Part shown: one piece after another, positions 1 to 64,000 of the stretch
Position numbering within the stretch: position 1 is the stretch's first letter
How the letters are laid out: every line of letters starts with the position of its first letter
Assembly (NCBI GenBank): GCA_000004985.1
Contig: GG738876.1
Origin: Naegleria gruberi
Lineage: Eukaryota
Reading direction: 5' to 3' (one strand)
DNA: 64,000 nucleotides
Translations under genes and position numbers: made by a program
Notes under the pieces: generated by a model
What the model was told of the DNA's origin: nothing
What the model saw: only the letters and a program-made list of their open reading frames with translations
The model's database searches: none

Positions 1-1369
1 TGGAAGGTTGAGATGAAGATTTTTGTAAAATTAAATTAAAAGAACGAGATACAATTTGAATAGAATGCTTAGAAAAGAAATCCAAATCAATATCACTTGA
101 TCCAAAAATCCAAGAAAATATTCTTCTATTGATAGAGACATCTCCCTTTTCAATTAATAATAATGCAATACTACAAATACTTGTCAATTGTTCCATTGTA
201 AAAATAGTTGACGATTCCTCTACAACTTTATCCAACGTAATAAATGATGAAAGAATTTCTAAAGATGCCCGTTGTGCCATGACATTATTATCATTTAAAC
301 TTGTTATAATTGCTTGTGATACAATTTCAATAGATTCTCCAAATATTGGTGAATGAGCATTAAGAGTTTGTTCATTTTCTATTTTTGCCAATTATCGAAC
401 TGTTGAGAATATAAAAAATCTACTCACTTTTTAAACAATAAATTATATAATTAAGTCCTGAAACTCTAAAAAATGGTGTCGAAAGTATGCCTTTCCAAAG
501 AGATTTGAAAAATAGTTCCTGATCACTAATATTTCTCAATGTGTTCATGATTTTCAGTGTCTATAATGTTAAGCACTTATAGTATTCGAAATGAAAACCT
601 ACTCGTTTGTAAATATCACTTCCTTCCTCTTCCAATGCCGATAATAGTACAAGAATTAAACCAGACAAGCATGGTAAAAGAGATTTTCCTAAAGGCAAAT
701 AATAAGTCTCGATTAAATCTAAAATTACAGGCTTTGTGTTTTGTCAATTATTTAAAAAATTAAATTAAATTCCATACCTTGATTTGAGAAGAAGCACTTG
801 GAAAGAGTGTAAAAATTCCAGAACTATACAAGTGAATATCTCTTGCCAAACGTTTTCCCTGAATAGAATATAAATTTCCATATGATACTTGCTCCAAAAT
901 TCAATACACTTACAGTAATTAATTTTAAAATTTCCTCATATGTTTCCAATGTTTTCAAATGAACTCCTCCAGGTAGAGCAGGATTTAAACATTGAGCCAA
1001 TCTTTTACAAACTGTAATTTTTTCAGGAAGAATGTGAAGTTGAGCGTTCTTGGTCAAGACTTTTTTCATCTTTTGAAGACACTTGATCAAATCAGCCCAT
1101 TCCCTAGTATTATCAAATGATTTTAATACGGAAATGATATCCTCTCGATAGGATTTAAATTTACTATTTTTCATAATTTGTTCGTCTTGAATATCGGGAT
1201 GTTCCTCCTCCGAATTGATGAGTGGTGAGAGTGTAATTTGTTGTGTGCTTTCAATTCTAGGCATGTTTGGAGATGATGTTGTTGATGATGATAATGTCGA
1301 TTTTGATTCAGTAGAATTGTCGGCTACCAAATCCCCAAAGCCAAGATTTTGAGAGAGGCTTTTAAACAT
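1..1369 (-). CDS. DOP1: DOP1 (Dopey) family protein, N-terminal part. The gene is multi-exon and runs off the window start. First exon about 911..1369, 55-nt intron at 856..910, next exons below 855.
   Basis: The translation 'SYREDIISVLKSFDNTREWADLIKCLQKMKKVLTKNAQLHILPEKITVCKRLAQCLNPALPGGVHLKTLETYEEILKLI' matches the conserved Dopey N-terminal motif (..SEWADLIS.L.KL...L.......LP.[28 protein letters not shown].I). Downstream minus-strand exons continue the match (GKRLARDIHLYSSGIFTLFP.., ETYYLPLGKSLLPCLSGLILVLLSALEEEGSDIY) after GTAAGT and GTATGG introns. Confidence 0.8.
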
Positions 1370-1721
1370 TTTTTAAATAGTTAATTAGTTGAATGGACAT
1401 GTTGGTCACAATGTGTTACGGCCCTGCTTGATTCAATGTATAGCAGTTTTTACTCTACGTGTATTCCTTCGACGTGTCAATTGAGTAAATAACATGTACT
1501 GAGTAATTTGAATGCCTCTGACGGTTTGTTGCTTGAAATTTTGCTGCAGTGTTTCCAAATGATGACAAAAATATTCATTGTAAAAATACTGGTCACCCAA
1601 ATTTTTTAAAATTGTTTCCGAAAAAAAATAACACAAGTGAGTATTGCTACTATCATGCTTTTTTTTTAACCTCTTTGTTTTTCAACAACAATAACTTATT
1701 GTTCCCTTCAATATAAGAAGA

Positions 1722-2192
1722 ATGAGCTTGGTTGTCGTTCAAGAAGAAAACTTCAAGGAATTGTTGCGTTTGTTCAACACTAACATTGAAGGTAGAAGAT
1801 CCGCACTCTATGCCTTGACCTCTGTTAAGGGTATTGGTAGACGTTTCGCTGGTATTGTCTTGAAGAAGGCTGAAATCGAACTTACCAAGAGATCTGGTGA
1901 ATTGAGCGAAGAACAAATCAACAAGATTCAAGATATCATTCTTGCTCCAGAAAAGTACAAGATTCCATCTTGGTTCTTGAACAGAAGAAGAGACTGGAAG
2001 AGTGGTGCCACTGAACACTTGGTTGCCAACGCTGTCGATATGTACTTGAGAGAAGATTTGGAAAGACTTAAGAAGATCAAGTCTGAAAGAGGTTTGAGAC
2101 ACATGTGGGGTCTTAGAGTCAGAGGTCAACACACCAAGACTACTGGTAGAAGAGGTAAGACTGTTGGTGTCAGCCATAAGAAACGTGGATAG
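1722..2192 (+). CDS. RPS18: 40S ribosomal protein S18 (uS13). Single exon, 156 aa, TAG stop.
   Basis: Near full-length identity in pattern to eukaryotic RPS18: 'RVLNTNI(D/E)GRR', 'KGVGRR(Y/F)A', 'YKIPDWFLNR', '[28 protein letters not shown]'. Confidence 0.95.
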
Positions 2193-2307
2193 GTCCCCTA
2201 ATTTAAACACAAATAAAAAAACATTATTTCATAAATTTTAACATTTTTTTAAAATTATTTATGAAATTTATGTTGTTTTAATTCCAAAAATGTCAATAAA
2301 CTATTGG
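2193..2307. repeat. Copy A of a ~110-bp AT-rich dispersed/tandem unit (gtcccctaatt[t/a]aaacac..aataaaaaa..tttcataaatt..aacattttt..aattcca[aat]aatgtcaataaactat) immediately after the RPS18 stop. Contains AATAAA.
   Basis: Direct sequence comparison of four copies at 2193, 2359, 2470 and 5529. Confidence 0.8.
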
Positions 2308-2344
2308 TATTTGGTTTCTTAAAATTGGCACTGTACGAGCTGTA

Positions 2345-2412
2345 AGAAACGTGGAAAGGTCCCCTAATTTAAACACAAATAAAAAAACACAAATAAAAAA
2401 ACATTTTTAAAT
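2345..2412. repeat. Copy B, a truncated copy. It begins with a near-duplicate of the last 12 coding nt of RPS18 (aagaaacgtggaaag vs aagaaacgtggatag), followed by gtcccctaatttaaacacaaataaaaaaaca.
   Basis: Seen directly. Duplication of the RPS18 CDS end plus its 3' UTR start. Confidence 0.8.
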
Positions 2413-2421
2413 TTACTAGTT

Positions 2422-2590
2422 CTACGGTACTCAATTTGCCAATGTAATAATTTACTGAAAAGTGGATAGGTCCCCTAATTAAAACACTAAAAAGCAATTT
2501 CATAAATTTGAACATTTTTAAATTCCATTAATGTCAATAAACTATAGTGGTGTAAGGCATTAGTTTCTGAACCAATCCATTGGCGAATTG
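2422..2590. repeat. 23-bp inverted repeat (ctacggtactcaatttgccaatg at 2422-2444; cattggcgaattgagtaccgtag at 2568-2590; 1 mismatch) enclosing copy C. Hairpin/MITE-like structure.
   Basis: The reverse complement of the right arm equals the left arm except for one t/c. Confidence 0.75.
2456..2546. repeat. Copy C. It again starts with an RPS18-end-like 'gaaaagtggatag' and then gtcccctaattaaaacactaaaaagcaatttcataaatttgaacatttttaaattccattaatgtcaataaactatag.
   Basis: Seen directly. Most similar to copy D at 5529. Confidence 0.8.
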
Positions 2591-2804
2591 AGTACCGTAG
2601 AAAGAGTTTCAAACGAGTCATTTCTAGGTTTTCACAACATGATGGCTTTTCAAAATGGACCATCCATCTTTAATTTCCAACTGTTAATCCAAAGCGATCT
2701 GATTTACTGTTTTGGTTGGCCAACAATAAAAGCCTTCTACATGATTCAAAGAGCATTGAGAATGAATTGGAATTTTATAACGTTGCAACGAGAATAGTTG
2801 GTTA

Positions 2805-2975
2805 CTCAATACACCCCCACGGTCAAAATAGCCCTAGTGTTTGAACAGTATTACCGTAGTTCCTCTGGTTTATGAGACCGTCTCAACAACCTCTTACAAA
2901 ATGTCATAGAGACAGAATATCGGAACTACAACTTTTCGCTATTTTGAAATTTAATGGGTAATGGGGTGTATTGGA
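2805..2975. repeat. 11-12 bp perfect inverted repeat (caatacacccc at ~2807-2817 / ggggtgtattg at ~2963-2973) flanking ~145 bp. The palindromic motif taccgtag recurs at 2584 and 2853 (reverse complement at 2423).
   Basis: Seen directly. Confidence 0.5.
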
Positions 2976-3359
2976 AAACAAACAAATATTGGATACTACC
3001 AAATTTAAACAATGGACAAACGAACAAGTTTGCTCCTTGTTTTGCATATCAGCTTCTTTTGTACTGTCGACAGCTTTGAAAACTTGCCCTTGTTGTCGGG
3101 TGCAAATGATCTTCTTTTACAATATTTTACATTGTTGTTTACCTTGTCGTGCACGACAACCTAAAATAAATTTTAAAAAAAAATGCTCAAAAACTATGAA
3201 TTATCAGTCTAATCAACAACTATGAATTATCATTCTACTCTTCAACTTTCGGACCATTTCAGAATAATGTATTTTTAAAGACTTTTTCAGCATTTCGGAA
3301 AGACTATAAATACTGAAGGGAGGGTTTCGAATTGTCTTTAAAAATTATTCAAATATTCA

Positions 3360-5519
3360 ATGCCTAAACAACCTTGTTCATCACAAAGGAATGGTAAAAC
3401 TAGCCTTGAAACGGATCAAATTCTCTTGGAATATTATTTAATTCATGGAAATTATTTGAATATCAATCAAAGTAATGCCGACTATCATTTTACTAACTCT
3501 CAATCGAAACAGAGATGGAGAAGAATGAAGGAATGTTTTACAAATAGAGTCATTCAATCCAATCCTTCTACCAATACAACACTGCACAAAATTTCTCTCC
3601 TTTATCCTAATCTGAAAAAGACCATTCTCTTTTCAATTACTTTAAATGATGAGGAGAAAATTATTGAATCAACTCGAAAAGAAATTGCTATCAATCCACC
3701 ACCCATTCAACAAACTCCATATAATAGAAAGGGTGTCTCTACCTTTGAAATTCATCCCGACTCTGAAACTATCAAACAATATTTCCAAAACTTGTTACAT
3801 AATCAAACTCATGTCAAGAAGGTTTCACTCAAAGAAATCAATGCAATTTGGGCTGAAATTGGTTTTGCTCATTACAAGAGTAAAAACACTACAAATAGTG
3901 AACCTGTCATTGCTGCTCAACTTTGTTCATTGAATGGAAAATCGTATGAGAGTGTCAAACAATCGTTCAAAGTTCATAGCAAACTCTATCACAAGAAGGA
4001 AAAGTGTTCTCAGTGTATGGGATTTGCTTGCTTTAATTATTCCATTCTTTGTAAAGGATGTACCTATTTGAAATTAATTGATCATGATCCAGTTATTTGG
4101 ATTCAAAAAACAGCTAATCCCAAAAAAATAGAATGGACCTTTACACTTTCCAACTGTAATAATTTGAATTATACTAGTCTTTTTAATTTGAAATACCCAG
4201 TTGATGATATTCAAAGTAACGACCTGTCAATTCAAAGTGATAAACAAGATGAAATGTCAATTCAAAGTGATGAAAACGGCTGTGACAATTATGAGGAAGA
4301 TGAAATGATGGATGAAACTAATGTAACTCAATCAAAAGAAAGTAATCAATCCATTCAAGAACGAATTCAAACATTTTACACTTCCTGTCATGATTATTGT
4401 AATATTTTTCAAGAAGAATTTAATGGTTTTCAAGAGTGGAAACCAAAATTTCAAAATTATGAACCACCCCATACTGCTCATCAATTAATGAATCAAGCTA
4501 TGGTCAGAAATCGAAACTTGTTGAAACTATTACCTCTTGAGGAGAATTACAATTTTATTTGGATTCAAAATGGTTCTGAAAAGAAACAATATTCTCAATG
4601 GATTGAATTGATTGAGAAGAATTTCAAATTGAAAACTCTTGATAATTTTAATGCAACAGATCCAATTATTTATGTCATGATATTTATTTTCAAAAAGGAT
4701 TATCAAATGGAACCAATGATTCAAATTGGTGAAAGTGAAAATTATCAAAAGAGAATGAATGGTTACAAATATGACAGTTCAGATCGATTGATCAATAGAG
4801 CCTTTAGTAAGGCCACATTAATTTTTAGTTGTCCTCTAGAGATTCAAGCTGATACACCCATACGTAAATTGAAAGAAACCTTTTATATTTGTCAATTGTT
4901 GGAACAAGCATTTCATCCTCTCAATAGCAATTTTAGTGATCCTGATAGTGTCAATCGCTTACATTCCATTTTTGATGGTAAAATTAATTTCTCAACATTG
5001 GATAGATTGAATTATTCAAGTTTTAACACTTCTCTCAAACTTTTACATCTTGATTCTGATGCTAATAATACCATTCATATTGAGAAGGGAAATTATGTGA
5101 TTGAAAGTAATAATCAAGTAGTATTGAGAAAACCATTTATATTCATGTTGGAAAGAGAGAAATTCAAACACTACTTTCCTCATGCTCCTCAAAAATTGTT
5201 GAATGCCTTTAACATTGCCTCAATCAAGTATCAAGGATTGAATAATTTATTGTATGACAATGATGAGTTGTACAAGGAGGAATACTTGCCAAAATGTTTT
5301 GGAATAATGAATAGAATTGTTCATCCCAAAGGTTTTGGCAAGTATTTGCGCTTTGATTTTCCAAGTGCATGTCTTGAATATGAAAATGGTTTTTATCCCA
5401 TTTCCTTCCTCTCTATTCGATGCAATTATGAACAAGTCATTAGAAAGGTCATTATGAAAAATACAATCATGAAGGATTGTATCTGCATTAACGATGTGGA
5501 AGATGATAATTTCATCTAA
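3360..5519 (+). CDS. Hypothetical 719-aa protein with no recognisable domain. It has a Cys cluster (CSQCMGFACFNYSILCKGCTYL) and an acidic repeat (SIQSDKQDEMSIQSDENG).
   Basis: Long uninterrupted ORF with ordinary codon usage. It is flanked upstream (2456-2790) and downstream (5529-5658) by copies of the same repeat unit. Confidence 0.55.
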   Translation: MPKQPCSSQRNGKTSLETDQILLEYYLIHGNYLNINQSNADYHFTNSQSKQRWRRMKECFTNRVIQSNPSTNTTLHKISLLYPNLKKTILFSITLNDEEKIIESTRKEIAINPPPIQQTPYNRKGVSTFEIHPDSETIKQYFQNLLHNQTHVKKVSLKEINAIWAEIGFAHYKSKNTTNSEPVIAAQLCSLNGKSYESVKQSFKVHSKLYHKKEKCSQCMGFACFNYSILCKGCTYLKLIDHDPVIWIQKTANPKKIEWTFTLSNCNNLNYTSLFNLKYPVDDIQSNDLSIQSDKQDEMSIQSDENGCDNYEEDEMMDETNVTQSKESNQSIQERIQTFYTSCHDYCNIFQEEFNGFQEWKPKFQNYEPPHTAHQLMNQAMVRNRNLLKLLPLEENYNFIWIQNGSEKKQYSQWIELIEKNFKLKTLDNFNATDPIIYVMIFIFKKDYQMEPMIQIGESENYQKRMNGYKYDSSDRLINRAFSKATLIFSCPLEIQADTPIRKLKETFYICQLLEQAFHPLNSNFSDPDSVNRLHSIFDGKINFSTLDRLNYSSFNTSLKLLHLDSDANNTIHIEKGNYVIESNNQVVLRKPFIFMLEREKFKHYFPHAPQKLLNAFNIASIKYQGLNNLLYDNDELYKEEYLPKCFGIMNRIVHPKGFGKYLRFDFPSACLEYENGFYPISFLSIRCNYEQVIRKVIMKNTIMKDCICINDVEDDNFI

Positions 5520-5528
5520 TATATGTGA

Positions 5529-5658
5529 GTCCCCTAATTAAAACACGAATAAAAAAGCAATTTCATAAATTTTACCATTTTTTATTTTTTTAATTTTTAT
5601 TTAATTCCATAAATGTCAATAAACTACAGATAATTGGAATTTTATAACGTTGCAATCA
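5529..5658. repeat. Copy D of the repeat unit, directly after the stop of the 3360..5519 gene. It includes the tail 'ttggaattttataacgttgcaa', which is also present at 2768-2789.
   Basis: Seen directly. Has AATAAA at 'aatgtcaataaac'. Confidence 0.8.
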
Positions 5659-7163
5659 ATATTGAAAAATCTCCTTCTCAACTTTCATTTTTTGTAAAAT
5701 AACACCTTTCAGAATGTATCATGGTGTGCAAGTCTTTATTTTCATCTAATATTTATGATATTATTTTTAATTCCATTTTTAACAGAGAGGATAAACCCAA
5801 TAATCCATACGATTTAAATAAAAAAACCATATTTAAAAATCAAATAATCATTTCGAATTGCTGCCGGCACAAATGGTGACAAAAATTGCTGGAAGCCACT
5901 GTATTCCCATCGAGATTGCTAACAAAATTTGTAGGAGCCATCTACTCAAGTCAATTTTCAATACCCTGTTTCAACAAACAGTCATTATTCTTTTCAGATT
6001 GGAGCAAGTCATTGATTTTTAAATATCTTGTTTTGCTATGAATTGTTGACTGTTATTGTGATTGCTGACTGTGAGGATTAATATGAACAATACGAATTGC
6101 TAAATTCTAATAATCCAATTAAGGGAAATGGGATAGATTGAATGGTAAGTTCCATTAACATGTCTCAATTCACCACGTATTGTCTCAATCATTTATTGTC
6201 TTATTACATTAACTAAAAAACTACTCCTCATCAGAGCTTGGCTTACAGAGAAATACTTTTTATCAATTAATTTTAATCCAGTAAGTGTTGAACTAATCTC
6301 TCCAGATATTAAATTCCATTTAACTATTTTATTGTGTTTCCATTTTTTGAAATTGTTTCTAGAGATGATTCCATTGGGAGAGAAAGTAAGGAGTGTTTGG
6401 ATTTGTGATTGTTAATGCCTTTTTCATTAAGGTTAAAAGTGTTGGTTCATTTTCTTAATTTTATTTAAAAAAATGAAACAATCCGAATGCATGTCTTTAT
6501 CAAGAAACGATGAACACTTTTTCCAAAGGAATTTGAAGCAATTCGTAAATTTTTGAGTGAAAATCAGTCAACATATTTATCTGGTTTTTATGAGCTGGAA
6601 ATTAGTATCGAAAAATCTCAGTATTTCTTTAAATGAAAAACAATGAAAAAAAGTGATTATCGTAAGATAGCCAATTTGAAGTTAAGAGCTGGGTAAGAGC
6701 TGCCGATGAATTGAGAGAATGTGTCAATAATTTTCCAAGCTCCAATAACATTAATAATAGAGAGGATTTCTTCAAGTATCGATTAAATTGGTTAATGTCA
6801 ATTGGTAATGACAATTTATATTTTGATTGTAGTGTTGAACTTGGCGAAAATATTAAATAAAATTAATACTGATATTTATATACGCAATGGTTATTCAAGG
6901 ATATATAATGTTTGCAAATTCCAATGATATGGATGATGCATTTAATTGTGAAGAATTTCACAAAACAATAATATTAACGATACTGACATCAATATTTTTA
7001 AGGCAACAGTCTTTTCATTTTTTTAATTCGATCGAATTTATCGATCTTTGAAAAGATTTATTTCAATTCTATTGATTGCATTGACGTTAACAGAGATAAT
7101 CTGGCAAAGTTGATTAATTTTAATTATTTTATTTTCAATTTTAACAATTTTTCAAAACTTAAT

Positions 7164-9076
7164 TTACCATCCGTAAAGTCCCTTACCAACACGAACCTTT
7201 TCTAAATAATCTTCAAAATCCTTCTTCAAATAAATAGGCATAACACCACGCATAGCAGCATCTCTATCAACAGATCTAAGTTGATCAACACACTTGAAGA
7301 AAGCAGGAATGACGTTCAAAATATTTCTACTACCATAGAGTCTGACAGAACAGTATTTAAGACCCAAATAAGCACACAACTTTCTTAAAATTGGATTGGC
7401 AGTTGGTTGTTCCTTAGTACTAGGGTGAATTCTGACTTTACAAGCACCAAACTTGGCTTCGAGCATATGAGAACGTGGAATGCAAGCAGAAGGATCAATA
7501 CTTCTAATATTCTTATAAGCAGCCTTTCTTGCCTTTGATTGAGCAACTGCTGGACTGGCAGCTGTACCAAAACCAACACCACACAATCCACTGTAACTTC
7601 CTACCAAGTACAAACAATTGTATGATTCAACTCTACCACCAGTGGTCATTTTACAATTTCTTGAAAGCTTGAGAACCTTTTCTTCGAATGAAACATCTGT
7701 AATAGCATCCTTTTGACCGTGATAAATTTCTGGATCTTCAACATCATCAGCAAGTGGGTGAGTAATTGCTGGTTCACCTTCATATTCATAAAGTGATTCA
7801 TCCCAATCAGCATCAAGATCAACATCTCCAAAGTAACCCTTTTCAACACCAACACTAGCATTATAAATTGGATTAACACTAACATTAGTCTTGGATGACT
7901 TTCCCTCTATGATTGATTCTAAATTTTGGATTTGTTGTCCAAGTTGTGTTTCATCAAATTGATATAAATAGAAAGGAGCTGATGTTTCATCTCTTTCTTG
8001 TCTTAACAGCTTAGTGTTCAATGATTTAATCATATCGGATTGATCAACCTTTGAAACTTTGAATCTCTTTCCTTGCAATTTACCTAAATTTTCAACATCT
8101 TGAGAAACACGTTCAAATGACTTTGGAACTTGAATTCTTTCAGGATCAGCTTCATTCTTTTCTTCAATTAATTCATGGAATCTAGAGTAATCTTTTCTAA
8201 CTCTTAAAGCTTCTTGTAATTCATTAATTGGTATGTTTTCATCGACATCCTCAATATCTATAGTATCAATTTCATTTGACCCAACTTCTTCTTCATCTTC
8301 AATTTCTTCCATTTGTTCATTTTCATTATCCTCGTCTTGATCTCTTCTTGAGATGTTATCTTCATCAACCATTTCATCTAAGTCATCCAAATCGGCTTGA
8401 GTCTTTAATTTACTCAAATCATATAAACTTTTAACTTTGAATCTGTTATATTCAGTTTCGGCAGGTTGAGAAAAAGTACCAGGGAACATTCCAAAGTTAG
8501 TATATTTAGCCCAAATTCTTTCCTTTTGTACAGCTCTTGGTAATTGAAGGTTAACGTTGGCTTGTAAGAGACTCAAACTAATAAAGGCTTCCTTGATTTT
8601 TCTTACAAGTTTTGTTTCCTTCTTTTCGGTAGCGAGCCAATAAACAACTTTATGTCTCTTTTCCTTACGCAAATTCTTGAGGTAGAAGACAAGAGTTTCA
8701 AACATTTCTTCAGTGAATTTAGTACCTTGTTGTTTTGCTTCTATAATATTGATAAACTAGTTATAAAATTATTATTGTTGTTGTTTAACATTATTTTGAG
8801 AGCGATAATATTACATACGTCTTTATCATTATCTGTTGTTGGGAAATTTAATTCTTCGGCAGGAATTTCTCTATTTCTTTCTTTTTCTTCCATTTGTTTA
8901 AGTTCGCTATCACTAATTCTTTCAAAAGAATTTTTAATGATTTTACTTGATGAAAAGCATCGGCTTTGAATATATGAAGGAGAGTTGTGAATTGAAGAAA
9001 AACAAAGAGGTGATTGCTTGGTGGCCAACTTCTTAGTTGAAGAAGGGAGCTGGCGCAAAAGTTTAATGTTTCTCAT
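7164..9076 (-). CDS. MRPS5: Mitochondrial ribosomal protein S5 (uS5m). Two exons: 8820..9076 and 7164..8754, with a ~65-nt intron at 8755..8819 (GTATGT..CTAG). N-terminal mitochondrial presequence.
   Basis: C-terminal 'GRVESYNCLYLVGSYSGLCGVGFGTAASPAVAQSKARKAAYKNI...KVRIHPSTK...SVRLYGSRNILNVI' is the S5 dsRBD and C-terminal domain pattern. The first exon 'MRNIKLLRQLPSSTKKLATKQSPLCFSS' is basic/hydroxylated and presequence-like. Reading frame is maintained across the proposed splice. Confidence 0.8.
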
Positions 9077-9187
9077 TTTTTAGGGCAGTCAAAAAATTTA
9101 CAACAATAAAAAAACATCCTATTCAATTTAAAATAAAATTTAATTTTAAATTAAAAAATACAAACAACAATAACACAATTTTAAAGA

Positions 9188-9796
9188 TTGGTAACCGAAA
9201 TGTATAACGGAATTGGTTTAACAACACCTCGTGGAAGTGGTACTAATGGATATGTTCAAACAAATTATAGTTCTGTCAAAAATAAGAAACCAAATAATAA
9301 TTATCAACAAAAGGAAAGGAAAGATTTATTAAAAATTAAATCTCCAAATGTTGATCTTTTAATTCATGAGGAAAAGAAGAAGGTTGAAATTGAATTGTAT
9401 AAATTAAAATCTGAGTTGACAAAACAAGGTAAATTAACTCCAGAAGAAATTGATCAACAAATTTCTGATAAAAGAAAGGAAAGAATGAAACTTATTGAAA
9501 ACAAATACAATAACATTAACAACAAGGGAGATTCAAAAACAGAGGAAAACAATGAAAGAAATGAAAAGTTCAAAAAAGCTCTTTCATTAGATAAAGAATT
9601 TGAAAAGAAGGGAATTAAATCAAATGAAGACGCAGAACTTGTAGCATTTGATTCCAAGTTAAATGAAATGCTAAAAAGAAAGGAAAAACCAGCATCTCTC
9701 GAAAAGAAACAAAGAAAAAAGAAGAGGAGACATGATCGTAATTCCTCATCAGATTCATCTTCAGAAAGTGCATCTTCATCAGATAGTGATGAGTAA
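9188..9796 (+). CDS. CWC21: Cwc21/SRRM2-type splicing factor with a cwf21 N-terminal domain and a K/E/S-rich tail.
   Basis: N-terminus 'MYNGIGLTTPRGSGTNGYVQTN' is essentially the SRRM2/Cwc21 signature 'MYNGIGLxTPRGSGTNGYVQRN'. The C-terminus is serine-rich and RS-like. Confidence 0.85.
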   Translation: MVTEMYNGIGLTTPRGSGTNGYVQTNYSSVKNKKPNNNYQQKERKDLLKIKSPNVDLLIHEEKKKVEIELYKLKSELTKQGKLTPEEIDQQISDKRKERMKLIENKYNNINNKGDSKTEENNERNEKFKKALSLDKEFEKKGIKSNEDAELVAFDSKLNEMLKRKEKPASLEKKQRKKKRRHDRNSSSDSSSESASSSDSDE

Positions 9797-10034
9797 TAAG
9801 CTCATTTTTTTATTGTCTCTACTAATATCTGAAGTGTCGAGATTTGTATCCCCGCACTTTGCTTGGATGAAAAAAGATCCTCTCTCTTCTCAGCCAAACA
9901 CTGACAATTTGAAGTAAAAATCAGGTACCTTTTCAGAAACTTGAAAAGCAGTTTGAATAAAAATAAAGAGAAAAGGAGACGCAACCTTTGTGTTTTACTA
10001 GTTCGCTTTTTGCTCTACTTCACAACAATCAAAC

Positions 10035-12218
10035 ATGGAACAACGACAAGACTACGTTGCCGAAGAACAAGAAGAGGACATGTTTTTCAATGCTGGAAGA
10101 GTTGCCAACTATGCTGAACAATATGCACCTTCCCAAAGATTGAAAGATAATCTTCTTGGAAAGTCTTCCTCCAATAATCAGGACGATATTAATCTTCAAA
10201 AGCAATTGAATAAGCAACAACAACAACAACAACAACCAATACAGCAACCAATACAACAGCAACAACAACAACAATATCAACAACCACCAATTGCTGCCAT
10301 CACTACTCCAATAAGAACCATGAATAATAGCAATAATACAAATATTGTTAGTAATAATAGTAATACCGTACCAACCCCTTTGATGATGAGCAGCAATAGT
10401 AATTCAACCACTAGAAATGTACCATTATCAACACCAATGAATAGTTATAATAATAATAATAGCAGCATTCCTTCAACAGAATCTAGATTGCCTACACTTC
10501 CATCAATTCCTTCAACAATTTTAAATAGCTCATCTACTCTAAGTAATAGTGCCACATCTTCCTCCATAGAAAAAACTCTTCCAATCCTTTCTAGTCCTGG
10601 TGTAGTAGGTGTAGTGAGTTCAGATCAGAAAAGAAAGATTTCATTGCAGTATTTGGCAGAAATATCCAACTTTTCAAGAAAAGACGTTCAAGGTTTGTTA
10701 TTCTATACTTGAATTTATGATTGATTTACTTTTATAGATGCTATGGTCAGTAAGATTGATAGTGAGTCAGGAGAAATCTATGGTAACATACCAGAGATTA
10801 TTGTTGGTATGAAATACTCATCCAGAATGGACTTGTTGGATGCAAAGATTCACACAGACCTCCAGTCAGATATTTGTACAAATGGGAATTATATCAAACC
10901 AGTCCCTGCTCTCATAATTTATGATACACAAGAGAGACATGAGGATAGAGGAACTGTTGTACTTTACTCTATTCCATTCAATGGTGTTCACTCAGACCTT
11001 TATACAGCTCCATCTATTAAGGGTACACCTTGTGAGGCTCTCGCTCAAAATTCTATCTACAAGATTCCTGTTAGAGTTATTAGAGGTAGTTATGAATCAT
11101 CGGTTGATGATGGAAAGAAGTTTAGAAATGGACATTGTCCAACACAAGGATACAGATATGATGGTATTTACTTTGTTGGCGAATACTTTTATGAACCAGG
11201 TGCAACCTCCTTTGTATTCAAGTTGATCAGAATATATGGGCAACCTGAATTACCACATGCTCCCAACTTGGCTGAACCTCCTGTTAGAAACAATTCCTCT
11301 AATAACCAAATACCTCCTTCATTCTCAAATCCGCAACAACAAGGACCACCATCTAATATGCCAAACATGCCAAACGATAGAAAGATATTTGGAATACCTT
11401 CTTTCGTTACACAAAGAATACTATCAGGAAGTAACCAAGACTACCTAGCTCAGAGTACAAGAAACTCACACAACATGCCATTCATACCATCCCTTCCTCA
11501 AAACTACTCACATTCCAATAATTATAATAGCCAAGCAAATAATCCTCAAAACCCTCATTCACTTCCAGCCATGCCTTCAATGCCAAACATGAACTATAAT
11601 AGAAATAACTTCCCAAATAACAATAACATGAATAATAATAACTACAACGAACCACCTCCTCAAAACAATAGACCTATTATGAGAAATACTGGTCAGTCAA
11701 GCTCACAATCATTTGGTTCTCCATCATTCCCTAATAATGGTAATAATAACAATAGCAGTAGCAATAATAATAATGATGGACTTAATCTGACTCATACCTC
11801 TGTAAGACAAATGATTAATAACCTCAAATTCCAAAACAGTAACTTTGGTGGCCGTATTCAGTCATATTCGTATAATATTTCAGAGTTAGCTTCTAAGGTA
11901 GAAGATGTACAAAAATCAATGCCAGCCCTTGGTAGACAATTAACTTCGAGAAATAAGACTTTCACATGGAAGTTGGGACAAGAGAAAGAACAGGAAGAAT
12001 ATGACAGAACTAAATACTTTGTCTATGACGATGATGAGGATGTAAGTGAAGAGGAAGAATTAGAAATTGAAAGACCTTCAAGATCTAAAAAGAAAAAGAC
12101 ACATCATACAAGCAGTGGCAGTAGTGGTACAATGAGTAGTAGTGGGAATAATAGTGTGAGAACAACCCCCAATGATTCGAATTCGACAAACTCAAACAAT
12201 AAACAACAGCAACACTAA
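10035..12218 (+). CDS. SRA-YDG domain protein. Poly-Q/N-rich N-terminal exon (10035..10692), 45-nt intron (10693..10737), then the YDG domain and N/Q/P-rich tail.
   Basis: 'YGNIPEIIVGMKYSSRMDLLDAKIHTDLQSDIC...IRGSY...GYRYDGIYFVGEYF' matches the SRA/YDG fold motifs (G.IPG..VG..F..R.EL...G.H; RYDG.Y). CAA/CAG repeats give poly-Q. Confidence 0.75.
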
Positions 12219-12241
12219 TTATTGTTGATATTAAAAGAAAA

Positions 12242-13917
12242 ATGCAAAACAATAAGAAGGAACAATCAGCCGAAAACTCTGACGATTTTCAACTCGTTTC
12301 CAAGAAAAAGACAAGTGGAAGACCACATAAAACCAATAAGAGATTAACAAACAACAAACACCATCACGATGTTAAACATCAAAAGAGTGAAAAATCATCA
12401 TCAGCAGCAACAATTGGAAAACAATCAATTACTTCCACTACCACTCCCACTGCACAACAACATTCGGAATCATCAACATTACCTGTTATTATTAAACAAA
12501 ATCAAGTATCATCCACTCCTGCTGCCACTCCAACAAATGTAGTTTCCTCCTATTCAGCAGCAGTAATTTTGAATAAGAACACAACAATTACACCATCTTC
12601 AAACTTTTATTCCATTCCTCATGATCATGACAATAATTTGAGAAATAATCATCAATCAAAGAATAAGAAGGATTCCACTTCTCTTAAAAACAAACCCAAT
12701 GAAAAGAGTAATAGAAAACAACAATCAAATAAGAAAATTGAAAAGAAACAACCCCAAATGGTTGTTCGTAAAGTTAAACCAATTCCTCAATTCTTTATTA
12801 TTAGAAAACCAATGAATCAAGGAGAATTTCACTATGAAAATTCATCTTTAAAACCAATAATTCCAAAGGAACCTCAAGATGAAATGGGAAGATCATTCTA
12901 TAATTCATTAAAGAGTTTTATTGAAGATAGGAATGCCCATGTTTATGACTTTCCAAATACTTTAAATTTAAATCAAAGAAAGAAAGTTCATAATTTAGCA
13001 GAGGAATTTAAATTGGATCACTTTTCAAGAGGATCAAATCCTTTCCGTTATATTTGTGTTTCTAAACGTGATATGAAAATTAAAGATGAATTCCAGGTAT
13101 GTTTTAAATAGGTTAAATAGATAGATGAAGGAATTTATTGCAGTATTTTGGATATATTGGATTGTTTGGACACTCAATTGATGAATTTGTTAGAAAATTC
13201 ACACTTAATCCTGAATTATCATCCAATCAACCACTTTTACAAAAGAGAATTAAACGTGATGGACCAATTCATCATATTACCATAATGACACGTCCAGAAA
13301 TTAATACAGCTATCAAAAATATGGATGCTAAGGAATTGGATCACTTATTTACCAATGATCAAAAGCAAAAGATGAAAAATGGAACAGAAGAGGAAAAAAT
13401 TGAAATTTTAATGAATATCATTTCAAGAGTTGTTGTAAATGACTATCAAACATTAGGATTGGGTAAAATTACTGAAAAATTATCTCATTTTGAAGGAAAG
13501 AAGACAGATGATGTGAACGAAGCTTACTTTGTAATTGTTGATTGGCCTAGTGCACAGAAATTGAGAGGAGTTTTGGGATTGGAACCTTATAGTTTCCACA
13601 TTACTGTTGCTTATAAATACGGAGATATTCATGGAGTGACTAAAGATATGTCAACTCAAATTTCATCACAATCATTTGAGATTACCAACGAATTTTTACA
13701 AAAGAAGGAAAATGATATGGAAAATCTCTTAAGGTTTATTGGAGTTGATACTAGATATGCTCGTTCACTGATAAATCTTGGTTGGTTCAATACTGAATCA
13801 ATTGCAAATATTGAAAAGATGGATTTGAGTGATGTTGGAATGACAGAAGAGGATCAAAATAAGATTTTATCATTTGTTCAAGATTTTGCAAATAATTACA
13901 AAAATTATAAAAAGTAA
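12242..13917 (+). CDS. R3H domain plus 2H-phosphoesterase (HxTx x2) domain protein. Two exons with a 45-nt intron at 13099..13143.
   Basis: R3H-like 'LNQRKKVHNLAEEFKLDHFSRGSNPFRYICVSKR'. Downstream there are two H-x-T-x motifs ('HHITIM' and 'FHITVAYKYGDIHGV') typical of the LigT/CPDase 2H superfamily. GTATGT donor and CAG acceptor are in phase. Confidence 0.6.
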
Positions 13918-14007
13918 TCAAGATCATGATTAAGATTTCAAAAGTATTTATTGAACCAACACCAAGTTAAATAATAAATTATTTTAATGTTTTAAATTTT
14001 AAAAAAA

Positions 14008-14397
14008 ATGGACAAATACTTGAACAGTAAGTAGAAAAAGGTGTGATTGTTTTTTAAATTCCTACCACTATAATCATCGGATCTTTAAAGATACTGTTGC
14101 TGTTGTAACTTGTGATGGTAGATATATTATGGGAGTATTGGAAGGATATGATCAACATACAAATTTGATTATAAAAGATTGCACAGAAAATAAGTATGAT
14201 CCTGAACAAGGAGTTATTCAAGAAAGTTTAGGACTTCAAATTCTAAGAGGAAATAACATGTATGTAAAATAATTATTGAATTTACAATGTTAATATTTAA
14301 TAATAGTGTTTTTATTTCCGAAATTGATGACAAATTATTCGAGAATATGAAAATTAATAGGAAATTGGCAGTTCCACTCAAGAAATGTTCAAAATAA
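14008..14397 (+). CDS. LSM8: U6 snRNA-associated Sm-like protein LSm8. Three exons: 14008..14026, 14091..14259, 14307..14397. Not present in the ORF track.
   Basis: Spliced translation 'MDKYLNNTVAVVTCDGRYIMGVLEGYDQHTNLIIKDCTENKYDPEQGVIQESLGLQILRGNNIVFISEIDDK..' aligns along its whole length with LSm8 ('LENYINRTVAVITSDGRMIVGTLKGFDQTINLIL...GLYIVRGDNVAVIGEIDEE'). Introns have GTAAGT/GTATGT donors and AG acceptors in phase. Confidence 0.85.
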
Positions 14398-14519
14398 TTA
14401 CTTAATTGAAAATAGGACATATGATGACAACTAGAACAACAAACTCTTTTTCAATTGGTTTTGATGTATTTGGTGAAGAACTTAGAACAGAAAGAAGAAA
14501 GTTAATTTTCGTTTATGAT

Positions 14520-16501
14520 TTATAAATTTTGAATCCAATCTTTATTACTAGTATCAAACGAAACTATATTCTTCTTAAATGAAGTGGGTGATGATGATTT
14601 AGGTTTGTTGGTTGTTGGAGAAATATTTCCACCGAGTGAAAATGTGAAATTTGTTGATTTTTCTGGTGTTGATACAGATTCTGTGCTTGCACTCTCCCTA
14701 GATGATTTGTAATAATTGGTAAAGCTATCTAATTTTGATGCTTGTTCTGGTTGTACAGATAACGTTCTATCACTTGAGGAATAATCTGTATTATAAGTAC
14801 CAGAGCTAATGTTTAGCCCTGAGCTTAAACCACTATATCCTAGACTTTCAGTGTATCCTTGAGTTATAGATCTACTTTGCTTTGACATTAGAGTATCAAT
14901 CGTAAATTGGTTTTGCTCTATCTTTTTGTGGGCCTCTTTCAAATCAGTATCTTTTTCTTCAAGTTTTTTCTGGATTGATCGCAAATTGGCTTCATATTCT
15001 TGAAGTGCTAAATTTCTCTTTTCTACAGTTTTGGCTAATTGTTGTTTTTCCATTTCCTTCTTCTTGAGTGCGTGTTGGAAACTTTGCATTTTAAGCTTTC
15101 TTTCTTGTTCTTTTTCTTGGTTGTGACTTTCTCTTTGGGCATACTTTTTGATGATGGCATGACACTTCTCAACATCATCTGATTTCTCTTTAACTTCTCT
15201 TTCCAAGTATTCCAATTTTGATTTAAGCTCTGCAATTATTTCTGACTTTGAGAGCTCTTGCTGTTCTTTCTCTTTCAAGTGATCTCCAAGTGTTTTGAGA
15301 GACATTCCTTTTTCTTTCATTAATTCTTCATTTAGTGTGACCCTTGTCTCCAATTCTCTAATCTTCTTTTCATTTTCAAATCGAAGTGAATCCAACTCTC
15401 TATTTTGATCTCTGAGTTTGGTAATTTCATCAAGGTAAGATTTTTTCTCATTTTCAAGCTGAGAGGATCGGCTAGTTATTTGCCTTAAATCATTCTCAAG
15501 TCTGAATTTTTGAGAAATTAATTCATTGTTCTGTGTTCGGTATTCTTCTAATTTTTGGCTTAGTGTTTTGGTTTCAATATCTTTTCTTTCTTCTGTCTCC
15601 TTTTTCTCTGTTTCGAGCTTCGTTTGAAATGAACGAATTTCTTCCATGTGCTTTTCTTTCATTCTTGTAATTTCTTCTTTTAATTTATAGGTGGATGTTG
15701 TTATCTCCTTCTCTTTACTCATTAATAAAGCATTTCTTTCTTCCTTTAGCTCATCCACAACATTTTCCAATTGTTCGATTTTGTGTCTGTAATCCGAATC
15801 AGAATTCTCGAATTTTTGTGTGCTCTCCAATGCTATTTGCTTCCAATATTTAAGTTGATTGGCAAGGTATTCTTTTTTTTGTTCATTAGAGCCTTCAACT
15901 AATTCCAAATGGAATTTCGAGCTTTCACTGAAGGGATCAGAATTAATTATTTCCAAGACCGCTTTTCCTTTTCCTTGATGAATACTTAATTTAATAAACC
16001 AACTATGAAAGCATTAGGAAATTATATTTTGTAGTATACATACTCTTGATTATTGTCAGAATGAGATCCACGACACATTTCAAACATATTTTCGAGGTGA
16101 CTTGTAAATTGGGAAAAGTCTGTCTTAATTCTTTGTGAGGTTTTCATATTTCTATACGCACTCTCATCTATTTGAGCTGTAAAAAGGAAGTAAAGATCGG
16201 AATCATCGGTTAATGTAAATATAAGACTAGAATAATTTGCTGGTTGTTGTTTTTTCATTGATGAAAGGGTTGAAGAAGAGGCTGGAAGGACTGTTGTTGG
16301 AAGGCAAGACGAGTTGCAAGAGATTGTTATTTTAATTGTAAATAACTTTCCCTCGTTGTATGTTTCACCGATCTGGTTACTGTTGCTGCATACTGAAGGG
16401 TCCTTGAATACATAGACAGGAAGGACAGACTCATAGAGAGGTCTAACTTCTGTTGGTTTTTGCATTTTTTTTTGCGTTAATTTTGTAGTCCTTCCCGCCA
16501 C
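14520..16501 (-). CDS. SAS6: Centriole cartwheel protein SAS-6. Exons 16044..16501 and 14520..16002, with a 41-nt intron at 16003..16043. N-terminal PISA/head domain plus a long coiled coil.
   Basis: 'VLPVYVFKDPS...IFTLTDDSDLYFLFTAQIDESAY' matches the SAS-6 head ('LVPLQVKCKD...IRLTDDTDPFFLY..ISEEDF'). '..LEIINSDPFSESSKFHLELVEG' matches '[22 protein letters not shown]'. It is followed by ~400 aa of heptad-rich coiled coil (E/K/L-rich). Confidence 0.85.
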
Positions 16502-16537
16502 CAGATGTTTTGTACAAAGTTTTGGAGGGAAATTTAT

Positions 16538-19500
16538 TTACATGATATCATCGTCCGACAATTCCAAAAGTTTCGATATTTCATCTTTCAAATCTTTAAC
16601 AGAGGATTTTCTTTGGGGAACCTTTGATGTAGTTGTGGTTGACTTCTTAGGTGAAGATTCTGGTGAGGCAAATGAAATCTTCTTCTTTGGCTTTTCCTTG
16701 ACTAGTGGCTTTTCTGATTCTTCATCATCAGAGCTTGACAGCAATCCAAGTTCTTCATCATCTGTACCCTCACTTTCGTATTGGTGGGCTGAAGAAGATC
16801 CAGAAACTGACTTTTTCTTAGCATTTGATTTTCTAACATCTACTTCATCAATGTCAGGAATAAGTGGACTTAATGGTGTTGGTGGATCTTGCATTGTTGG
16901 AATTGGAGATGCGTCAATCATCATGGATGAGCTAGGATCAATATTACTTGTGTTGCTTTTCTTTTTTGGTGTTGAAAATAGAGATTTCTCTTCTCCAATT
17001 TCGATCAAATTTACCTTGAGCTCTGAAGGGTTAGTATTTTTGGTTCTTTCAAACCTCTTAGTACCTTCTGGTGTTGTTGATTCTTGAATTTCTTTTTCAT
17101 CCAATTCATCTAAGAAGAGTTCTAAATCAACTTCCTTCTCAGCAAGTTGATTATTGATTTCCTCCTCTATTGCCTCATCATCAATTACTTCTGGATTTTC
17201 ATCATTCTTTTCTGTTTGTTCTATAATTGCAAGGAATTTCTCTAAATTCTTGATGGATGGTTTGTGGTCGATCTTTTTGATTGCTTTCTCAAGAAGGAGT
17301 TTAATCTTTCTTAAATGTCTCTTGTTAGAGTCAAAGATTTTGAGCGAAGAAAGTTGTTTACAATAGTATTCGCTCTCCTTTGCTTGTGGATTGATAAGAA
17401 TTTCAAAAAGTATGTTAAGTGCTAAATTTTCATGTAAAAGTAGTGTGTCTGGTTTGGTGATTAATTGCTGACTTTCTATCAACTTGTCTGGGTTAGTGAG
17501 TTCAGCAAGATAAGATAACAGCTGGGCAACATTAACCTGGCTTAGATATGAATTCTTCTTAGAGTGAACAACTCTTCTCAAGGAATCCATAACTATTGAT
17601 CCGACCAATTTCATATTCTTGGCAAGGCTATAGGAATAGGCAGGGAGGAAAACAGTAAGACATTGTCTTAATCTATTATCTTTTGATGTTACATTACTGA
17701 ATAGGAGGAGAATCATATCAGATAGAACTTCCTTTGAGTACTCTTCGTCTAACTTACTAGAAAGAAGAAGTTTGGCAAAGCCTTCCACAGTAGTAGCTCT
17801 AATTTGTCTTTCGACATTCGAGAAAATATTCTTTACCTTATCCATCTTTCCTTTCATCTCTGTTTTGCTGAAAATTTTTGGTGCTGAGTGAATGAGAAGT
17901 ATATCAAAAATGGCCTCTAAAATAGCATTGATGCATGAGGTATCAGTTTCAACTGAAAGCATGTTAAATAATTTGTCTATATGTTCTTTTGCAATATCAA
18001 TTCCTAATGCACAGAATTGTCCCAATACTGTTATGGACATCATTCGTAGATATGGATATGTATGAGAAAGGGTTTGTAACACAAGATCGTCAAGCAAATA
18101 AATAAATTGGGATATATCAATTGGATAGTCAGATTGCAGTATGAACTGAGAGGTTATATGAAGAGCTCTAAGCCACATACATATCTCTTCAATATCATTA
18201 GGAAGGTCTTCTTCTTTTAGAATACATAATTCATCTTGTAATTTTTCTTGTTCAGATTTAAGTTCTTGTATTTCATCTCTTTTCTTTTTTGCCTCCAAGT
18301 ATTCCTCTTTTTTAGCAAGTTGATCCTTTTCTTTAGTCAATATTGTTATTTTTGAGAAAATTTCTTGTTTTCTTTCCTCTAGGGATCGAATTTTTTCCTT
18401 CTTTTCAATTTCTCTTCTTTGCCTCTCCTCTCTGCTTTGTTCAGACGAAATACCAGAAGCAACAGTTCTAACCAAGTCAATCTTTGTAAGTACAGTTGTT
18501 TGGAAATCTTCTTGATTAGGGAGAATACTCTTGAGTGCTTCAATGATTTCCTTTACATGAGTCTCAGGTGCTTGGAATACAGATAAAAGCTCGCTCAAAA
18601 GTGAATGAATGTTGGTTCGTCCAACCTCATCACTATAATCTAGATATTTAGAAAGCATTAACAATTGTTTCACAATGAAATCCTCACTACTCTTAATATA
18701 ATTAATAATCAGATGCACAAAATCAGTTATTGAGCTTGGTAAGATCTCTTCAATGGATTGTTTTTGATTAATTAAATATTCACATTTACATCTCCAAAAT
18801 AAAGCCATCTCAGGTGTTAACTTTGTACTGTCTACATGGTCTCCATTTAAAACCAATTTGTCTGATTTGTCTTTTTTTGTTAATATAAGTTTGATTATCT
18901 TTTCACAAGTCTCCTCATATTCCGTAACATCGAGTAAATTTAAAAACTTTTCAATATTGTTGTCATTTTCTTGAAACCATTTCTCAATTAAAAACTTTTC
19001 AACTTGTTCTCTTACAGAAGTATTTCTTTCCTTCAAACCAAAAGAAATAATACTTTCTCTTTGTTGAATACTAAAGTTCTTAATCTTGACTGCAGAGAAA
19101 ATCTTCTCATACGCAGCAGCTCTAACATCCTCTTTTACATCCTTAATTTTTTCTAAAACTGAAGAAAGAGTTTGTTTCAAAAGATAGATTCTTTTTACAG
19201 CCTCCTTTCTTACATCTTTGTTAGTGTCTGTTTTCATCAATCTGATAAACTCATTTGTTATTTCAGGCTCCGTAATTGGTTCTTGAAACTTGTATAATAC
19301 AAGTATTGCCAAAAGTCTAATGCCAGGAACCTTATCACGTAATCTACCCACATATTTTTCCTTGAGTTCATTAATAAAGTCAACATCAACATCATCCTCT
19401 GGTGTGATCTTGTCCATAATTTCGGCAATTATTTGGGCAGTTCTCATTCTAATAGTTTTATCTGTTGCATTGGCGTAACCCAATAAACTGTACATGAGAT

Positions 19501-19900
19501 CAACATCAAAATTTTCTGTTGAATCACGAAGTTTCTTGTTAGTATATTCACAAAACTTTCCGATAAATTTAATTATCAGTTCAACAGGCTTCTCGTTTTT
19601 AGAAACTAATAATACAGGATGTAATACTTCAAAAAACTTTTGGAGAAATGCCGAATAGTTTTCTTCATGTAATTTCGCCAGAACTTCTATACATTTATCA
19701 TGTGAAGCATGTGATTTTTGAGCCTTGTTGAATTGTTTTGCGATCGCCACAAAAGTTGGATCTTTATCTGTTGTCTTTTTCTTCTTTTTTGCTGGCTCGG
19801 AAGAAGACGATGTTGACTTCTTTTTAACAGTCGAAGAAGATGAAGTTTCTTTCTTCTTTTCCTTCTTGTCTTTAGCAGGCATTTTTTCTTTAATTAACAA
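16538..19900 (-). CDS. NCAPG: Condensin complex subunit 3 (CAP-G/Cnd3/Ycg1), a HEAT-repeat protein with an acidic S-rich C-terminal tail. Apparently a single exon of 1120 aa.
   Basis: 'LTPEMALFWRCKCEYLINQKQSIEEILPSSITDFVHLIINYI' matches CAP-G 'LTPEIALYWCALCEYLKSKGDEGEEFLEQILPEPVVYADYLLSYI'. 'DKVPGIRLLAILVLYKFQ' matches 'DKIPNVRIQAVLALSRLQ'. Confidence 0.85.
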   Translation of the reverse strand: MLIKEKMPAKDKKEKKKETSSSSTVKKKSTSSSSEPAKKKKKTTDKDPTFVAIAKQFNKAQKSHASHDKCIEVLAKLHEENYSAFLQKFFEVLHPVLLVSKNEKPVELIIKFIGKFCEYTNKKLRDSTENFDVDLMYSLLGYANATDKTIRMRTAQIIAEIMDKITPEDDVDVDFINELKEKYVGRLRDKVPGIRLLAILVLYKFQEPITEPEITNEFIRLMKTDTNKDVRKEAVKRIYLLKQTLSSVLEKIKDVKEDVRAAAYEKIFSAVKIKNFSIQQRESIISFGLKERNTSVREQVEKFLIEKWFQENDNNIEKFLNLLDVTEYEETCEKIIKLILTKKDKSDKLVLNGDHVDSTKLTPEMALFWRCKCEYLINQKQSIEEILPSSITDFVHLIINYIKSSEDFIVKQLLMLSKYLDYSDEVGRTNIHSLLSELLSVFQAPETHVKEIIEALKSILPNQEDFQTTVLTKIDLVRTVASGISSEQSREERQRREIEKKEKIRSLEERKQEIFSKITILTKEKDQLAKKEEYLEAKKKRDEIQELKSEQEKLQDELCILKEEDLPNDIEEICMWLRALHITSQFILQSDYPIDISQFIYLLDDLVLQTLSHTYPYLRMMSITVLGQFCALGIDIAKEHIDKLFNMLSVETDTSCINAILEAIFDILLIHSAPKIFSKTEMKGKMDKVKNIFSNVERQIRATTVEGFAKLLLSSKLDEEYSKEVLSDMILLLFSNVTSKDNRLRQCLTVFLPAYSYSLAKNMKLVGSIVMDSLRRVVHSKKNSYLSQVNVAQLLSYLAELTNPDKLIESQQLITKPDTLLLHENLALNILFEILINPQAKESEYYCKQLSSLKIFDSNKRHLRKIKLLLEKAIKKIDHKPSIKNLEKFLAIIEQTEKNDENPEVIDDEAIEEEINNQLAEKEVDLELFLDELDEKEIQESTTPEGTKRFERTKNTNPSELKVNLIEIGEEKSLFSTPKKKSNTSNIDPSSSMMIDASPIPTMQDPPTPLSPLIPDIDEVDVRKSNAKKKSVSGSSSAHQYESEGTDDEELGLLSSSDDEESEKPLVKEKPKKKISFASPESSPKKSTTTTSKVPQRKSSVKDLKDEISKLLELSDDDIM

Positions 19901-20175
19901 ACATAAATTTATGATTTTCTGGCGGCATTTTTGCTTGATGCAAAAGGCGGGAAAGACCTCTCTTCAATCCCTCCTTTTTACAACTACTATTTTGTGTTTT
20001 AGGCAAAAAAACTACAACTACATTGATCTGCTCTGCTGGTTGTTATTGAAGGTTCTCATAAATCGTATCGTATGAATCAATAGCCTTTTGGGCTCCTAAT
20101 AGATTGCTGCAGAATTTTCTAAGTGATCATACAAACCTAAGGAACCTCTAATTCCAACTTAACCTTATTTATTAT

Positions 20176-21171
20176 TTGTACAAATCTTGTTGTTGTATTA
20201 TATCTTCCCTTTTAATTTATAACTTAGTAATTATGCTCTTTGAACACAGATATATTTCCCCATCTTCGGTGGATGTAATGATGAAAAATCAACTCTATCA
20301 AATTCATAATGCTCGTGGAGGCATTCAAACCTCAACGGAATCATGTTTCAACCAACAACCCGACCATATACACTATATTCAAAATCAATATGGACAGATG
20401 AACATCTCTTCTCATTCCTATGATCATCACTATTCTGAGAATATACCTCAACAACATAATTATTATTACAACAACCATGAGGATATAAATCAACAATTAA
20501 AAACAAACTACCAAAACATTAGAAACGCGAATACAGCCAATGGATTTATTAGCATTTCTGAATTTGCTCCTCTTAATGAAAATCAACCGCCCTTAAAACA
20601 AACTAACCTTAATCAACCAAAGCAATCTAAACCTCCACCTTCAACAACTTCCAAATTATCAGACCCTCCAAAAAGCAATTTAGAACAATACTTTAGCACA
20701 ACTGACTTTAATGATATCGTCGTCCAACAATCTACCAACCAACAACAAACTAATGATAATCAAGCATCTTATAATGGAAAGGACAGATACAAGACAGAGT
20801 TATGTCGATCATGGGAGGAAACTGGATATTGTAGATATGGAGATAAATGCCAGTTTGCTCATGGTAGACATGAATTAAGGTTGGTGACAAGACATCACAA
20901 AGTAAGTTGTAATTGAATGTTTTTTTGTAACCTTAAATAGTACAAAAGTGAGCTTTGCAATAATTACCATTACGAAGGAACTTGTATGTATGGTATAAGA
21001 TGTTGTTTTATCCATTCCATTGATAGATGTGTGATTGGAAGAGCTCTTAGTCAAAATATCGATATGGTTCCAATTCACCAAACTTCACGATTACCAGTTT
21101 TTCAAGATTTAAAACCAACACCCCAACTTACCTCTGCATTCTTGTTTACAAATGAAGCTGTAAATCAGTAA
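20176..21171 (+). CDS. Tandem CCCH zinc-finger protein of the TIS11/tristetraprolin type. Exon 1 is 20176..20901, intron 20902..20940, exon 2 is 20941..21171.
   Basis: Finger 1 '[31 protein letters not shown]' and finger 2 after splicing '[26 protein letters not shown]' give the canonical C-x8-C-x5-C-x3-H pair with an 18-aa spacer. GTAAGT donor. Confidence 0.8.
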
Positions 21172-21349
21172 GCAATATCCCCACAATTGATCTAACTTAA
21201 TTTATTGGAATTTTGTAATCTATATAGATTTCCTAATTTATGGAGAATGAAAAATCATTTCTCATCCTATTTATTTATTCCCTCATCATCAAAATACAAT
21301 ATAAATACTCATCAATCTAATAAATAAAATAATTATTTATACTATTGAA

Positions 21350-21725
21350 TTATTTCTTTGTGAAAGCAACTTCCTTTGATCCGTCATCATAGTGATATTC
21401 GAAAACAGCACCAACATCATCATTACCAGTTTGTTTTTCATTGAAATATAAATGTTTAAGTCTAGAATCAACAAATGGATAGGCATTGGCAGCATCAACA
21501 TTGAAGGCCTTGTATCCGAAGTAAGTAACCAAAGGGAGGAAAGGAGCTAAAATTATTCATCACATCAATTAAAATTCCAAATATTATTTTCCAATAAACC
21601 TACCAGCAATAAAGTAAGCAAGTGAGTAGAAGGCACTTGGTTCAGACTTTTCAAATCCTCTCCATCCGTTATCATAATAAGTCAAATCACGGAAGATGCC
21701 GAGCTTGGATACGAATTTATGTCTC
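21350..21725 (-). CDS. Small conserved-looking protein of about 107 aa with one hydrophobic segment (two exons). Possibly a small mitochondrial membrane subunit, but not identified.
   Basis: Spliced reading 'MRHKFVSKLGIFRDLTYYDNGWRGFEKSEPSAFYSLAYFIAG|APFLPLVTYFGYKAFNVDAANAYPFVDSRLKHLYFNEKQTGNDDVGAVFEYHYDDGSKEVAFTKK' with a GTAGGT..TTTAG intron. Confidence 0.4.
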
Positions 21726-21931
21726 ATTTTTGTATTTTTTATTTAAAATTTCCAATAGTATTTTTTAATTAAACAATTCGATTAATTATTGTGATTCACA
21801 AACGATTTCATGCAACAATCAGGGCAAGAAGAGAATGTTCTTTAACATCATCAACAAAGATTCAAGATGAATTAAAATTCAATATCGGAATGGTTTTTAT
21901 GCAATTTCAAATTTTTACTTGCCGTTAAAAA

Positions 21932-22366
21932 ATGAGACTCCTTGTTCATAACATGATGTGTTGTTTAAAGTGTGACACATTCCCACTTAAAATTGAAGCA
22001 ACCGAAGTTGAAAATGAAGAACAAGAAGACAATAAGGAATTTATTTTAAATATGTTGCAAAGAGTTGATTATGAAGCATTAAAAGGTGCCGCAAAGGATG
22101 TATGTATTTTGAAAAAAAGAAAAATTAATTAATTCCGATTATGTTTTGATTAGCTTTCTATTGAAGGTTTACCTGATATTTTACCAGAAAATGTTGGAGA
22201 AAATGAAGCTGCTATGAAATCATTGCATAAACTTCTTTTGGAATTGCAAGTTAAGAATGGAGATTTGGTTTGTACTAATCCACAATGTGGAAGAAGATAT
22301 CCAATCAAGGATAGAATACCGAACATGGTTTTGAGAGATGATGAAGTTATGGAACTGAAAAAGTAA
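21932..22366 (+). CDS. TRM112: Methyltransferase activator TRM112. Two exons with an intron at about 22108..22150.
   Basis: 'MRLLVHNMMCCLKCDTFPLKIEATEV' matches 'MKLLTHNLLSS...FPL...ATEV'. The C-terminus 'LVCTNPQCGRRYPIKDRIPNMVLRDDEV' matches '[25 protein letters not shown]'. Confidence 0.85.
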
Positions 22367-22395
22367 ATAAATTGGAAAATAATTATTTATCTAGC

Positions 22396-24109
22396 TCAAT
22401 ATTTTCTTCTTCTGAAATCATTCAAATCATCATATTTTGGTTTCTCAAAGTGTACAAAGTCATGTATTGGTGTTTCATCTCCAAGCACCTTACCAACTTT
22501 TTTATCATTGAATCTCATGTAATGATAATTCATAGTTCTAACAAAGAATTTAAGAGTATCACCATGGTAGGTCACTGAATAGGAAACAGCTGGCTCTAAA
22601 AATTGCTTGAAACTTTGATTTTGAACCCAAGATAATGATGGCATGCTTTTTTCAACTGCTGGTGTGGCAGTAAAAGATGGTCCAATAGTGTTTTGGAAGC
22701 ATTTTACAAAGATATTGTAAATATCACCAAAGTAAAAGTTTGCTACATCTGTATAACATCTTCTACCTATTGCAGCTAAAAAGTATATGCAAATTTTACG
22801 CTTTCTAAAAGTATGGTCCAATACTAAACTACTAAATGTTCCATTGTAAAAGAGCTCATTAATTATTCTCAAATCAACAAAGGATGAAAAACATTTGACA
22901 AGCAAGAAGAATTTAAAATCAAGTGATGCAGACCTGAGGTGTCTTGCATATTTTCTCACAATATTCAATCCTAGATCAGGAAAACATGTTGTTCTTAACA
23001 ACATGTGAATTGGAGAGTTATTTGGAATAAAACCTTGAACGGTTATTGGAATCAAACAATAATTTCTACATACAGTCGGTTAGGATAGGGGTTTCTACTT
23101 TGTAAGCAATTGATTCCTCAATGAAAAATTCTAACAATTTGCCATATATTTTTTCAATGTTTTTCATATCAGGTATTTTTTTTGAAAGTTTGTAAACTCC
23201 AGTAGTAATTTGAGAAAATACTGAGGATTTGGAAGTGTGATATTTTCCGTTTGAGTAATACTTGAATTGAAACTTGAAATTTTTGAACATGGCCTCTCTT
23301 CTTAATTCTGGTTCTAAGCTTTTAAACCCTTCATAAATGTCTGTAAGATATTGTTCAAATTCTTGATTTGTTAGAGGAGTGCCACGATACCTTCTGTTAT
23401 TTGACGGAATTTTGGAAACTCTTACTGCCATATGCTTGGTAGAACTCTTGAGGGATGAGTATGAACTCTGGACGTGATATCCATTCCAAATCTGTTTCCA
23501 TTTTGGGTGTTTTTTCCTTTGCTTTTCAACTTGTTTTTCCATATCGAGAATAAAATCATTTGTTGTTTTCTCTAATTGTGCATTTTCTTTTTCACTAATC
23601 AATTTTAATCTCTCTATATCATCTAGTGTTGTGTCATGATTACCGAGGTCTGGAATAAAGACTGTATTTGATGAGAAGGAGCGAGTGATAGCCTTTTTAA
23701 TTCTTTCATATAGAGATGGATCTTCTTTGAACCAACGTGAAAACAAATACTTTGCTCTAATAGTGCAGTGTTTGAGATTTTCTCTCATTTGTTTAGAAGA
23801 TAAACCTGCAGGGCTATTATTGTTTCTAGCAATAGCAGGAAGTCCAGTTCTTCTATTGTTGTGTCGATAATAATATCTCTCTGACATTTCCTTTCTATTC
23901 TCAATTGATTCAAGAGCATTGTCCAAATCTGATCTCATTTTAACTTCACATAAATATCTGTAAATAGAATTATGATCATCTTCCGTTTCCAACAATCGTA
24001 AGGCAAGATTTTGACTAATAGAAAGGGAATATTTTTTCACTTCACTGATACTCAAATATCCAAATATATGTATCCAACAATCATTAGGCAAGTCATCGAA
24101 AATGTTCAT
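22396..24109 (-). CDS. F-box-domain protein. Two adjacent same-strand ORFs (23066..24109 and 22396..23055) are probably joined by a ~40-nt GTATGT..CAAG intron.
   Basis: N-terminus 'LPNDCWIHIFGYLSISEVKKYSLSISQNLALRL' is F-box-like. The upstream ORF ends 'TDCM*' with GTATGT overlapping the stop. The downstream ORF begins 10 nt later in a compatible phase. Confidence 0.45.
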
Positions 24110-24245
24110 GATTAGTCGGCTCCCAGATGTGTCCTGTTATTTTTTTTATGTTATTTTTGGATTCCGATTTTTTTAATGAACTTGCAAATTCGGCACCGGG
24201 ATTGGTTTTAATTACAATGAATTTTATTTGCATGAAAAACATAAA

Positions 24246-25363
24246 TTAATGGTTGACTGTATTTTGGGAAGAGTCGTTGCGTGTGGGTTGAATTTTAGAG
24301 AGGTTTTTGAGGAAGGAAAGAACATCAGAGGGATCTTTGAGTGAATATTTGGCGAATGTTGTGGAAAGTATTTCTGTGGAATTTGGTTGTGAGATGATTT
24401 GAACATCTTGCATGTTGGTATTTTCAGTTGTACCTATTTGTGGCCTTTCTTCACTTTGAGGGGAGACAAGGATGCCAACACCAAGAGAATTATCCAACAA
24501 GTACTTGAAACCATCCTCATCAGTCTTGTCATCTCCAACAAAGATGGCAAACACTTTATCTGGAGATGTTAAATTCCAATATTCCAATAGTTTCATAATT
24601 GCCTTTCCTTTGTGCCAATCAAGATTGATTCTTATCTCAAAAACCTTCTTTCCGTGAGTGACTTTTACCATTCCTTTTTGCTCGTTCGCAATACTCTGAA
24701 TAATTTCTTCAATCTTTGAAACCATTAATTCTGATTCGATTAGTCTGTAATGAACAGAAAGGGAAAATATGTTATTTTCCAATATGCAACCTTTGATTTT
24801 TCCTAATTCTTGACTGAGTTTTTCAAACATTTGATTGAGAATTGGTACAAAATTATTAGCAACTTGAAAGGTAATATATTGTTTACCTCCTAATGAAGTG
24901 TCAGTTTCCAACGTCCATTCAATATTTTCCTTAACTGCTTTAGATACCTTTTGTTCGGTTCCTCCACTTGTTATTGTGAGAGGTTCGTCACTTTTAATTG
25001 GACCTGAAATATCAAAACCATGAGAACCAGCATAGAATAAATCTGGAATGTCAACTCGTGATTTAACATCCTTTTTAGTTCTACCTGAGACAATAGCAAT
25101 TTTTAAATCTTCTGATAAACATTTAATTGCCTGTCTGGCATCATTTGAGAGAATTGCTTGATCAGGCCTTTCTGTTGCGAATACTCTGAATCAATAAATC
25201 AATAGAATTGCATAATAAACATACCAACAATTGGAGTCAAAGTGCCGTCATAATCCAAGAAGAGTACAAGTGTTTTTATGGTTTGAATGTTTCCAAGAAA
25301 AGATAGAAATGCGTTCGAGTTAGCACTGGGAATGACGGCCTTCTTTAAAACATTTTGAATCAT
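24246..25363 (-). CDS. Trehalose-6-phosphate phosphatase (HAD superfamily). Two exons with a ~40-nt intron near 25184..25224.
   Basis: Exon 1 'LFLDYDGTLTPIV' is HAD motif I for TPP. Exon 2 '..AIVSGRTKKDVKSRVDIPDLFYAGSHGFDI...KGKAIMKLLEYW...KVFAIFVGDDKTDEDGFKYL' is the TPP motif set (GDDxTDED). Confidence 0.85.
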
Positions 25364-25472
25364 TTTTTAGCAATTTAATATTAAAACAACAAAACCCAAA
25401 TTATTAATTAATCAAAATTCCAATTATGGAAAATGGTTTACTCATGATAACAAAAGTGAAGAATTACTTGTT

Positions 25473-26315
25473 TTAAAAAACAAATTTTAAGGAACAAGGC
25501 ACATCTGGAGCCTTTCTAACATTTGATGTTTTGTGAAGGGTAATTCTCTTAGTTAAAGTCTTTTCAGGTGTTGACAACTTTACCTTACTTTCATTAATTA
25601 ATCGTGTTGGGATTGCAGTTTGTCGCACAGTAGTGGTATTCTCGAATGTGAGTCTCTTTGAGACAGTTGTTAAATCTTCATCAGCTTCTTCCTTGACAAG
25701 AGATAGATTTTGCATTGGTGAAATCATCTTTCGTTTAAAGAGTTGCTTAGTTTTTTGGGATTGGGGAGTTTTTGGAATTGTTTTTGTTGATTGTTCGTAA
25801 TTACAGTTAAAGGAAGAATTGGATTGGGTAGAAAGGATAGAGGTAGTATTAATTACAATGGAGGAGCTTAGGTTGGTTAAAGTTATAGGATGGTGCACTG
25901 GATTTTCCTTGTTAGCCTCAGTATTTGCTGTCAAGTTGTTTAAATCAATTGTCTTGATATGTTGAGGACTTGATTTGTCAGGTTGCAAAGCAATTCTTTC
26001 GGAATGACTGAAGGTACTATCACTTATGGATTGAATTTGATCCGAATTTAGAGACAACCTATTCATAGACTCAGAGAGTGAAGTCTTTGGTGTTGGCTGC
26101 TGACTTTGTTTCATTCTTTCAAGTTGTTCTCGTCTCTCACGTTCCATTTTGTTCAAAATATGAAGCTTTTTAGGCTTTCTATTAAATGTTCCAGGAGAAT
26201 TTCTGTATTGTGTATTATTGTTGGATGTACATTTGTTTGGTGAAGATGATGTACCTAAACTCTCGGTCTGTGTTGATTGTTGAGTAAGTTCATCATTTAT
26301 GCTTGTACATACCAT
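25473..26315 (-). CDS. Hypothetical S/T/N/Q-rich low-complexity protein.
   Basis: ORF only. No recognisable domain. Confidence 0.35.
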   Translation of the reverse strand: MVCTSINDELTQQSTQTESLGTSSSPNKCTSNNNTQYRNSPGTFNRKPKKLHILNKMERERREQLERMKQSQQPTPKTSLSESMNRLSLNSDQIQSISDSTFSHSERIALQPDKSSPQHIKTIDLNNLTANTEANKENPVHHPITLTNLSSSIVINTTSILSTQSNSSFNCNYEQSTKTIPKTPQSQKTKQLFKRKMISPMQNLSLVKEEADEDLTTVSKRLTFENTTTVRQTAIPTRLINESKVKLSTPEKTLTKRITLHKTSNVRKAPDVPCSLKFVF

Positions 26316-26720
26316 TCTACTCGCGGCAAGGGTATTGTTGTCAAGAACTTTTTTCTTGGATTGTTTAATAAATTGTTATCAAAAAGTGGCGGCAAATTTA
26401 AAAGTTACAACATTAAACATCATTAACGTTAATATTTTTGAATTAGCGGGAAATGAGATTTATAACGAAGGATTGTCTGTTAACGACATTAATTTACAAT
26501 TGTCAAAGAGTACATTAAAGAATGTCAACCGAATAGACCATCACTCAATGGTCATGGTTTGACAAACTATTCTACCGAAACTTCACAAGAAATCACTCTT
26601 TGATAAATTAATTCTTTTCCACTTTGGAATTATGCTATTTTGGCTGTTGTCTCTTTATTTTGAATCACAACACGCGCCAAATTTATTTACGGCACAACTG
26701 ATTTTAAAATATTAAAAAAA

Positions 26721-28319
26721 ATGAAGTCAAGTGGTAGAAGAGTAGGAGTGACTGTAGATCAAGAGTATGAATCATTTACATCGGAAGAGGAAGAGGAAAT
26801 AGAGGAAAATCCTTTTAAAATTCCAACTGATGAACAAATATTTGAGAGTAAGGAAAAATTAAAATCGATAAATACAGGTTCCGGGTTAACCTTCAAATCA
26901 CCAAGAAAAACAAAAATGTCAAGGAGAGACCCTGTTTTACCTCTTATTAGAGATAAAAAGTCAAAGAGTGCTCCTTCTGGTGATCAACCTGTTGATGTAA
27001 ATAGCTCGTATAAAAAGAAGGAAAATGTTTCAGATTTTATTGAAAAGAAAAAACAAATGTTTCTCTTGCAGATGAGTATTGATACTAAAAAGTTTGAAAT
27101 TAAGAAATTAGAAAAGAAAGCTCAAAAGAGAGATCAAAAACTGTTCCAAATGGAACAGGAACTAAAACAACAGACACAAGCTTTTGACGATTTTCTTGCC
27201 CTTAACGATATTAGAGCAGTGGAAGCTATCAAAAAAGCTGAAGAAGAAACGAAAGCAAAACAATCTAAACAAAACGAGATTAAGAAATTGAATGCGAGAA
27301 TTGCTGCAATCACATCAGAAATTTCAAAACTTGATTACCAGTTAGACAATTGCAGAAGATATAAAGACTTTTTGGATTCACTCACACCAAAGGAAGAATT
27401 GGCAAAGATGAATGACAAGAAGAAAAAGACATCCAAATCAAGACCAGGATCAAGAGCAAGCTCAGGAAGATCAGGAACTTCGACCAGTGAAAAAGAGGAA
27501 AGAGAAACAAAGATGACACCAATTGCCTCTCTGGATTCTAAAGAAGAGGAGCAGACAGAAAACAATGAAGAAGTTATTGATATGTATTTTAAAAAGCCAG
27601 AGCAACTTCTTAATATTTATTCAGAATTGGAAGAAAGTAATTTAATTTTAATCCAAAACACTGAAGACATTCAAGAGCAACTTGAAGATGTCCAAAAAAT
27701 GTACAAAGAAACAAAGAAGAAAATGTAAGTTTTTAATTATAATAAGTAATTCTTAACGATTATCAGGAGTATGGAAGCTGAGAATTTGCAAGCTCAAATT
27801 GATGTACTTAATGAACAACTTGAAATAGAACAAGATAGATTGAAAACCATTTCAGATAGACACTCTTCAAATATCGATCAGGATGGAGAAGAGAGATTAA
27901 AGATGTTAACTGAAAAGATTAAAGAAATATATCTTCAATCTGGTGTGGAAACTGAATCAGACCAAAATGCAGATATTATGGAAAATATTGACCCACTCTT
28001 CATGTTATCCAAAATTGAAAATAAGCTTGAAAGTTTATTAACAGTACTTGATGAATACGATGACGATTTTGTTGCCAAGTACGAAAAGCAAAGAGAGAAA
28101 GAACGTAGAAAGCAGCAAAGAGAGGAGACCAACAAAATTAAATCTCAAAAAGAGAAGAAGAATAAGTCTGTTGTGCAGCAAACAGCACCTAGAAAGAGAG
28201 CAGGTAAACCTCTTGTGTTTAGGTCGGCTCCACCAAATACAGACACAAAGAAATCAAAGAGCGAGGAAACAAAACAAAACGAAGAGAAGGATGAGTTTAA
28301 GGAATTGTTTGGTCTATAA
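26721..28319 (+). CDS. Coiled-coil protein of the DUF4200 family, CFAP100/CCDC37-like, a probable cilia/flagella-associated protein. Two exons with an intron at 27725..27766.
   Basis: 'KKFEIKKLEKKAQKRDQKLFQMEQELKQQTQAFDDFLALNDIRAVEAIKKAEEETKAK' resembles the DUF4200 core (..KEIE.LEEKA.KRDE.L...FDEFLKEND.KAVEA.KKAE). Long heptad-rich sequence. GTAAGT donor in phase with the second ORF. Confidence 0.5.
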
Positions 28320-28445
28320 ACATTTCATTTTCAATTGCATCCCAGTAATTAGAAACAACGATACCCAAATTGTTAGAATCTAATTTAAAGAATCCGAATG
28401 TTCAGTTCAACAGTTCGGTTGTCAACAATCCCATTAAACAAAAAA

Positions 28446-30613
28446 ATGTCAGGTTTGCCGGTCTATCAAGTACGCCTGGATATAATAATTTTATTATTAG
28501 TTTGTCTTGTTGGTTGTTGCTTTGCTCATCAACCAACTTTCCATATGTTTACTCAAAGTCAACATGTTGAAAATCAACCAAATCATCATCACAAATGTAT
28601 TCACGACTCTCTCTACGATAATGAATTAAAACGATTTGATGGAGATCGTTCAAAATCACCACTTTTCATTGGTTTAGATAACCCAATACCTCTACAAACT
28701 ACTCATCGTCTTGTTAGGAAAATGGGTGCCAATGGAAAACGTTCTATTGAAAAGGTGTTTGATGTCTTTTCATCCATTAGAATAATTCTCGATACAACTT
28801 ACTTGTCAAGTGATGTAGAGAGTAGATCATGTTATTCAACTGGTGCAACCTATAAGAGAGGAAATCCATCTTCTACAAGTGTAGTTTGTGATGGTTCTTC
28901 AGTAACAACTAATTGCTAGTAAGTAATAGGTCAATTATTTGTTTGGAAATTGAACTGTTGGAATGAATTTTTGGTTCATGAAATAATTTAGTGGAACATG
29001 TAAAAGTGCAGACGTAATTACATCTACCAAATCATCTCGTGTGCTAAATCTTGTTCAACAAGTCAAGGCAAAGATTGCATCTCAGATTAGTACTAGACCA
29101 TTAGCTTCATTCACTGTTTCAAAACTTGCCATTAATTGTGGTGCAGAGGGAGGTGTTCCATGGACTAGTAATGTAATTGCTCCAAATACATTGACAAACG
29201 TTGATTTATATATTTATGTCACGATGAGGTATGTTTCTGAATAATTTCAATAATAATGATGATATTAATTATTGATATAGACCTGCTGATACTGGAGTTG
29301 CTGCTTGGGCTACTGCTTGCAGTACAGAATCAACATATGGAAGACCTGTTGCTGGTCAATTGAATATTAATCCATCAATTTTGGACACCTATCCAAGTGA
29401 TGACACTGTTCTTCTTTCAACAATTGAACATGAAACAACTCACATTTTGGGATTTAGTTCATCATTTTATGGACAATATCGTGATGATAATGGTTTTTTA
29501 ATGTCATCATCTGCAGTTGTTGCCTCAAAGACCAAAACTGAAAATGGAGCCTCTGTAACAAGACAATACTTTATTCATTCAAAGATGACTAACATGTATA
29601 AGAATTTAACTGGATGCTCAAGTGTTGATGGAGTACCAATTGAGGAATATGGAAGCTCTGGATCTGCAGGTAGTCATTTTGATGCAAGAGTTTTTGTAAA
29701 TGAATTGATGGCTCCTTCTTTGGATGGTTGTGGAACTTTTGGTAGAAGTTGTGTAACTACAACTGCTACTTTGGCCTTATTAGAAACTACTGGTTGGTAC
29801 AAATCAAGTGTTGCCAATCCAATAATTCCTGCCTACGGTAGAAATATGGGATGTAATTTTGCTAATCAGAGATGTTCTACTTGGGATACTGACAAGTTGG
29901 GTTATTTCTGTACTGATACCACTCAAAAGAAGTTCTCTTGTGTTTACCATATGCGTGATAAGGGTATTTGTGATATGGCCACTTACACTTCTGCATTGCC
30001 TGCTCAATATCAATATTTTACAAATTCCAAACAAGGTGGTAGAGTTTCATGGTTCGATTATTGTCCAATTCAACGTCGTTATATGAATTGTGCTGACAAA
30101 ACAATGCCAAAGAGATCTTCAGAAGTTTTCAATACCAATAGTGCCTGTTTTGTAGGTAATTTAGAATTGACTGGTTTTAGTGGAACTATGGAAAGTGAGG
30201 ATTCGGCCAGTAGATGTCTCGTGTATAGTTGTGATAGAACCAATAAGGTACTCAAAATTAGACTTCACACCACCTCCAATTACATTACTTGTCCTTCAGA
30301 TCAATCCAATCAAGTATTCACAGCTCCAACTGGATTCAAGGGATCTGTTACATGTCCAAAGAATGGTTATACCATTTTGTGTGATTCCTATGAAATTACT
30401 CCATCCACTGATGATGGTACAGGTAAAACTGCAATCTCATCTGATGAAGCTGGAAATGAAAGCTCAGATGGTACTTCATCTGGTAAGGTTTGCTTCTTAG
30501 GAATCTGTTGGGGAAGCAGTGCACAAATTGTTCAATTTTCCACCTCAAACATTTTCCTTCTCATTGCTACATTTGTTTTGTTGAATGCATTAATGAACAT
30601 GGTTACACAATAA
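28446..30613 (+). CDS. Leishmanolysin-like zinc metallopeptidase (family M8, GP63/invadolysin-like). Three exons: 28446..28918, 28992..29228, 29281..30613. N-terminal signal peptide and a C-terminal hydrophobic, GPI-anchor-like tail.
   Basis: 'HKCIHD' near the N-terminus matches 'HRCIHD'. 'DLYIYVTM' matches 'DFVMYVAS'. 'VAAWATAC' matches 'VLAWATxC'. 'TIEHETTHILGFSS' carries the HExxH. Many conserved Cys. Exons are joined via GTAAGT/GTATGT donors in phase. Confidence 0.8.
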
Positions 30614-30681
30614 AATTGTCTCAATATTATTATTTAAAACTAATATTATTATTGCTTGGTGATCTTTAGAGATCTTGAGAC

Positions 30682-31672
30682 TTATTTCAATTTTGGGAAC
30701 AACTTGAGAGTATTCAGGAGTGTTTTTGAAATTACTTCCTCCAAACTACATTTCTTAATTTTTGAAATCATTTGTGCGGAAAGTGGAATATTAGAAGGGT
30801 CATTCCTTGAATTTTTGATGGCCAATTCAAAAACTTCTTCACTTTCAAAATCTTCTCTTTTTGGAAGATTTGGAACAAGGGCTGGTGAATCACTACCAGA
30901 GTATTTCAATACAATATATTAAACATATTCGAAACTTACGTTTCCAATAAAATTCTATCCATAGGTACAACATTAATTAAATCCTGTAATTGTTTTGAAC
31001 GAATGACATTCGATGGAATTGAAAAGAAGTAACCATGTTGAAGACCTTCCCTGACAACCTTTGCACTTCCATCAAAACAATGCATCAAGACATTGGTAGC
31101 TCCCTTTTCTGCCAATAACTGAATGGTAGGTCTTCCAGCACTTCTTGAATGCACATTTAATGGTAGACCTGTCTGCTTACTCAATTCTACAAATTGTTCC
31201 AAAGCTTTTCGTTGTAAATTTTTAACTTGATCAATATTTTCAAGTTGTGGATTCGTTTCCTTAATATTCTTCAAAACTCCAGGTGTAAAATCAAGTCCCA
31301 CTATTTTCAATATTTCCTATATTCCTATATTGTAAATTAAATCTAGTACTAACCCTCTCCAATACAACAAATAAATTCCTGATTTTCCAAAATTAATTCC
31401 GAAATTCTTGATATTTGCTCTTCACTCTGAACACAACACGGATGAAGTCCAATGCCAGCTGCTAATTGCTTTGGGTACTTTTTACATAGATTTAAAATTC
31501 GTTTGGCAGTCTCCTCTTCCTCACTCACAAGAATTATCTTGTGTACGGAGGCTTGTGATGATTTTTGCAAAATTTGTTCCAATTCAGAAAAGTCTGAATG
31601 ACCATTTGGAAAGAACTTATCATCATAGAGGTGTGTATGTACATCGATCATCATTGATTCAACTTTCTCCAT
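30682..31672 (-). CDS. TatD-family Mg-dependent deoxyribonuclease. Three exons: ~31349..31672, ~30936..31310, ~30682..30909.
   Basis: 'MIDVHTHL' is the TatD N-terminal HxH motif. 'GEG..LDF' (GE.GLD), 'LPLNVHSRSA' and 'LMHCFDGS' match the other TatD metal-binding motifs. Confidence 0.75.
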
Positions 31673-31743
31673 TTTTTTAAAATAATATACAAATATATTT
31701 AAAATCTCAACATGAATTTTTAAAAGAGAGTGAAATTGTTTAT

Positions 31744-34700
31744 TTACATTATGGAACAGCCCTTATTATTTCTCTCTTCATGATTTGAGGAATTGGATGA
31801 TGAATTGGATGATGAGGAAGAAGAAGAATTGGCATGATTCTTTGAAGAGTACTGATAATCTCCAAGTGAATCCATGATGATTTTTCTCAATTCCTTTTCT
31901 TCTGTGGTTGAAAGTAGTGGTTTGGTTGGTGCTTTTTGTTGGGTATGTCTGCCATTTCTGAGGAGGTGATAGTAGAGTGGTGGATGTGGATAACTTGGTT
32001 TGATAATTCTCACAGAATCTTCCTTATCATAGGTAGTGACACAGAGTTTGAAATCTGGAAGAACTAGCTCTCTTTGAGAAGGTTGTGGTCTTTCCTTTTG
32101 AAGATCCCATTTCTTTGGTGGTTCCTTCTTCTTTCTGTCCATTGTAGAGGAAGTACCATTGGCAGAGTTGACCTTCATGAAAGAGATGAGTTCATTTCTT
32201 CCTTCTGAGATTACACATTCTGGGAATTGAGTTTGTGTATCATCAGTAAAGTAGATGAGACGAATTTGATTATCTTTGAATGGATAATTAATATCATCTT
32301 CATCTTCATTATCCTTACTCTTGACACCATTTCTCATATTATTAATCTCATCTTCTAAAAGGGAAGAAAAGACATTCTGTTCGAAATTGCCAGTAGTTTG
32401 GCAGAGAGATTCAAGATCAGAAACTTTCTTGAGTTGATTTTGAAGTACATTACGTTTCTCCTTAGTATGCCAATTGTGACAAAAGTGAATCTTGAGAACA
32501 TTCTTCTCAGAATAACTATAGTCCACCAACATTCCAACGACATCACCTGAATAGTAACGTTGATTGTTAATTTCAAAACAGTGATGACAGCTGCCACTTG
32601 GCCAAATGAAATTATCATAATGAGAAGGATTGAAATCTTTTGGTGCATCTGAATTATCAGATCCAGTAAAGTGAATATTTGGAACAATTCCAACACCAAG
32701 ATTGATTCCTCCAATCTTTTCTACATAGAATTCAAAGTAGTATAAATTATTTGGAGTAAAGATTTGTTCACTTGTGGCATTTCTCCATCTGTAATCATTA
32801 GGTGATTTCTTATTATCAGTTTCCATTAGTCTACTGATACAAGTATTATAAAGTACAGAATTCTTGGTAATGTCATTCTCTTTGGCAAGACCAGAAATAT
32901 TTAACATGTTAGAGTCCTCACTGCAGGCATTCTTTGGACTGACTTGGAAAATTGGGAGTAAATAGTTAGGATTTAAATCAAATCTTGCAGGAATTGAATG
33001 CAAGTAGTGGTATGAATATTGCCACCACACTAATTCTTCCTGAACTGGAGGGTTGGAAATGAAAAAGTTTGCATTACTTCCAGAATTTTGTACAGCTCCA
33101 GTGGCTTGGAAGGATCCCATATTTTCATCGATTGCAAGATTGGAGAATTCAGAAGCATTTGAAATGTTGAGCATTCCTTGCAACCAATCACCAAGTTTGG
33201 CAATTTTAGAAGTTGGACAATCAGAACCACCATTCAATTGTTTAGAATAGATGGCATTCAGTAATTTCTTATCTACAGGTGGTTCAAGACAATCAGTTCT
33301 TGGAATATTGAAATAGGATTCACATATTAATTTCCAAAAATGAACATTCTTGAAATAGTTATGATACATGTAATTATTTACAAAACAAATTGAGAAAATT
33401 CCATATCTTGTCTGACTCATATATTGATATTCATCATCCATACTATCTTTGGAAGAAATGGAAATTCTGCTTGGATTAGGTTTAGAAGATTCCATCAAAT
33501 TCTTGACGAATCTCTTTTTCAAAAATTGATTATGTACAGATTGTTTAGCTTCGGTATGTAACTTTTTCAAATACTTTTCTCTAATATTCCAATAGGTATT
33601 ATATTCATGACACAACTCATCTTGATGAGGAATGAAAGTAATGATATGAAGAATCATTTCAAAAGGCAAGTCAATCAGTGATGGTTCATCATTATTAGCA
33701 GTAGAAGTAGTAGAATAACCAACAAATTGTTTGACGTCTCCATTAAACCTCGACAAGTGTGTCAGTGAAGAATGACTAGAACTATGAGTTAATGTCGTTG
33801 TCATATTTTTCTCGTCCAATACCATCATCTCTTTCATATTGATGGTTGGACTGTTGACCATCATTTGATGATCATAATTTACAGCATATTGGTGTTGATG
33901 GAAAGTTGATGATAACCTATTATTATTATTGGTATTTTGTTGTTGTTGCTTGTTCTGAGGAAGCATTTCAATGAATCCAAGAGGATGTACCTCATTGGGG
34001 AAGTAGTGATTAATAATTGTATTACCCATACTTGTTGTTGTTGTGTTTGTTTCAAAGATAGTACTATTGGTATCAGTTATTGTACAGGTTGTTAGTTGAG
34101 AATCAATGATTCTACTTGGATCCTCTTCCTGATGATTACTTTTAAAAGTGCAATAACTACTATTCTTGTAGGCAAAATTGGCAGGAGCAATAGAATCTTC
34201 TCCCAAAGAAGCACTAGGAGTTAAAGTTGAATCTTCTTTGACAGCAATAGCGAAGGAGGAATGGTCTTGTTTTTTCTTATTGATGTTAATATTAATAACA
34301 TCAGCACCACAACAGTCAAACCTCTTATCAGGATTCTCTTGTTGTTGTTCGTCGTTTAGATTTTGATCAGGTAGTGAAAATTGGTGTTTTTGGAAAGGTT
34401 GATACGATAATGGTTCCTCGCTGTTTGGAGATGATAATGTCTCTTCAGAATAATTGATCTTGTTACCTTGTTGATCATAAAGAACTGTTGTAGTGGCTGA
34501 ATAAAAACCATGATGGTGGTTAGTTTTTGACAGAGTATTAATTTGGTTGGATTTCTCGATTTTAGTAGAGACACTTGTCAAATCACTTAGAATACAAAGC
34601 TTGTTAAAGGACTCGGTATGTTCTTTGACTTGTTGTTGAGAACTGGCAGTAGTAGAATCATCATTGTAAACAGGAGTGCAGCACAAAAATTGATTAAGGG

Positions 34701-35214
34701 ATTTTAAGTGCGATTTACAGTGTTTTTCCTCCTCAATCAAATTTGTGGCGCCATTTTGCATGTTAACGGAAGATTGCTTTGAGGATTTGAATGATGAGCA
34801 AATTGCAGCAATATCTTTGGTGGAGAAGGTTTGTTGTCTGTGATGATAATCATTATTATTATTCGGATGTTGTGTGTATTCATCTGGGTATTCATCTAAT
34901 TGCATTGAATCTTCCTTATGATTATTATTATGGAGTGTTTGAGCTGAAATATTTGAACCTTCATCGAGTGCTATCATATTATCTTCATAATTTTGTGGTT
35001 CGACCAGAACTGTTGAATGATGGCTAGTAGTGGCTGCAGTCAGCCGAGGGGAATAATACAATGCAGCTTGTTCAATCTGTATGGATGATGCTAATGGTGT
35101 CGGTGAGGCAACCATCATTAGAGTTGTAGATGATTCAGTAGTACTACTTCTGCTAAATTCACCACACAGAGGTGATGTGTACGATGCTGTATTGTTATCA
35201 GAGAAGATGGTCAT
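31744..35214 (-). CDS. Large (1156 aa) low-complexity protein with an F-box-like segment and a SPRY/B30.2-like C-terminal region.
   Basis: 'LPFEMILHIITFIPHQDELCHEYNTYWNIREKYL' is F-box-like. 'GGINLGVGIVPN...YYSGDVVGMLVDYSYSEKNVLKIHFCHN' is SPRY-like. Long N/Q/S-rich tracts. Confidence 0.4.
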   Translation of the reverse strand: MTIFSDNNTASYTSPLCGEFSRSSTTESSTTLMMVASPTPLASSIQIEQAALYYSPRLTAATTSHHSTVLVEPQNYEDNMIALDEGSNISAQTLHNNNHKEDSMQLDEYPDEYTQHPNNNNDYHHRQQTFSTKDIAAICSSFKSSKQSSVNMQNGATNLIEEEKHCKSHLKSLNQFLCCTPVYNDDSTTASSQQQVKEHTESFNKLCILSDLTSVSTKIEKSNQINTLSKTNHHHGFYSATTTVLYDQQGNKINYSEETLSSPNSEEPLSYQPFQKHQFSLPDQNLNDEQQQENPDKRFDCCGADVINININKKKQDHSSFAIAVKEDSTLTPSASLGEDSIAPANFAYKNSSYCTFKSNHQEEDPSRIIDSQLTTCTITDTNSTIFETNTTTTSMGNTIINHYFPNEVHPLGFIEMLPQNKQQQQNTNNNNRLSSTFHQHQYAVNYDHQMMVNSPTINMKEMMVLDEKNMTTTLTHSSSHSSLTHLSRFNGDVKQFVGYSTTSTANNDEPSLIDLPFEMILHIITFIPHQDELCHEYNTYWNIREKYLKKLHTEAKQSVHNQFLKKRFVKNLMESSKPNPSRISISSKDSMDDEYQYMSQTRYGIFSICFVNNYMYHNYFKNVHFWKLICESYFNIPRTDCLEPPVDKKLLNAIYSKQLNGGSDCPTSKIAKLGDWLQGMLNISNASEFSNLAIDENMGSFQATGAVQNSGSNANFFISNPPVQEELVWWQYSYHYLHSIPARFDLNPNYLLPIFQVSPKNACSEDSNMLNISGLAKENDITKNSVLYNTCISRLMETDNKKSPNDYRWRNATSEQIFTPNNLYYFEFYVEKIGGINLGVGIVPNIHFTGSDNSDAPKDFNPSHYDNFIWPSGSCHHCFEINNQRYYSGDVVGMLVDYSYSEKNVLKIHFCHNWHTKEKRNVLQNQLKKVSDLESLCQTTGNFEQNVFSSLLEDEINNMRNGVKSKDNEDEDDINYPFKDNQIRLIYFTDDTQTQFPECVISEGRNELISFMKVNSANGTSSTMDRKKKEPPKKWDLQKERPQPSQRELVLPDFKLCVTTYDKEDSVRIIKPSYPHPPLYYHLLRNGRHTQQKAPTKPLLSTTEEKELRKIIMDSLGDYQYSSKNHANSSSSSSSNSSSNSSNHEERNNKGCSIM

Positions 35215-35623
35215 TTGGTTTTTTCTAAATGAATGTTGTGCTGGTGTGGTGTGAGTGTGAATGCACTTCTAGGAGAATTGGAGAGGATTTGGATTTACAG
35301 TAAAATGCACAAAATTCTAATGGACAGATTTGGTTTCGAAATCTGTGTTATTGTTGGAGTGAGTGTTAGTGATGATACAAAGATCAGTCAGTTGATATTC
35401 TTTTGATATTCTTTTTTACTTGGAGAAAGAAGAATGGGATTCGAATGCATCTTTTTGAACAACGGTGAGCAGTTGTTGTCATCTGTTTTCGTGTGACAGT
35501 TATTAATAATCCAATTGCCAAATGAGATTTATTTCATTACCTGTAACTGAATGAAATGAGTAATGATATAAAGGATGATAATCATTGATAAAAAGGGTAA
35601 ATTCATTCTAAATCATATCAGGG

Positions 35624-35678
35624 CGATAGCTAGTCCATTTCAGGATTAATACCATATCAATAGAATGGCTAGCTATCT
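35624..35678. other. Imperfect 14-bp stem hairpin (gcgatagctagtccatt ... aatggctagctatc) about 40-90 nt downstream of the delta-tubulin stop, on its 3' side.
   Basis: The reverse complement of the right arm, gatagctagccatt, matches the left arm gatagctag(t)ccatt with one bulged nt. Confidence 0.4.
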
Positions 35679-35714
35679 CTTTGTTCCAACTTTCTAAAAT
35701 ATCCGCAATTAATA

Positions 35715-37106
35715 TTACATATGTTGATAATCGTACAATATTTGCTCTGTTCTCATAAACATCTCTTCCATTTCTACCTTTCCAACATGGTGTTTCTCGT
35801 AGTGGTGAGTGTACGCCTTTGCATTAAACATTTGGAATGCTTTGGAAATTACCTTATCTAATTGAGGCACAATTGACTGACAATTACTCATTAAGAATGC
35901 AGTTTTCTCAAATCCATTAAATCCTGCTGGATTCTCATTAATATTAATTTTCATAGCTTCCCTTGGATTGATGTAGGATGAGTAAATTTTACTGTTGAAA
36001 AATGGATTGACAAGTTCTGCTTGGATTCCTCCAACTTCTTTTCCTCTCAAAATCATTAAATTGGTTATTGATTTGTTGATCATTGAGTCCCATCTTCTAT
36101 CAGATAAATTCACTTTCCAATTAATACATTCCTCAATAGGAGCATCCGCAATAAGCATTTGATGTAAATGCTTCATTAATCCTTCCCATCTAAAAACACT
36201 ATAATCTTTGCTTTTTGCTGACATGTGTGGTATTATTCTCGAATTTATAATCTTGTAAGCTGGATGCGAGCAAAGGTGTTGGATTGGATCATACAATAGT
36301 TGGCATGCATTATCAGCACAAGTAATTGGAGAGCTAGGTAAAGCTAAGCAACTCATATGGTCAGCAATGACAGTATTCATGTCATTGAATGAAGGACTTT
36401 CTATTCCCATCAATCTTTTACAAGTTAAAAACAATTGGTCATTTTTGAAACAGTAAATACTATCAGAAATTTCATATAATTTCTGTAGTGTGAGCAGAGT
36501 ATTATAATTCTGTACAATGACTTCTCCTGCCTCGTGAGGCCAAACAACTTGGTTCATGAGTAATGAATGAGGAAATTCATCTCTCAAAGTTTGAGAAATA
36601 TGACAACCCATTCCAGAACCAGTTCCACCAGCCATACTTTGCAGAAGAACAAATCCTGATAAACAATCACACAACTCTGCTTCCTTTCTCACTTTTTCCA
36701 AAATTGAATCTCCACAATTAGGTCCATGTACATTAAATCCATATGCCCAATTATTAGCACTTCCTGATTGTTGATGATAAACATTATTTGTATCATATTC
36801 AAATAATTGATTTTCATGCTTCCGATTTGCTGTATTCAATGTATTGTGTATTACTTTCGGTTCCATATCAATCAATAAGGCTCTTGCAATCATTGGATCG
36901 GAAGGATTTTTTGTATTGGGTCTAAAGAAACAATCCATAGCAGAGTCTCCGAAAGGTAAATAACGTTCCTCATTCACTACAAACTTGTCCCCAGCAACAA
37001 CTCTATTCAATCTATTTTGTATGAGTTGGGATGATAAATTCTGAAAAAACGAAAGCCCAACTTGATTACCACATTGGCCAATTTGGAGTGTTATCACATT
37101 GCTCAT
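35715..37106 (-). CDS. TUBD: Delta-tubulin.
   Basis: '[17 protein letters not shown]' (tubulin GQCGNQ). '[56 protein letters not shown]' is near-identical in pattern to delta-tubulin '[56 protein letters not shown]'. Confidence 0.85.
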   Translation of the reverse strand: [463 protein letters not shown]

Positions 37107-37178
37107 ATTTTTTTTTAAATTATTTAGTAAAAGAATTTACAATTTTGTATTTTGAAATTAAGAATTAAGAATTTTTTA

Positions 37179-38279
37179 TTAATTAAATATTAAGAGTTTT
37201 AATAGCCTCTTGATTTTATGATTTTTTAAAAATTCATGAGCTAGTAATTTTAATTCATTAAAACTTTTACAACTTTGATTAAAAATAATAATAGAAGAAA
37301 ATAAACCAATAAATTGTTGTTCCATAAATGAATCATGACCAAAATAAATATCCATCTCAGTTTGTAAATAACTATCATCATTACATAAAAGTAATTCATT
37401 ATCAATAAAAGATAAATCAAAATAATATTCAACTCCATTTAATAGACACAATATTTCTCTATTATTATTATTATTATTATTAATTATTAAATGTTTATAA
37501 ATAAATCTCCGAGGTTCAATAGATTCAATGATGGATTTTGGATTATTATTATAGGATATCCAAATATCATTCCATTCACCTTCTTTTAATGGATTAAATG
37601 AAGTATTATTATTATTAAATGAATTAATTAAATTATTATTATTTAAATTATTATCATCATTTAAATTATTAATTGCATGATTAAATGATATATTATTATT
37701 AAATGAAAAATAATCTTTTGAATTATTTAATGTAATTGAATCTATATCAAGTTTAAACCATTTACTTCCTCTTCCAAAACATAGAATACATTGACCACTT
37801 CCTCTTTCAATAAATAATCTTAATAATATTGTAAATCCAGTATAATTAAATAAATGTTCAGGTGCAACTATGGGTCCAACTTTAGGTCGATAAGTTGAAT
37901 ATTCTCCATCAAGTATTGAACCAATTTCTGGATGAATAAATTCTTCATTTTGATAAATATAGGATCTGTAATCAATTCGTTGTTGATCTGTTGTGTGATA
38001 TTTTAATGATTTTGGATATTCATGTAATAGACTATTATTGGAATGTTTAGGAGAATCAATAAATAAATTAAAATCTGAACTATTCACATCAGTTAGTAAT
38101 GATTGAAACCAAAAATTCATTTCACTATGTTTTTTAGATAGCTTTTCTTTTAATCCTGTTGATAATGGATTCATTGTTGATTCGGAATGATGAAAATCAA
38201 TTAATATTAAATTGACCATTTTTTTTGATTGATGAAATTGAAACATCAAAAGTAATGAACATGATAAGTGCATTATCAA
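37179..38279 (-). CDS. Hypothetical N-rich protein.
   Basis: ORF only. Confidence 0.3.
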   Translation of the reverse strand: MIMHLSCSLLLMFQFHQSKKMVNLILIDFHHSESTMNPLSTGLKEKLSKKHSEMNFWFQSLLTDVNSSDFNLFIDSPKHSNNSLLHEYPKSLKYHTTDQQRIDYRSYIYQNEEFIHPEIGSILDGEYSTYRPKVGPIVAPEHLFNYTGFTILLRLFIERGSGQCILCFGRGSKWFKLDIDSITLNNSKDYFSFNNNISFNHAINNLNDDNNLNNNNLINSFNNNNTSFNPLKEGEWNDIWISYNNNPKSIIESIEPRRFIYKHLIINNNNNNNREILCLLNGVEYYFDLSFIDNELLLCNDDSYLQTEMDIYFGHDSFMEQQFIGLFSSIIIFNQSCKSFNELKLLAHEFLKNHKIKRLLKLLIFN

Positions 38280-38472
38280 TATGTAATAAAGTGTAGTTTA
38301 ACAGCATTACAATTTGTAGTATAACCTCAACGATTTCCAAAATAAAATCTTTGTAAAAGTGATTTTTTTCCACTATTTACTGTACAATAGAATTAGGCAA
38401 GTATTTTTGTAAAAAACATCTTCTGGGACATGTGTTAGAAACCACAAAAAAATATTGCCACACTCTTGATCT

Positions 38473-40139
38473 GTGCACATCAAACATTTGACGAAGAAAA
38501 TGTGGGGACAAAGGAAAAAACCTGCTGCTGTTGAAAAAGCCAAGCCAATCCAAGTGAATCCAATTCATGCCGACAAGATTGTTCGACAAATTATTGCCAA
38601 ACACAATTGGCATGGTAAAATTGATAGAATGGATATTGTGAAGAAGTGGGAGAAGGAGAGTATGGACTCTGGCATTTCCAAATCTAGTTTTCTTGTGGCT
38701 ATGGATATTTTGAAAGATATCAAGGAGCTTTCACACACTCAAAAATCATGTTGTGGACACTGTGGTGCCACTCCTAAAAAGAGAGCATACACAGATCACA
38801 ATAGTGATAATGATGTGGATGAGAATGAAACTCTATTCGAAACAGCCAAGAAGAGGGATAAACCTGCTTCTGATCTTGAAGAACCAAAAAAGAAAAAGAA
38901 ATCTGAAGATGATGACGAAAATGACGAAGATGATGAAGATGATGAGGCATATTATTGGAGAAGTACCAAATTCTGTTTGTGTCCATGTGCTCATTGTGCA
39001 TTTGAAGAGAAACAAGTTGGTTTGAACATTTGTCACCAACAAGAAGATCTCATTCCAAAAGAATTAGCAGAAAGAGTCAAGAAACAATTTAGTGAATTGG
39101 TTGAGAATATTCCAGAGGATAAATATGATTGGCATCCTGGATCAAACCAACAGGTTTTGGATATTATTCATCCATCTCTCTATTGCTACTCTAAAAAGCA
39201 TAGCAAATTCAATGGAAAGTTTGAGGATGCAAAACAATTGGAGAAACAAATGGAAACAGCGAAAGTTGAAACACAATGGTTACCAACTGATTTTGAGATC
39301 CAAGAAAATGGAAAAGTCAAACCATTATCATATATTAACAATGTTGATCCAAAAAGTCAGAAAGAATTACAAGAAACCATTTGTGATGTATTGTCACGTT
39401 TCATTGAACCTGTCAAACAATTTATTCCAAAACTTAATGAAAAGAAGGTTCAAGTTATCATTAAGGCTGCTAATGTAATTGTTACACCTGAACAAGGTTT
39501 CTATCCAGGTGGTACATGGCACACTGAAGGTGACAGTGAGAATATTCTTGCCACTGGTATTTACTATTACGAATGTGAAAATGTGAAGGAAAGTGTATTG
39601 GAATTCAGAGCTTCATTGGATGAAGAGAATTTCTATGATATTGAACAGGATGGTGTTGAACAGGCCTGGAATGAATATGGTGTAAGTATTATTATTTCTT
39701 TGGATAATAACAAGTATTTCTATAGATTCATGACGGTGATCTTTTGCTTAAACATTTGGGTGGTGTAAAAACAACTGAAGGTAAATGCATTGTTTTCCCA
39801 AATCAACATCAACACAGAGTGAAGCATTTCTTCCCAAAGGATGCAACTAAGAATGCTGTTAGAAAAATCCTCGTCTTTTTCTTTGTTGATCCAAAAAAGC
39901 CAATAGTTTCTACATCTAACATTGATAATCAGAGAAGAGATGTAGCCATTTCAAGTGCTCTTCCACTTGCTAAGAAGATTACTTTCCCTGTTTTAATTGA
40001 ACATGTAATTCCATTCCTACCATTGATGACTAGAAAACAAGCTGAAGAGGAACGTGTCAAACTAATGGATCATAGAAAATTTAAAAGATCTAAGGATAAT
40101 GAAGAAGTGGAAAGACCTTTCTCGTTGTGTGAACATTAA
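38473..40139 (+). CDS. DUF4246-family protein, possibly with a 2OG-Fe(II)-oxygenase-like fold. Two exons with an intron at 39682..39725.
   Basis: 'GFYPGGTWHTEGDSENILATGIYYYE...EFRASLDEE' and 'KCIVFPNQHQHRV' resemble the conserved DUF4246 core (wHvEG...; cvvFPN..QHRV). An acidic K/D/E insert is present. GTAAGT..TATAG intron in phase. Confidence 0.5.
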
Positions 40140-40176
40140 CCTCCAACCAATTGACTTGAATGGAAATAAAAATCAT

Positions 40177-41634
40177 TTATTTACCTTCCATTTTGCTTTT
40201 CCAAGTATTAAGCCACATTTGCTTTAAATCCTTTTCTTGTTCTTCATTCGTTATCAAAATTGGATCACCATGAGCCATAACTACACCATTCCACTTCAGA
40301 TTTGTAATAAATTCCAAGCTTTTTTGAATCTTGTCACGTTCTGTGAATAATTTATCATCCACAAACGGAATATTCATTGTGTCTGCAAAATTAAAGAAAC
40401 GTGAATATTTGATGACGTAAGGCTCTAATTCTGGTTGCCTCAATCTGATAATTGCCTTTTCACGATTATTTTCATCTATTCTTTGATTTCCTTTGAGATT
40501 CATCATTAAATCACAAGAAACAATAAATCCAGATTTTCTATGATAAAGTAATGCCTCTTCAACACTAGTATCCAATCCTCTAAATCTAATAATATCAAAA
40601 TGACGAGAAACTAAATCCACAACTGGCTTTCTCAAATCCTTGGCCTGTTCCTTCTTTGAAACTCCAGCAAATCTTCCAAATTCCATAAATAATTCTGGAT
40701 CAATATTTACAACAGTATCTACTGAAATTTCCTTTCTAACAATCACATTCTTTCTTGCCTCCTCTTGGAATCTTTCCCTTGCATCCTTTTGACAAATGAA
40801 TAAAACTCTTGGTGCTGGAAGATTATCACGTGAAGGTTTGAAAACATATTCATAAAAGTAATCTCCAAAGAATTTGTGATGTTCATGATTTGGAAGGATA
40901 ACAACCATAGTATTTGATTTTGATTGACTGAGCAATCCATCCACATTCTTCTTTGTACTTTCATTCAAATGAGTTGGATTATAAACAACTATTAAGTTAG
41001 CATCCTTTTCTTCAACCTTTGCAATAAAACTATTACTGGAAATTGCCACCAAATCAGACATGCAAAAGTGATGTCTATTTGTATAGAGAGCATACTCTTC
41101 ATCATTACTTCCTTCCGAGCTTGTTAATAATTTCAAAGCACCATCATTAGCACTTTCATCAATCATTTCATGATATTTGGTATATTGTAATAAAAATCCA
41201 GTTGCCACAGCAAAGCAAATAGCAACATTCAACATTACTTTTGATTTTGGTCTTGGCTCTGCTTTTTCATTAGAATCCGATGATGATGATGATGAATTTT
41301 CCTCCTTCTTTTTCTGTGAATCTGAAGCCTTAAATTTCATAGGCTTTGTTGGAGTAGCTCCAACTCCTGTTCCTTTTAATAATACTCCTCCTCTTCCTGG
41401 TGAATTTCCATAGTTTGCTGCCCTATCCAAACTAGTATTATTACTTCCGTTAGATGCTGCTGTTGTTGATGATGATGGAGAATTTCTATTCAATAAATTA
41501 GAATGAAAACAATTCTTCTTATTAAAATTCGGAATGATGGATTGGATTACTAAATTATTTTGCTTTTTTCCAATCGGAGTGGAAATCAATGATTTTTTAG
41601 CAGCAGTACAACAATTATTCAAACATCGATGCAT
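40177..41634 (-). CDS. Hypothetical type-II membrane-anchored protein with an S-rich N-terminus, one TM (VMLNVAICFAVATGFLL) and a ~330-aa globular domain.
   Basis: ORF and hydrophobicity only. Confidence 0.35.
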   Translation of the reverse strand: MHRCLNNCCTAAKKSLISTPIGKKQNNLVIQSIIPNFNKKNCFHSNLLNRNSPSSSTTAASNGSNNTSLDRAANYGNSPGRGGVLLKGTGVGATPTKPMKFKASDSQKKKEENSSSSSSDSNEKAEPRPKSKVMLNVAICFAVATGFLLQYTKYHEMIDESANDGALKLLTSSEGSNDEEYALYTNRHHFCMSDLVAISSNSFIAKVEEKDANLIVVYNPTHLNESTKKNVDGLLSQSKSNTMVVILPNHEHHKFFGDYFYEYVFKPSRDNLPAPRVLFICQKDARERFQEEARKNVIVRKEISVDTVVNIDPELFMEFGRFAGVSKKEQAKDLRKPVVDLVSRHFDIIRFRGLDTSVEEALLYHRKSGFIVSCDLMMNLKGNQRIDENNREKAIIRLRQPELEPYVIKYSRFFNFADTMNIPFVDDKLFTERDKIQKSLEFITNLKWNGVVMAHGDPILITNEEQEKDLKQMWLNTWKSKMEGK

Positions 41635-41790
41635 TTTTTTCTTCTTTTTCTCATCACTATTTAAATATTTTACAGTGTTAAATATATTGCTTAAATACAG
41701 TATTGGTTCTCAATAAGGAAACACTAATCCATCGAGTAATGTTATCTTTAATACAATTTCTCTAAAACTCCCCTAAAACGCGTAAAAAAA

Positions 41791-43602
41791 ATGTCCACAT
41801 TCTCCTCAACACTTTTCATTACTAGTTTTTCATCGACCTTTGAAGTCATTGTCGAATGTTCGATAGGTTTTATATTGACCAAATTGGGATTCATCAGTGC
41901 CGATAATGTTAGATTCCTATCCAAGATGTGGTTTAATTTATTTATTCCTTGTTTGTTTTTCAAGGATATGTCCACTTCCTTTTCTCTGGATTTACTTCAG
42001 AAATTATATTTAATTTTATTGTTTGGAGTGGTGAATCAAATTTTAGCAGTTGTGGTTGGGAAATTAGTGTTTAATAAGTGGACATTTAGGATTCTATTCG
42101 GACCTATTCGTTTTGTGTTGATGAAGGTTTTGAGCTTGTTCGGAAAGAGGAGTCAATTTGTTGAAAATATGGATAAGATGTCCAAGTGTGAAACTGATAT
42201 GTATACTGTGAGTTTCTTTTGCCATAATTCAGTATCATTGCCTTTGGTTTATTTGAGTGCATTGTGTTACTTGTCGACAACTTCTAGTGGAGGAGGAAAT
42301 TCATCTCATTCTCTCGATTTTATGAATTTAGCAACCGATTCAATGATGATTACTAGTACCAATGGAACTGTTGTGGATAATACTCCTGCATTTTACAAAT
42401 TAACATATTCGGAGGCTTATGAAAGGTCTATAACAGCTTTGAGTATTTTCATTGTTCCTGTTGAAATTATGTTTTACACTTTGGGAAGTTATGTATATAG
42501 CCATGGAGCTGAACAAATGAGAAAACAAATGAATGAACAATTGGAAAATCCAGAACCAACCACTACAGAAATGGTTTCAAATTTTGTAAATTTACATGAA
42601 GGAAATGAATCTGTTGTAGTTGCCAGTGAGGAACATCCTCAATCTTACAAACCAGAATTTAGTGAGGAAACCTTGCATCTCCAAGAGGAAGAAACTCCAT
42701 CTATTGAAGAAATGGAACCTGCCAACAATAATGAATCATCAATTAATCAAGAGAATTCTCCAATTGTTGAATCATCCACAACAGGAAATCAATCCAAATT
42801 ACACAAATTCAAAACCATTTCAAAGAATGTACTACTCTTCCTGTGGTTTAATATTATTTTGAATCCACCACTCACTGCCATCTTCCTTGCTTGCCTTATT
42901 TCAGTAATTAGTACTGATGTGAAAGATTTCCTTATTATTAATCCTCCACCTTTTGTTTCTACCATCAAACATCTTTGTTCTGTATTTGGTCAATCTGTTG
43001 CTCCTACATCTCTATTAATTTTAGGTGCAAATATTGCCGCTCAGGCATCTCCTCATGTGTTTGATGACGAAAAGAAAGATGACGATATTTCAAGCACAAC
43101 CAGTACTGAATCTTTGGATTTACAAGAAGTTGAAGTCATCCCAGTAGGTGAACGTATTAAGAGAAAGGTTTATCAAATTGGTCGTAAACTTAGAAGATTA
43201 TGTTTAGGATTCTTTTATGGAGTATTGAATACTTTCAAGATTAGAAAGTTGAATCCTGTTGCTCTCTTTTTCTCAATTATTATCAAACTTATAGTTTTCC
43301 CATTGCTTGGGGTTGGTTTAATGTACTTGACCAGAAGCTTATTCACAGATGCATTTGCCAATATTGATGACCCATTATTCTTTTTAGTTACATTGTTGCA
43401 ATTTGCAACACCACCAGCTATTGCTATTACAGCTCTTAGTAGTGTAAATGATAATTATGGTCAAGGAGAAACTTGCGAAATATTGTTATGGAGCTACCTT
43501 ATCACACCATTGACACTATCTCTATTTTGTTCATGGTTCTTGAAACTTTCATGTGAGTTGATTGTTAATCCGGAAGATGCCATGAGAGTGTGTAATATGT
43601 AA
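41791..43602 (+). CDS. Auxin-efflux-carrier family (Mem_trans/PF03547) membrane transporter.
   Basis: N-terminal 'VECSIGFILTKLGFISADNVRFLSKMWFNLFIPCLFF' and C-terminal 'LLQFATPPAIAITALSSVNDNY' resemble both halves of Mem_trans. There are about 10 hydrophobic segments with a hydrophilic central loop. Confidence 0.6.
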   Translation: MSTFSSTLFITSFSSTFEVIVECSIGFILTKLGFISADNVRFLSKMWFNLFIPCLFFKDMSTSFSLDLLQKLYLILLFGVVNQILAVVVGKLVFNKWTFRILFGPIRFVLMKVLSLFGKRSQFVENMDKMSKCETDMYTVSFFCHNSVSLPLVYLSALCYLSTTSSGGGNSSHSLDFMNLATDSMMITSTNGTVVDNTPAFYKLTYSEAYERSITALSIFIVPVEIMFYTLGSYVYSHGAEQMRKQMNEQLENPEPTTTEMVSNFVNLHEGNESVVVASEEHPQSYKPEFSEETLHLQEEETPSIEEMEPANNNESSINQENSPIVESSTTGNQSKLHKFKTISKNVLLFLWFNIILNPPLTAIFLACLISVISTDVKDFLIINPPPFVSTIKHLCSVFGQSVAPTSLLILGANIAAQASPHVFDDEKKDDDISSTTSTESLDLQEVEVIPVGERIKRKVYQIGRKLRRLCLGFFYGVLNTFKIRKLNPVALFFSIIIKLIVFPLLGVGLMYLTRSLFTDAFANIDDPLFFLVTLLQFATPPAIAITALSSVNDNYGQGETCEILLWSYLITPLTLSLFCSWFLKLSCELIVNPEDAMRVCNM

Positions 43603-43651
43603 TTACAATTTTGCAGAGAATAAATTTTGAAACGGATAAAACTTTGACAAT

Positions 43652-44324
43652 TTACTTCTTTTCGAATAGTGTTTCACACTCAGCAGCAGTACAACAACAC
43701 AGAGCATTACAATAATTACAAACTAATCCACATTCAATATAGTAATTTCTCCAAGCATTTGGTCTGACCTTAATAACACGATGATTTGGACCATTCGATT
43801 GAGAAAGGGGTAAAGCTCCTCCACTTTCAGTCCAAACCTGAGTAATGAACCCCTTAGTATTTGAATCAGCTTTCAAAACTTGAGATTCCGACCATGAATG
43901 CATCTTTTTTCCAATACCCTTTCTTTGGAATTTTGGATGAACTGTTATAGCTTCACAAAAACCCAGCTCATCAAGAGGATATGAATATTCATGAGGTAAA
44001 AATTCCAAATAATAAATGTCACTATTTTTCCATTCATATTGTCAGGAATATTGTGGAAAATTCAAATCCTTACCTTGGTTGCCACATTTTAGGTGCATAG
44101 AAAATGTGAAATCCAACAGCTTGTCCATCAAATTCCTTCAATTCCTCTGTTTCATTTTCATTCCAATGATAAACAGCAACACACGATGTGACAATTCCCG
44201 ATGGTGTTGTTGAATGAGCCAATTTATCAGGTAAATCCTCTTCAAATCCGAAACCAATTTTAAATAATTCATCAACTTTTGGAAAATGTTTTTCCTCTAA
44301 CGCAACAATTTTAATTACTTCCAT
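43652..44324 (-). CDS. GNAT-family N-acetyltransferase with a Cys-rich C-terminal tail. Two exons with a 62-nt intron at 44012..44073.
   Basis: 'CEAITVHPKFQRKGIGKKMH' is the GNAT motif A (Q/R-x-x-G-x-G/A). GTAAGG donor and ATAG acceptor are in phase. Confidence 0.6.
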
Positions 44325-44593
44325 CCTTTGATATTATTTAAATTATTTCTTGTGTGAATGAAAATGCAATAGTGTGAGAATCCTCTTGTTAATATTTTTT
44401 TTGAAGATTCTCCCAAACTTTCAGTTTTTGGTAATTGTTAAAGCTCCCCACAGATTACAATTCCCATAAAATATTTTCAATATTTTAATTATCTTTTGAA
44501 TTACTGTAAATTGGAGATTTAATTCGAATATTTGGTTTTGCAATTTAATTCTGAACTAATAAGATTGTCAATATACGATAGAGTACAATAAAT

Positions 44594-45640
44594 TTATAGC
44601 TGTGAGAGATGGAGAGCTCCTTTGATTCCTGCATGTTCACCATAAACAGAAGGCTTAATAATATTCTTGATACTTTCATTATTTATCATAACGTGATATC
44701 CATTCAATAGTTGAACTGTCTTTTCTCTAATCTTATCAAAGAGGATGCTTCTATTCATGATACCACCACCCATGACAATAACTTGACATGAGGAAATTAA
44801 AATTAAATTGACACACAAGTGTGCAAGATAGTGAGCTTCAATGTCCCAAATTTCATCATCATCAGATATGCTCTTTACATCATGAATGGAAATATTTCTT
44901 CTCTTTACAATTGAAGGTGAAGCTGCCTGTTAGAGTTTTATCATAATTCAATATTCCAAATTCTAATATCACTAACTTACCATTCCTTCCAAGCATCCTT
45001 CAGTGTGGAATGTACAAAATCCCTTAAAACCAGTTTCCATATCTCTTGGATGAAGTGGTGTATAAATATGTCCTGCCTCTGGATGCATCAAACCACTCAC
45101 TGTTGATCCATTAATTACCAATCCAACTCCAATTCCAGTACCAATTGTAACATATGCCAATGATTTAATTCCAGAACCTTTAACAAGTTGATATTCAGCC
45201 ATAGCTGGTCCATTAACATCAGTATCAAATTGAACATGTTTAACTTGTGGAAATTCTCTCTTGAAATACTCGACAATATTAAAACTTCTCCATGAAACTT
45301 TTGGAGTGGAAGGTAAAATACATCCAACATTCACATCAATAGGTCCGAAATTTGCAATTCCAATTCTCTTGATAATTCCACCCAATTCTGATTCCTTTTT
45401 AATGAGAAATTGTTTAATTGGTTCCATTGTCTCGTCTACAGTTTTAGTTTCCGTAATAAAAACATTTTCCATTGCATGTTCAATATTTAATCCAATAGCA
45501 ACCTTATATGAAGTACCTCTTTATATAACATTAGTATTCAAAGTAAATTAATTGATGATGATCAAGTTTACTGTAAATATTTAAAAATGATCAAAAGACA
45601 ACAAACCCTCCTTCAATTCCTACAATCAATTCGTTAGACA
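44594..45640 (-). CDS. ROK-family sugar kinase (N-acetylhexosamine kinase/glucokinase-like). Multi-exon (at least four).
   Basis: N-terminal exon 'MSNELIVGIEGG', then 'AYVTIGTGIGVGLVINGSTVSGLMHPEAGHI', then the C-terminal 'IVMGGGI'. These are the ROK signature elements. Confidence 0.7.
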
Positions 45641-45834
45641 TTTTTTTGATTGTTGCAATGAAGATGATTATTCATCTATCAAAGCAAACAACCAAAAACA
45701 TTCAAGTTATTATTATTATTATTATTGAAAATTGTTTATTTACACTCGGAAGCGAATTCTAAACGGATTATCATACAATAATCACAAAATGATCAAAGCC
45801 TTGGTTGTATTGATTGCAACAATGGAACCAAAAT

Positions 45835-46140
45835 TTAATCCTTCAACAATTGAGCAATGACATCGTGAGTGGAGGATGAGTTAGCCATAGCTGGACATCT
45901 ATTTTCCAAACCTTGAATGTGACCAACCTTTTCCTTCAAAGTCTTGAGGGTATGGATTTGAGTGAATGGACAACCGTGATTAGAGAATGCAGGACAGCCA
46001 GAGACAATTTGACCATGGTTTTCAATAAAGACCTTCTTTTCATCAGCAGTGAATGGGCATTCCTTAGCTTGTTCTTCTTCTGTTAATGAGAGGTGAGTCT
46101 TGAGTTTCAAAAGGACTTGTTCAATAGTTGGGGCAGACAT
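45835..46140 (-). CDS. Small (101 aa) protein with three Cys-Pro motifs (CPFT, GCPAF, GCPFT) plus 'RCPA'.
   Basis: ORF only. Motif spacing seen directly. Confidence 0.4.
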   Translation of the reverse strand: MSAPTIEQVLLKLKTHLSLTEEEQAKECPFTADEKKVFIENHGQIVSGCPAFSNHGCPFTQIHTLKTLKEKVGHIQGLENRCPAMANSSSTHDVIAQLLKD

Positions 46141-46472
46141 TGTTAGTTGATGTGTTGTTGTTGTTTTTTTGTTGTTGGTGAAGATCTTGAGTGATGTAAG
46201 ACGCGTTTTGAAGTGCTCTGAACAAAGACCAAAATAAAAAACAAATCACCGGATTGGTTGGAGCTTTACAACAAAAAAACCGACCAATCCGGAATTTTGT
46301 ATTTTTTACAAGATTCTGAATGTGTTTTGGTCCAAATAGACTTTGGATATCTAGTTATGTTTGATAGTGTGTGAGTTGCATCTACAGTGAATTTGTAGAT
46401 TCCAGCATTATGTAGTGTACGAATTGTTTTGAATCTGGATTTTTGATACAATGTATATTTTACAAAGATGTT

Positions 46473-48080
46473 TTATTCGAAAAATTCATCTTCATTCTGT
46501 AAGGAAAAGTTTTGGTACAGAGAACTATTATTGTTGTTATCCTCATCTGAAAAGATCTTGTCAAAATCTAGTTCGTCTGAATTATACTGGGATTGAGTTT
46601 GTTGGATTGTAGTATTGAGGGATTGATTTAAATTTTGTGGAGTAATTTCTCGGAACAGAGCTTCTAATGAAGGATCTTCAACTTCTCCAGATGAAATAAT
46701 GACAGATTGATCACCTCCAACATTAGATGGTTTCTTGTTATCCTCTTCTTTTCTTCTCATTAGTTCCTCTTTTTCCTTTTCCCAAGCTTGCTTTTCAAGT
46801 TCAAAAATTTTTCTTTGTACGAAAATGTCCTGCTCAATCGGTATGTACCTATCTAGTTCTCTAAAGATAACATCATTAACATGTTTTTCAGCAATTTTTG
46901 CTTGTTTTGAAAACTTTTCTGCTACACTCTTAATTTTTTCATCCCAATTTGGATCTTTCTTAATGGAATAGTAAAATGCTTCTTTGAATGGTTCTAATCT
47001 TTTAATCGAATCGTCTATCGAACGGAAAGGTGTCTTGTAATCAGGATCGAGAGCTAATTTCTTTTTATCCTTTTGGGAATACATATCATGATTTTGATTA
47101 GCATTGTTCATAGTAACAAATGAATTTCCTGGTTGGTTTGGATTAAAACCCTCAATCTTAGTGCCCACAACAGGTTCAGTTTTAAAAGGAGGATGACGTA
47201 CAGGGTTATTTACAGGGTTGTTTGCTAATATATTAATATTTGAAGACATATTCATAGTATTTGGTTGGGAGGATATTATTTGATTATTGGTTACAGGATT
47301 ATTTAAATTTAGCATACCATTTGGCGTTATAGTTGAGTTACCATTTTGATGTATTAGATTTGGAGGAGGTGTAGAGGCACTAGATGTTGGAGTAGATCGT
47401 TGAATTGAAGATGCTGAAGGTTGATGAATATTTACATGAGTAGTTGTAGTATTATTATTGTTTGGTGTAACATTCATATTCATAGCACCTGTATTTGATC
47501 CTTGTAATAAAGTTTGAATCAAGTTTGGATTCATGATTATAGCTTGCAACATTTGTGGTGTAATATTCACTCCACTACTGTGCAATGCTTGAAGTAATTG
47601 AAAAATTTGAGGATTGTTCTGTAATTGGAAGAGTAAAGGCATGAGTGTAGGATTACCTTGACTTGCTTGCATTAAAGCCATCAGCATACTATTTGGATTT
47701 CCTGATTGTGGATTGGTATTAGTATTGGGGGTATTGTTAACAGAAGGAATAACATTAGATGTTGTTGTTGTTGTTGATGTGGAAGTAGGAGTAGAAGCTC
47801 TAACAAGTCCCATCACGCCATTATTACTGTTGTTATTAGCAGATGTAGAGGGTGTGTTAAAGTTTCCTGTCATATTATTTTGTCCTCCTTGAAATCCAGC
47901 TAAATTTGATGGATTAATTCCCATCATTCCATTGCCCATACCTCCACTACTATTACCTCCTTGTTGATTCAACAACATGAAAGGATTTATCATACCTCCC
48001 ATTTGTTGTTGTTGTTGAAGAATTTGTTGTATTTGTAATTGACTTAGATTATTGTTGTTACCATTACCGTTTGGATTCAT
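46473..48080 (-). CDS. Q/N/T-rich nuclear-type protein with a C-terminal GLTSCR1 (BICRA)-like motif.
   Basis: 'LDPDYKTPFRSIDDSIKRLEPF' resembles the GLTSCR1 core 'DY.TPF.S.EDAV.RLLPYH'. The rest is poly-Q/N/T low complexity. Confidence 0.3.
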   Translation of the reverse strand: MNPNGNGNNNNLSQLQIQQILQQQQQMGGMINPFMLLNQQGGNSSGGMGNGMMGINPSNLAGFQGGQNNMTGNFNTPSTSANNNSNNGVMGLVRASTPTSTSTTTTTSNVIPSVNNTPNTNTNPQSGNPNSMLMALMQASQGNPTLMPLLFQLQNNPQIFQLLQALHSSGVNITPQMLQAIIMNPNLIQTLLQGSNTGAMNMNVTPNNNNTTTTHVNIHQPSASSIQRSTPTSSASTPPPNLIHQNGNSTITPNGMLNLNNPVTNNQIISSQPNTMNMSSNINILANNPVNNPVRHPPFKTEPVVGTKIEGFNPNQPGNSFVTMNNANQNHDMYSQKDKKKLALDPDYKTPFRSIDDSIKRLEPFKEAFYYSIKKDPNWDEKIKSVAEKFSKQAKIAEKHVNDVIFRELDRYIPIEQDIFVQRKIFELEKQAWEKEKEELMRRKEEDNKKPSNVGGDQSVIISSGEVEDPSLEALFREITPQNLNQSLNTTIQQTQSQYNSDELDFDKIFSDEDNNNNSSLYQNFSLQNEDEFFE

Positions 48081-50126
48081 TTTTCATTGGATATTAGTAG
48101 TAGCTCGTATTGTTGTTGTTATTGTTGGAAATTAAAGATGATGATCAAAGTAAATAATGGTTATTGTTGGAATAAAAAACTAGTAATAAAAATAGTTATT
48201 GTATATAGAATAGGTGTAACAAAAACACTCTTTAGGAGAGTTGAGGACTGGTTCAATTGGTGTTAATGTTCAAACTCTTGTACTTTAGTGCCGATATTCT
48301 CTAAAAATAGGAATATTACTTTCACCCTTGTACGCGAAATAAAACTTAGGTTTAAATAGATTGAAGGAAAAGGTGCCGAGAAGTACTATCTAGTAACACT
48401 CAACATAAACCGCCAGATTAATAACAGTTATCAATCAACTTTTTAAATTGGTAACCACTCTTTTCTGACTCAAGATAATAAACTTGTTCACTATGTAAAA
48501 AAATCAGAGAAAAAAAGATCTATAAAACCAATTCCAATTATTATTTTCTGATGATGTTTTTAAAAACTTCCTTGCTGCCAAATAATAATGATGATGGCTA
48601 TTCTCTTTGACAAAAAATTGGAGGGAAGATTATTTTTTGCTTGGCCGTTTTTTTTAAAATATTAATATTAAAAATTAAATTGCATTTGTATCAGAAGCAC
48701 ACAAGTTGCTCTGGCTTGTCTTATTTTTCATCACCCAACAAGATTTCATAAACAACTGTTTAATCATCTTCGGAAGAAAATCTCATTTCCTGAACCTGAT
48801 ACTACCTTGTAATAATGTCCAATTAGAGTTCTGTTCCTTGTTTGTTTTTTTTTGAGAGATGAACGTTTTCTCGTAATGAAAGCTAGATTTTGGAAAAAAC
48901 GGACTGGTTTTGAATCCAAACAACAAGACAATCCGAGAGAAAAGTCCAATGCAATACCTACGGATGATTTTATGTGTATGCTTGGTGTTGTTTGTTCAAG
49001 ATCGGTGATGTGTACCTTTGCTCTCCGCATGTAGTCGACGACGTTATGCAAATGTGAGACCTGAATGTTGTTGTTTCGACTTGTTGGTAATTAAAGCTGA
49101 GATTGATTAAGATTTCACCTAGAATGCAACATTAGAATTTGTGGAGTTAGATGCAGGTGAAAATCTTGGGTTCAATCTCAAAACTTTGACACATTGGCGA
49201 GGAGTGCTGTTAAGCAGAGACATAAAAACAAATTTTCAAACAGTAGACTGCACCCTTTGAAATGTACCCAGAAAATGCCAAATTCAAATTATATAACAAA
49301 ATAGCATCAAAAAACATCAAAATGTTAAAGAAACAATGACCCCCTAAAATACACAAACCGAATCATTGGAGCTATTCACCATTTGCAAATCTGTAGACTA
49401 AAAAGCAACATTTCTATGTGAATAGAACTGGCATTTTTACATCTCCAACTGAGAAAAGAGTTAATTGGCGAATAATTGGTAAGGAAACAATAATCTTTTA
49501 CAGATTCATTAAAGATCCAAAGAAAACAACCTTTCCTCAATAACAGTCGTTTCCCTTTTTACTGTTAGAATTGTCTAAAGCGAAATTAGATTCGAATCTC
49601 GAATAGAATGGCAAAGAAAATCTACAGAGGAAAAACTGAGCAAGGCTAAATGAAACCACAAAAAGTCTTCTTTTAAAAAAGGTACAAGACAAAACTAATC
49701 AATTAGTGAAACAACGCCCTATATTGGGCGAAATTAACGATTTGACTCGTTCCTGAAGCTGTCATTTTTGAAATCTGTAGATTGAGATGATAATTTTCGG
49801 CCCCTTAATTTCTATAGAAAGACTTCTCAATGCAAATCTGCTTGTAAGAAAATTGGCGTAATTTACAGAGATTGATATTTGTTGTCAGTTAACTGAATAC
49901 AAATGCCTCATAAAGAGCAATATTTTTACCATTTGTAAATTCTGAGCACAGGGTAATTTTTTTAGCTTTGAGAAAGGCCAAGCTGTCATCCTTCAATAAT
50001 CATTAAGTAGTTAATGAACCATCTTCAAGAAGCAATTAACACTTTAATACTGTGCGATAGGCTTCGTTGTTACCATTTCAAAATAAACCGAAGCCTCTGA
50101 ACCAACAAAACAACAGGTAAAAAAAT

Positions 50127-52919
50127 ATGTCTCTAAAGGAACCAATGACTTCTTGCGTTCCTGATGCTCTCCAAAGTGTATTGCCGTCATCTCATCAACA
50201 CAAAGCTGGTGATGGTATGATTTGTAATAGGAATGATATTGTTCCAAATTTCAATCATGTTCTTCAACAGGGAACAAGAACATGTGGCCAAATTTCTATC
50301 ATAGACAACAGTAAAAATTCAAACAAACATTTAAGTGAAGAGTTCCTACAACAACATCCAAAGTCCTTGTTTGGCATACATGCCAATAGTAATTTTCTTT
50401 ACTGTCATAATCAATTTGATGATGGTGCCAAAGAAATTACTTGTAACAATATGTTCAATAGACCAAACACATGTACAGAGACCCAAATAAGACAATCAAT
50501 AATCTCGAAGGAAATGGAGATGCATGACAACACAATGGACACTGCTCTTCCTCCATTACGATTTAACATAACTGACCTTAATGAATCAAATTCACCACAT
50601 TTGTCGAGATGCAGCCTACAGCAAAAAATTGAAGTATCCTTCACAAGTCAAAAGTTGAAAGATGAATCAAGAAGATCACCACCAACCTCACAAGGTGCAT
50701 CATCATGCATAACTAGGAATAATAGAGAACCAAATGCAAACTCTGACCTTGCATCTTTAAATATGGAAAGTTCAAACTACAGACCCCTACCTTACGAATA
50801 TGTTCCATCTGTACAGTCAAGCCTTAAATCAGAACCGCTAACAACCAAACATAACATTTACAGAGGAGGAAAAACAAATCTGTCACCACCTGATTTAGGT
50901 ATCACGACTAACAATGATACAACGCTCAATTCTCTAAGGTCGCCTCCCCAACGCCAACAACAACAAGACCAGCACCAAGAGCAAAATCATTCTTTGGGAA
51001 CTCGGGATGATCAGCAAGTAGTCAACGACACAAACAGAACCACCAAATATTCATTTCAACAAATGCAAAAACAACCACCTCTGGTAGAGATGAATCCTGT
51101 CGCTAGTGGTGGATCTTTTGCAACTAAGCAGCTTAGTACTCCTCCTACTCGTAACAACAACAACAATACAAGTACTCATAGTATGATGAGTCAGAGTAGT
51201 TGTACTCCAATTGCTTCTTCAAATCCTCTCTATTCATATAATCATCAACAATCCGCATCTCTTAATAACACTTGCCCACCACCTGCTAATTCATCAGCTC
51301 ATAATCCTCCTTACAGCAATAATAATTTGCTCATGGTATCACAACCACACCATAATTCCTACAGAAATCTTCCTTCAACAATATCACGTGCTTCAACAGC
51401 AACAGGATCAACACTCAGAGATCATGATACAGTGATACAAAGTTCAGCCTCTTCCCTACTACTCCTATCAGAACAAAAACAACCATCTTATATTGGTGGT
51501 GGTTTGATAGCTAATGATTCCGCTAGAAGTTTAGAAGCTGTTGCTGCTGTTCCTGTTGCCCAGGGCTGTACTAGTGAGAGAATCCCTACAACCCAATCAT
51601 CCTTGCATTATTCATCCATTCCACACTCTTCCTCTTCTTTACTGGGCAAAAAGCAAAGAATGACTTCAACAATAACTGCGAGTACTAATATTCCTCAATC
51701 ATCTTTGAACGCTCCTCAACAACCAACTAATCCTCTCTCCAATAATAATTCAATCAAACCTCACCAAACAACTAATATTAAGTTTCATCTCCTTGATGAT
51801 CCAAATCTTAAACAAGATGAGCATAGAAGCAATTTTGTAAGAATTGATGAGGAACAGATACGAAAAGTATTCCATCTTACTCAGAGACAAGCAGCTGCTT
51901 TTTTAGGAGTTAGTTTATCTACACTCAAAAGACGATTCTATGAAATGAGAGAAAGTTTAGGAATGGATAAGTGGCCTACTACAGCAAATGGTACTACAAC
52001 AATACCAGCAACACAAACTAGTGCATGTGTTGTTGGCCCAACCAATTCATCTTCGAGTAATTTGAGTAACAACAATGCAACTTCAAGAAATAATAAGGGG
52101 TCTAGAAAGAATTCTCTTCAATCTGATCAAACTTTGAATATTCCAACAACTCCTCTTACGAATTTGAATGATAATCATTCCTCCTATCATATTGATCCAT
52201 ATAACAATGCTTCCTCCCGTAGAACATCAGTAACTTCTCAAGACGAGTTTACTTATCAAAAAATTGGAACACCACATAATGGAAATTCCTCAATAATGAA
52301 TCAAAATAATCATTCTTCGTATTTACCTCAATCAACAAATAATCTCCCTGCTGTAAATATTTCACTTCCTCCAATAGTTACTTCCCCTTATTCTAACCCA
52401 ACTTCAAAACCCCAACTTCCAAACAATGATAGTCTCGACAATTTTCTTTCTAGGTATGCTCCTAAATCTTTCGATGATATTGCCCAAGATTCTGACAAGT
52501 GCCTTCCAGTTTCAACCACTTTAAAGAGAAGAACCAATGTTTTTGGGCAAGGTCATGATCCAATTCTTATTGCTAAAATGTTTTCTGAAGAGACAACAAC
52601 TAGTAATTCAAGAAAAAGATCCTATCCAAATATTTCTACAATTGAAAATAAGGAATTTGAGAAGGACAGTTACTCATCTCAATTACCAAGACATTCCAGT
52701 TTCAGTAGTCAAGGAAGTATGGATGGCTCATTTGAACCACCAAGAAAAGTCAACAAGGCATTCCCAATTAATAAGAGAGGAAGCACAGACGAAAATGCAG
52801 AACCAAAAACAAATAATCCATCCAACATGAGTTTTATCCTCAATGAAGGAGTTAAGGACCCAACTCATCTTGATAAGGAAGAATGGAATACACTAATGGA
52901 AGCATTTAAAAAACAATAA
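50127..52919 (+). CDS. RWP-RK-like (variant 'KWP') putative transcription regulator. 930 aa, S/N/Q-rich.
   Basis: 'IDEEQIRKVFHLTQRQAAAFLGVSLSTLKRRFYEMRESLGMDKWP' fits the RWP-RK helix-turn-helix pattern (..AA..LGV.LT.LKR.CR..GI.RWP). Confidence 0.6.
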   Translation: MSLKEPMTSCVPDALQSVLPSSHQHKAGDGMICNRNDIVPNFNHVLQQGTRTCGQISIIDNSKNSNKHLSEEFLQQHPKSLFGIHANSNFLYCHNQFDDGAKEITCNNMFNRPNTCTETQIRQSIISKEMEMHDNTMDTALPPLRFNITDLNESNSPHLSRCSLQQKIEVSFTSQKLKDESRRSPPTSQGASSCITRNNREPNANSDLASLNMESSNYRPLPYEYVPSVQSSLKSEPLTTKHNIYRGGKTNLSPPDLGITTNNDTTLNSLRSPPQRQQQQDQHQEQNHSLGTRDDQQVVNDTNRTTKYSFQQMQKQPPLVEMNPVASGGSFATKQLSTPPTRNNNNNTSTHSMMSQSSCTPIASSNPLYSYNHQQSASLNNTCPPPANSSAHNPPYSNNNLLMVSQPHHNSYRNLPSTISRASTATGSTLRDHDTVIQSSASSLLLLSEQKQPSYIGGGLIANDSARSLEAVAAVPVAQGCTSERIPTTQSSLHYSSIPHSSSSLLGKKQRMTSTITASTNIPQSSLNAPQQPTNPLSNNNSIKPHQTTNIKFHLLDDPNLKQDEHRSNFVRIDEEQIRKVFHLTQRQAAAFLGVSLSTLKRRFYEMRESLGMDKWPTTANGTTTIPATQTSACVVGPTNSSSSNLSNNNATSRNNKGSRKNSLQSDQTLNIPTTPLTNLNDNHSSYHIDPYNNASSRRTSVTSQDEFTYQKIGTPHNGNSSIMNQNNHSSYLPQSTNNLPAVNISLPPIVTSPYSNPTSKPQLPNNDSLDNFLSRYAPKSFDDIAQDSDKCLPVSTTLKRRTNVFGQGHDPILIAKMFSEETTTSNSRKRSYPNISTIENKEFEKDSYSSQLPRHSSFSSQGSMDGSFEPPRKVNKAFPINKRGSTDENAEPKTNNPSNMSFILNEGVKDPTHLDKEEWNTLMEAFKKQ

Positions 52920-53163
52920 AGCATAATACGCTTTAATATATTTTGTTTTAATTCTTGTAATGATTCATTACAAAAAACAACACTCTTCAAAACCTACCTT
53001 TATTGAGGCGAAATTGTGGTATTACCCTGATTTGTAACTTTCATTTGAAGATGAAATTACCGTTTATCGGCGCCTTCAACAAAAATCAATAGCCAAAAAA
53101 AAACGTTACCTACAAGCAAAAAGACTCTCACAGTTGTAGACAACACGTTAAAGATTCTTTTTC

Positions 53164-55236
53164 ATGTCATCAACAATGAACAACAGCAACAGGGAGGAGG
53201 TAACGCCTCTGATACAGAACACTACTAGTGTAGTATCATCAACATCGATAAATAATGGCAATTATCAACAACAAGACACAACACTGATTAGGAGGAATGT
53301 ATCTCCTTCTACATTAAAAAGAGCTGATATTGGAAAAGACTATTATACAGACAATCATAGTAATCGCTCTAGCTCTAGTGATTTATCTAACCTCGAGAAA
53401 CAACCAATTTACAAAGCTAAAGGAACTAAAAAACAAAAATTTCTATTCCATTTCTTTAATATTTCATGCCCACTTTTCATTGTAGTACTGGTTGCTTTAG
53501 GACTGGGAGTGGGATTGATTTTTATACTGTCGAGGACACAAACTGAAGTACAACCAACTGGTACTAGGGCCGCTGTGGCAAGTGATAGTACGATTTGTTC
53601 CGAAATGGGATTGAAAGTCATAAAGGAAAAGAAAGGAAATGCTGTTGATGCAGCCATTGTAGTTGCTTTATGTTTGGGTGTCACTAGACCATTTGCTAGT
53701 GGAATAGGTGGAGGTGGATTTATTACTATTTTCATGAATGAAACAAAGACTGTGGATTTTATTAATTCAAGAGAAACTGCTCCTAGTGCTGCCAGTCAGG
53801 ATATGTATGAAAATAATTATGATGAAAGCGTATTTGGTGGAAAGTCCATTGCTGTTTATGGAGAAATTAGAGGATTACATACAGCTCACAAACTCTATGG
53901 TAAATTACCTTGGAAGGAGTTATTCACTGATGTTATCAATATTGCCAGAAATGGTTGGATTGTTGAGCCGTTGTTGGCTGTGCGATTATCACAGGATGAT
54001 ATTCTTAAATTCCCAACATTGGTACAATTTACAACCATTGGTTCTGATGGAAAGAGAAGAGTTTATCATGAAGGTGAATTAATTAAGAGAACTGATTTGG
54101 CAAATACTTTGGAGAAAATTGCTTCAGATGGTCCAAACATTCTCTATGAAGGTCCAATTGCTCAAAAGATTGTAGAAGAAATACAACAACAAGGTGGCAT
54201 TATTACATTGGATGATTTGAAGAACTATCAACCTGAAAGACCTTTCTATGATGAAAATCCAATTATTTCTCAAAAAGACATGACATTGGAATTGAATGAT
54301 TTTAAGGTGATTTTACCTCCACCACCATCTGCTGGACCTGTTATCAAGTTTATTTTGAGTATTTTGAATAATTTCAAGATTGGTGATAATTCACCAATGG
54401 GTCTTAACTATCACTATATTTTGGAAGCTTTGAAATTTGGATTTGGACATAGATCCAATCTAGGAGATGTTAATTTCTTACCTAAGGAAAATGTTACAAA
54501 ATATATCATTAATCAATTACTAAGTGATAGTTATGCCTCTAGTATTGCATCTGAGAGGGTTTCTCCATCAAGAACATTCCCATGGTCACATTATTATTCA
54601 GATAATTATGCACCTGTTAAGGATAAGGGTACATCCCATTTCTCTGTTATTGATGAAGATGGAAACTCTGTTGCCATGACCACTACAGTCAACCATAACT
54701 TTGGAAGTAAGGTTGCTAGTGCATCAACAGGTATTGTCTTTAATAACCAAATGAATGATTTCACAGTAGATCTTCACAAACCAAATCAATTCGGATTACC
54801 ACCATCTGCAGCTAATGTTATTGCTCCAGGCAAACGACCATTGAGCTCAATGTCACCTGCTATTTTCCTTGATAAGAGTGGAAATAGGGTCAAGTATATT
54901 ATTGGAGCTTCAGGAGGACCAACAATTATCAGTGCAATTATTGAAGTTTTTTATTCAATTGAAAAGTTTAAAGTCCAACCAAATCTCGCAGTTGCACTTC
55001 CAAGACTTCATGCTCAACCTGGTTCAGATGTAGTCAAAATGGAAGAGGGTTTCAATAGACAAGTTATCACTGCTCTACAAGAAAAGGGACATACCTTTGA
55101 ACCTGTTCAAATTCTTCCAGATGGCCATACTATAGGATGCTGTCAAGTCATTCAAGTTAGCAGCACTGAAAATGACCAAAATCTTTTCCTTCCTGGAACA
55201 GATCCAAGAAAATTAGGTAGTCCCGCTTGCTTTTAA
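53164..55236 (+). CDS. GGT: Gamma-glutamyltranspeptidase. Single exon with an N-terminal signal-anchor TM.
   Basis: 'GTSHFSVIDEDGNSVAMTTTVN' (catalytic Thr at the autocleavage site), 'GIGGGGF', 'ASGGPTIISAI' and 'PSSMSPAIF' are GGT motifs. TM 'FIVVLVALGLGVGLIFIL' lies near the N-terminus. Confidence 0.9.
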   Translation: MSSTMNNSNREEVTPLIQNTTSVVSSTSINNGNYQQQDTTLIRRNVSPSTLKRADIGKDYYTDNHSNRSSSSDLSNLEKQPIYKAKGTKKQKFLFHFFNISCPLFIVVLVALGLGVGLIFILSRTQTEVQPTGTRAAVASDSTICSEMGLKVIKEKKGNAVDAAIVVALCLGVTRPFASGIGGGGFITIFMNETKTVDFINSRETAPSAASQDMYENNYDESVFGGKSIAVYGEIRGLHTAHKLYGKLPWKELFTDVINIARNGWIVEPLLAVRLSQDDILKFPTLVQFTTIGSDGKRRVYHEGELIKRTDLANTLEKIASDGPNILYEGPIAQKIVEEIQQQGGIITLDDLKNYQPERPFYDENPIISQKDMTLELNDFKVILPPPPSAGPVIKFILSILNNFKIGDNSPMGLNYHYILEALKFGFGHRSNLGDVNFLPKENVTKYIINQLLSDSYASSIASERVSPSRTFPWSHYYSDNYAPVKDKGTSHFSVIDEDGNSVAMTTTVNHNFGSKVASASTGIVFNNQMNDFTVDLHKPNQFGLPPSAANVIAPGKRPLSSMSPAIFLDKSGNRVKYIIGASGGPTIISAIIEVFYSIEKFKVQPNLAVALPRLHAQPGSDVVKMEEGFNRQVITALQEKGHTFEPVQILPDGHTIGCCQVIQVSSTENDQNLFLPGTDPRKLGSPACF

Positions 55237-55770
55237 TAAATACCTTTTAAGGTGTATAGGATTCTTTATAATTTCTCATCTGGTCAGAGATTCCTCAATT
55301 GCACATTTGCAACACTCTTGTATTAGAAAGGAGAATATTGAATAAGGATGTTGTCGTTGTTTTCATTGAGATAGAGATTAGAATTTTATTTGTGAATGTA
55401 AAACAAGGTAATTTTAGAGTCAATAAGGATGAGTTGAAAGAGATAGAGCTACTATGCGATTGTATCTTGATTTTCATGGATCCTGATGGTTTATGAAAAA
55501 ACCGAACTGGTATTTTGAAAATTGACCAAATTCGAATGCATATCCCAAAACACATTATCTTTCGACATTAATGGTCCATTACATCAATTCAATAAATACG
55601 AATCAAAGTCTCGCTTTAAATTGTACTATCACAATCCATCAAAATGTGTGTTTTTTTAACGCGACACGAATTGGATCCCTACATGTAATTCCATCTCTTC
55701 ACTGGTTTAGATACCATTCAATTACGATTTTTGTGAGCCCACACCACTTGTTTCTATTGAGTTTTTTACC

Positions 55771-57480
55771 TTGTACAGTCGAAAAAAACACCACAACACA
55801 ATAATGTTCCAATCTCAAATACCTTCTCAACAACTCTCAGCGATATGTATGAGAGAACAACAATCTCAACAGCCACAACAACATTATCCTAGAGATGCAT
55901 TAGAACTAAATCAACGATTCAAGGATCATCAACAATTTAAAGGTGATCATCCTTTTCATCACAAAGAGCTAGATTCATTAATTTATCAACAACCTCAACA
56001 ATACAATAAGGAAGATTTTGCTTTTCAAAACTCAGAAAACACTACAGCTCCATTAAATGTGATGGCAGTAATTTCAACAAGTTCCTCAATAGAACCAAGG
56101 TTAAGACTGGACATGTACAACAATGCATCTGGCCATTCCTCCTCGCAAGCGGCCACAGATTCAATCAAAATGGAAACAAAACAAGAGCTACCCATGCAGA
56201 TGCTCAATAAGGATAACAAAAATTCTCTCATAACCATGAGCACAACTCCCCATACTAATATTAACAGCAATAACCAACATGCAACTAATTTATTTCAACA
56301 TCATGTGAACATGCAGAATAATAACCATTCAGCTTCACCTATGAACCATCACCATTCTACAGATTCGATATCCTCACTCAATCATAATACTACAACATGT
56401 AAACAAAATTCTCAAAATTCCTCATGTCACATCCAACCATCCACTCAACAACAACCCTTCTTCCACAATTCACAGCCAATTAATCAAGAGACGCAACCAC
56501 AACAAAACACAGTTCAAGACAATTCAAAAAATAGGCCACAAAGGAGAAATAGTAACAGCTCCTGTTCTCCAAAGAAACGAACCACATTTGGGATGTCTAA
56601 TCATTATCAACAACAACATGTTGGTGGCACATCAGTAAGAGGTGATGGTGGCCAACAATCTTACATGCCATTTAATGCTTCTCCATCCAAATATAATAAC
56701 AATTTAAACACATCTACATGTGGTGAAATAATATCGAATAGCAATGGAACCACTTCTGAATATCATCAATTTATGAACAATAATTATTCATTGCAACAAC
56801 GAATTGAAACATCATCTCGATCAACAACTTCCCTACAAAATGTTTCTCCAATGCATGCTCAAAAGTCCGTGCAAGTTTCACCACCTCCATCTTCAAACAA
56901 CAGCACCACCACATTCAACATTCAACAGGAAAAGATTAAAAAACCAAGAAAAACCATCAAGAGAAAGTATCAATTCAAGAATGTCAAGTCAGGAGAGAAT
57001 GTTAGATCTAATTCCTCAAGTCCATCTTCTCCATCCTCCTCTCAGAATCAACATTCTAATGATTCTAAATGTAATTCCATTGAGACTGTATCCTATTATA
57101 CAACTACAGATGGAAAGGAATTGGATTTAACTGGCTATTATCAACATCAATTACAGTATACAACTTTTGATTTCTATAATAATTCATCAGTATCAATTGT
57201 AAAGGCAAATCCAACCTTTGATGTAAAGAGTTTCAAGAGGAGTGTTGATTCAATTTCAAAGGATGAATTACTCAGAGTTTTACATTTAACTCAACAACAG
57301 GCGAGTACAATATTGGGCTGCAGTGTTTCAACCATTAAAAGAAGATTTTATGGTTTGAGAAACGAGTTGGGTTTAACCAAGTGGCCAAATAATTACTTTG
57401 AATATAGTCATATGAAATTGTTTGAGGAGATTTATCCACTTTCCTTAAACTTTATTTTGAATAAGGGTGAGAGCAGATAG
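55771..57480 (+). CDS. Second RWP-RK-like regulator, a paralog of 50127..52919. The true start is possibly Met at 55804.
   Basis: 'ISKDELLRVLHLTQQQASTILGCSVSTIKRRFYGLRNELGLTKWP' is the same domain as in the other gene. The N-terminus is Q/N/H-rich. Confidence 0.6.
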   Translation: MYSRKKHHNTIMFQSQIPSQQLSAICMREQQSQQPQQHYPRDALELNQRFKDHQQFKGDHPFHHKELDSLIYQQPQQYNKEDFAFQNSENTTAPLNVMAVISTSSSIEPRLRLDMYNNASGHSSSQAATDSIKMETKQELPMQMLNKDNKNSLITMSTTPHTNINSNNQHATNLFQHHVNMQNNNHSASPMNHHHSTDSISSLNHNTTTCKQNSQNSSCHIQPSTQQQPFFHNSQPINQETQPQQNTVQDNSKNRPQRRNSNSSCSPKKRTTFGMSNHYQQQHVGGTSVRGDGGQQSYMPFNASPSKYNNNLNTSTCGEIISNSNGTTSEYHQFMNNNYSLQQRIETSSRSTTSLQNVSPMHAQKSVQVSPPPSSNNSTTTFNIQQEKIKKPRKTIKRKYQFKNVKSGENVRSNSSSPSSPSSSQNQHSNDSKCNSIETVSYYTTTDGKELDLTGYYQHQLQYTTFDFYNNSSVSIVKANPTFDVKSFKRSVDSISKDELLRVLHLTQQQASTILGCSVSTIKRRFYGLRNELGLTKWPNNYFEYSHMKLFEEIYPLSLNFILNKGESR

Positions 57481-57650
57481 CATGCTTTGCATGTGTTGAA
57501 TATTCAGATGTTAGTTTCGTTAACATCCATGCGTTACCTGAGCATGCATGATCATTATGCATGAGAACGACGTTGTATAGTGAATCTAAGATGCATGAGA
57601 TACTTGCATCATGTATGCAGGCTGAATCTCAAAATTAAGTTGGTTTGATT
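57481..57650. promoter_or_regulatory. Cluster of at least 6 (U)GCAUG/GCATGC motifs in the ~170 nt between the convergent 3' ends of the RWP-RK gene (+) and cyclase gene (-). Putative 3'-UTR cis element.
   Basis: Seen directly: agcatgctttgcatgtg, ccatgcg, gagcatgcatgatc, tatgcatgag, agatgcatgag, atgtatgcagg. Confidence 0.35.
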
Positions 57651-57898
57651 CTCATACTATAGGTCAGAGATATTCCAAAAAAAAAGAGTTCATTAAAGCC
57701 GTAATTTTCTAGAAATCGAAAAACCACATGTGGTTTTATACAATGAGCATGTCACCTGCTTATGGATAAATACTTGTCTTCAATACGAGTGAATCCTGCT
57801 TGTAAAGAAAAACTAATACCACTTCGGCATCAAGTGACTTTTTGATATTCATCCAGCACCAGGAAAGACTAAGAACCTTACAGATACAAATCACATAT

Positions 57899-60516
57899 TC
57901 ATTTACTCATATCAATGGAAATATCATCAGTGAGGGTTTGGGTGCTGTGTGTAGAGATAGATGAAATACTCTCTCTTATCTTTTTGATAGCAAAGTCTAG
58001 TAAACCAACGATTGGAAAATCAAGCCATATTTTCTCATCATTATTCATTTCGTTTGTCCATAGAATCAATCTTTGAAGGAGGAATGATTTTTCTTCACTA
58101 GAAATTTGGGATGGATTAGTAAGGCATTTGGAGAGCTCTTGCCTTAGTTCTATCCTCTCTTTATCACATGGTTCAATATAGATTGGTAAAGTGAGCATTG
58201 AGACAGACTCTCTAAATTGGTTTCCTAATTCAAAGTGTTGGACATAGTACCTTCTTGGTGAGTTAGAATCAATGGCCCAGTAAAGGGTATGCGTTCCCTC
58301 TAAGCCTTTGAGCTCAAAATTACCCATATTATCAAAGTGAATCTGTCCATCTTGGACTAGTTCTTTAAATTGCTCTAGTTCGTCTTTGAAAGTCGTAATA
58401 AAAGGAGTATCTTTAGGCAGACTATTGGTAGATGAAAGAGCTGTGGCGCGGTGCTTAATAAAACTTTGGACATCTGAACTGACATATACTCTACCACCAT
58501 GTGATTTGCTTTCAGTTCTTGCAGCTTGGTTGACTGCAGTGCCAAAGTAATCATATCTCTTGGTGGTTGGGTCAAATTGGGATTCAATTTCTTTTCCAAA
58601 GTGAACGCCCATTTTAACTCTTGGTCCTTTGTAAATAATTTCATTATTCCACTTGACTTCTTTCATGTCTGGAAATTCCAACATTTCAGGTGTCCAATGT
58701 CCTTTCAATAAGCCGTTTTGAATAGCAAAACAGCAACCTAGTGCTTCTATTGGATCATTGAATGCGATCATAAAACTGTCTGATTGGGTTTTCACTTCAT
58801 ATCCTTTAAACTTTCGAATATTTTCTCGCACTATTCTATGGTGAATGGCCAATACTTTCTTCATCAAATCTGAATCTAAAGTCCACATTAAGGATGAATT
58901 TTGTATGTGAGTGAAAACAATGCAAATAGGAGCTACTTTTGGAGCTAGACGATTTTCTCTCTTTCTAATCGAATTCTTTCTAACAACCCATCCAATCAAG
59001 AACACAAAAATTCCAACCAATAATATTGCAATAGTAAAACTGACAACACTGATGGAAATAATGAATTCGTTTCTCTTCTCAATTGGTAATACAGGCTCAG
59101 CAGTCCAAGCTTTCCACTTGGCTGTATTGTTTGGGTTTGATAACCACTTACAAGCAGCATCTTCTAAAGTCATTGAATTGTAAGCAACATATCCCATCAT
59201 GGTTACTTGATCTCTACCTCTATAATTCAAATTTTTAAGAAAGTTTTGAACACTTGAAGAGAGAGAAGAGACAGCACTCGTTTGGAGCTTACTATATGTT
59301 GACAAAGGGTAATCACAATCAACCAATCCATTGGCAATATTGTGAGCTGTATGACAGCTATCAGTAAATTGAGGAAGATAGATTCTAGATGGTGGATTAG
59401 GTCTACTGAATAATTGATGTGGAAACCAAAAATATGAAACCATCTCTTTTCGTTGTTGTTGAGCGTTTTGTAAATTTTCAATGAGATAGGTTTCAGTATC
59501 ATTATCAGGTGCATATTCCAACTGCAAATTCAACTTTAAATTCTTGATAATCTGATCATCATAATTCACCCAAGTTTTAGAGCCACTGACCATTCTTGTC
59601 ATGTTTGAAAGTCTAAAGTATCTGTAGTTATTTTGAACTGCATCCTTCATGAAATTTGGAATGAAAAACCCAATTTGGCCACTCGGACCCAAATCGCCAA
59701 TGTCTGTAATATGTTTACCATTAACCACATATTTTCTAAGATGAAAAGATTACTTGTTAGAAAGATCAGCGCATGCACTTACTTGTAATTTTCAAAGTTA
59801 GATAATTTCCAGTATTCTAACAACGCAATTGGACGTGTGGCTCCTTCCTTTTCCATAAGTTCCAAAGAATCCACAATATTTAGTTTTAAAATATCAACGC
59901 AAACTCCTAATTTTTCCTCGAGTATTATTGTTGCAAGAGCATTATTCATCGAGCTCGCCAGCCAATTATTTTCAATAAGAGTTATTCTTGGTGAAAAAGA
60001 GGAACAGTGGCTTGAAGATGCATCTTCAGGTAGACAACTGGCAACTGTTTTTCTAGTCGACGAAATATGTTGATACTGATGGGTTTGCATGTTTTCCAAT
60101 GGCGATCCACTCACAAAATAATAAGTTTCGTAATCGTGATTGTCAAGCTTATCAGCACCAATAAACATGCTAATAACAAATACAAAAAGTATTAATTTTG
60201 TGATAATGGATAATCTGGACCGTTTCCAATAATGTAATCCAACAAAACTACTACTACTAATATTCCTCGTAATCATAATATTCAATATAAAATAGCAAAT
60301 CCACCACATAATTCTCGAATCAAACATGATAAAATCACAATATGAAATTTCATCCATTTGTATTTCAAACTTTCTTTGATTAATCGTGTATTCATCATCT
60401 CCTACTTCTTGTTCATTCCGTCTTCCCTCCAGAAGCAGCATTAATACGTTGTTGTTGCCAGCACAAGTTGTATCGGAAAGAACATGTTTGCCCATTTTTT
60501 TTCGTTCTCTCGTCAT
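57899..60516 (-). CDS. Receptor-type class III adenylate/guanylate cyclase. Order from the N-terminus: signal-anchor/TM, extracellular OpuAC/ProX-like substrate-binding domain, TM, cyclase catalytic domain, C-terminal tail. Two exons: 59783..60516 and 57899..59735, with a 47-nt intron at 59736..59782.
   Basis: Cyclase core 'ICIVFTHIQNS...YEVKTQSDSFMIAF...GPRVKMGVHFG...YDYFGTAVNQAARTES' fits the class III motifs (F.DI.GFT, GD, G.H.G, N..R). The extracellular part 'ITLIENNWLASSMNNALATIILEEKLGVCVDI...LLEYW...YFWFPH' resembles PF04069 OpuAC (type II PBP). TM 'FIISISVVSFTIAILLVGIFVFLIGWVV' precedes the cyclase domain. GTAAGT donor is in phase. Confidence 0.75.
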
Positions 60517-60835
60517 GTAAGATCGTGATGCCTAGCCTTATCTTCTTTTTTATACCAAATCCAGCTTGCGCGCCAAAGATTCTCTCATTACAGCGAATTT
60601 AGAGAGTTTCATTAAGGAAATGATGCAATAGAATATTGTGTTATTTATTTGTAATGGATTATATTCTATCATCTCCCAGTGCAGTTCTTCGACATTTCGT
60701 TTATATTGAATTGAAAGAAGTATTTATGCTTGAAGTATAGATAACTTACAATTTTGTAACTTTTAAATTCTGAATGAGTTGAGTAATGTTGTGATCGAAA
60801 ATGAACTTTTTTTCTAAAAATAAAAATATAAAAAA

Positions 60836-62368
60836 ATGGCATCAAAATCATCAAAAGAAACAAGAGGTTCCCATGTTGATGCAATCAGAGAAGAATTAGA
60901 ACAAGGCAAGGGACGTGATAATTTGATCGGTAAAGAATTTATTAAAAATAATAACAGAAATTATTTGGAATCTGGGTTAAAAACAAATATTAGACCCTTG
61001 ACAGAAAGTGATGATTATGAAATTTATTTTAGCGGCAAATCAACGAATGGCGCATTATTGACAGGATCAACGGAACCAAAGCAATTGGATGGGTTTGAAA
61101 AGTTTACAAAATATGATAGTGATAATGCAAAGAAATTATCAATCCCGAAAGATCAAGCTTTGAAATTTATTGATATTGGACTACAATTTACAGTGATAAT
61201 GACAACTAGGAATGAAGCTTTTTTATATGGAGACTTTGTATATGGATCAAGTTCGGCTTCTATTAATCCTCTTGGAAGGCAATTATCAATTCTAATGACG
61301 CTCACACCAGAAGTTAAACTTAATTATTTCCCTGATGAACCTGTTGCCATGTTGTGTGGAGAACAATTTGTTGCAGTATTGGATAGCTGTAATAGATTGT
61401 GGTATTGTGGTATTGAAAAGTTTGGAACTGCTAATAGTAGTTGTACTTATGATTTTGTGGAAATTGGATTGAAAAAATATTTGGAGACTGAATTTGTTGA
61501 TGAACCTACACATATCACTCACTTTAGAGTTGGAGGAAGACACTTGTGTTTTTGTATTAATAATAGGACTATTATTTCAACAGGTAAGTGACAATTCTTT
61601 CCATTTCATTCGAATACTCATATTATTCAAAGGTGCAAACTATTATGGACAGGTAGGTCATTAGCTTTAAATTAAATACTCAATCCAAAAGTTGGGAATT
61701 ATAAACACACCAGATTTGACACCACCAGTTCCCCCAAGTACTGTACTGACTGTTGCTAGTACACTTTCTCGCTATACATTCGTTAAAACTTGGAATGCAG
61801 ATGGAAAGTATAGAGTAAGAGACGTTGCTTGTTCTGGAAATATGACAGCTATTCTAACAGGTAAGCTCTAATCATAACACCCAAATTTTAACATTAATTA
61901 TTAGAATGTGGAAAATTATTTAAAACCTCTAATGCAGCTATTGCATCTGAGTCAATTGAATCAGTTGTTCTGGATGGATTTTCACTTACTACCATCTCTG
62001 GTAATTGGACTCATATTCTGGCACATACAAGCAAAAACCAAATGATGGGCGTTACGGATAATCATGTTACTGAATTCTTTAGCGAATCTCCTCTAAAGAA
62101 TTGTGATAATTTACACATCTCAACAGGAACCAATTCTAACAATACCTATTTTATTTACTCAAATAATGAATTATATGAACCACATAATCCAAAGGCAGTT
62201 CTCAAATCTTCCCTACCAATAGTTGTTTGTAAATTGACCTCTGAAGCAACTATGGTTTTATGTATGAATTTTAAGAGCAACAAGTCAATTCTTGCAATGA
62301 AACGAAACCTTCTCCAATGTACAGTATCACAAGGGCTATCAGATGTTCTAATCAATGCCCAACAATAA
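60836..62368 (+). CDS. RCC1-repeat (beta-propeller) protein. Four exons: 60836..61583, 61633..61652, 61692..61860, 61905..62368.
   Basis: Spliced '...GGRHLCFCINNRTIISTG|GANYYGQ|LGIINTPDL...VRDVACSGNMTAILTG|ECGKLF..' shows RCC1 signatures (G.N..GQLG; ..C.G.H...L). GTAAGT/GTAGGT/GTAAGC donors with AG acceptors are in phase. Confidence 0.6.
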
Positions 62369-62370
62369 AT

Positions 62371-64000
62371 TTATGCTCCAGATTGAATCAATTCTTCAGG
62401 GCATGACATTACTGCGATAGAACTAGAAGAAGAAAGCGACTCTTTTCTACAGGGTTGAGCGACACTATTTCGTCTTTTCCTGTTATCTGGACGGATAATT
62501 GTATCTTCATATGCATATTCTTTGTTATCTGAAACAATGTTATCCATTTCAGCAGGAAGATAATGAGAGATGACAATTGGTATGAGATGCTTCAATTCCA
62601 ATTCAGTCCATGCATCCTTTTCTTCTTCGGTATCATTATTCCACAATACAAGCCTATGCAGAAGTTTACTCTTCTCATTTTCATTCCATTTCGATGGATC
62701 ACTTATACATGATGCACACGATTGTTTCAATTCCATTCGTTCCTTATCAATTTTCTCTCTCAACAATGGAACTGATAATCCAGAGTCAATTCTAACATGA
62801 GGCAACAATTCGAATTGTTGAATGTAGGAAGTTCGAGGGGAAGTTGTATCCATAATCCAAAACAAAGTGTGATTACCTTCCAATCCTTTCAAAATAAAGT
62901 TTCCCATATTTTCGAATTGGATTTTTCCAGAGTAAAGCAATTGTTTGAATTGAAAGATTGGATCCTTATGAATGGGAAACCCCTTATCCATGCAAATATT
63001 GCAACGAGAAGCTCCTCCCATTTGATGCTTTAGGTGGTCGTGAATATTTGAGCAAATGTAAATTCTTCCTCCTTGAGCTTGATTTTCAGTTCTAGATGCT
63101 TGGTTGACCGTCGTGCCAAAGTAATCATATCTCTTGGTGGTTGGATCAAAATGAGCTTCCACTTCACTGCCATAATGAAGGCCCATTCTAACTCTTGGTC
63201 CTTTGTAAATAATTTCATTATTCCACTTGACTTCTTTCATGTCTGGAAATTCCAACATTTCAGGTGTCCAATTTCCTTTCAACAAATCATTCTGAATAGC
63301 AAAACAACAACCAATTGCTTCTATTGGGTCACTGAAGGCAATCATAAAGCTGTCTGATTGAGTTTTCACTTCATATCCTTTAAACTTTCGAATATTGTCT
63401 CGAACAATTTTGTGATGAATGGTAACAACTTTCTTCATCAAATCTGAATCCAAAGTCCACAACAGTGAAGCATTCTGAATATGAGTGAAAACAATGCAAA
63501 TAGGTGGTGCTTTTGGGGCCAATCTATTTTCTCTCTTTCTAATCGAATTCTTTCGAATGCAAAATCCACAGCAAAAAACACAAAAACCAATTAGTATAAT
63601 AGCAAGTGTAAACCCCACAACAGTCATTGAAATAATAAAGGCATTACTCTTCTCCGGTTGAAAAGGTGGCTCTGAAATCCAACTCTTCCATCTCTCTGTA
63701 TTATTGCCTTTCAAAATCCAAGTACAGGCAGCATCCTCTTTCGACATTTTATCATACGAAACTAAGCCTAACAGTTCAATCTGGTCAGCATTCGTCAGTT
63801 TCATCCTTTCCAAAAAGTTTTGCACTTTTTCAGGAAAACTCAACACTGCCCTAGTTTGCAGTTTACTGTAAGTAGTCATGGCAAAATCACAATCCACCAA
63901 ATTATTCTCCACATTGTGAGGTGATACACATTCTGCAGTAAATGGTGGAAGTGTCACACGTTGTGGAGCATTAGGTCTACTGAATAATTGATGAGGTGTG
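62371..64000 (-). CDS. Second receptor-type class III cyclase, a close paralog of 57899..60516. It is partial, and its N-terminal extracellular part continues beyond the window end.
   Basis: Protein is collinear with the first cyclase (same TM, 'ICIVFTHIQNASLLWTLDSDLMKKV', 'YDYFGTTVNQASRTE'). There are stretches of >60 bp nucleotide identity (for example tcatgtctggaaattccaacatttcaggtgtccaat in both). The end of the OpuAC-like region is visible at 63650-64000. Confidence 0.75.
   Translation of the reverse strand, partial: TPHQLFSRPNAPQRVTLPPFTAECVSPHNVENNLVDCDFAMTTYSKLQTRAVLSFPEKVQNFLERMKLTNADQIELLGLVSYDKMSKEDAACTWILKGNNTERWKSWISEPPFQPEKSNAFIISMTVVGFTLAIILIGFCVFCCGFCIRKNSIRKRENRLAPKAPPICIVFTHIQNASLLWTLDSDLMKKVVTIHHKIVRDNIRKFKGYEVKTQSDSFMIAFSDPIEAIGCCFAIQNDLLKGNWTPEMLEFPDMKEVKWNNEIIYKGPRVRMGLHYGSEVEAHFDPTTKRYDYFGTTVNQASRTENQAQGGRIYICSNIHDHLKHQMGGASRCNICMDKGFPIHKDPIFQFKQLLYSGKIQFENMGNFILKGLEGNHTLFWIMDTTSPRTSYIQQFELLPHVRIDSGLSVPLLREKIDKERMELKQSCASCISDPSKWNENEKSKLLHRLVLWNNDTEEEKDAWTELELKHLIPIVISHYLPAEMDNIVSDNKEYAYEDTIIRPDNRKRRNSVAQPCRKESLSSSSSIAVMSCPEELIQSGA

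What the first reader, a model, noticed from the sequence alone, without database searches (positions are those of the whole stretch)
2193..3360. Reiterated rpS18 3'-end/UTR module and hairpin-forming inverted repeats downstream of RPS18
Immediately after the RPS18 stop, the last ~12 coding nt plus the first ~45-110 nt of 3' UTR are repeated three times (2181-2307, 2345-2412, 2456-2546; 'aa(a/g)cgtgga(t/a)aggtcccctaatt..'). Each copy carries AATAAA-like signals. Copy C is enclosed by a 23-bp inverted repeat (2422-2444 / 2568-2590). A further 11-12 bp perfect inverted repeat lies at 2807/2963. This looks like serial duplication of a 3'-end processing module or a MITE-like insertion that captured the gene end. 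The ORF track does not explain it.
Basis: seen in the sequence. Interest (0 to 1): 0.6.

Follow-up and report, generated by a model that had tools for sequence, protein, structure and literature searches.

The report
Reiterated RPS18 gene-end copies in Naegleria
In the amoeba Naegleria gruberi, the tail of ribosomal protein gene RPS18 (its last codons, stop codon and short 3' UTR with poly(A) signals) has been copied four times nearby, and one copy now sits directly behind an inserted gene with no known relatives; this looks like a local DNA-rearrangement scar, not a new kind of element.

Summary
The repeats are real and far beyond chance. The window is Naegleria gruberi NEG-M. RPS18 (1722-2192, +) is followed by its native 3' UTR (copy A, to ~2333) and two truncated head-to-tail copies that still carry the last 13-16 coding bases: B (2343-2413) and C (2455-2547). 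C is split by a ~217-nt interruption; its tail is an exact 24-mer (2765-2788 = 5632-5655). A 30-nt, 27/30 inverted repeat (2415-2444 / 2578-2607) brackets C and is the best inverted repeat in the 64 kb. The 11-nt repeat at 2807/2963 is chance-level on its own.

In N. fowleri, RPS18 and the convergent mitochondrial-S5-like gene lie 118 nt apart. Here they lie 4971 nt apart, so the whole block is lineage-specific.

Best reading: DNA-level tandem duplication and template-switch repair at the RPS18 3' end, with copy D reused as the orphan gene's poly(A) region. A MITE is not supported (no target-site duplication, no other copies in the window). A homing-endonuclease-like cassette remains a low-probability alternative.

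The parts
1722..2192 (+). RPS18 (uS13) coding sequence, single exon, stop TAG at 2190-2192; = N. gruberi EFC42921 / XP_002675665
   Evidence: Pfam PF00416 in homologues
2177..2333 (+). Copy A: last 16 coding nt plus the native RPS18 3' UTR and downstream flank. AATAAA at 2212-2217 (20 nt after the stop; probably the site used) and at 2295-2300
   Evidence: Similar to the N. fowleri RPS18 3' flank at the same offset, P = 0.006. nhmmer 2179-2332, E 2e-34. AATAAA positions
2343..2413 (+). Copy B: 16 coding nt (stop TAG changed to AAG) plus the proximal UTR. Contains a 14-nt tandem slippage duplication (2371-2403) that doubles the AATAAA, and a ~20-nt deletion between ACATT repeats relative to A. 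The profile match extends to ~2431
   Evidence: (97.9% to A over 47 nt)
2415..2444 (.). Left arm of the 30-nt inverted repeat. It lies in the tail of unit B; its inner half (AATTTGCCAATG) aligns in register with the tail of unit A (AAATTGGCACTG)
2455..2547 (+). Copy C, part 1: 13 coding nt (GAAAAGTGGATAG) plus UTR. Proximal AATAAA lost, distal AATAAA at 2536. Closer to D than to A
   Evidence: E 2e-23
2548..2764 (.). ~217-nt interruption of copy C, origin unknown, no target-site duplication. Contains the right arm of the inverted repeat (2578-2607), a 27/30 inverted copy of the unit-B tail 134 nt upstream
2765..2788 (+). Copy C, part 2: exact 24-mer AATTGGAATTTTATAACGTTGCAA, identical to 5632-5655 (the tail of copy D)
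2797..2983 (.). ~187-nt imperfect palindrome with nested short inverted repeats (outer arms 2807-2817 / 2963-2973). Weak; possibly a fold-back remnant, possibly nothing
3187..3312 (+). Presumed promoter region of the orphan gene: 26-nt tandem repeat x2 (3187-3237) and TATAAATA at 3305-3312, 48 nt before the ATG
   Evidence: sequence only; function inferred
3360..5519 (+). Orphan gene NAEGRDRAFT_68992 (EFC42922, 719 aa). No homologue in any database searched. Only a sub-threshold T5orf172 (GIY-YIG clan) hint at aa 438-479
5529..5655 (+). Copy D: nearly full-length copy of the RPS18 3' UTR module, starting 9 nt after the orphan gene's stop. AATAAA at 5548 (29 nt after the stop) and 5618. Presumed poly(A) region of the orphan gene
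   Evidence: E 2.5e-34
7164..8705 (-). Main exon of the convergent mitochondrial-type ribosomal protein S5-like gene. It marks the far side of the expanded spacer
   Evidence: PF00333, PF03719; synteny with N. fowleri and W. magna

Best explanation
This is a lineage-specific DNA rearrangement scar at the 3' end of N. gruberi RPS18.

A ~160-nt segment was duplicated head-to-tail at the DNA level. It runs from the last ~16 (possibly ~35) coding bases, through the stop codon and the short native 3' UTR with its two AATAAA signals. The mechanism was probably replication slippage, unequal exchange, or template switching during break repair. The result was a small array (A, B, C, D).

The copies then decayed through:
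- a 14-nt slippage duplication and a microhomology deletion in B;
- loss of one AATAAA in C;
- a ~217-nt filler insertion in C, which includes a 30-nt inverted, templated copy of nearby sequence and creates the hairpin-capable inverted repeat.

A 2.7-kb segment carrying the orphan gene NAEGRDRAFT_68992 lies between C and D. Copy D therefore abuts that gene's stop codon and most likely serves as its cleavage/polyadenylation region.

RPS18 mRNA itself most likely ends about 15-20 nt after the first AATAAA (2212), giving a 3' UTR of about 40-45 nt. On that reading B and C lie beyond the mature transcript and are at most back-up terminators.

Shown: the copies, their order, orientation and relationships, the absence of the block in relatives, and that the module is natively RPS18's. 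Inferred: the duplication mechanism, which poly(A) sites are used, and the co-option of D.
For: - Organism and genes are identified exactly.
- Four collinear same-strand copies, and nothing else like them in 64 kb.
- B and C begin within 3 nt of each other in the RPS18 coding end, and the 27 nt upstream of B and of C match in register (15/27, P = 0.002 per register). This is the head-to-tail organisation expected of a tandem array.
- A is similar to the N. fowleri RPS18 3' flank (P = 0.006), so the module is native to RPS18 and D is the derived copy.
- C and D share derived characters, and they become collinear through the 24-mer once 2548-2764 is removed.
- Synteny: Dopey(-) / RPS18(+) / mitochondrial-S5(-) is conserved. 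The RPS18-to-S5 spacer is 118 nt in N. fowleri, 581 nt in Willaertia magna and 4971 nt here, and neither relative has repeats of the gene end.
- The right arm of the inverted repeat is a 27/30 inverted copy of sequence 134 nt away, and no homology extends beyond it. That is typical of templated filler DNA.
- N. gruberi-specific substitutions in the RPS18 coding sequence are clustered: 7 of 18 fall in the last 28 nt, all synonymous, permutation P = 0.002. The three relatives have none there. This points to an unusual mutational history at exactly this gene end.
- N. gruberi uses AAUAAA 15-20 nt upstream of cleavage, with a median 3' UTR of 39 nt (PMC11529991). That fits the AATAAA at 2212 for RPS18 and at 5548 for the orphan gene.
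Against: - No transcript data could be consulted, so poly(A) site usage and the roles of B, C and D are inferred.
- The origin of the 2.7-kb orphan-gene segment and of the 217-nt interruption is unknown.
- Junction microhomologies are only 2-3 nt and do not discriminate between mechanisms.
- The tail homology between units A and B is significant only when anchored in register, not in a free local alignment.
- The all-synonymous substitution cluster at the coding end is not what conversion from a neutrally decaying copy predicts. It needs either a locally raised mutation rate under purifying selection or a functional donor sequence.
- The rest of the N. gruberi genome could not be searched, so a dispersed repeat family cannot be excluded.
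Confidence: 0.6

Rival explanations
1. Selected fail-safe terminator array. After a same-strand gene (NAEGRDRAFT_68992) came to lie downstream of the very highly expressed RPS18, extra copies of the RPS18 poly(A) module were retained because they stop read-through transcription from interfering with the downstream promoter. The origin would be the same as in the best explanation, but B and C would be functional.
For: Seven AATAAA hexamers lie on the + strand between the RPS18 stop and the orphan gene's ATG, five of them inside copies A, B and C, against a window average of 1.3 per kb. The block AATGTCAATAAACTA is identical in A, C and D. The gene order changed from convergent (N. fowleri) to tandem.
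Against: C has lost its proximal AATAAA and B lacks the distal block. An invariant run of about 15 nt among copies that are ~80% identical is not clearly beyond chance (my estimate, not formally tested). The copies show indels and decay typical of neutral sequence. There are no expression data.
Confidence: 0.15
2. Mobile endonuclease-gene cassette, analogous to the 'mORF' elements of fungal mitochondria. On this reading NAEGRDRAFT_68992 is, or was, a GIY-YIG/T5orf172-type homing-like gene that inserted at a break near the RPS18 stop codon. The reiterated gene ends are the repair products and carried copies that keep RPS18 intact.
For: The only Pfam signal in the orphan protein is T5orf172 (GIY-YIG clan) at aa 438-479, E = 0.044. 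Copies of the host gene's end flank the ORF on both sides (C upstream, D downstream). The copy start points coincide within 3 nt near the stop codon. The RPS18 coding end carries a cluster of purely synonymous lineage-specific changes, including a TCT-to-AGC serine switch, which resembles the divergent-but-synonymous 'inserted C-terminal' of mORF gene hybrids (PMC3630166). The insertion is absent from N. fowleri and W. magna.
Against: The T5orf172 score (14.7 bits) is below Pfam's cut-off of 20 and covers only a third of the domain. There is no support from PHROGs, NCBIfam or PDB searches. The structure model is unusable (pLDDT 30). The protein has no homologue among 5.8 and 1.8 billion proteins and no paralogue in the window, which is unlike a mobile gene. 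All four copies share the N. gruberi-specific GTCCCCTAA motif, and no 'native-type' (AAG AGA GGA TAA) end is present. Only 13-16 coding nt are duplicated. The nuclear setting is unprecedented.
Confidence: 0.08
3. MITE or fold-back transposon that captured the RPS18 end. The 193-nt segment 2415-2607, bounded by 30-nt terminal inverted repeats, would be a non-autonomous DNA transposon whose internal sequence is copy C.
For: 30-nt, 90% inverted arms 133 nt apart, the best inverted repeat in the window, with a strong fold. Size and lack of coding capacity fit a MITE. A second ~187-nt palindromic segment lies nearby.
Against: There is no flanking target-site duplication; the best candidate is a 4-nt match that requires trimming the arms. 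There is no second copy of the arms in 64 kb or in IMG/VR. Copy C continues beyond the right arm: its tail is at 2765-2788, so the arms do not delimit the copied unit. The left arm aligns with the tail of unit A. No paper in the searched library mentions both Naegleria gruberi and 'miniature inverted-repeat'.
Confidence: 0.08
4. 5'-truncated retrocopies of the abundant RPS18 mRNA, or an assembly artefact.
For: Each copy starts in the last codons and runs into the 3' UTR, as severely 5'-truncated cDNAs would. RPS18 is presumably very highly expressed. The genome is an older Sanger draft (from my own knowledge).
Against: There is no poly(A) tract at the end of any copy, no target-site duplications, and the copies lie in tandem right beside the parent gene. 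A and D extend well past the likely cleavage site. Against an artefact: the copies differ by substitutions and indels (78-98% identity) and have unique flanks, which collapse or mis-joining of reads does not produce.
Confidence: 0.04

Closest known systems
Local tandem (segmental) duplication with later decay, and templated or inverted filler DNA from template-switch break repair (MMBIR/FoSTeS, polymerase-theta end joining); named from my own knowledge
   Same: Head-to-tail same-strand copies with a common register. Slippage duplication and microhomology deletion inside copies. A short inverted copy of sequence about 130 nt away embedded in filler of unknown origin. A raised substitution density next to the rearrangement.
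   Different: The duplicated unit straddles a stop codon and a complete poly(A) module, and one copy ends up as the 3' flank of an unrelated orphan gene. Junction microhomologies are too short to prove the mechanism.
mORF gene hybrids in fungal mitochondria: mobile LAGLIDADG or GIY-YIG ORFs flanked by duplicated C-terminal ends of atp6, atp9, cox2 and nad3 (PMC3630166; also cob and atp6 in PMC6279837)
   Same: Copies of a host gene's 3' end lie on both sides of an inserted ORF. The in-gene end is synonymous but unusually divergent at the nucleotide level. The insertion is present in one lineage and absent in relatives.
   Different: This is a nuclear, not an organellar, locus. Only 13-16 coding nt plus the UTR are duplicated. 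The ORF has no confirmed endonuclease domain and no relatives. No 'native' versus 'foreign' pair of ends can be distinguished.
MITEs and fold-back elements
   Same: A ~190-nt non-coding segment bounded by 30-nt inverted repeats and able to form a long hairpin.
   Different: No target-site duplication and no other copies detectable. The arms do not coincide with the borders of the copied unit, and one arm looks like part of the tandem unit itself.
Tandem or alternative poly(A) sites using canonical AAUAAA signals in N. gruberi (PMC11529991)
   Same: Each copy carries AATAAA. The first signal lies 20 nt (RPS18) or 29 nt (orphan gene) after the stop, matching the species' short 3' UTRs (median 39 nt).
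   Different: Here the multiplicity comes from duplication of the whole module, coding end included, not from independent signals within one UTR. Usage has not been tested.

Membership tests
Tandem segmental duplication (head-to-tail array) | Two or more adjacent same-orientation copies with similarity beyond chance | tested here: met
   A, B and C are adjacent, all on the + strand, E values from 1e-12 to 1e-34
Tandem segmental duplication (head-to-tail array) | Common register: the tail of one unit abuts the head of the next | tested here: inconclusive
   The 27 nt upstream of B and of C match 15/27 in one register (P = 0.002, about 0.02 after 9 registers), but a free local alignment of the tails is not significant
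MITE / non-autonomous DNA transposon | Terminal inverted repeats | tested here: met
   30-nt arms, 27/30 complementary
MITE / non-autonomous DNA transposon | Target-site duplication flanking the inverted repeats | tested here: not met
   no flanking direct repeat at the arm ends. The best is a 4-nt AGTT match that requires trimming the arms
MITE / non-autonomous DNA transposon | Multiple dispersed copies in the genome | not testable with these tools
   None in the 64-kb window and none in IMG/VR.
LINE-mediated processed retrocopy | 3' poly(A) tract, target-site duplication, unlinked insertion site | tested here: not met
   No A-tail at any copy end, no target-site duplication, and the copies are adjacent to the parent gene
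Free-standing homing-endonuclease gene / mORF cassette | ORF with a recognised homing-endonuclease domain (LAGLIDADG, GIY-YIG, HNH, His-Cys) | tested here: inconclusive
   Pfam T5orf172 (GIY-YIG clan), E = 0.044, 14.7 bits against a cut-off of 20, covering only profile positions 4-34 of 101. Nothing in PHROGs, NCBIfam or PDB. AF2 model pLDDT 30
Free-standing homing-endonuclease gene / mORF cassette | Duplicated host-gene 3' end on both sides of the ORF | tested here: met
   C (2455-2547 plus 2765-2788) lies upstream and D (5529-5655) downstream of the ORF. The coding part is only 13 nt in C and is not recognisable in D
Free-standing homing-endonuclease gene / mORF cassette | Related ORFs at other sites or in other genomes (evidence of mobility) | tested here: not met
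   No homologue at E <= 0.001 in 5.8 billion or 1.8 billion proteins. No paralogue in the window
Canonical eukaryotic poly(A) module (N. gruberi type) | AAUAAA at a short distance after the stop, with cleavage 15-20 nt downstream | tested here: met
   AATAAA at 2212 (A), 2378 and 2392 (B), 2536 (C), 5548 and 5618 (D). Species rule from PMC11529991. Actual cleavage sites were not testable

The most novel reading that the evidence does not exclude
NAEGRDRAFT_68992 is a degenerate or highly divergent GIY-YIG/T5orf172-type nuclease gene that invaded the nuclear genome at a break next to the RPS18 stop codon. It would be a nuclear counterpart of the mitochondrial 'mORF' cassettes. The reiterated gene ends, the coincident copy start points and the burst of synonymous changes in the last 28 nt of RPS18 would then be footprints of repeated cleavage and repair, or of a carried replacement gene end.
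Probability: 0.07. Interest if true: 0.8.

Novelty: new member of a known kind. Interest (0 to 1): 0.3.

Why it matters
As it stands, this is a well-resolved case of how a short eukaryotic terminator module can be multiplied by local rearrangement and then reused by a newly arrived, taxonomically restricted gene. That is a small but concrete data point for how orphan genes acquire 3'-end processing signals in compact protist genomes.

It also flags an annotation issue. The real RPS18 3' UTR is probably only about 40-45 nt, and copies B and C should not be mistaken for exons or a long UTR.

It would matter much more if the orphan gene proved to be a nuclease-encoding mobile cassette targeting a ribosomal-protein gene end. 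That has not been described for a nuclear genome, to my knowledge.

Tried and rejected
1. Exact-protein look-ups of RPS18 and the orphan gene to obtain other assemblies or transcript contigs: not on record.
2. Metagenome scan with the 18-mer GTCCCCTAATTWAAACAC: 17 loci, all chance matches with no extended similarity. IMG/VR scans: no hit for the inverted-repeat arm and one chance 18-mer hit.
3. Extended inverted duplication (whether the 217-nt interruption is an inverted copy of unit B): not significant beyond the 30-nt arm.
4. A fifth degenerate copy at about 5694-5805, including a 19/22 match of the orphan gene's end at 5737-5758: marginal (P about 0.04) and not found by the profile search. 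Not counted.
5. Rfam and tRNA scans of 1400-7300 and of the window: nothing. The hairpins are therefore not a known RNA family.
6. The bacterial promoter/terminator scan is irrelevant for a eukaryote and gave nothing above shuffles.
7. Structure prediction of the orphan protein without an alignment: pLDDT 30, unusable, so no fold search was run.
8. Supplementary 3' UTR tables of PMC11529991 are not held in the library. No paper mentions the orphan gene's identifiers.
9. Gene conversion from a decaying copy as the cause of the substitution cluster at the coding end: disfavoured, because all 7 changes are synonymous.


Full report
**Identity of the window.** The RPS18 protein (1722-2192, +) and the 719-aa ORF at 3360-5519 are exact matches to Naegleria gruberi NEG-M proteins EFC42921/XP_002675665 and EFC42922/NAEGRDRAFT_68992. 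The nearest other RPS18 sequences are from uncultured Naegleria (97% and 89%), N. fowleri (88%) and Willaertia magna (87%). The window has about 32% G+C.

**Checking the observation.**
- Reading the sequence and the repeat finder confirm three same-strand copies of the RPS18 end.
- The 19-mer GTGGAWAGGTCCCCTAATT occurs three times, against 0.02 expected.
- BLAST gives 97.9% over 47 nt for 2177-2223 vs 2343-2389, and 84% over 69 nt for 2180-2248 vs 2457-2519.
- B contains a perfect 14-nt tandem duplication (2371-2403), and its stop codon reads AAG.
- The inverted repeat around C is 30 nt, 27/30 complementary (2415-2444 / 2578-2607). It folds at -60 kcal/mol (z = -7.2) and is the best inverted repeat in the 64 kb.
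- The 11-nt perfect repeat at 2807/2963 is at chance level: 42% of shuffles of the region contain one at least as long. The surrounding 2790-2990 does have nested arms and folds with z of about -3.6 on both strands.

- Directly after the stop codon of the 719-aa ORF (TAA at 5517-5519) lies a fourth, nearly full-length copy of the module: 5529-5637 vs 2193-2314, 78% over 122 nt, E 2e-21, and 87% to copy C.
- An exact 24-mer (2765-2788 = 5632-5655) forms the tail of D.
- When 2548-2764 is removed, C plus this 24-mer is collinear with D. C is therefore a complete unit split by a ~217-nt interruption.
- C and D share derived characters: AATTAAAACAC, AGCAATTTCAT and AATTCCAT-AATG. A and B form the other pair.
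- A profile built from the four copies finds nothing else in the window or in any fetched locus.
- A window-wide self-BLAST shows that this is the only short local repeat system in the 64 kb.

**Context and polarity.**
- In N. fowleri the order is Dopey(-), RPS18(+), mitochondrial-type S5(-), with 118 nt between the two stop codons. In W. magna the spacer is 581 nt. Neither has repeats of the gene end.
- In the window the same flanking genes are present: Dopey_N at 824-1369(-) and S5 at 7164-8705(-). The spacer, however, is 4971 nt.
- The whole block (array, orphan gene and 1.5 kb of non-coding DNA) is therefore derived in the N. gruberi lineage.
- Copy A is significantly similar to the N. fowleri RPS18 3' flank at the same offset (P = 0.006). 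The module is therefore natively RPS18's, and the copy behind the orphan gene is secondary.

**Array organisation.**
- B starts at the position equivalent to 2177 and C at the position equivalent to 2180.
- The 27 nt upstream of B and of C match in one register (15/27, P = 0.002 per register). This fits a head-to-tail array in which the left arm of the inverted repeat belongs to the tail of unit B.
- The right arm is a 27/30 inverted copy of that tail, embedded in the interruption of C. No homology extends beyond it.
- Neither the segment bounded by the inverted repeat nor the interruption has a target-site duplication. Junction microhomologies are 2-3 nt.

**An unexpected extra.**
- Of 18 N. 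gruberi-specific substitutions in the RPS18 coding sequence (sites where three relatives agree), 7 fall in the last 28 nt. All are synonymous (permutation P = 0.002). The relatives have none there.
- The gene's only AAA lysine codon, a CGT arginine codon, an AGC serine codon (TCT or TCA in relatives) and a TAG stop (TAA in all relatives) all sit there.
- This marks the gene end as having an unusual mutational history that coincides with the duplicated segment.
- It fits mutagenic repair or a raised mutation rate next to rearrangements, filtered by purifying selection. Indel-associated mutagenesis is a known phenomenon (from my own knowledge).
- It argues against conversion from a neutrally decaying copy.

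**Function.**
- N. gruberi uses AAUAAA 15-20 nt upstream of the cleavage site and has a median 3' UTR of 39 nt (PMC11529991).
- AATAAA lies 20 nt after the RPS18 stop (2212) and 29 nt after the orphan gene's stop (5548).
- I infer that RPS18 mRNA ends near 2232-2240, that B and C lie beyond the mature mRNA, and that D provides the orphan gene's 3'-end signals.
- None of this could be checked against reads.

**The orphan gene.**
- It has no homologue in 5.8 billion clustered proteins (word-indexed search) or in 1.8 billion representatives (exhaustive phmmer), and no paralogue in the window.
- Its composition is host-like (GC3 0.27).
- The only domain hint is T5orf172 (GIY-YIG clan) at aa 438-479, E = 0.044 and below Pfam's cut-off. 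PHROGs, NCBIfam and PDB searches do not support it.
- The single-sequence AlphaFold model is unusable (pLDDT 30).

**Comparison with known systems.**
- The best fit is ordinary DNA-level tandem duplication plus template-switch filler.
- The arrangement 'host gene end / ORF / host gene end' resembles the mORF gene hybrids of fungal mitochondria (PMC3630166; PMC6279837). The defining features of that class are not met, however: there is no confirmed endonuclease domain and no relatives of the ORF. All copies also share N. gruberi-specific motifs, so no foreign versus native pair of ends exists.
- A MITE fails the target-site duplication test, and its copy number could not be tested.
- Retrocopies fail on poly(A) tails, target-site duplications and location.
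- Misassembly is unlikely, given diverged copies with unique flanks.

**Verdict.** The feature is real and statistically solid, and is now more completely described. It is most likely a lineage-specific rearrangement scar in which a duplicated RPS18 terminator was co-opted by an orphan gene. Interest is modest. The one reading that would make it important, a nuclear homing-like nuclease cassette, is possible but weakly supported (about 7%).

Noticed in passing
window 3360-5519 (+): NAEGRDRAFT_68992 is a 719-aa intact ORF with host-like composition but no detectable homologue anywhere (5.8 billion and 1.8 billion protein searches). Its only domain hint is a sub-threshold T5orf172/GIY-YIG match at aa 438-479 (IIYVMIF...IQIGESENYQKRMNGY).
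   Followed up: partly
window 2165-2192 (+): 7 of 18 N. gruberi-specific substitutions in the RPS18 coding sequence cluster in the last 28 nt. All are synonymous and include a TCT-to-AGC serine switch and a TAA-to-TAG stop change (P = 0.002). The cause is unexplained.
   Followed up: partly
window 2193-2201 (+): The G+C-rich GTCCCCTAA directly after the RPS18 stop is absent from the N. fowleri UTR but perfectly conserved in all four copies. Its TAA is in frame, so TAGGTCCCC could be a 9-nt insertion in front of an ancestral TAA stop.
   Followed up: no
window 5656-7163: About 1.5 kb of apparently non-coding, N. gruberi-specific DNA lies between copy D and the 3' end of the mitochondrial-S5-like gene. 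It has no ORF of 62 aa or more (the longest is 61 aa). It includes a 19/22 match to the last bases of the orphan gene at 5737-5758 and a 35-nt, 77% inverted repeat at 5809/6012.
   Followed up: partly
window 5281-5346 (+): A 23-nt, 87% inverted repeat with a 20-nt loop lies inside the orphan gene's coding sequence. It gave the only (insignificant) Rfam hit, to a plant miRNA family.
   Followed up: no
window 3187-3237 and 3305-3312: A 26-nt tandem repeat (2 copies, 92%) and a TATAAATA box lie upstream of the orphan gene's ATG. This is probably its promoter.
   Followed up: no
window 58510-59422 and 63084-63996 (-): Two paralogous genes, 76% identical over about 920 nt. They encode membrane-anchored proteins, which I took on reading the translations (no family search was run) to be receptor-type nucleotide cyclases. 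They are the only other repeat in the window.
   Followed up: no
L003/L004 (ENA metagenome contigs), 678-862: The closest RPS18 relative (97% protein identity) has an unrelated 3' UTR and no S5 gene end within 185 nt of the stop. The region downstream of RPS18 therefore differs among close Naegleria lineages too.
   Followed up: partly

Follow-up and report, generated by a model that had tools for sequence, protein, structure and literature searches.

An orphan gene between local copies of the RPS18 3' end in Naegleria gruberi

In a 64-kb stretch of nuclear DNA from Naegleria gruberi (hereafter, the window), the 3' end of the host RPS18 (uS13) gene has been copied locally three times. Two of the copies (c2 and c3) lie behind the native 3' end (c1), and the third (c4) lies behind a 719-aa orphan gene, NAEGRDRAFT_68992. 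We favor, with moderate confidence, a history in which this new gene landed within duplicated sequence from the RPS18 3' end and now relies on the polyadenylation region found there.

The repeated unit is the 3' end of RPS18

The repeated unit consists of the last ~20 nt of the upstream RPS18 coding sequence (CDS) and ~130–145 nt of 3' flank containing two AATAAA hexamers. There are four copies, including c1, none more than 3.5 kb downstream of the RPS18 gene (Table 1), and the unit is confined to positions 2172–5657 of the window. The identity of c1 was 76.5% to c4 (132 nt, E = 2e-20) and 83% to c2 (77 nt, E = 5e-14). N. gruberi RPS18 shares 88% and 87% amino acid identity with its counterparts in N. 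fowleri and Willaertia magna, respectively, and its C-terminus is conserved in both. In a blastn comparison, c1 occupies the position of the RPS18 3' flank of N. fowleri, and homology between the two extends ~45 nt beyond the stop codon (to ~2237). As expected for duplication of a host sequence, both c2 and c3 carry RPS18-specific coding-end sequence: the coding end of c1 is matched by c2 at 18 of 21 positions (P < 0.0005 by shuffling) and by c3 at 12 of 13, directly ahead of GTCCCC. c1, c2 and c3 are arranged head to tail with start spacings of 166 and 111 nt, and c2 and c3 have in common a junction segment of 38 nt that precedes GTCCCC (P = 0.016). No RPS18 coding-end piece was found before GTCCCC at c4 (c4 upstream sequence versus the other copies, P = 0.4–0.9).

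Short words within the unit were similarly restricted. GGAATTTTATAACGTTGCAA is present exactly twice in the 64 kb (2769–2788 and 5636–5655; chance expectation 0), GTCCCCTAATT occurs four times, all within 2193–5539 (0.72 expected), and exact matches to AATGTCAATAAACTA are found at 2289, 2530 and 5612. The initial annotation had conceded that the unit might simply be a common 3'-UTR motif; since its core is absent elsewhere in the 64 kb, it is not a general motif of this kind. Metagenome matches to the core 18-mer were at chance level, without extension.

The same annotation had described a full ~130-bp unit on each side of the ORF. Both flanking copies are present: after removal of 2547–2759, c3 aligns end to end with 5527–5657, indicating that c3 is a complete unit interrupted by 213 nt of inserted sequence. 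The total is four, with c1 (2172–2336) and c2 (2338–2414) having been overlooked, and we regard the observation as confirmed, real but incomplete. The start of the unit inside the RPS18 coding end and a 30-nt inverted repeat around the c3 body had also escaped notice. This inverted repeat (2415–2444 and 2578–2607) encloses the c3 body, and its DNA fold has a free energy of -32.1 kcal/mol (z = -5.0). Outside the inverted-repeat arm, the 213-nt insertion matched nothing else by blastn, tblastx or Pfam.

c3 and c4 are sister copies, being 91.5% identical over 106 aligned sites, compared with 81.9% for c1 and c3 and 80.5% for c1 and c4. Odd-one-out sites numbered 13 for c1, five for c3 and three for c4. 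Over about 130 nt, c3 and c4 differ by 8.5% substitutions and by three or more indels. The two copies delimit a 2.74-kb segment (2790–5526) comprising 570 nt of upstream sequence and the intact 719-codon orphan gene, whose stop codon sits 7–9 nt short of the end of the segment.

Table 1. Features of the locus, with positions in the 64-kb window
Feature	Position	Strand	Basis
RPS18/uS13 gene, 156 aa, parent of the repeated unit	1722..2192	+	Pfam Ribosomal_S13, E = 2.7e-47
c1, native RPS18 3' end: final 21 nt of CDS, TAG stop, 3' flank, AATAAA at 2212 and 2295	2172..2336	+	contiguous with CDS
c2, truncated tandem copy; RPS18 coding end (2338–2358) kept at 18/21 nt, TAG changed to AAG	2338..2414	+	
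Left arm of 30-nt inverted repeat	2415..2444	+	27/30 complementary to 2578–2607; unique in window
c3 body: RPS18 coding-end remnant (2457–2469), TAG kept; unit from GTCCCC (2470) to AATAAACTATA	2447..2546	+	
213-nt insertion splitting c3; contains right inverted-repeat arm (2578–2607)	2547..2759	+	removal restores colinear alignment with c4
c3 tail; 2765–2788 identical to 5632–5655 (24/24)	2760..2790	+	
570-nt region upstream of ORF; TATAAATA at 3305–3312, 48 nt ahead of ATG	2791..3359	+	read from sequence
719-aa orphan gene NAEGRDRAFT_68992	3360..5519	+	100% identity to predicted N. gruberi protein
Candidate GIY-YIG/T5orf172-like motif, aa 436–510, IIYVM...IQIGESENYQKRMNGY...LKETFY	4665..4889	+	sub-threshold lead only
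c4, full unit, starting 8 nt past ORF stop; AATAAA at 5548 and 5618	5527..5657	+	
Leftover 1.46 kb of lineage-specific DNA, 3' of c4	5658..7121	.	longest ORF ≤61 aa; domain- and repeat-free
Mitoribosomal uS5 gene (CDS 7164–8705) and ~42 nt of 3' flank, right syntenic anchor	7122..8705	-	Pfam Ribosomal_S5 N- and C-terminal domains

The orphan gene and the locus in related species

The ORF corresponds to XP_002675666.1 (D2VJC8). The reading frame is real, far longer than chance openness would allow: the probability of a stop-free 719-codon ORF is 1.5e-26, and the other five frames hold 25–97 stops. At this probability, in DNA of 31% GC, de novo birth of such an ORF is implausible, and the earlier suggestion that the gene was born within a repeat-mediated duplication is not supported. 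Codon usage is host-like (RSCU correlation of 0.84 with host genes). Among 1.84e9 (1.84 billion) representative proteins, a search for homologues returned the ORF protein itself only; no relatives were found in IMG/VR, and searches of PHROGs, NCBIfam and PDB sequences were all empty. In line with the initial annotation, which saw no recognisable domain, the full-length protein matched no Pfam family at E ≤ 0.01. We found neither a second copy of the ORF in the window nor a protein paralogue in the public set, which itself contains this protein. The region between c3 and the start codon showed no similarity elsewhere, and contained no repeats, protein matches, Rfam family or tRNA.

Over the whole window, AATAAA is not enriched (147 found versus 157 expected). 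It lies within 60 nt of the stop codon in 14 of 36 long ORFs, versus 7% of random positions (P = 5.8e-8). Because the hexamer is enriched just past stop codons, the unit copy behind the ORF is a plausible functional 3' end. The first AATAAA of c4 is 31 nt from the ORF stop, a distance typical for the window, and c4 is the likely site of 3'-end formation for the ORF, as predicted from these signals.

The distance between RPS18 and the convergent gene for mitoribosomal uS5 (uS5m) is 119 nt in N. fowleri (on two contigs) and 582 nt in W. magna, compared with 4,971 nt in N. gruberi, indicating that ~4.9 kb (2240–7120) is a lineage-specific gain. N. gruberi uS5m is 68% identical in amino acid sequence to the gene beside RPS18 in N. 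fowleri, and nucleotide homology with N. fowleri picks up again at ~7122. The best explanation of this gene order is that RPS18 and uS5 would have been adjacent in the ancestor, the extra DNA being specific to N. gruberi; the presence/absence comparison spans species and genera, not strains. The initial annotation had named relatives carrying the gene without the repeats as a pattern that would speak against it. Neither a homologue of the ORF nor the unit repeats were found at the RPS18–uS5m loci of N. fowleri or W. magna. In a closer relative, whose RPS18 is 87% identical at the nucleotide level (contigs L001 and L002), the unit is already missing past ~42 nt after the stop codon, indicating that the duplications are recent. 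The idea that 2.4–5.7 kb is an insertion survives this comparison insofar as the ORF lies in lineage-specific DNA, but the gain (~2240–7120) extends past the bracketed 2456–5660 on both sides.

A GIY-YIG-like motif below threshold

T5orf172 (PF10544) was the sole Pfam family to surface for the ORF, below threshold and on excised segments (17.4 bits versus a cut-off of 20; E = 0.0067 for 136 aa and 0.034 for 389 aa). The ORF protein did not reach the gathering score of T5orf172, and GIY-YIG (PF01541) never surfaced in Pfam. In the GIY-YIG register, the Tyr of 'GIY' is followed by the Gly of 'YIG' at +10–20, an Arg at +8, a Tyr or His at +4 and a catalytic Glu downstream. Judged by eye, the Tyr/Gly/Arg/Tyr spacing of IIYVM-x13-IQIGESENYQKRMNGY is that of GIY-YIG enzymes such as I-TevI and UvrC. 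Y438, G457 (in QIG), R465, Y469 and E506 stand at GIY-YIG-like spacing, in a register set by eye. Single-sequence AF2 models had a pLDDT of 30.3 at full length and 36.8 for aa 415–552, and the order of elements in the low-confidence model is strand-strand-helix-helix-strand-helix. Foldseek found nothing significant for the model of the motif segment (best PDB E = 0.41). Among its noise-level entries are the GIY-YIG domain of UvrC (1yd6, ranks 6 and 30) and UPF0213 (1zg2, rank 14), which we take to be a GIY-YIG-family protein, all of them at E = 2.4–3.7. The ORF protein also has a CxxC-x11-CxxC motif at aa 216–234.

These features raise the unlikely possibility that the ORF is a selfish, free-standing GIY-YIG/T5orf172-type homing gene beside the essential RPS18, in which case repeated cutting near the RPS18 end and error-prone or templated repair would have made the tandem and inverted tail copies and the gene would spread or persist via double-strand-break repair. 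The residue spacing, the sub-threshold match, the AF2 order, the noise-level Foldseek entries and the CxxC-x11-CxxC motif all point this way, as do the scar-like duplications, including the inverted templated 30-mer, and the presence of the gene here and its absence from the same site in relatives, between conserved RPS18 and uS5m, across species and genera. However, no test reached significance (Pfam, PHROGs, NCBIfam, PDB, AF2 or Foldseek), and homing does not normally leave a long target duplication. Related copies elsewhere, a further mark of homing genes, were found neither among the 1.84e9 proteins or IMG/VR nor at the corresponding sites in N. fowleri and W. magna; with no homologue in either collection, the ORF shows no sign of mobility. 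Still more doubtful is the specific form of this idea, that NAEGRDRAFT_68992 is a (recently) active free-standing nuclear GIY-YIG/T5orf172 homing endonuclease targeting the 3' end of RPS18, with the RPS18-tail fragments as fossils of cutting and repair.

T4 Seg proteins are free-standing GIY-YIG homing endonucleases of phage. T5orf172 is a GIY-YIG subfamily frequent in phage homing-endonuclease genes, and the T5orf172 genes of phage ICP1 offer a free-standing comparison (PMC10448857). Like such genes, the ORF is a lone, selfish-looking reading frame between conserved genes in one lineage only; its core may be GIY-YIG-like, it has a Cys4 motif, and its organization is modular and rich in linkers. 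Unlike them, it resides in a eukaryotic nuclear genome, is only a candidate for family membership, has no homologues or signs of homing that we could find, and is flanked by long duplications.

Origin of the locus

In the history that we favor, a surplus RPS18 3' end would have received DNA bearing the ORF. Either fill-in of a staggered break would have duplicated the ~130-nt target, leaving a long target-site duplication, or the ORF DNA may have entered precisely at the junction of two tandem units. The gene would have arrived without a 3' UTR of its own, using c4 for cleavage and polyadenylation while RPS18 retained c1. Subsequent repair or replication slippage may have left the scars seen in the split c3, in the truncated c2 and as the inverted 30-mer. 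Selection would since have kept the ORF open, while the sister copies gathered 8.5% substitutions and indels. Also lineage-specific, the 1.46 kb between c4 and the right syntenic anchor falls outside this insertion model.

It is also conceivable, although rather improbable, that a four-unit tandem array formed first by slippage or unequal crossing-over, and that the ORF DNA was end-joined later between units 3 and 4. The bracketing would then be incidental, since the ORF DNA joined existing units, and the ORF would be one among many fast-evolving, lineage-specific Naegleria genes. The head-to-tail order and spacing of c1, c2 and c3, the junction segment common to c2 and c3 and the host-like codons of the ORF fit such an array, in which the greatest similarity is expected between neighbors, a pattern seen in c3 and c4. 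On the other hand, c4 lacks the RPS18 coding-end piece held by c2 and c3, an insertion that hit a unit boundary precisely and left the ORF stop 8 nt before the unit demands a coincidence, and 5658–7121 is not accounted for. We give very little credence to a reading in which the unit is a terminal repeat from a mobile cassette or a dispersed repeat family (LTR- or MITE-like) and the ORF is cargo. The direct repeats around a single-gene segment, the nearby 30-nt inverted repeat and the absence of the segment in relatives would suit a cassette, but the unit holds the RPS18 stop and last codons, and c1 is a native flank alignable in N. fowleri. There are no copies of the unit elsewhere in the 64 kb and no ORF paralogue in the public proteins searched, and the metagenome matches to the 18-mer did not exceed chance. 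No transposase, integrase or reverse transcriptase domain was found (Pfam, PHROGs, NCBIfam), and no terminal inverted repeats at the edges of 2240–7120 or 2790–5526. On these grounds, the captured or transposed cassette proposed in the initial annotation, with the unit taken as a gene-moving repeat family, is not supported; overall, the interpretation given there is partly supported.

The locus resembles several known situations. As in 3'-end duplication with terminator recruitment, the copies are host-derived, lie beside their parent head to tail, are partly truncated and have decayed unevenly, and one is placed right behind the stop of another ORF with AATAAA at the usual distance; here, however, the youngest pair flanks 2.7 kb of foreign-looking DNA instead of standing in tandem, and the new gene has no detectable source. 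As in target-site duplication by transposons or staggered-break capture, sister direct repeats surround a discrete insert that is absent in relatives. The ~130-nt repeat, however, far exceeds the 2–20 nt of classical transposons, which counts against the proposed insertion, and transposase, terminal inverted repeats, LTRs and further copies of an element were not found. Bacterial genomic islands at tRNA-gene att sites enter a gene at its 3' end and restore it. Here too, direct repeats of the target-gene 3' end surround an insert and the target is intact, but the target is a eukaryotic protein-coding gene, a tyrosine or serine recombinase is absent, and there are four repeats, which are imperfect and partly in tandem.

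As it stands, the locus represents ordinary genome evolution, a local duplication and a lineage-specific gene, with a modestly interesting twist. To our knowledge, nuclear homing endonucleases have been described only for rDNA group I introns (including the Naegleria His-Cys box enzymes) and as intein- or HO-type LAGLIDADG enzymes, so a GIY-YIG example tied to a protein gene would be a new situation. If the weak nuclease signal were confirmed, the locus would be a candidate for nuclear homing in a free-living excavate. On the history that we favor, it would offer a clean, datable case of how a newly arrived gene is made expressible in a compact eukaryotic genome: a gene placed inside the duplicated 3' end of a highly expressed ribosomal gene would gain a ready-made polyadenylation region and leave its neighbors undisrupted. 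The RPS18/uS5m junction, almost gap-free in relatives, would then be a site that tolerates foreign DNA.

Repeat units derived from the RPS18 3′ end

The initial annotation placed a 719-aa orphan ORF between two AATAAA-bearing repeat copies, in an interval running from 2456 to 5660. Exact word counts and self-blastn over the 64 kb confirmed direct repeats on either side of the ORF. The 20-mer GGAATTTTATAACGTTGCAA has two exact occurrences, at 2769-2788 and 5636-5655 (chance expectation 0 in 64 kb), the unit core GTCCCCTAATT has four, all within 2193-5539 (0.72 expected in 64 kb), and exact matches to AATGTCAATAAACTA lie at 2289, 2530 and 5612. Both copies first described are present, but they make up only half of the set: sensitive self-blastn of the window gave four related stretches, c1 to c4, with no unit-like sequence outside 2172-5657 in the window. 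The pair c1 and c4 aligned at 76.5% identity over 132 nt (E 2e-20), and c1, c2 and c3 follow one another head to tail at spacings of 166 and 111 nt. Removal of a 213-nt stretch makes c3 colinear with c4 from end to end, with 24 of 24 tail positions identical; what had been read as a copy plus a tail is therefore a single unit split by an insertion. We also obtained 17 metagenome matches to the core 18-mer GTCCCCTAATTWAAACAC; none extends past the 18-mer or encodes the ORF, and we therefore regard them as chance.

Coordinates of the repeat units and associated features in the window
Feature	Position	Remark
RPS18 (uS13) gene	1722-2192	Pfam E 2.7e-47
c1	2172-2336	self-blastn
c2	2338-2414	self-blastn
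Inverted repeat, left arm	2415-2444	just ahead of c3
c3 body	2447-2546	self-blastn
Insertion splitting c3	2547-2759	213 nt
Inverted repeat, right arm	2578-2607	within the insertion
Segment enclosed by c3 and c4	2790-5526	570 nt of unique upstream sequence, then the ORF
Orphan ORF	3360-5519 (+)	NAEGRDRAFT_68992
c4	5527-5657	self-blastn

The c3 body is bracketed by a 30-nt inverted repeat that is unique in the window, with 27 of 30 positions matching between its arms; as DNA it folds at -32.1 kcal/mol (z -5.0), and it may have arisen by templated insertion during repair or be a small foldback element. Further right, the terminal codons and stop of the ORF (5495-5528) have a 34-nt match (76%) 230 nt downstream, at 5725-5790, and TTTTTAATTCCAT comes next, as it does in the unit. 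This stretch was rejected as a fifth, degenerate copy (alignment score 29 against 26.2 ± 3.9 for shuffles, not significant).

c1 begins within the RPS18 coding end and takes in the TAG stop and 3′-flank sequence. c2 keeps 18 of the final 21 RPS18 coding nucleotides (P<0.0005 by shuffling), and c3 keeps 12 of the final 13, TAG included; unlike c2 and c3, c4 has no recognisable coding-end piece ahead of it. N. fowleri and Willaertia share the conserved RPS18 C-terminus, which makes the coding-end sequence ancestral and RPS18 the source from which the other units were copied. Moreover, c1 is positionally homologous to the N. fowleri RPS18 3′ flank for about 45 nt beyond the stop. The coding-end remnants and this homology indicate that the unit belongs to the host and is no mobile-element end; the repeats are duplicated RPS18 3′-end sequence and not a gene-capturing repeat family. 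A retrocopy (processed-pseudogene) origin was rejected, as none of the copies has a terminal poly(A) tract and the tandem copies adjoin the parent gene. Similarity of the ORF's last codons to sequence upstream of c3 was not significant (P 0.9).

A lineage-specific locus and its orphan ORF

In N. fowleri (locus L003, with L004 alike), the gene order is Dopey(-) / RPS18(+) / uS5m(-) / ... / SAD_SRA(+), uS5m being the convergent mitoribosomal uS5 gene, and only 119 nt separate the RPS18 and uS5m stops. The Willaertia magna locus has RPS18(+) / uS5m(-) with a gap of 582 nt. N. gruberi has the gene order of N. fowleri and a gap of 4,971 nt, with nucleotide homology to N. fowleri ending at about 2237 and picking up again at about 7122. 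No ORF homologue was found in 20 kb of N. fowleri or W. magna, and no repeats at their RPS18-uS5m sites. Because both relatives are compact and have neither ORF nor repeats, the compact spacing is the ancestral state, to which N. gruberi has added about 4.9 kb. The ORF does sit in inserted DNA, as suggested initially, but the gain is wider than the interval marked at the time.

Within the segment enclosed by c3 and c4, TATAAATA lies 48 nt upstream of the ORF's ATG, and its TAA is 8 nt ahead of c4. The other extra DNA (2547-3359 and 5658-7121) gave no Pfam match in small ORFs, no tblastx match and no fragment paralogous to the ORF, and positions 1-9000 hold no tRNA genes or Rfam families. The 1.46 kb right of c4 contain no ORF longer than 61 aa, domain or repeat. 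They are lineage-specific, with nothing corresponding in either N. fowleri or W. magna, and may be the decayed rest of a larger insertion.

The ORF product is 100% identical to the N. gruberi "predicted protein" NAEGRDRAFT_68992 (XP_002675666.1, UniProt D2VJC8), recorded on a 396,977-bp scaffold; its neighbours are eukaryotic (Dopey, RPS18/uS13, mitoribosomal uS5, a SAD/SRA protein and condensin Cnd3). In a window of about 32% GC, the probability of 719 stop-free codons given the base composition is 1.5e-26, and the five other frames hold 25-97 stops. Codon usage correlates with that of the window's host genes at r 0.84 (their range 0.80-0.95), with a GC3 of 0.27. The ORF is certainly a maintained coding sequence. 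It retrieved only itself from a word-indexed search of 5.8e9 proteins and from an exhaustive phmmer search of 1.84e9 representatives, and nothing from IMG/VR or a PDB sequence search. Pfam, PHROGs and NCBIfam were likewise empty at normal thresholds, in agreement with the initial statement that it has no recognisable domain. In the literature, no paper names NAEGRDRAFT_68992, XP_002675666 or D2VJC8, and the locus is not treated in the main text of the methylome paper on N. gruberi.

Elsewhere in the window, ORF 37179-38279(-) has a GC of 0.22 and a GC3 of 0.09, far under the other genes (GC3 0.22-0.32); AT-rich repeats occur with it at 37462-37646. ORFs 57899-59728(-) and 62371-63957(-) are neighbouring paralogues sharing blocks of 300 nt (58467-58766 and 63041-63340, 83%) and 33 nt (59390 and 63964, 91%), both offset by 4,574 nt. 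A CAA/CAG-rich run at 10203-10300, inside ORF 10035-10712, is a polyglutamine-type coding repeat.

Relationships and age of the copies

Identities were taken from an alignment beginning at GTCCCC, with c3 rejoined. c3 and c4 are 91.5% identical over 106 shared sites, compared with 81.9% for c1-c3, 80.5% for c1-c4 and 85.7% for c1-c2. Among c1, c3 and c4, the odd one out is c1 at 13 sites, c3 at 5 and c4 at 3, indicating that c3 and c4 are sisters. Single substitutions could not be polarised by outgroup 3′ flanks, which are too diverged to align past about 45 nt. Divergence of c3 and c4 has brought 8.5% substitutions and no fewer than three indels to about 130 nt, as well as the 213-nt insertion. 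Given these changes, an ORF of 2.2 kb and equal age would be expected to be broken if unconstrained, suggesting that the ORF has probably been under selection.

Two metagenome contigs from a close relative, L001 and L002 (ENA ERZ4903137 and ERZ27254754), carry an RPS18 that is 97% (amino acid) and 87% (nucleotide) identical to that of the window. Similarity is gone about 42 nt past the stop, so the RPS18 3′-end duplications are younger than the split from this relative. From that point both contigs carry different sequence (678-862 in L001), the unit and uS5m both being absent within 185 nt; a plus-strand ORF (724-861) is cut off by the contig end. That lineage may have reshaped its RPS18 downstream junction independently.

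3′ ends and the history of the locus

In the window, AATAAA starts between -3 and +60 nt of the stop in 14 of 36 long ORFs, against 7.0% of random positions (P 5.8e-8), with no enrichment over the whole window, and it often overlaps the TAA stop itself. Examples of AATAAA overlapping or abutting TAA are the stops at 16538(-), 30613(+), 31744(-), 37179(-), 40177(-), 46473(-), 52919(+) and 55236(+). This placement indicates extremely short 3′ UTRs in the N. gruberi genome. AATAAA lies 22 nt from the RPS18 stop and 31 nt from the orphan ORF stop, the latter within c4. The hexamers behind RPS18 are at 2212 and 2295, and those behind the ORF at 5548 and 5618.

The best-supported reading, which we consider somewhat probable, is that a spare copy of the RPS18 3′ region received ORF-bearing DNA that had no 3′ UTR. 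Either insertion would have duplicated some 130 nt of the target, or neighbouring tandem units would already have been in place. c4 would then serve the ORF as its cleavage/polyadenylation region, with RPS18 retaining c1. Later slippage or repair would have left its scars in the truncated c2, the split c3 and the inverted 30-mer. That a four-unit tandem array existed beforehand and the ORF's insertion was incidental appears unlikely. A mobile cassette bearing its own terminal repeats is extremely improbable: the unit derives from RPS18, and neither transposition machinery nor further copies were found (Pfam, 64 kb and 1.84e9 representatives).

We think it quite unlikely, though attractive, that the ORF is a selfish gene resembling a homing endonuclease and that its repeated cuts made the scars; the signals are sub-threshold, and there is no sign of spread. 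Judged by eye against I-TevI and UvrC, the Tyr...Gly...Arg...Tyr spacing seen in GIY-YIG nucleases recurs at residues 436-469 (IIYVMIFIFKKDYQMEPMIQIGESENYQKRMNGY). The only Pfam family to surface, on the excised segment, was T5orf172 (E 0.0067; 17.4 bits, under the cut-off of 20), described as a GIY-YIG subfamily characteristic of homing endonuclease genes in phages (PMC10448857). The motif segment alone as query gave no candidate homologues, and single-sequence AF2 models were unusable (pLDDT 30 at full length, 37 for aa 415-552). Foldseek against the PDB returned nothing at E<0.4 (best E 0.41), and its list, all noise, includes at E 2.4-3.7 the UvrC GIY-YIG domain and UPF0213, which we take to be a GIY-YIG-family protein. 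A GIY-YIG-like nuclease in the ORF is an unproven lead, and a nuclear GIY-YIG-type homing-like gene adjoining RPS18 is very doubtful. Under the favoured insertion into a spare RPS18 3′ region, the locus adds one more instance of processes already known, namely local duplication, the gain of a gene in one lineage and the borrowing of a terminator.

What the first reader, a model, noticed from the sequence alone, without database searches (positions are those of the whole stretch)
57899..64000. Tandem pair of receptor-type cyclases with an extracellular OpuAC/ProX-like (glycine-betaine/choline-binding) domain
Both cyclase genes encode a hydrophobic N-terminal anchor, then a ~250-aa domain, then a single TM and a class III catalytic domain. 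The ~250-aa domain has hallmarks of bacterial type-II periplasmic binding proteins for quaternary amines (OpuAC: ITLIENNWLAS..ALATIILEEKLG..LLEYW..YFWFPH). Eukaryotic receptor cyclases normally use type-I PBP (ANF-receptor) ectodomains. An OpuAC-type sensor wired directly to cNMP synthesis would be an osmolyte/quaternary-amine chemoreceptor architecture that I cannot place in any described family. The two copies share >60-bp identical nucleotide runs, which indicates recent duplication or gene conversion. An RCC1-repeat gene sits between them. In both copies the first metal-binding Asp of the F-x-D-I motif reads F-T-H-I, an Asp-to-His change, while the second Asp, the Asn and the Arg are retained. 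This suggests altered metal coordination or regulation.
Basis: partly seen in the sequence, partly recalled or inferred. Interest (0 to 1): 0.75.

Follow-up and report, generated by a model that had tools for sequence, protein, structure and literature searches.

The report
Naegleria betaine-type receptor adenylate cyclases
Two neighbouring Naegleria gruberi genes encode membrane receptors that join a bacterial-type binding domain for betaine- or choline-like compounds to a cAMP-making enzyme domain lacking one essential metal-binding residue, so they probably work only when paired with a complementary sister protein.

Summary
The window is Naegleria gruberi. Gene 1 (60516..57899, minus strand, one 47-nt intron, 856 aa) has an N-terminal anchor, an OpuAC-family ectodomain, one TM helix, a class III cyclase domain and a conserved C-terminal tail. 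Copy 2 (62371..>64000) is cut by the window end, so only its last ~130 ectodomain residues are visible.

The ectodomain call holds. A model of the N. fowleri relative has pLDDT 95 and best matches TmoX/TMAO, DmpX/DMSP, OpuAC, ChoX and ProX. Gene 1 keeps the four-Trp cage but not TmoX's TMAO-specific Glu.

The cyclase domain is closest to the Trypanosoma brucei receptor cyclases GRESAG4.1/4.3. FTHI (Asp to His) is real.

- Eleven Naegleria relatives carry His or Ser at that position and keep Lys, second Asp, Thr, Asn and Arg.
- A second Naegleria clade keeps both Asp but has Arg to Lys (plus Asn to His in the N. gruberi member).
- Outgroups are fully canonical.

This complementary pattern suggests C1/C2-like heterodimers rather than altered metal chemistry.

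The duplication is old (Ks ~1.5). An 84-nt identical tract points to local gene conversion.

OpuAC ectodomains on eukaryotic class C GPCRs are already published. OpuAC plus cyclase appears in databases only through automatic annotation, and I found no paper on it. Verdict: a new variant of a known kind, of moderate interest.

The parts
59783..60516 (-). Gene 1, exon 1 (aa 1-244 plus two bases of codon 245). It encodes the cytosolic N-terminus, the TM1/signal anchor and the first part of the OpuAC-like ectodomain, including cage Trp185 (ENNW) and Trp236 (LEYW).
   Evidence: The ORF is, the splice junction, and the codon coordinates. The start codon itself is not verified.
59736..59782 (-). Gene 1 intron, 47 nt, GTAAGT...TAG.
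   Evidence: The spliced product ...ENYKKYVVNGKH... aligns without a gap to P0002 and P0003.
57899..59735 (-). Gene 1, exon 2 with the stop codon (aa 245-856). It encodes the rest of the ectodomain, TM2, the cyclase domain and the conserved C-terminal helical tail.
   Evidence: The structure model has cyclase-core pLDDT of about 90.
60145..60219 (-). Gene 1 N-terminal hydrophobic anchor (aa 100-124, SRLSIITKLILFVFVISMFIGADKL).
   Evidence: Kyte-Doolittle scan, coordinates.
59090..60009 (-). Gene 1 OpuAC-family ectodomain (aa ~170-460; the span includes the intron). The four cage Trp codons are 59962-59964, 59809-59811, 59570-59572 and 59426-59428.
   Evidence: Pfam OpuAC scores 23.5 bits against a cut-off of 21.2, E 4.8e-5. 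A Naegleria-only profile finds bona fide OpuAC proteins. The fold is, and the pocket mapping.
58982..59065 (-). Gene 1 TM2 (aa 469-496).
   Evidence: It is predicted as one long helix running into the cyclase domain.
58265..58936 (-). Gene 1 class III cyclase catalytic domain (aa 512-735). Key residues are His521 (58907-58909) in place of the first metal Asp, Lys560, Asp564, Thr644, Asn647 and Arg651.
   Evidence: Pfam Guanylate_cyc E 1.3e-19. PDB sequence match to 1fx2/1fx4 at E 4e-26 with FTHI aligned to FTDI. Foldseek top hits are 1fx2/1fx4. Residue table.
58615..58698 (-). 84-nt tract identical to 63189-63272 in copy 2. It encodes the insertion between helix alpha3 and the next strand of the cyclase domain, and is a probable gene-conversion tract.
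   Evidence: Synonymous difference is 0.00 here against 0.4-1.0 elsewhere.
60836..62368 (+). Intervening gene, four exons (60836-61583, 61633-61652, 61692-61860, 61905-62368), 466 aa. It is a divergent RCC1-like-domain protein and is probably not functionally part of the receptor pair.
   Evidence: Pfam PF25390 E 1.4e-14, below the cut-off.
62371..64000 (-). Copy 2, 3' part only. It covers the C-terminal ~130 aa of the ectodomain, the TM helix (63556-63639), the cyclase domain (62830-63507, His codon 63481-63483), the C-terminal tail and the stop codon. It is identical to residues 97-638 of the public N. gruberi protein P0001.

Best explanation
These are two old paralogues of a Naegleria family of receptor-type class III adenylate cyclases. 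The predicted topology is: cytosolic N-terminus, TM anchor, extracellular OpuAC-family Venus-flytrap domain, one TM helix, cytosolic cyclase domain of the trypanosome GRESAG4 type, and a helical C-terminal tail.

Shown:
- The architecture.
- The fold of the ectodomain.
- Conservation of the four-tryptophan cage that binds trimethylammonium or dimethylsulfonium head groups in TmoX, DmpX, OpuAC and ProX.
- Loss of the first metal-binding Asp (His in both copies), with Lys, the second Asp, Thr, Asn and Arg retained.

Inferred:
- The ectodomain closes around a small quaternary-ammonium or sulfonium compound. The exact ligand is unknown. It is not TMAO-specific in the TmoX manner.
- That movement is passed through the short TM-to-cyclase link to a cyclase dimer.
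- Because each active site of a class III dimer takes its two Asp from one subunit and its Lys/Thr/Asn/Arg from the other, a homodimer of these proteins would lack a competent metal site.
- They therefore act as the 'C2-like' subunit of a heterodimer. The 'C1-like' partner would be the second Naegleria OpuAC-cyclase clade (P0003 in N. gruberi), which keeps both Asp but has lost Arg (Lys), and Asn (His) in P0003.
- The result would be one catalytic site and one degenerate, possibly regulatory, site, as in mammalian membrane adenylate cyclases, soluble guanylate cyclase and chytrid RGC/NeoR.
- The product is most likely cAMP (Lys plus Thr).
For: Organism and genes.

Ectodomain:
- Pfam OpuAC is above its cut-off on the isolated ectodomain.
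- A profile built only from Naegleria sequences retrieves 961 proteins. These include standalone binding proteins with OpuAC E-values down to 2e-51, and proteins with two to four OpuAC copies reaching 1e-90 to 1e-140.
- The model has pLDDT 95 and pTM 0.90.
- The 45 best Foldseek PDB hits are all binding proteins of this fold group. The annotated ones bind quaternary-amine or sulfonium compounds. They are led by TmoX/TMAO 4xz6 (E 2e-20, TM 0.74/0.78) and RnDmpX/DMSP 7yle.
- The TmoX pocket W55/W102/W177/W222 maps to W/W/W/W in gene 1. Glu131 maps to Ile (pocket definition from PMC8918994).

Cyclase domain:
- Pfam E 1e-19.
- Best solved relatives by sequence and by fold are T. brucei GRESAG4.1/4.3.

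Complementarity:
- Eleven Naegleria clade-A sequences read H/S-K-D-T-N-R.
- In clade B, P0003 reads D-K-D-N-H-K and P0159 reads D-K-D-N-N-K.
- Willaertia, Entosiphon, MMETSP and metagenome members are canonical.
- Both clades are found in N. gruberi and in N. fowleri. No clade-B member was seen for N. lovaniensis.

Purifying selection on both copies: Ka/Ks about 0.22.

Precedent: receptor cyclase paralogues that are inactive alone and active as heterodimers with one catalytic and one regulatory site are described for chytrid RGC/NeoR (PMC12264004).
Against: - No ligand, enzyme activity or physical interaction was tested.
- Gene 1 has Phe-Phe where nearly all relatives have Trp-Tyr/Phe (GFF versus GWY). 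It also has Asn where most cyclase-fused relatives have Arg at pocket position 106. Its pocket therefore differs from its relatives'.
- Arg to Lys in clade B is a conservative change and may not abolish catalysis. One clade-B-like metagenome sequence (P0011) is fully canonical.
- His at the first Asp position is conserved in 7 of 7 members of one subclade across three species. This hints at a specific role, not mere decay.
- Clade A has several members per species and clade B only one was found. The stoichiometry and partner choice are therefore conjecture.
- Gene 1 is absent from the public protein set, and expression is unverified.
Confidence: 0.55

Rival explanations
1. These are homodimeric active cyclases in which His (or Ser) replaces the first Asp as a metal ligand. 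This would change metal preference or regulation, for example toward Mn2+/Zn2+ or pH sensitivity.
For: - His is strictly conserved in seven sequences from three Naegleria species.
- All other catalytic residues are kept.
- Ka/Ks of about 0.22 shows that the proteins are under constraint.
Against: - The sister subclade has Ser at the same position, the residue found in the non-metal-binding C2 domain of mammalian cyclases (FASI; from my own knowledge of that family).
- The first Asp bridges both metal ions in the two-metal mechanism, which an imidazole cannot do (established knowledge).
- A complementary clade with intact Asp pairs but altered Arg/Asn exists in the same genomes.
Confidence: 0.15
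2. These are catalytically dead pseudo-cyclases. The proteins bind ligand but signal by another route, through the conserved C-terminal tail or as scaffolds or decoys, or they only modulate other cyclases negatively.
For: - An essential metal ligand is lost in the whole clade.
- A conserved C-terminal region of about 120 aa has no Pfam match and is predicted to be helical.
Against: - Lys, the second Asp, Thr, Asn and Arg are retained in all 11 clade-A sequences, which is hard to explain without a nucleotide-handling role.
- Nonsynonymous divergence is lowest in the cyclase core, at pn 0.04-0.07.
Confidence: 0.18
3. The ectodomain keeps the OpuAC fold but no longer binds a small quaternary amine. 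It would recognise another cue or serve only in dimerisation or structure, so the proteins are not osmolyte or amine chemoreceptors.
For: - Gene 1 departs from the family consensus at GWY (GFF) and at pocket position 106. The TMAO-contacting Glu is absent in nearly every relative scanned; among the proteins tabulated only TmoX and DmpX have it.
- No curated NCBIfam equivalog matches.
Against: - All four cage Trp are kept in gene 1 and in nearly all relatives, across very divergent eukaryotes and output domains.
- All annotated top structural matches bind quaternary-amine or sulfonium ligands.
Confidence: 0.12

Closest known systems
Trypanosomatid receptor-type adenylate cyclases (T. brucei GRESAG4.1/4.3, ESAG4; PDB 1fx2, 1fx4)
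   Same: - The overall logic is the same: an extracellular periplasmic-binding-protein-like domain, a single TM helix, a class III catalytic domain and a C-terminal extension.
- The catalytic domain is the best sequence match (E 4e-26) and the best fold match.
- Both have a long insertion after helix alpha3 with a similar start (LKGHWTPEMLE versus LHHDWGTNALD).
- Both lineages belong to Discoba.
   Different: - The ectodomain here is a type-II OpuAC-family domain, not the type-I LivJ/ANF-like domain. No ANF_receptor or Peripla_BP_6 hit was found.
- The first metal Asp is replaced (FTHI versus FTDI).
- An N-terminal TM anchor follows about 100 cytosolic residues, in place of a plain signal peptide.
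TmoX (TMAO-binding protein of Ruegeria pomeroyi, PDB 4xz6) and RnDmpX (DMSP-binding, PDB 7yle), subgroups of the OpuAC/ProX family
   Same: - These are the best solved relatives of the ectodomain by profile (E 5e-67 and 7e-41) and by fold.
- The rectangular four-Trp box is conserved.
   Different: - Those are soluble bacterial ABC-transporter binding proteins. Here the domain is fixed between two TM segments of a eukaryotic receptor.
- TmoX Glu131, which hydrogen-bonds the TMAO oxygen, is Ile in gene 1 and Val in copy 2. Phe106 is Asn in gene 1.
Pseudo-heterodimeric class III cyclases: mammalian membrane adenylate cyclase C1/C2, soluble guanylate cyclase alpha/beta, chytrid RGC/NeoR
   Same: - Catalytic residues are split between two different cyclase domains, giving one active and one degenerate site.
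- Clade A (FTHI/FTSI, VNxAxR) resembles C2. Clade B (FTDI, GNMVHIANK in P0003) resembles C1.
- The chytrid precedent is in PMC12264004.
   Different: - Here the two halves would be separate single-pass receptors, each with its own OpuAC ectodomain.
- Clade A keeps the second Asp.
- Heterodimerisation is inferred, not shown.
Eukaryotic class C (glutamate-family) GPCRs with an OpuAC N-terminal domain (Allomyces macrogynus and other lineages; PMC3251606, PMC3971589)
   Same: - The same kind of ectodomain is used as a eukaryotic receptor sensor.
- My profile search found 17 OpuAC + 7tm_3 proteins among the long hits scanned.
   Different: The output is a 7TM G-protein-coupled module, not a directly fused cyclase.

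Membership tests
Class III nucleotidyl cyclases (Pfam PF00211) | Sequence and fold of the cyclase homology domain | tested here: met
   Gene 1 scores 71 bits and copy 2 scores 75 bits against a cut-off of 21.9. PDB sequence and fold matches are to class III cyclases.
Class III nucleotidyl cyclases (Pfam PF00211) | Complete catalytic set in one chain: two metal Asp, substrate Lys/Glu, Asp/Thr/Cys, transition-state Asn and Arg | tested here: not met
   The first Asp is His in both copies. The other five residues are present (K560, D564, T644, N647, R651).
OpuAC/ProX family of substrate-binding domains (Pfam PF04069) | Significant match to the family model | tested here: met
   The isolated gene 1 ectodomain scores 23.5 bits against a cut-off of 21.2, E 4.8e-5. 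The full-length protein scores 18.3 bits, below the cut-off. Relatives P0002 and P0003 carry PF04069 in precomputed annotation. A Naegleria-only profile hits proteins with OpuAC E-values down to 2e-51 for standalone proteins and to 1e-140 for multi-copy proteins.
OpuAC/ProX family of substrate-binding domains (Pfam PF04069) | Two-lobe type-II binding-protein fold | tested here: met
   The model of the N. fowleri relative has pLDDT 95. Its TM-score is 0.74-0.81 to TmoX, DmpX and lactococcal OpuAC. It was modelled on a 47%-identical relative, not on gene 1 itself.
OpuAC/ProX family of substrate-binding domains (Pfam PF04069) | Aromatic cage for the trimethylammonium or dimethylsulfonium head group | tested here: met
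   By alignment only, TmoX W55/W102/W177/W222 map to gene 1 W185/W236/W300/W348. The geometry was not inspected because no coordinates were available.
OpuAC/ProX family of substrate-binding domains (Pfam PF04069) | Binding of a quaternary-ammonium or sulfonium compound | not testable with these tools
   This needs ITC or thermal shift on the expressed ectodomain.
TmoX (TMAO-specific binding proteins) | Glu131 hydrogen bond to the TMAO oxygen, plus Phe106 and Phe220 | tested here: not met
   In gene 1 Glu131 is Ile, Phe106 is Asn and Phe220 is Tyr (pocket definition from PMC8918994).
Trypanosomatid receptor adenylate cyclases (GRESAG4/ESAG4) | Catalytic domain of that subtype following a single TM helix | tested here: met
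   The best PDB matches by sequence (E 4e-26) and by fold are 1fx2/1fx4. The TM helix lies directly upstream.
Trypanosomatid receptor adenylate cyclases (GRESAG4/ESAG4) | Type-I (LivJ/ANF-like) extracellular binding domain | tested here: not met
   Pfam finds OpuAC only, with no ANF_receptor or Peripla_BP_6 hit. The fold matches are to type-II proteins.
Pseudo-heterodimeric cyclases (C1/C2-type) | Complementary distribution of catalytic residues between two different cyclase domains encoded in the same genome | tested here: met
   Clade A reads H/S-K-D-T-N-R. Clade B reads D-K-D-N-H-K (P0003, N. gruberi) and D-K-D-N-N-K (P0159, N. fowleri).
Pseudo-heterodimeric cyclases (C1/C2-type) | Physical heterodimer with activity that depends on both partners | not testable with these tools
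   No multimer prediction or experiment was available.

The most novel reading that the evidence does not exclude
Naegleria senses extracellular quaternary-ammonium or sulfonium compounds, such as prey- or osmolyte-derived betaines, choline or carnitine. It would do so through a small family of ligand-binding 'C2-like' OpuAC receptor subunits, each of which must pair with a single shared 'C1-like' OpuAC-cyclase subunit (P0003) to form one active cAMP-producing site. This would be a co-receptor design not described for receptor cyclases. It would also be the first protist receptor cyclase family whose ligand class can be predicted from sequence.
Probability: 0.3. Interest if true: 0.72.

Novelty: new variant of a known kind. 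Interest (0 to 1): 0.55.

Why it matters
- **A testable ligand class.** To my knowledge the ligands of protist receptor adenylate cyclases, including the large trypanosome families, are still unidentified. PMC7719234 calls the signals 'still unidentified'. Here the sensor domain belongs to a structurally well-understood family with an intact four-Trp cage. The candidate ligands are therefore few and cheap to test, which makes de-orphanising a protist receptor cyclase directly feasible.
- **A natural experiment in cyclase evolution.** The complementary loss of catalytic residues in two Naegleria clades shows a possible route from homodimeric to heterodimeric cyclases. It parallels the origin of mammalian C1/C2 enzymes and chytrid RGC/NeoR.
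- **A wider receptor module.** The same ectodomain subfamily is fused to class C GPCR, phosphodiesterase, kinase-cyclase, RGS and RasGAP modules in other eukaryotes. OpuAC-type sensing therefore appears to be a general but little-studied eukaryotic receptor module.
- **An annotation gap.** Gene 1 is missing from the public N. gruberi protein set. The public model of copy 2 starts inside the ectodomain, which hides this architecture in databases.

Tried and rejected
- **Missing 5' part of copy 2.** The look-up of encoding contigs for P0001 returned nothing on record, so the N-terminus of copy 2 stays unseen.
- **Spliced gene 1 ectodomain refused.** I used the N. fowleri relative as the modelled sequence and included the gene 1 exon pieces as alignment rows.
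- **Word-indexed homologue searches.** The searches with gene 1 alone and with the four-sequence alignment found only 3 and 5 proteins. The exhaustive representative search and a broader alignment were needed to see the family.
- **Pfam scan size limit.** A scan of all 150 representative hits exceeded the size limit. I scanned the long hits only.
- **AlphaFold database fold library.** It was not available.
- **NCBIfam.** It gave no equivalog-level assignment for the ectodomain or for its closest standalone relatives. All hits were far below the cut-offs, so ligand specificity could not be assigned this way.
- **C-terminal tail.** Pfam found nothing in the conserved tail.
- **Literature.** Searches for OpuAC with cyclase, PF04069 with PF00211, and Naegleria cyclase with periplasmic binding protein found no description of this architecture.
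- **Recent tandem duplication.** Rejected: Ks is about 1.5.
- **Gene 1 as a pseudogene.** Rejected: the spliced ORF is intact, the motifs are conserved and Ka/Ks is about 0.22.
- **TmoX orthology.** Rejected: Glu131 is absent.
- **More copies in the window.** Rejected: there are only two cyclase and OpuAC hits in the six-frame translation.

Full report
**Origin and gene structure**

The window is AT-rich (about 33% G+C) and eukaryotic. Translation of 62374..63999 on the minus strand is identical to residues 97-638 of the public protein P0001, 'predicted protein [Naegleria gruberi]'. The window is therefore N. gruberi.

Gene 1 consists of two minus-strand ORFs (59779..60516 and 57899..59728). 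A 47-nt GTAAGT...TAG intron (59782..59736) joins them in frame. The spliced 856-aa product reads ...ENYKKYVVNGKH... across the junction and aligns there without a gap to its relatives. No public protein matches gene 1 more closely than 60%, so it appears to be unannotated.

Copy 2 runs off the window at 64000, inside its ectodomain. The public model P0001 also begins inside the ectodomain (MDIGDLGP...). A six-frame scan with local profiles finds no further copy in the window.

**Anatomy of gene 1**

| Feature | Position | Evidence |
|---|---|---|
| Cytosolic N-terminus | aa ~1-99 | |
| Hydrophobic anchor | aa 100-124 | |
| Extracellular region (three N-glycosylation sequons, six Cys) | aa ~125-465 | |
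| TM helix | aa 469-496 | |
| Linker | ~15 residues | |
| Class III cyclase domain | aa 512-735 | |
| Conserved C-terminal tail | ~120 residues, no Pfam match, predicted helical | |

**The ectodomain is a real OpuAC-family domain**

- Pfam OpuAC scores 23.5 bits (cut-off 21.2, E 4.8e-5) on the isolated ectodomain. It falls just below the cut-off on the full protein.
- Relatives P0002 (N. fowleri) and P0003 (N. gruberi) carry PF04069 plus PF00211 in precomputed annotation.
- A profile made only from the Naegleria sequences was searched against 1.84 billion representatives. It found 961 proteins at E <= 0.001. These include standalone proteins with Pfam OpuAC E-values as low as 2e-51, and proteins with two to four OpuAC copies reaching 1e-90 to 1e-140.
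I therefore modelled the 47%-identical N. fowleri ectodomain, using an alignment that included the gene 1 exon pieces. The model has pLDDT 95.0 and pTM 0.90.
- The 45 best Foldseek hits in the PDB are all binding proteins of this fold group. The annotated ones bind quaternary-amine or sulfonium compounds. The leaders are TmoX with TMAO (4xz6; E 2e-20, TM 0.74/0.78) and RnDmpX with DMSP (7yle). They are followed by lactococcal OpuAC, ChoX, ProX, EgtU and OpuBC. A profile search of PDB sequences gives the same order.

**The binding pocket**

The TmoX pocket is Trp55, Trp102, Phe106, Glu131, Trp177, Phe220 and Trp222. The four Trp form a rectangular cation-pi box, and Glu131 bonds the TMAO oxygen (PMC8918994). 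By profile alignment, gene 1 compares as follows:

| TmoX | Trp55 | Trp102 | Phe106 | Glu131 | Trp177 | Phe220 | Trp222 |
|---|---|---|---|---|---|---|---|
| Gene 1 | Trp185 | Trp236 | Asn | Ile | Trp300 | Tyr | Trp348 |

- The visible part of copy 2 has Val, Trp, Tyr and Phe at the last four positions.
- The cage is thus intact in gene 1, but the TMAO-specific Glu is not. The same holds in nearly all relatives.
- Most cyclase-fused relatives have Arg at position 106.
- Gene 1 also has GFF where the family has GWY/GWF.
- NCBIfam offers no equivalog.

A quaternary-ammonium or sulfonium ligand is therefore likely, but its identity is open.

**The cyclase domain**

Pfam Guanylate_cyc is clear for both copies. 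The best solved relatives are the T. brucei receptor cyclases GRESAG4.1 and 4.3, by sequence (E about 4e-26) and by fold. Both proteins share a long insertion after helix alpha3.

In those alignments FTHI lies over FTDI, so the first metal-binding Asp is His in both copies. The remaining canonical residues are present: Lys560, Asp564, Thr644, Asn647 and Arg651. Lys plus Thr suggests ATP as substrate (from general knowledge of class III cyclases).

**Family context of the Asp-to-His change**

Residues at the six canonical positions (first Asp, Lys, second Asp, Thr/Asp, Asn, Arg):

| Group | Members | Pattern |
|---|---|---|
| Naegleria clade A, His subclade | 7 (gene 1, copy 2, P0002, P0182, P0184, P0185, P0186) | H-K-D-T-N-R |
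| Naegleria clade A, Ser subclade | 4 (P0155, P0006, P0156, P0007) | S-K-D-T-N-R |
| Naegleria clade B, N. gruberi | P0003 | D-K-D-N-H-K |
| Naegleria clade B, N. fowleri | P0159 | D-K-D-N-N-K |
| Willaertia, Entosiphon, MMETSP transcript, metagenome proteins P0011 and P0016 | several | fully canonical |
| Metagenome protein P0015 | 1 | E-K-T-L-N-R |

A neighbour-joining tree separates the two Naegleria clades.

In a class III dimer, each active site takes its two Asp from one subunit and its Lys, Thr/Asp, Asn and Arg from the other (established knowledge). Clade A is therefore C2-like and clade B is C1-like. P0003's GNMVHIANK resembles the C1 motif GNDVTLANH, and FTSI resembles C2's FASI; both comparisons come from memory of the mammalian sequences.

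A clade A homodimer would have no competent metal site. A clade A/clade B heterodimer would have one complete site and one degenerate site. A published precedent exists in chytrid rhodopsin guanylyl cyclases. There RGC2 and NeoR catalytic domains are inactive alone and active together, with one catalytic and one putative regulatory site (PMC12264004).

I consider this the best explanation. It remains an inference, for three reasons:
- Arg to Lys is a conservative change.
- P0011, which groups with clade B, is canonical.
- The strict conservation of His in one subclade suggests a specific role, perhaps in the degenerate site.

**The duplication**

- The two copies share 58% amino-acid identity over 504 aligned codons. 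Ka is about 0.34 and Ks about 1.5 (saturated), giving Ka/Ks of about 0.22. The duplication is old and both copies are under purifying selection.
- The longest identical run is 84 nt (58615-58698 = 63189-63272). Within it, synonymous divergence is zero, against 0.4-1.0 elsewhere. This is best explained by a short gene-conversion tract.
- The plus-strand gene between the copies (four exons, 60836..62368) is a divergent RCC1-like-domain protein. Nothing links it functionally to the cyclases.

**Comparison with what is known**

- The logic of binding-protein ectodomain, single TM helix and GRESAG4-type cyclase matches the trypanosomatid receptor cyclases. The ectodomain, however, is type II (OpuAC) instead of type I.
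- OpuAC domains on eukaryotic receptors are not new. They were reported on class C GPCRs in Allomyces and other lineages (PMC3251606 and PMC3971589).
- Among the long hits of my profile search that I scanned, I found 17 proteins with 7tm_3. I also found about 11 clusters with a cyclase domain, three with PDEase_I and three with a protein-kinase domain; one of the kinase proteins (from Chromosphaera) also has a cyclase domain. Others carry RGS, RasGAP and TRP-like modules. They come from organisms such as Hondaea, Mastigella and Chromosphaera.
- The OpuAC + cyclase architecture is present with automatic domain annotation in N. gruberi, N. fowleri, N. lovaniensis and Willaertia, and my own scans show it in an Entosiphon transcript. 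I found no paper that describes or tests it.

**Verdict**

The finding is real and its central structural claim is correct. It is not an isolated oddity of this locus. It is a member of a Heterolobosea/Discoba family, and of a wider, barely studied use of OpuAC-type sensors in eukaryotic receptors.

What my analysis adds:
- the corrected gene model and the annotation gap;
- the intact four-Trp cage without TMAO specificity;
- the age of the duplication and the conversion tract;
- the complementary degeneration of catalytic residues, which suggests obligate heterodimers.

I rate it a new variant of a known kind, with interest 0.55.

Noticed in passing
window 57899..60516 (gene 1) and 62371..64000 (copy 2): Gene 1 has no counterpart in the public protein collection; the best hit is 60% identical. 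The public model of copy 2 (P0001, 638 aa) starts at an internal Met inside the ectodomain, so its precomputed Pfam annotation lists only the cyclase domain. The reference annotation hides the OpuAC + cyclase architecture at this locus.
   Followed up: partly
window 62368..62373: The stop codon of the plus-strand RCC1-like gene ends at 62368. The stop codon of minus-strand copy 2 occupies 62371-62373. These convergent genes are 2 nt apart, so their 3' UTRs must overlap.
   Followed up: no
window 60517..60835: Only about 320 bp separate the divergent start codons of gene 1 (minus strand) and the RCC1-like gene (plus strand), which may be a shared bidirectional promoter region.
   Followed up: no
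window 55771..57480 (+): An ORF of 569 aa is rich in Gln, Asn, Ser and His. It has a C-terminal RWP-RK-like DNA-binding motif (Pfam 24.3 bits, below the cut-off of 29.3).
   Followed up: no
window 53164..55236 (+): An intact gamma-glutamyltranspeptidase gene with an N-terminal TM anchor (Pfam E 2e-145).
   Followed up: no
proteins P0183 (1692 aa), P0187 (1511 aa), P0188 (1396 aa) from ENA/JGI assemblies: These relatives of the Naegleria-type cyclase domain carry three to five tandem cyclase domains in one polypeptide. Some of the domains are canonical and others are fully degenerate. They have no OpuAC domain.
   Followed up: no
proteins P0010, P0033, P0027, P0028, P0038, P0022, P0039 (representative search hits): The same OpuAC-like ectodomain subfamily is fused in other eukaryotes to 7tm_3 (Hondaea), to PDEase_I (Mastigella) and to protein kinase plus guanylate cyclase (Chromosphaera). 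It is also fused to Ephrin_rec_like plus a TRP-like channel, and to PAS plus an ANF-type second binding domain.
   Followed up: partly
N. fowleri proteins P0185 and P0186: Two clade-A OpuAC-cyclases of N. fowleri lie on the same contig (locus tags FDP41_009830 and FDP41_009781) but are not adjacent, unlike the near-tandem pair in N. gruberi.
   Followed up: no
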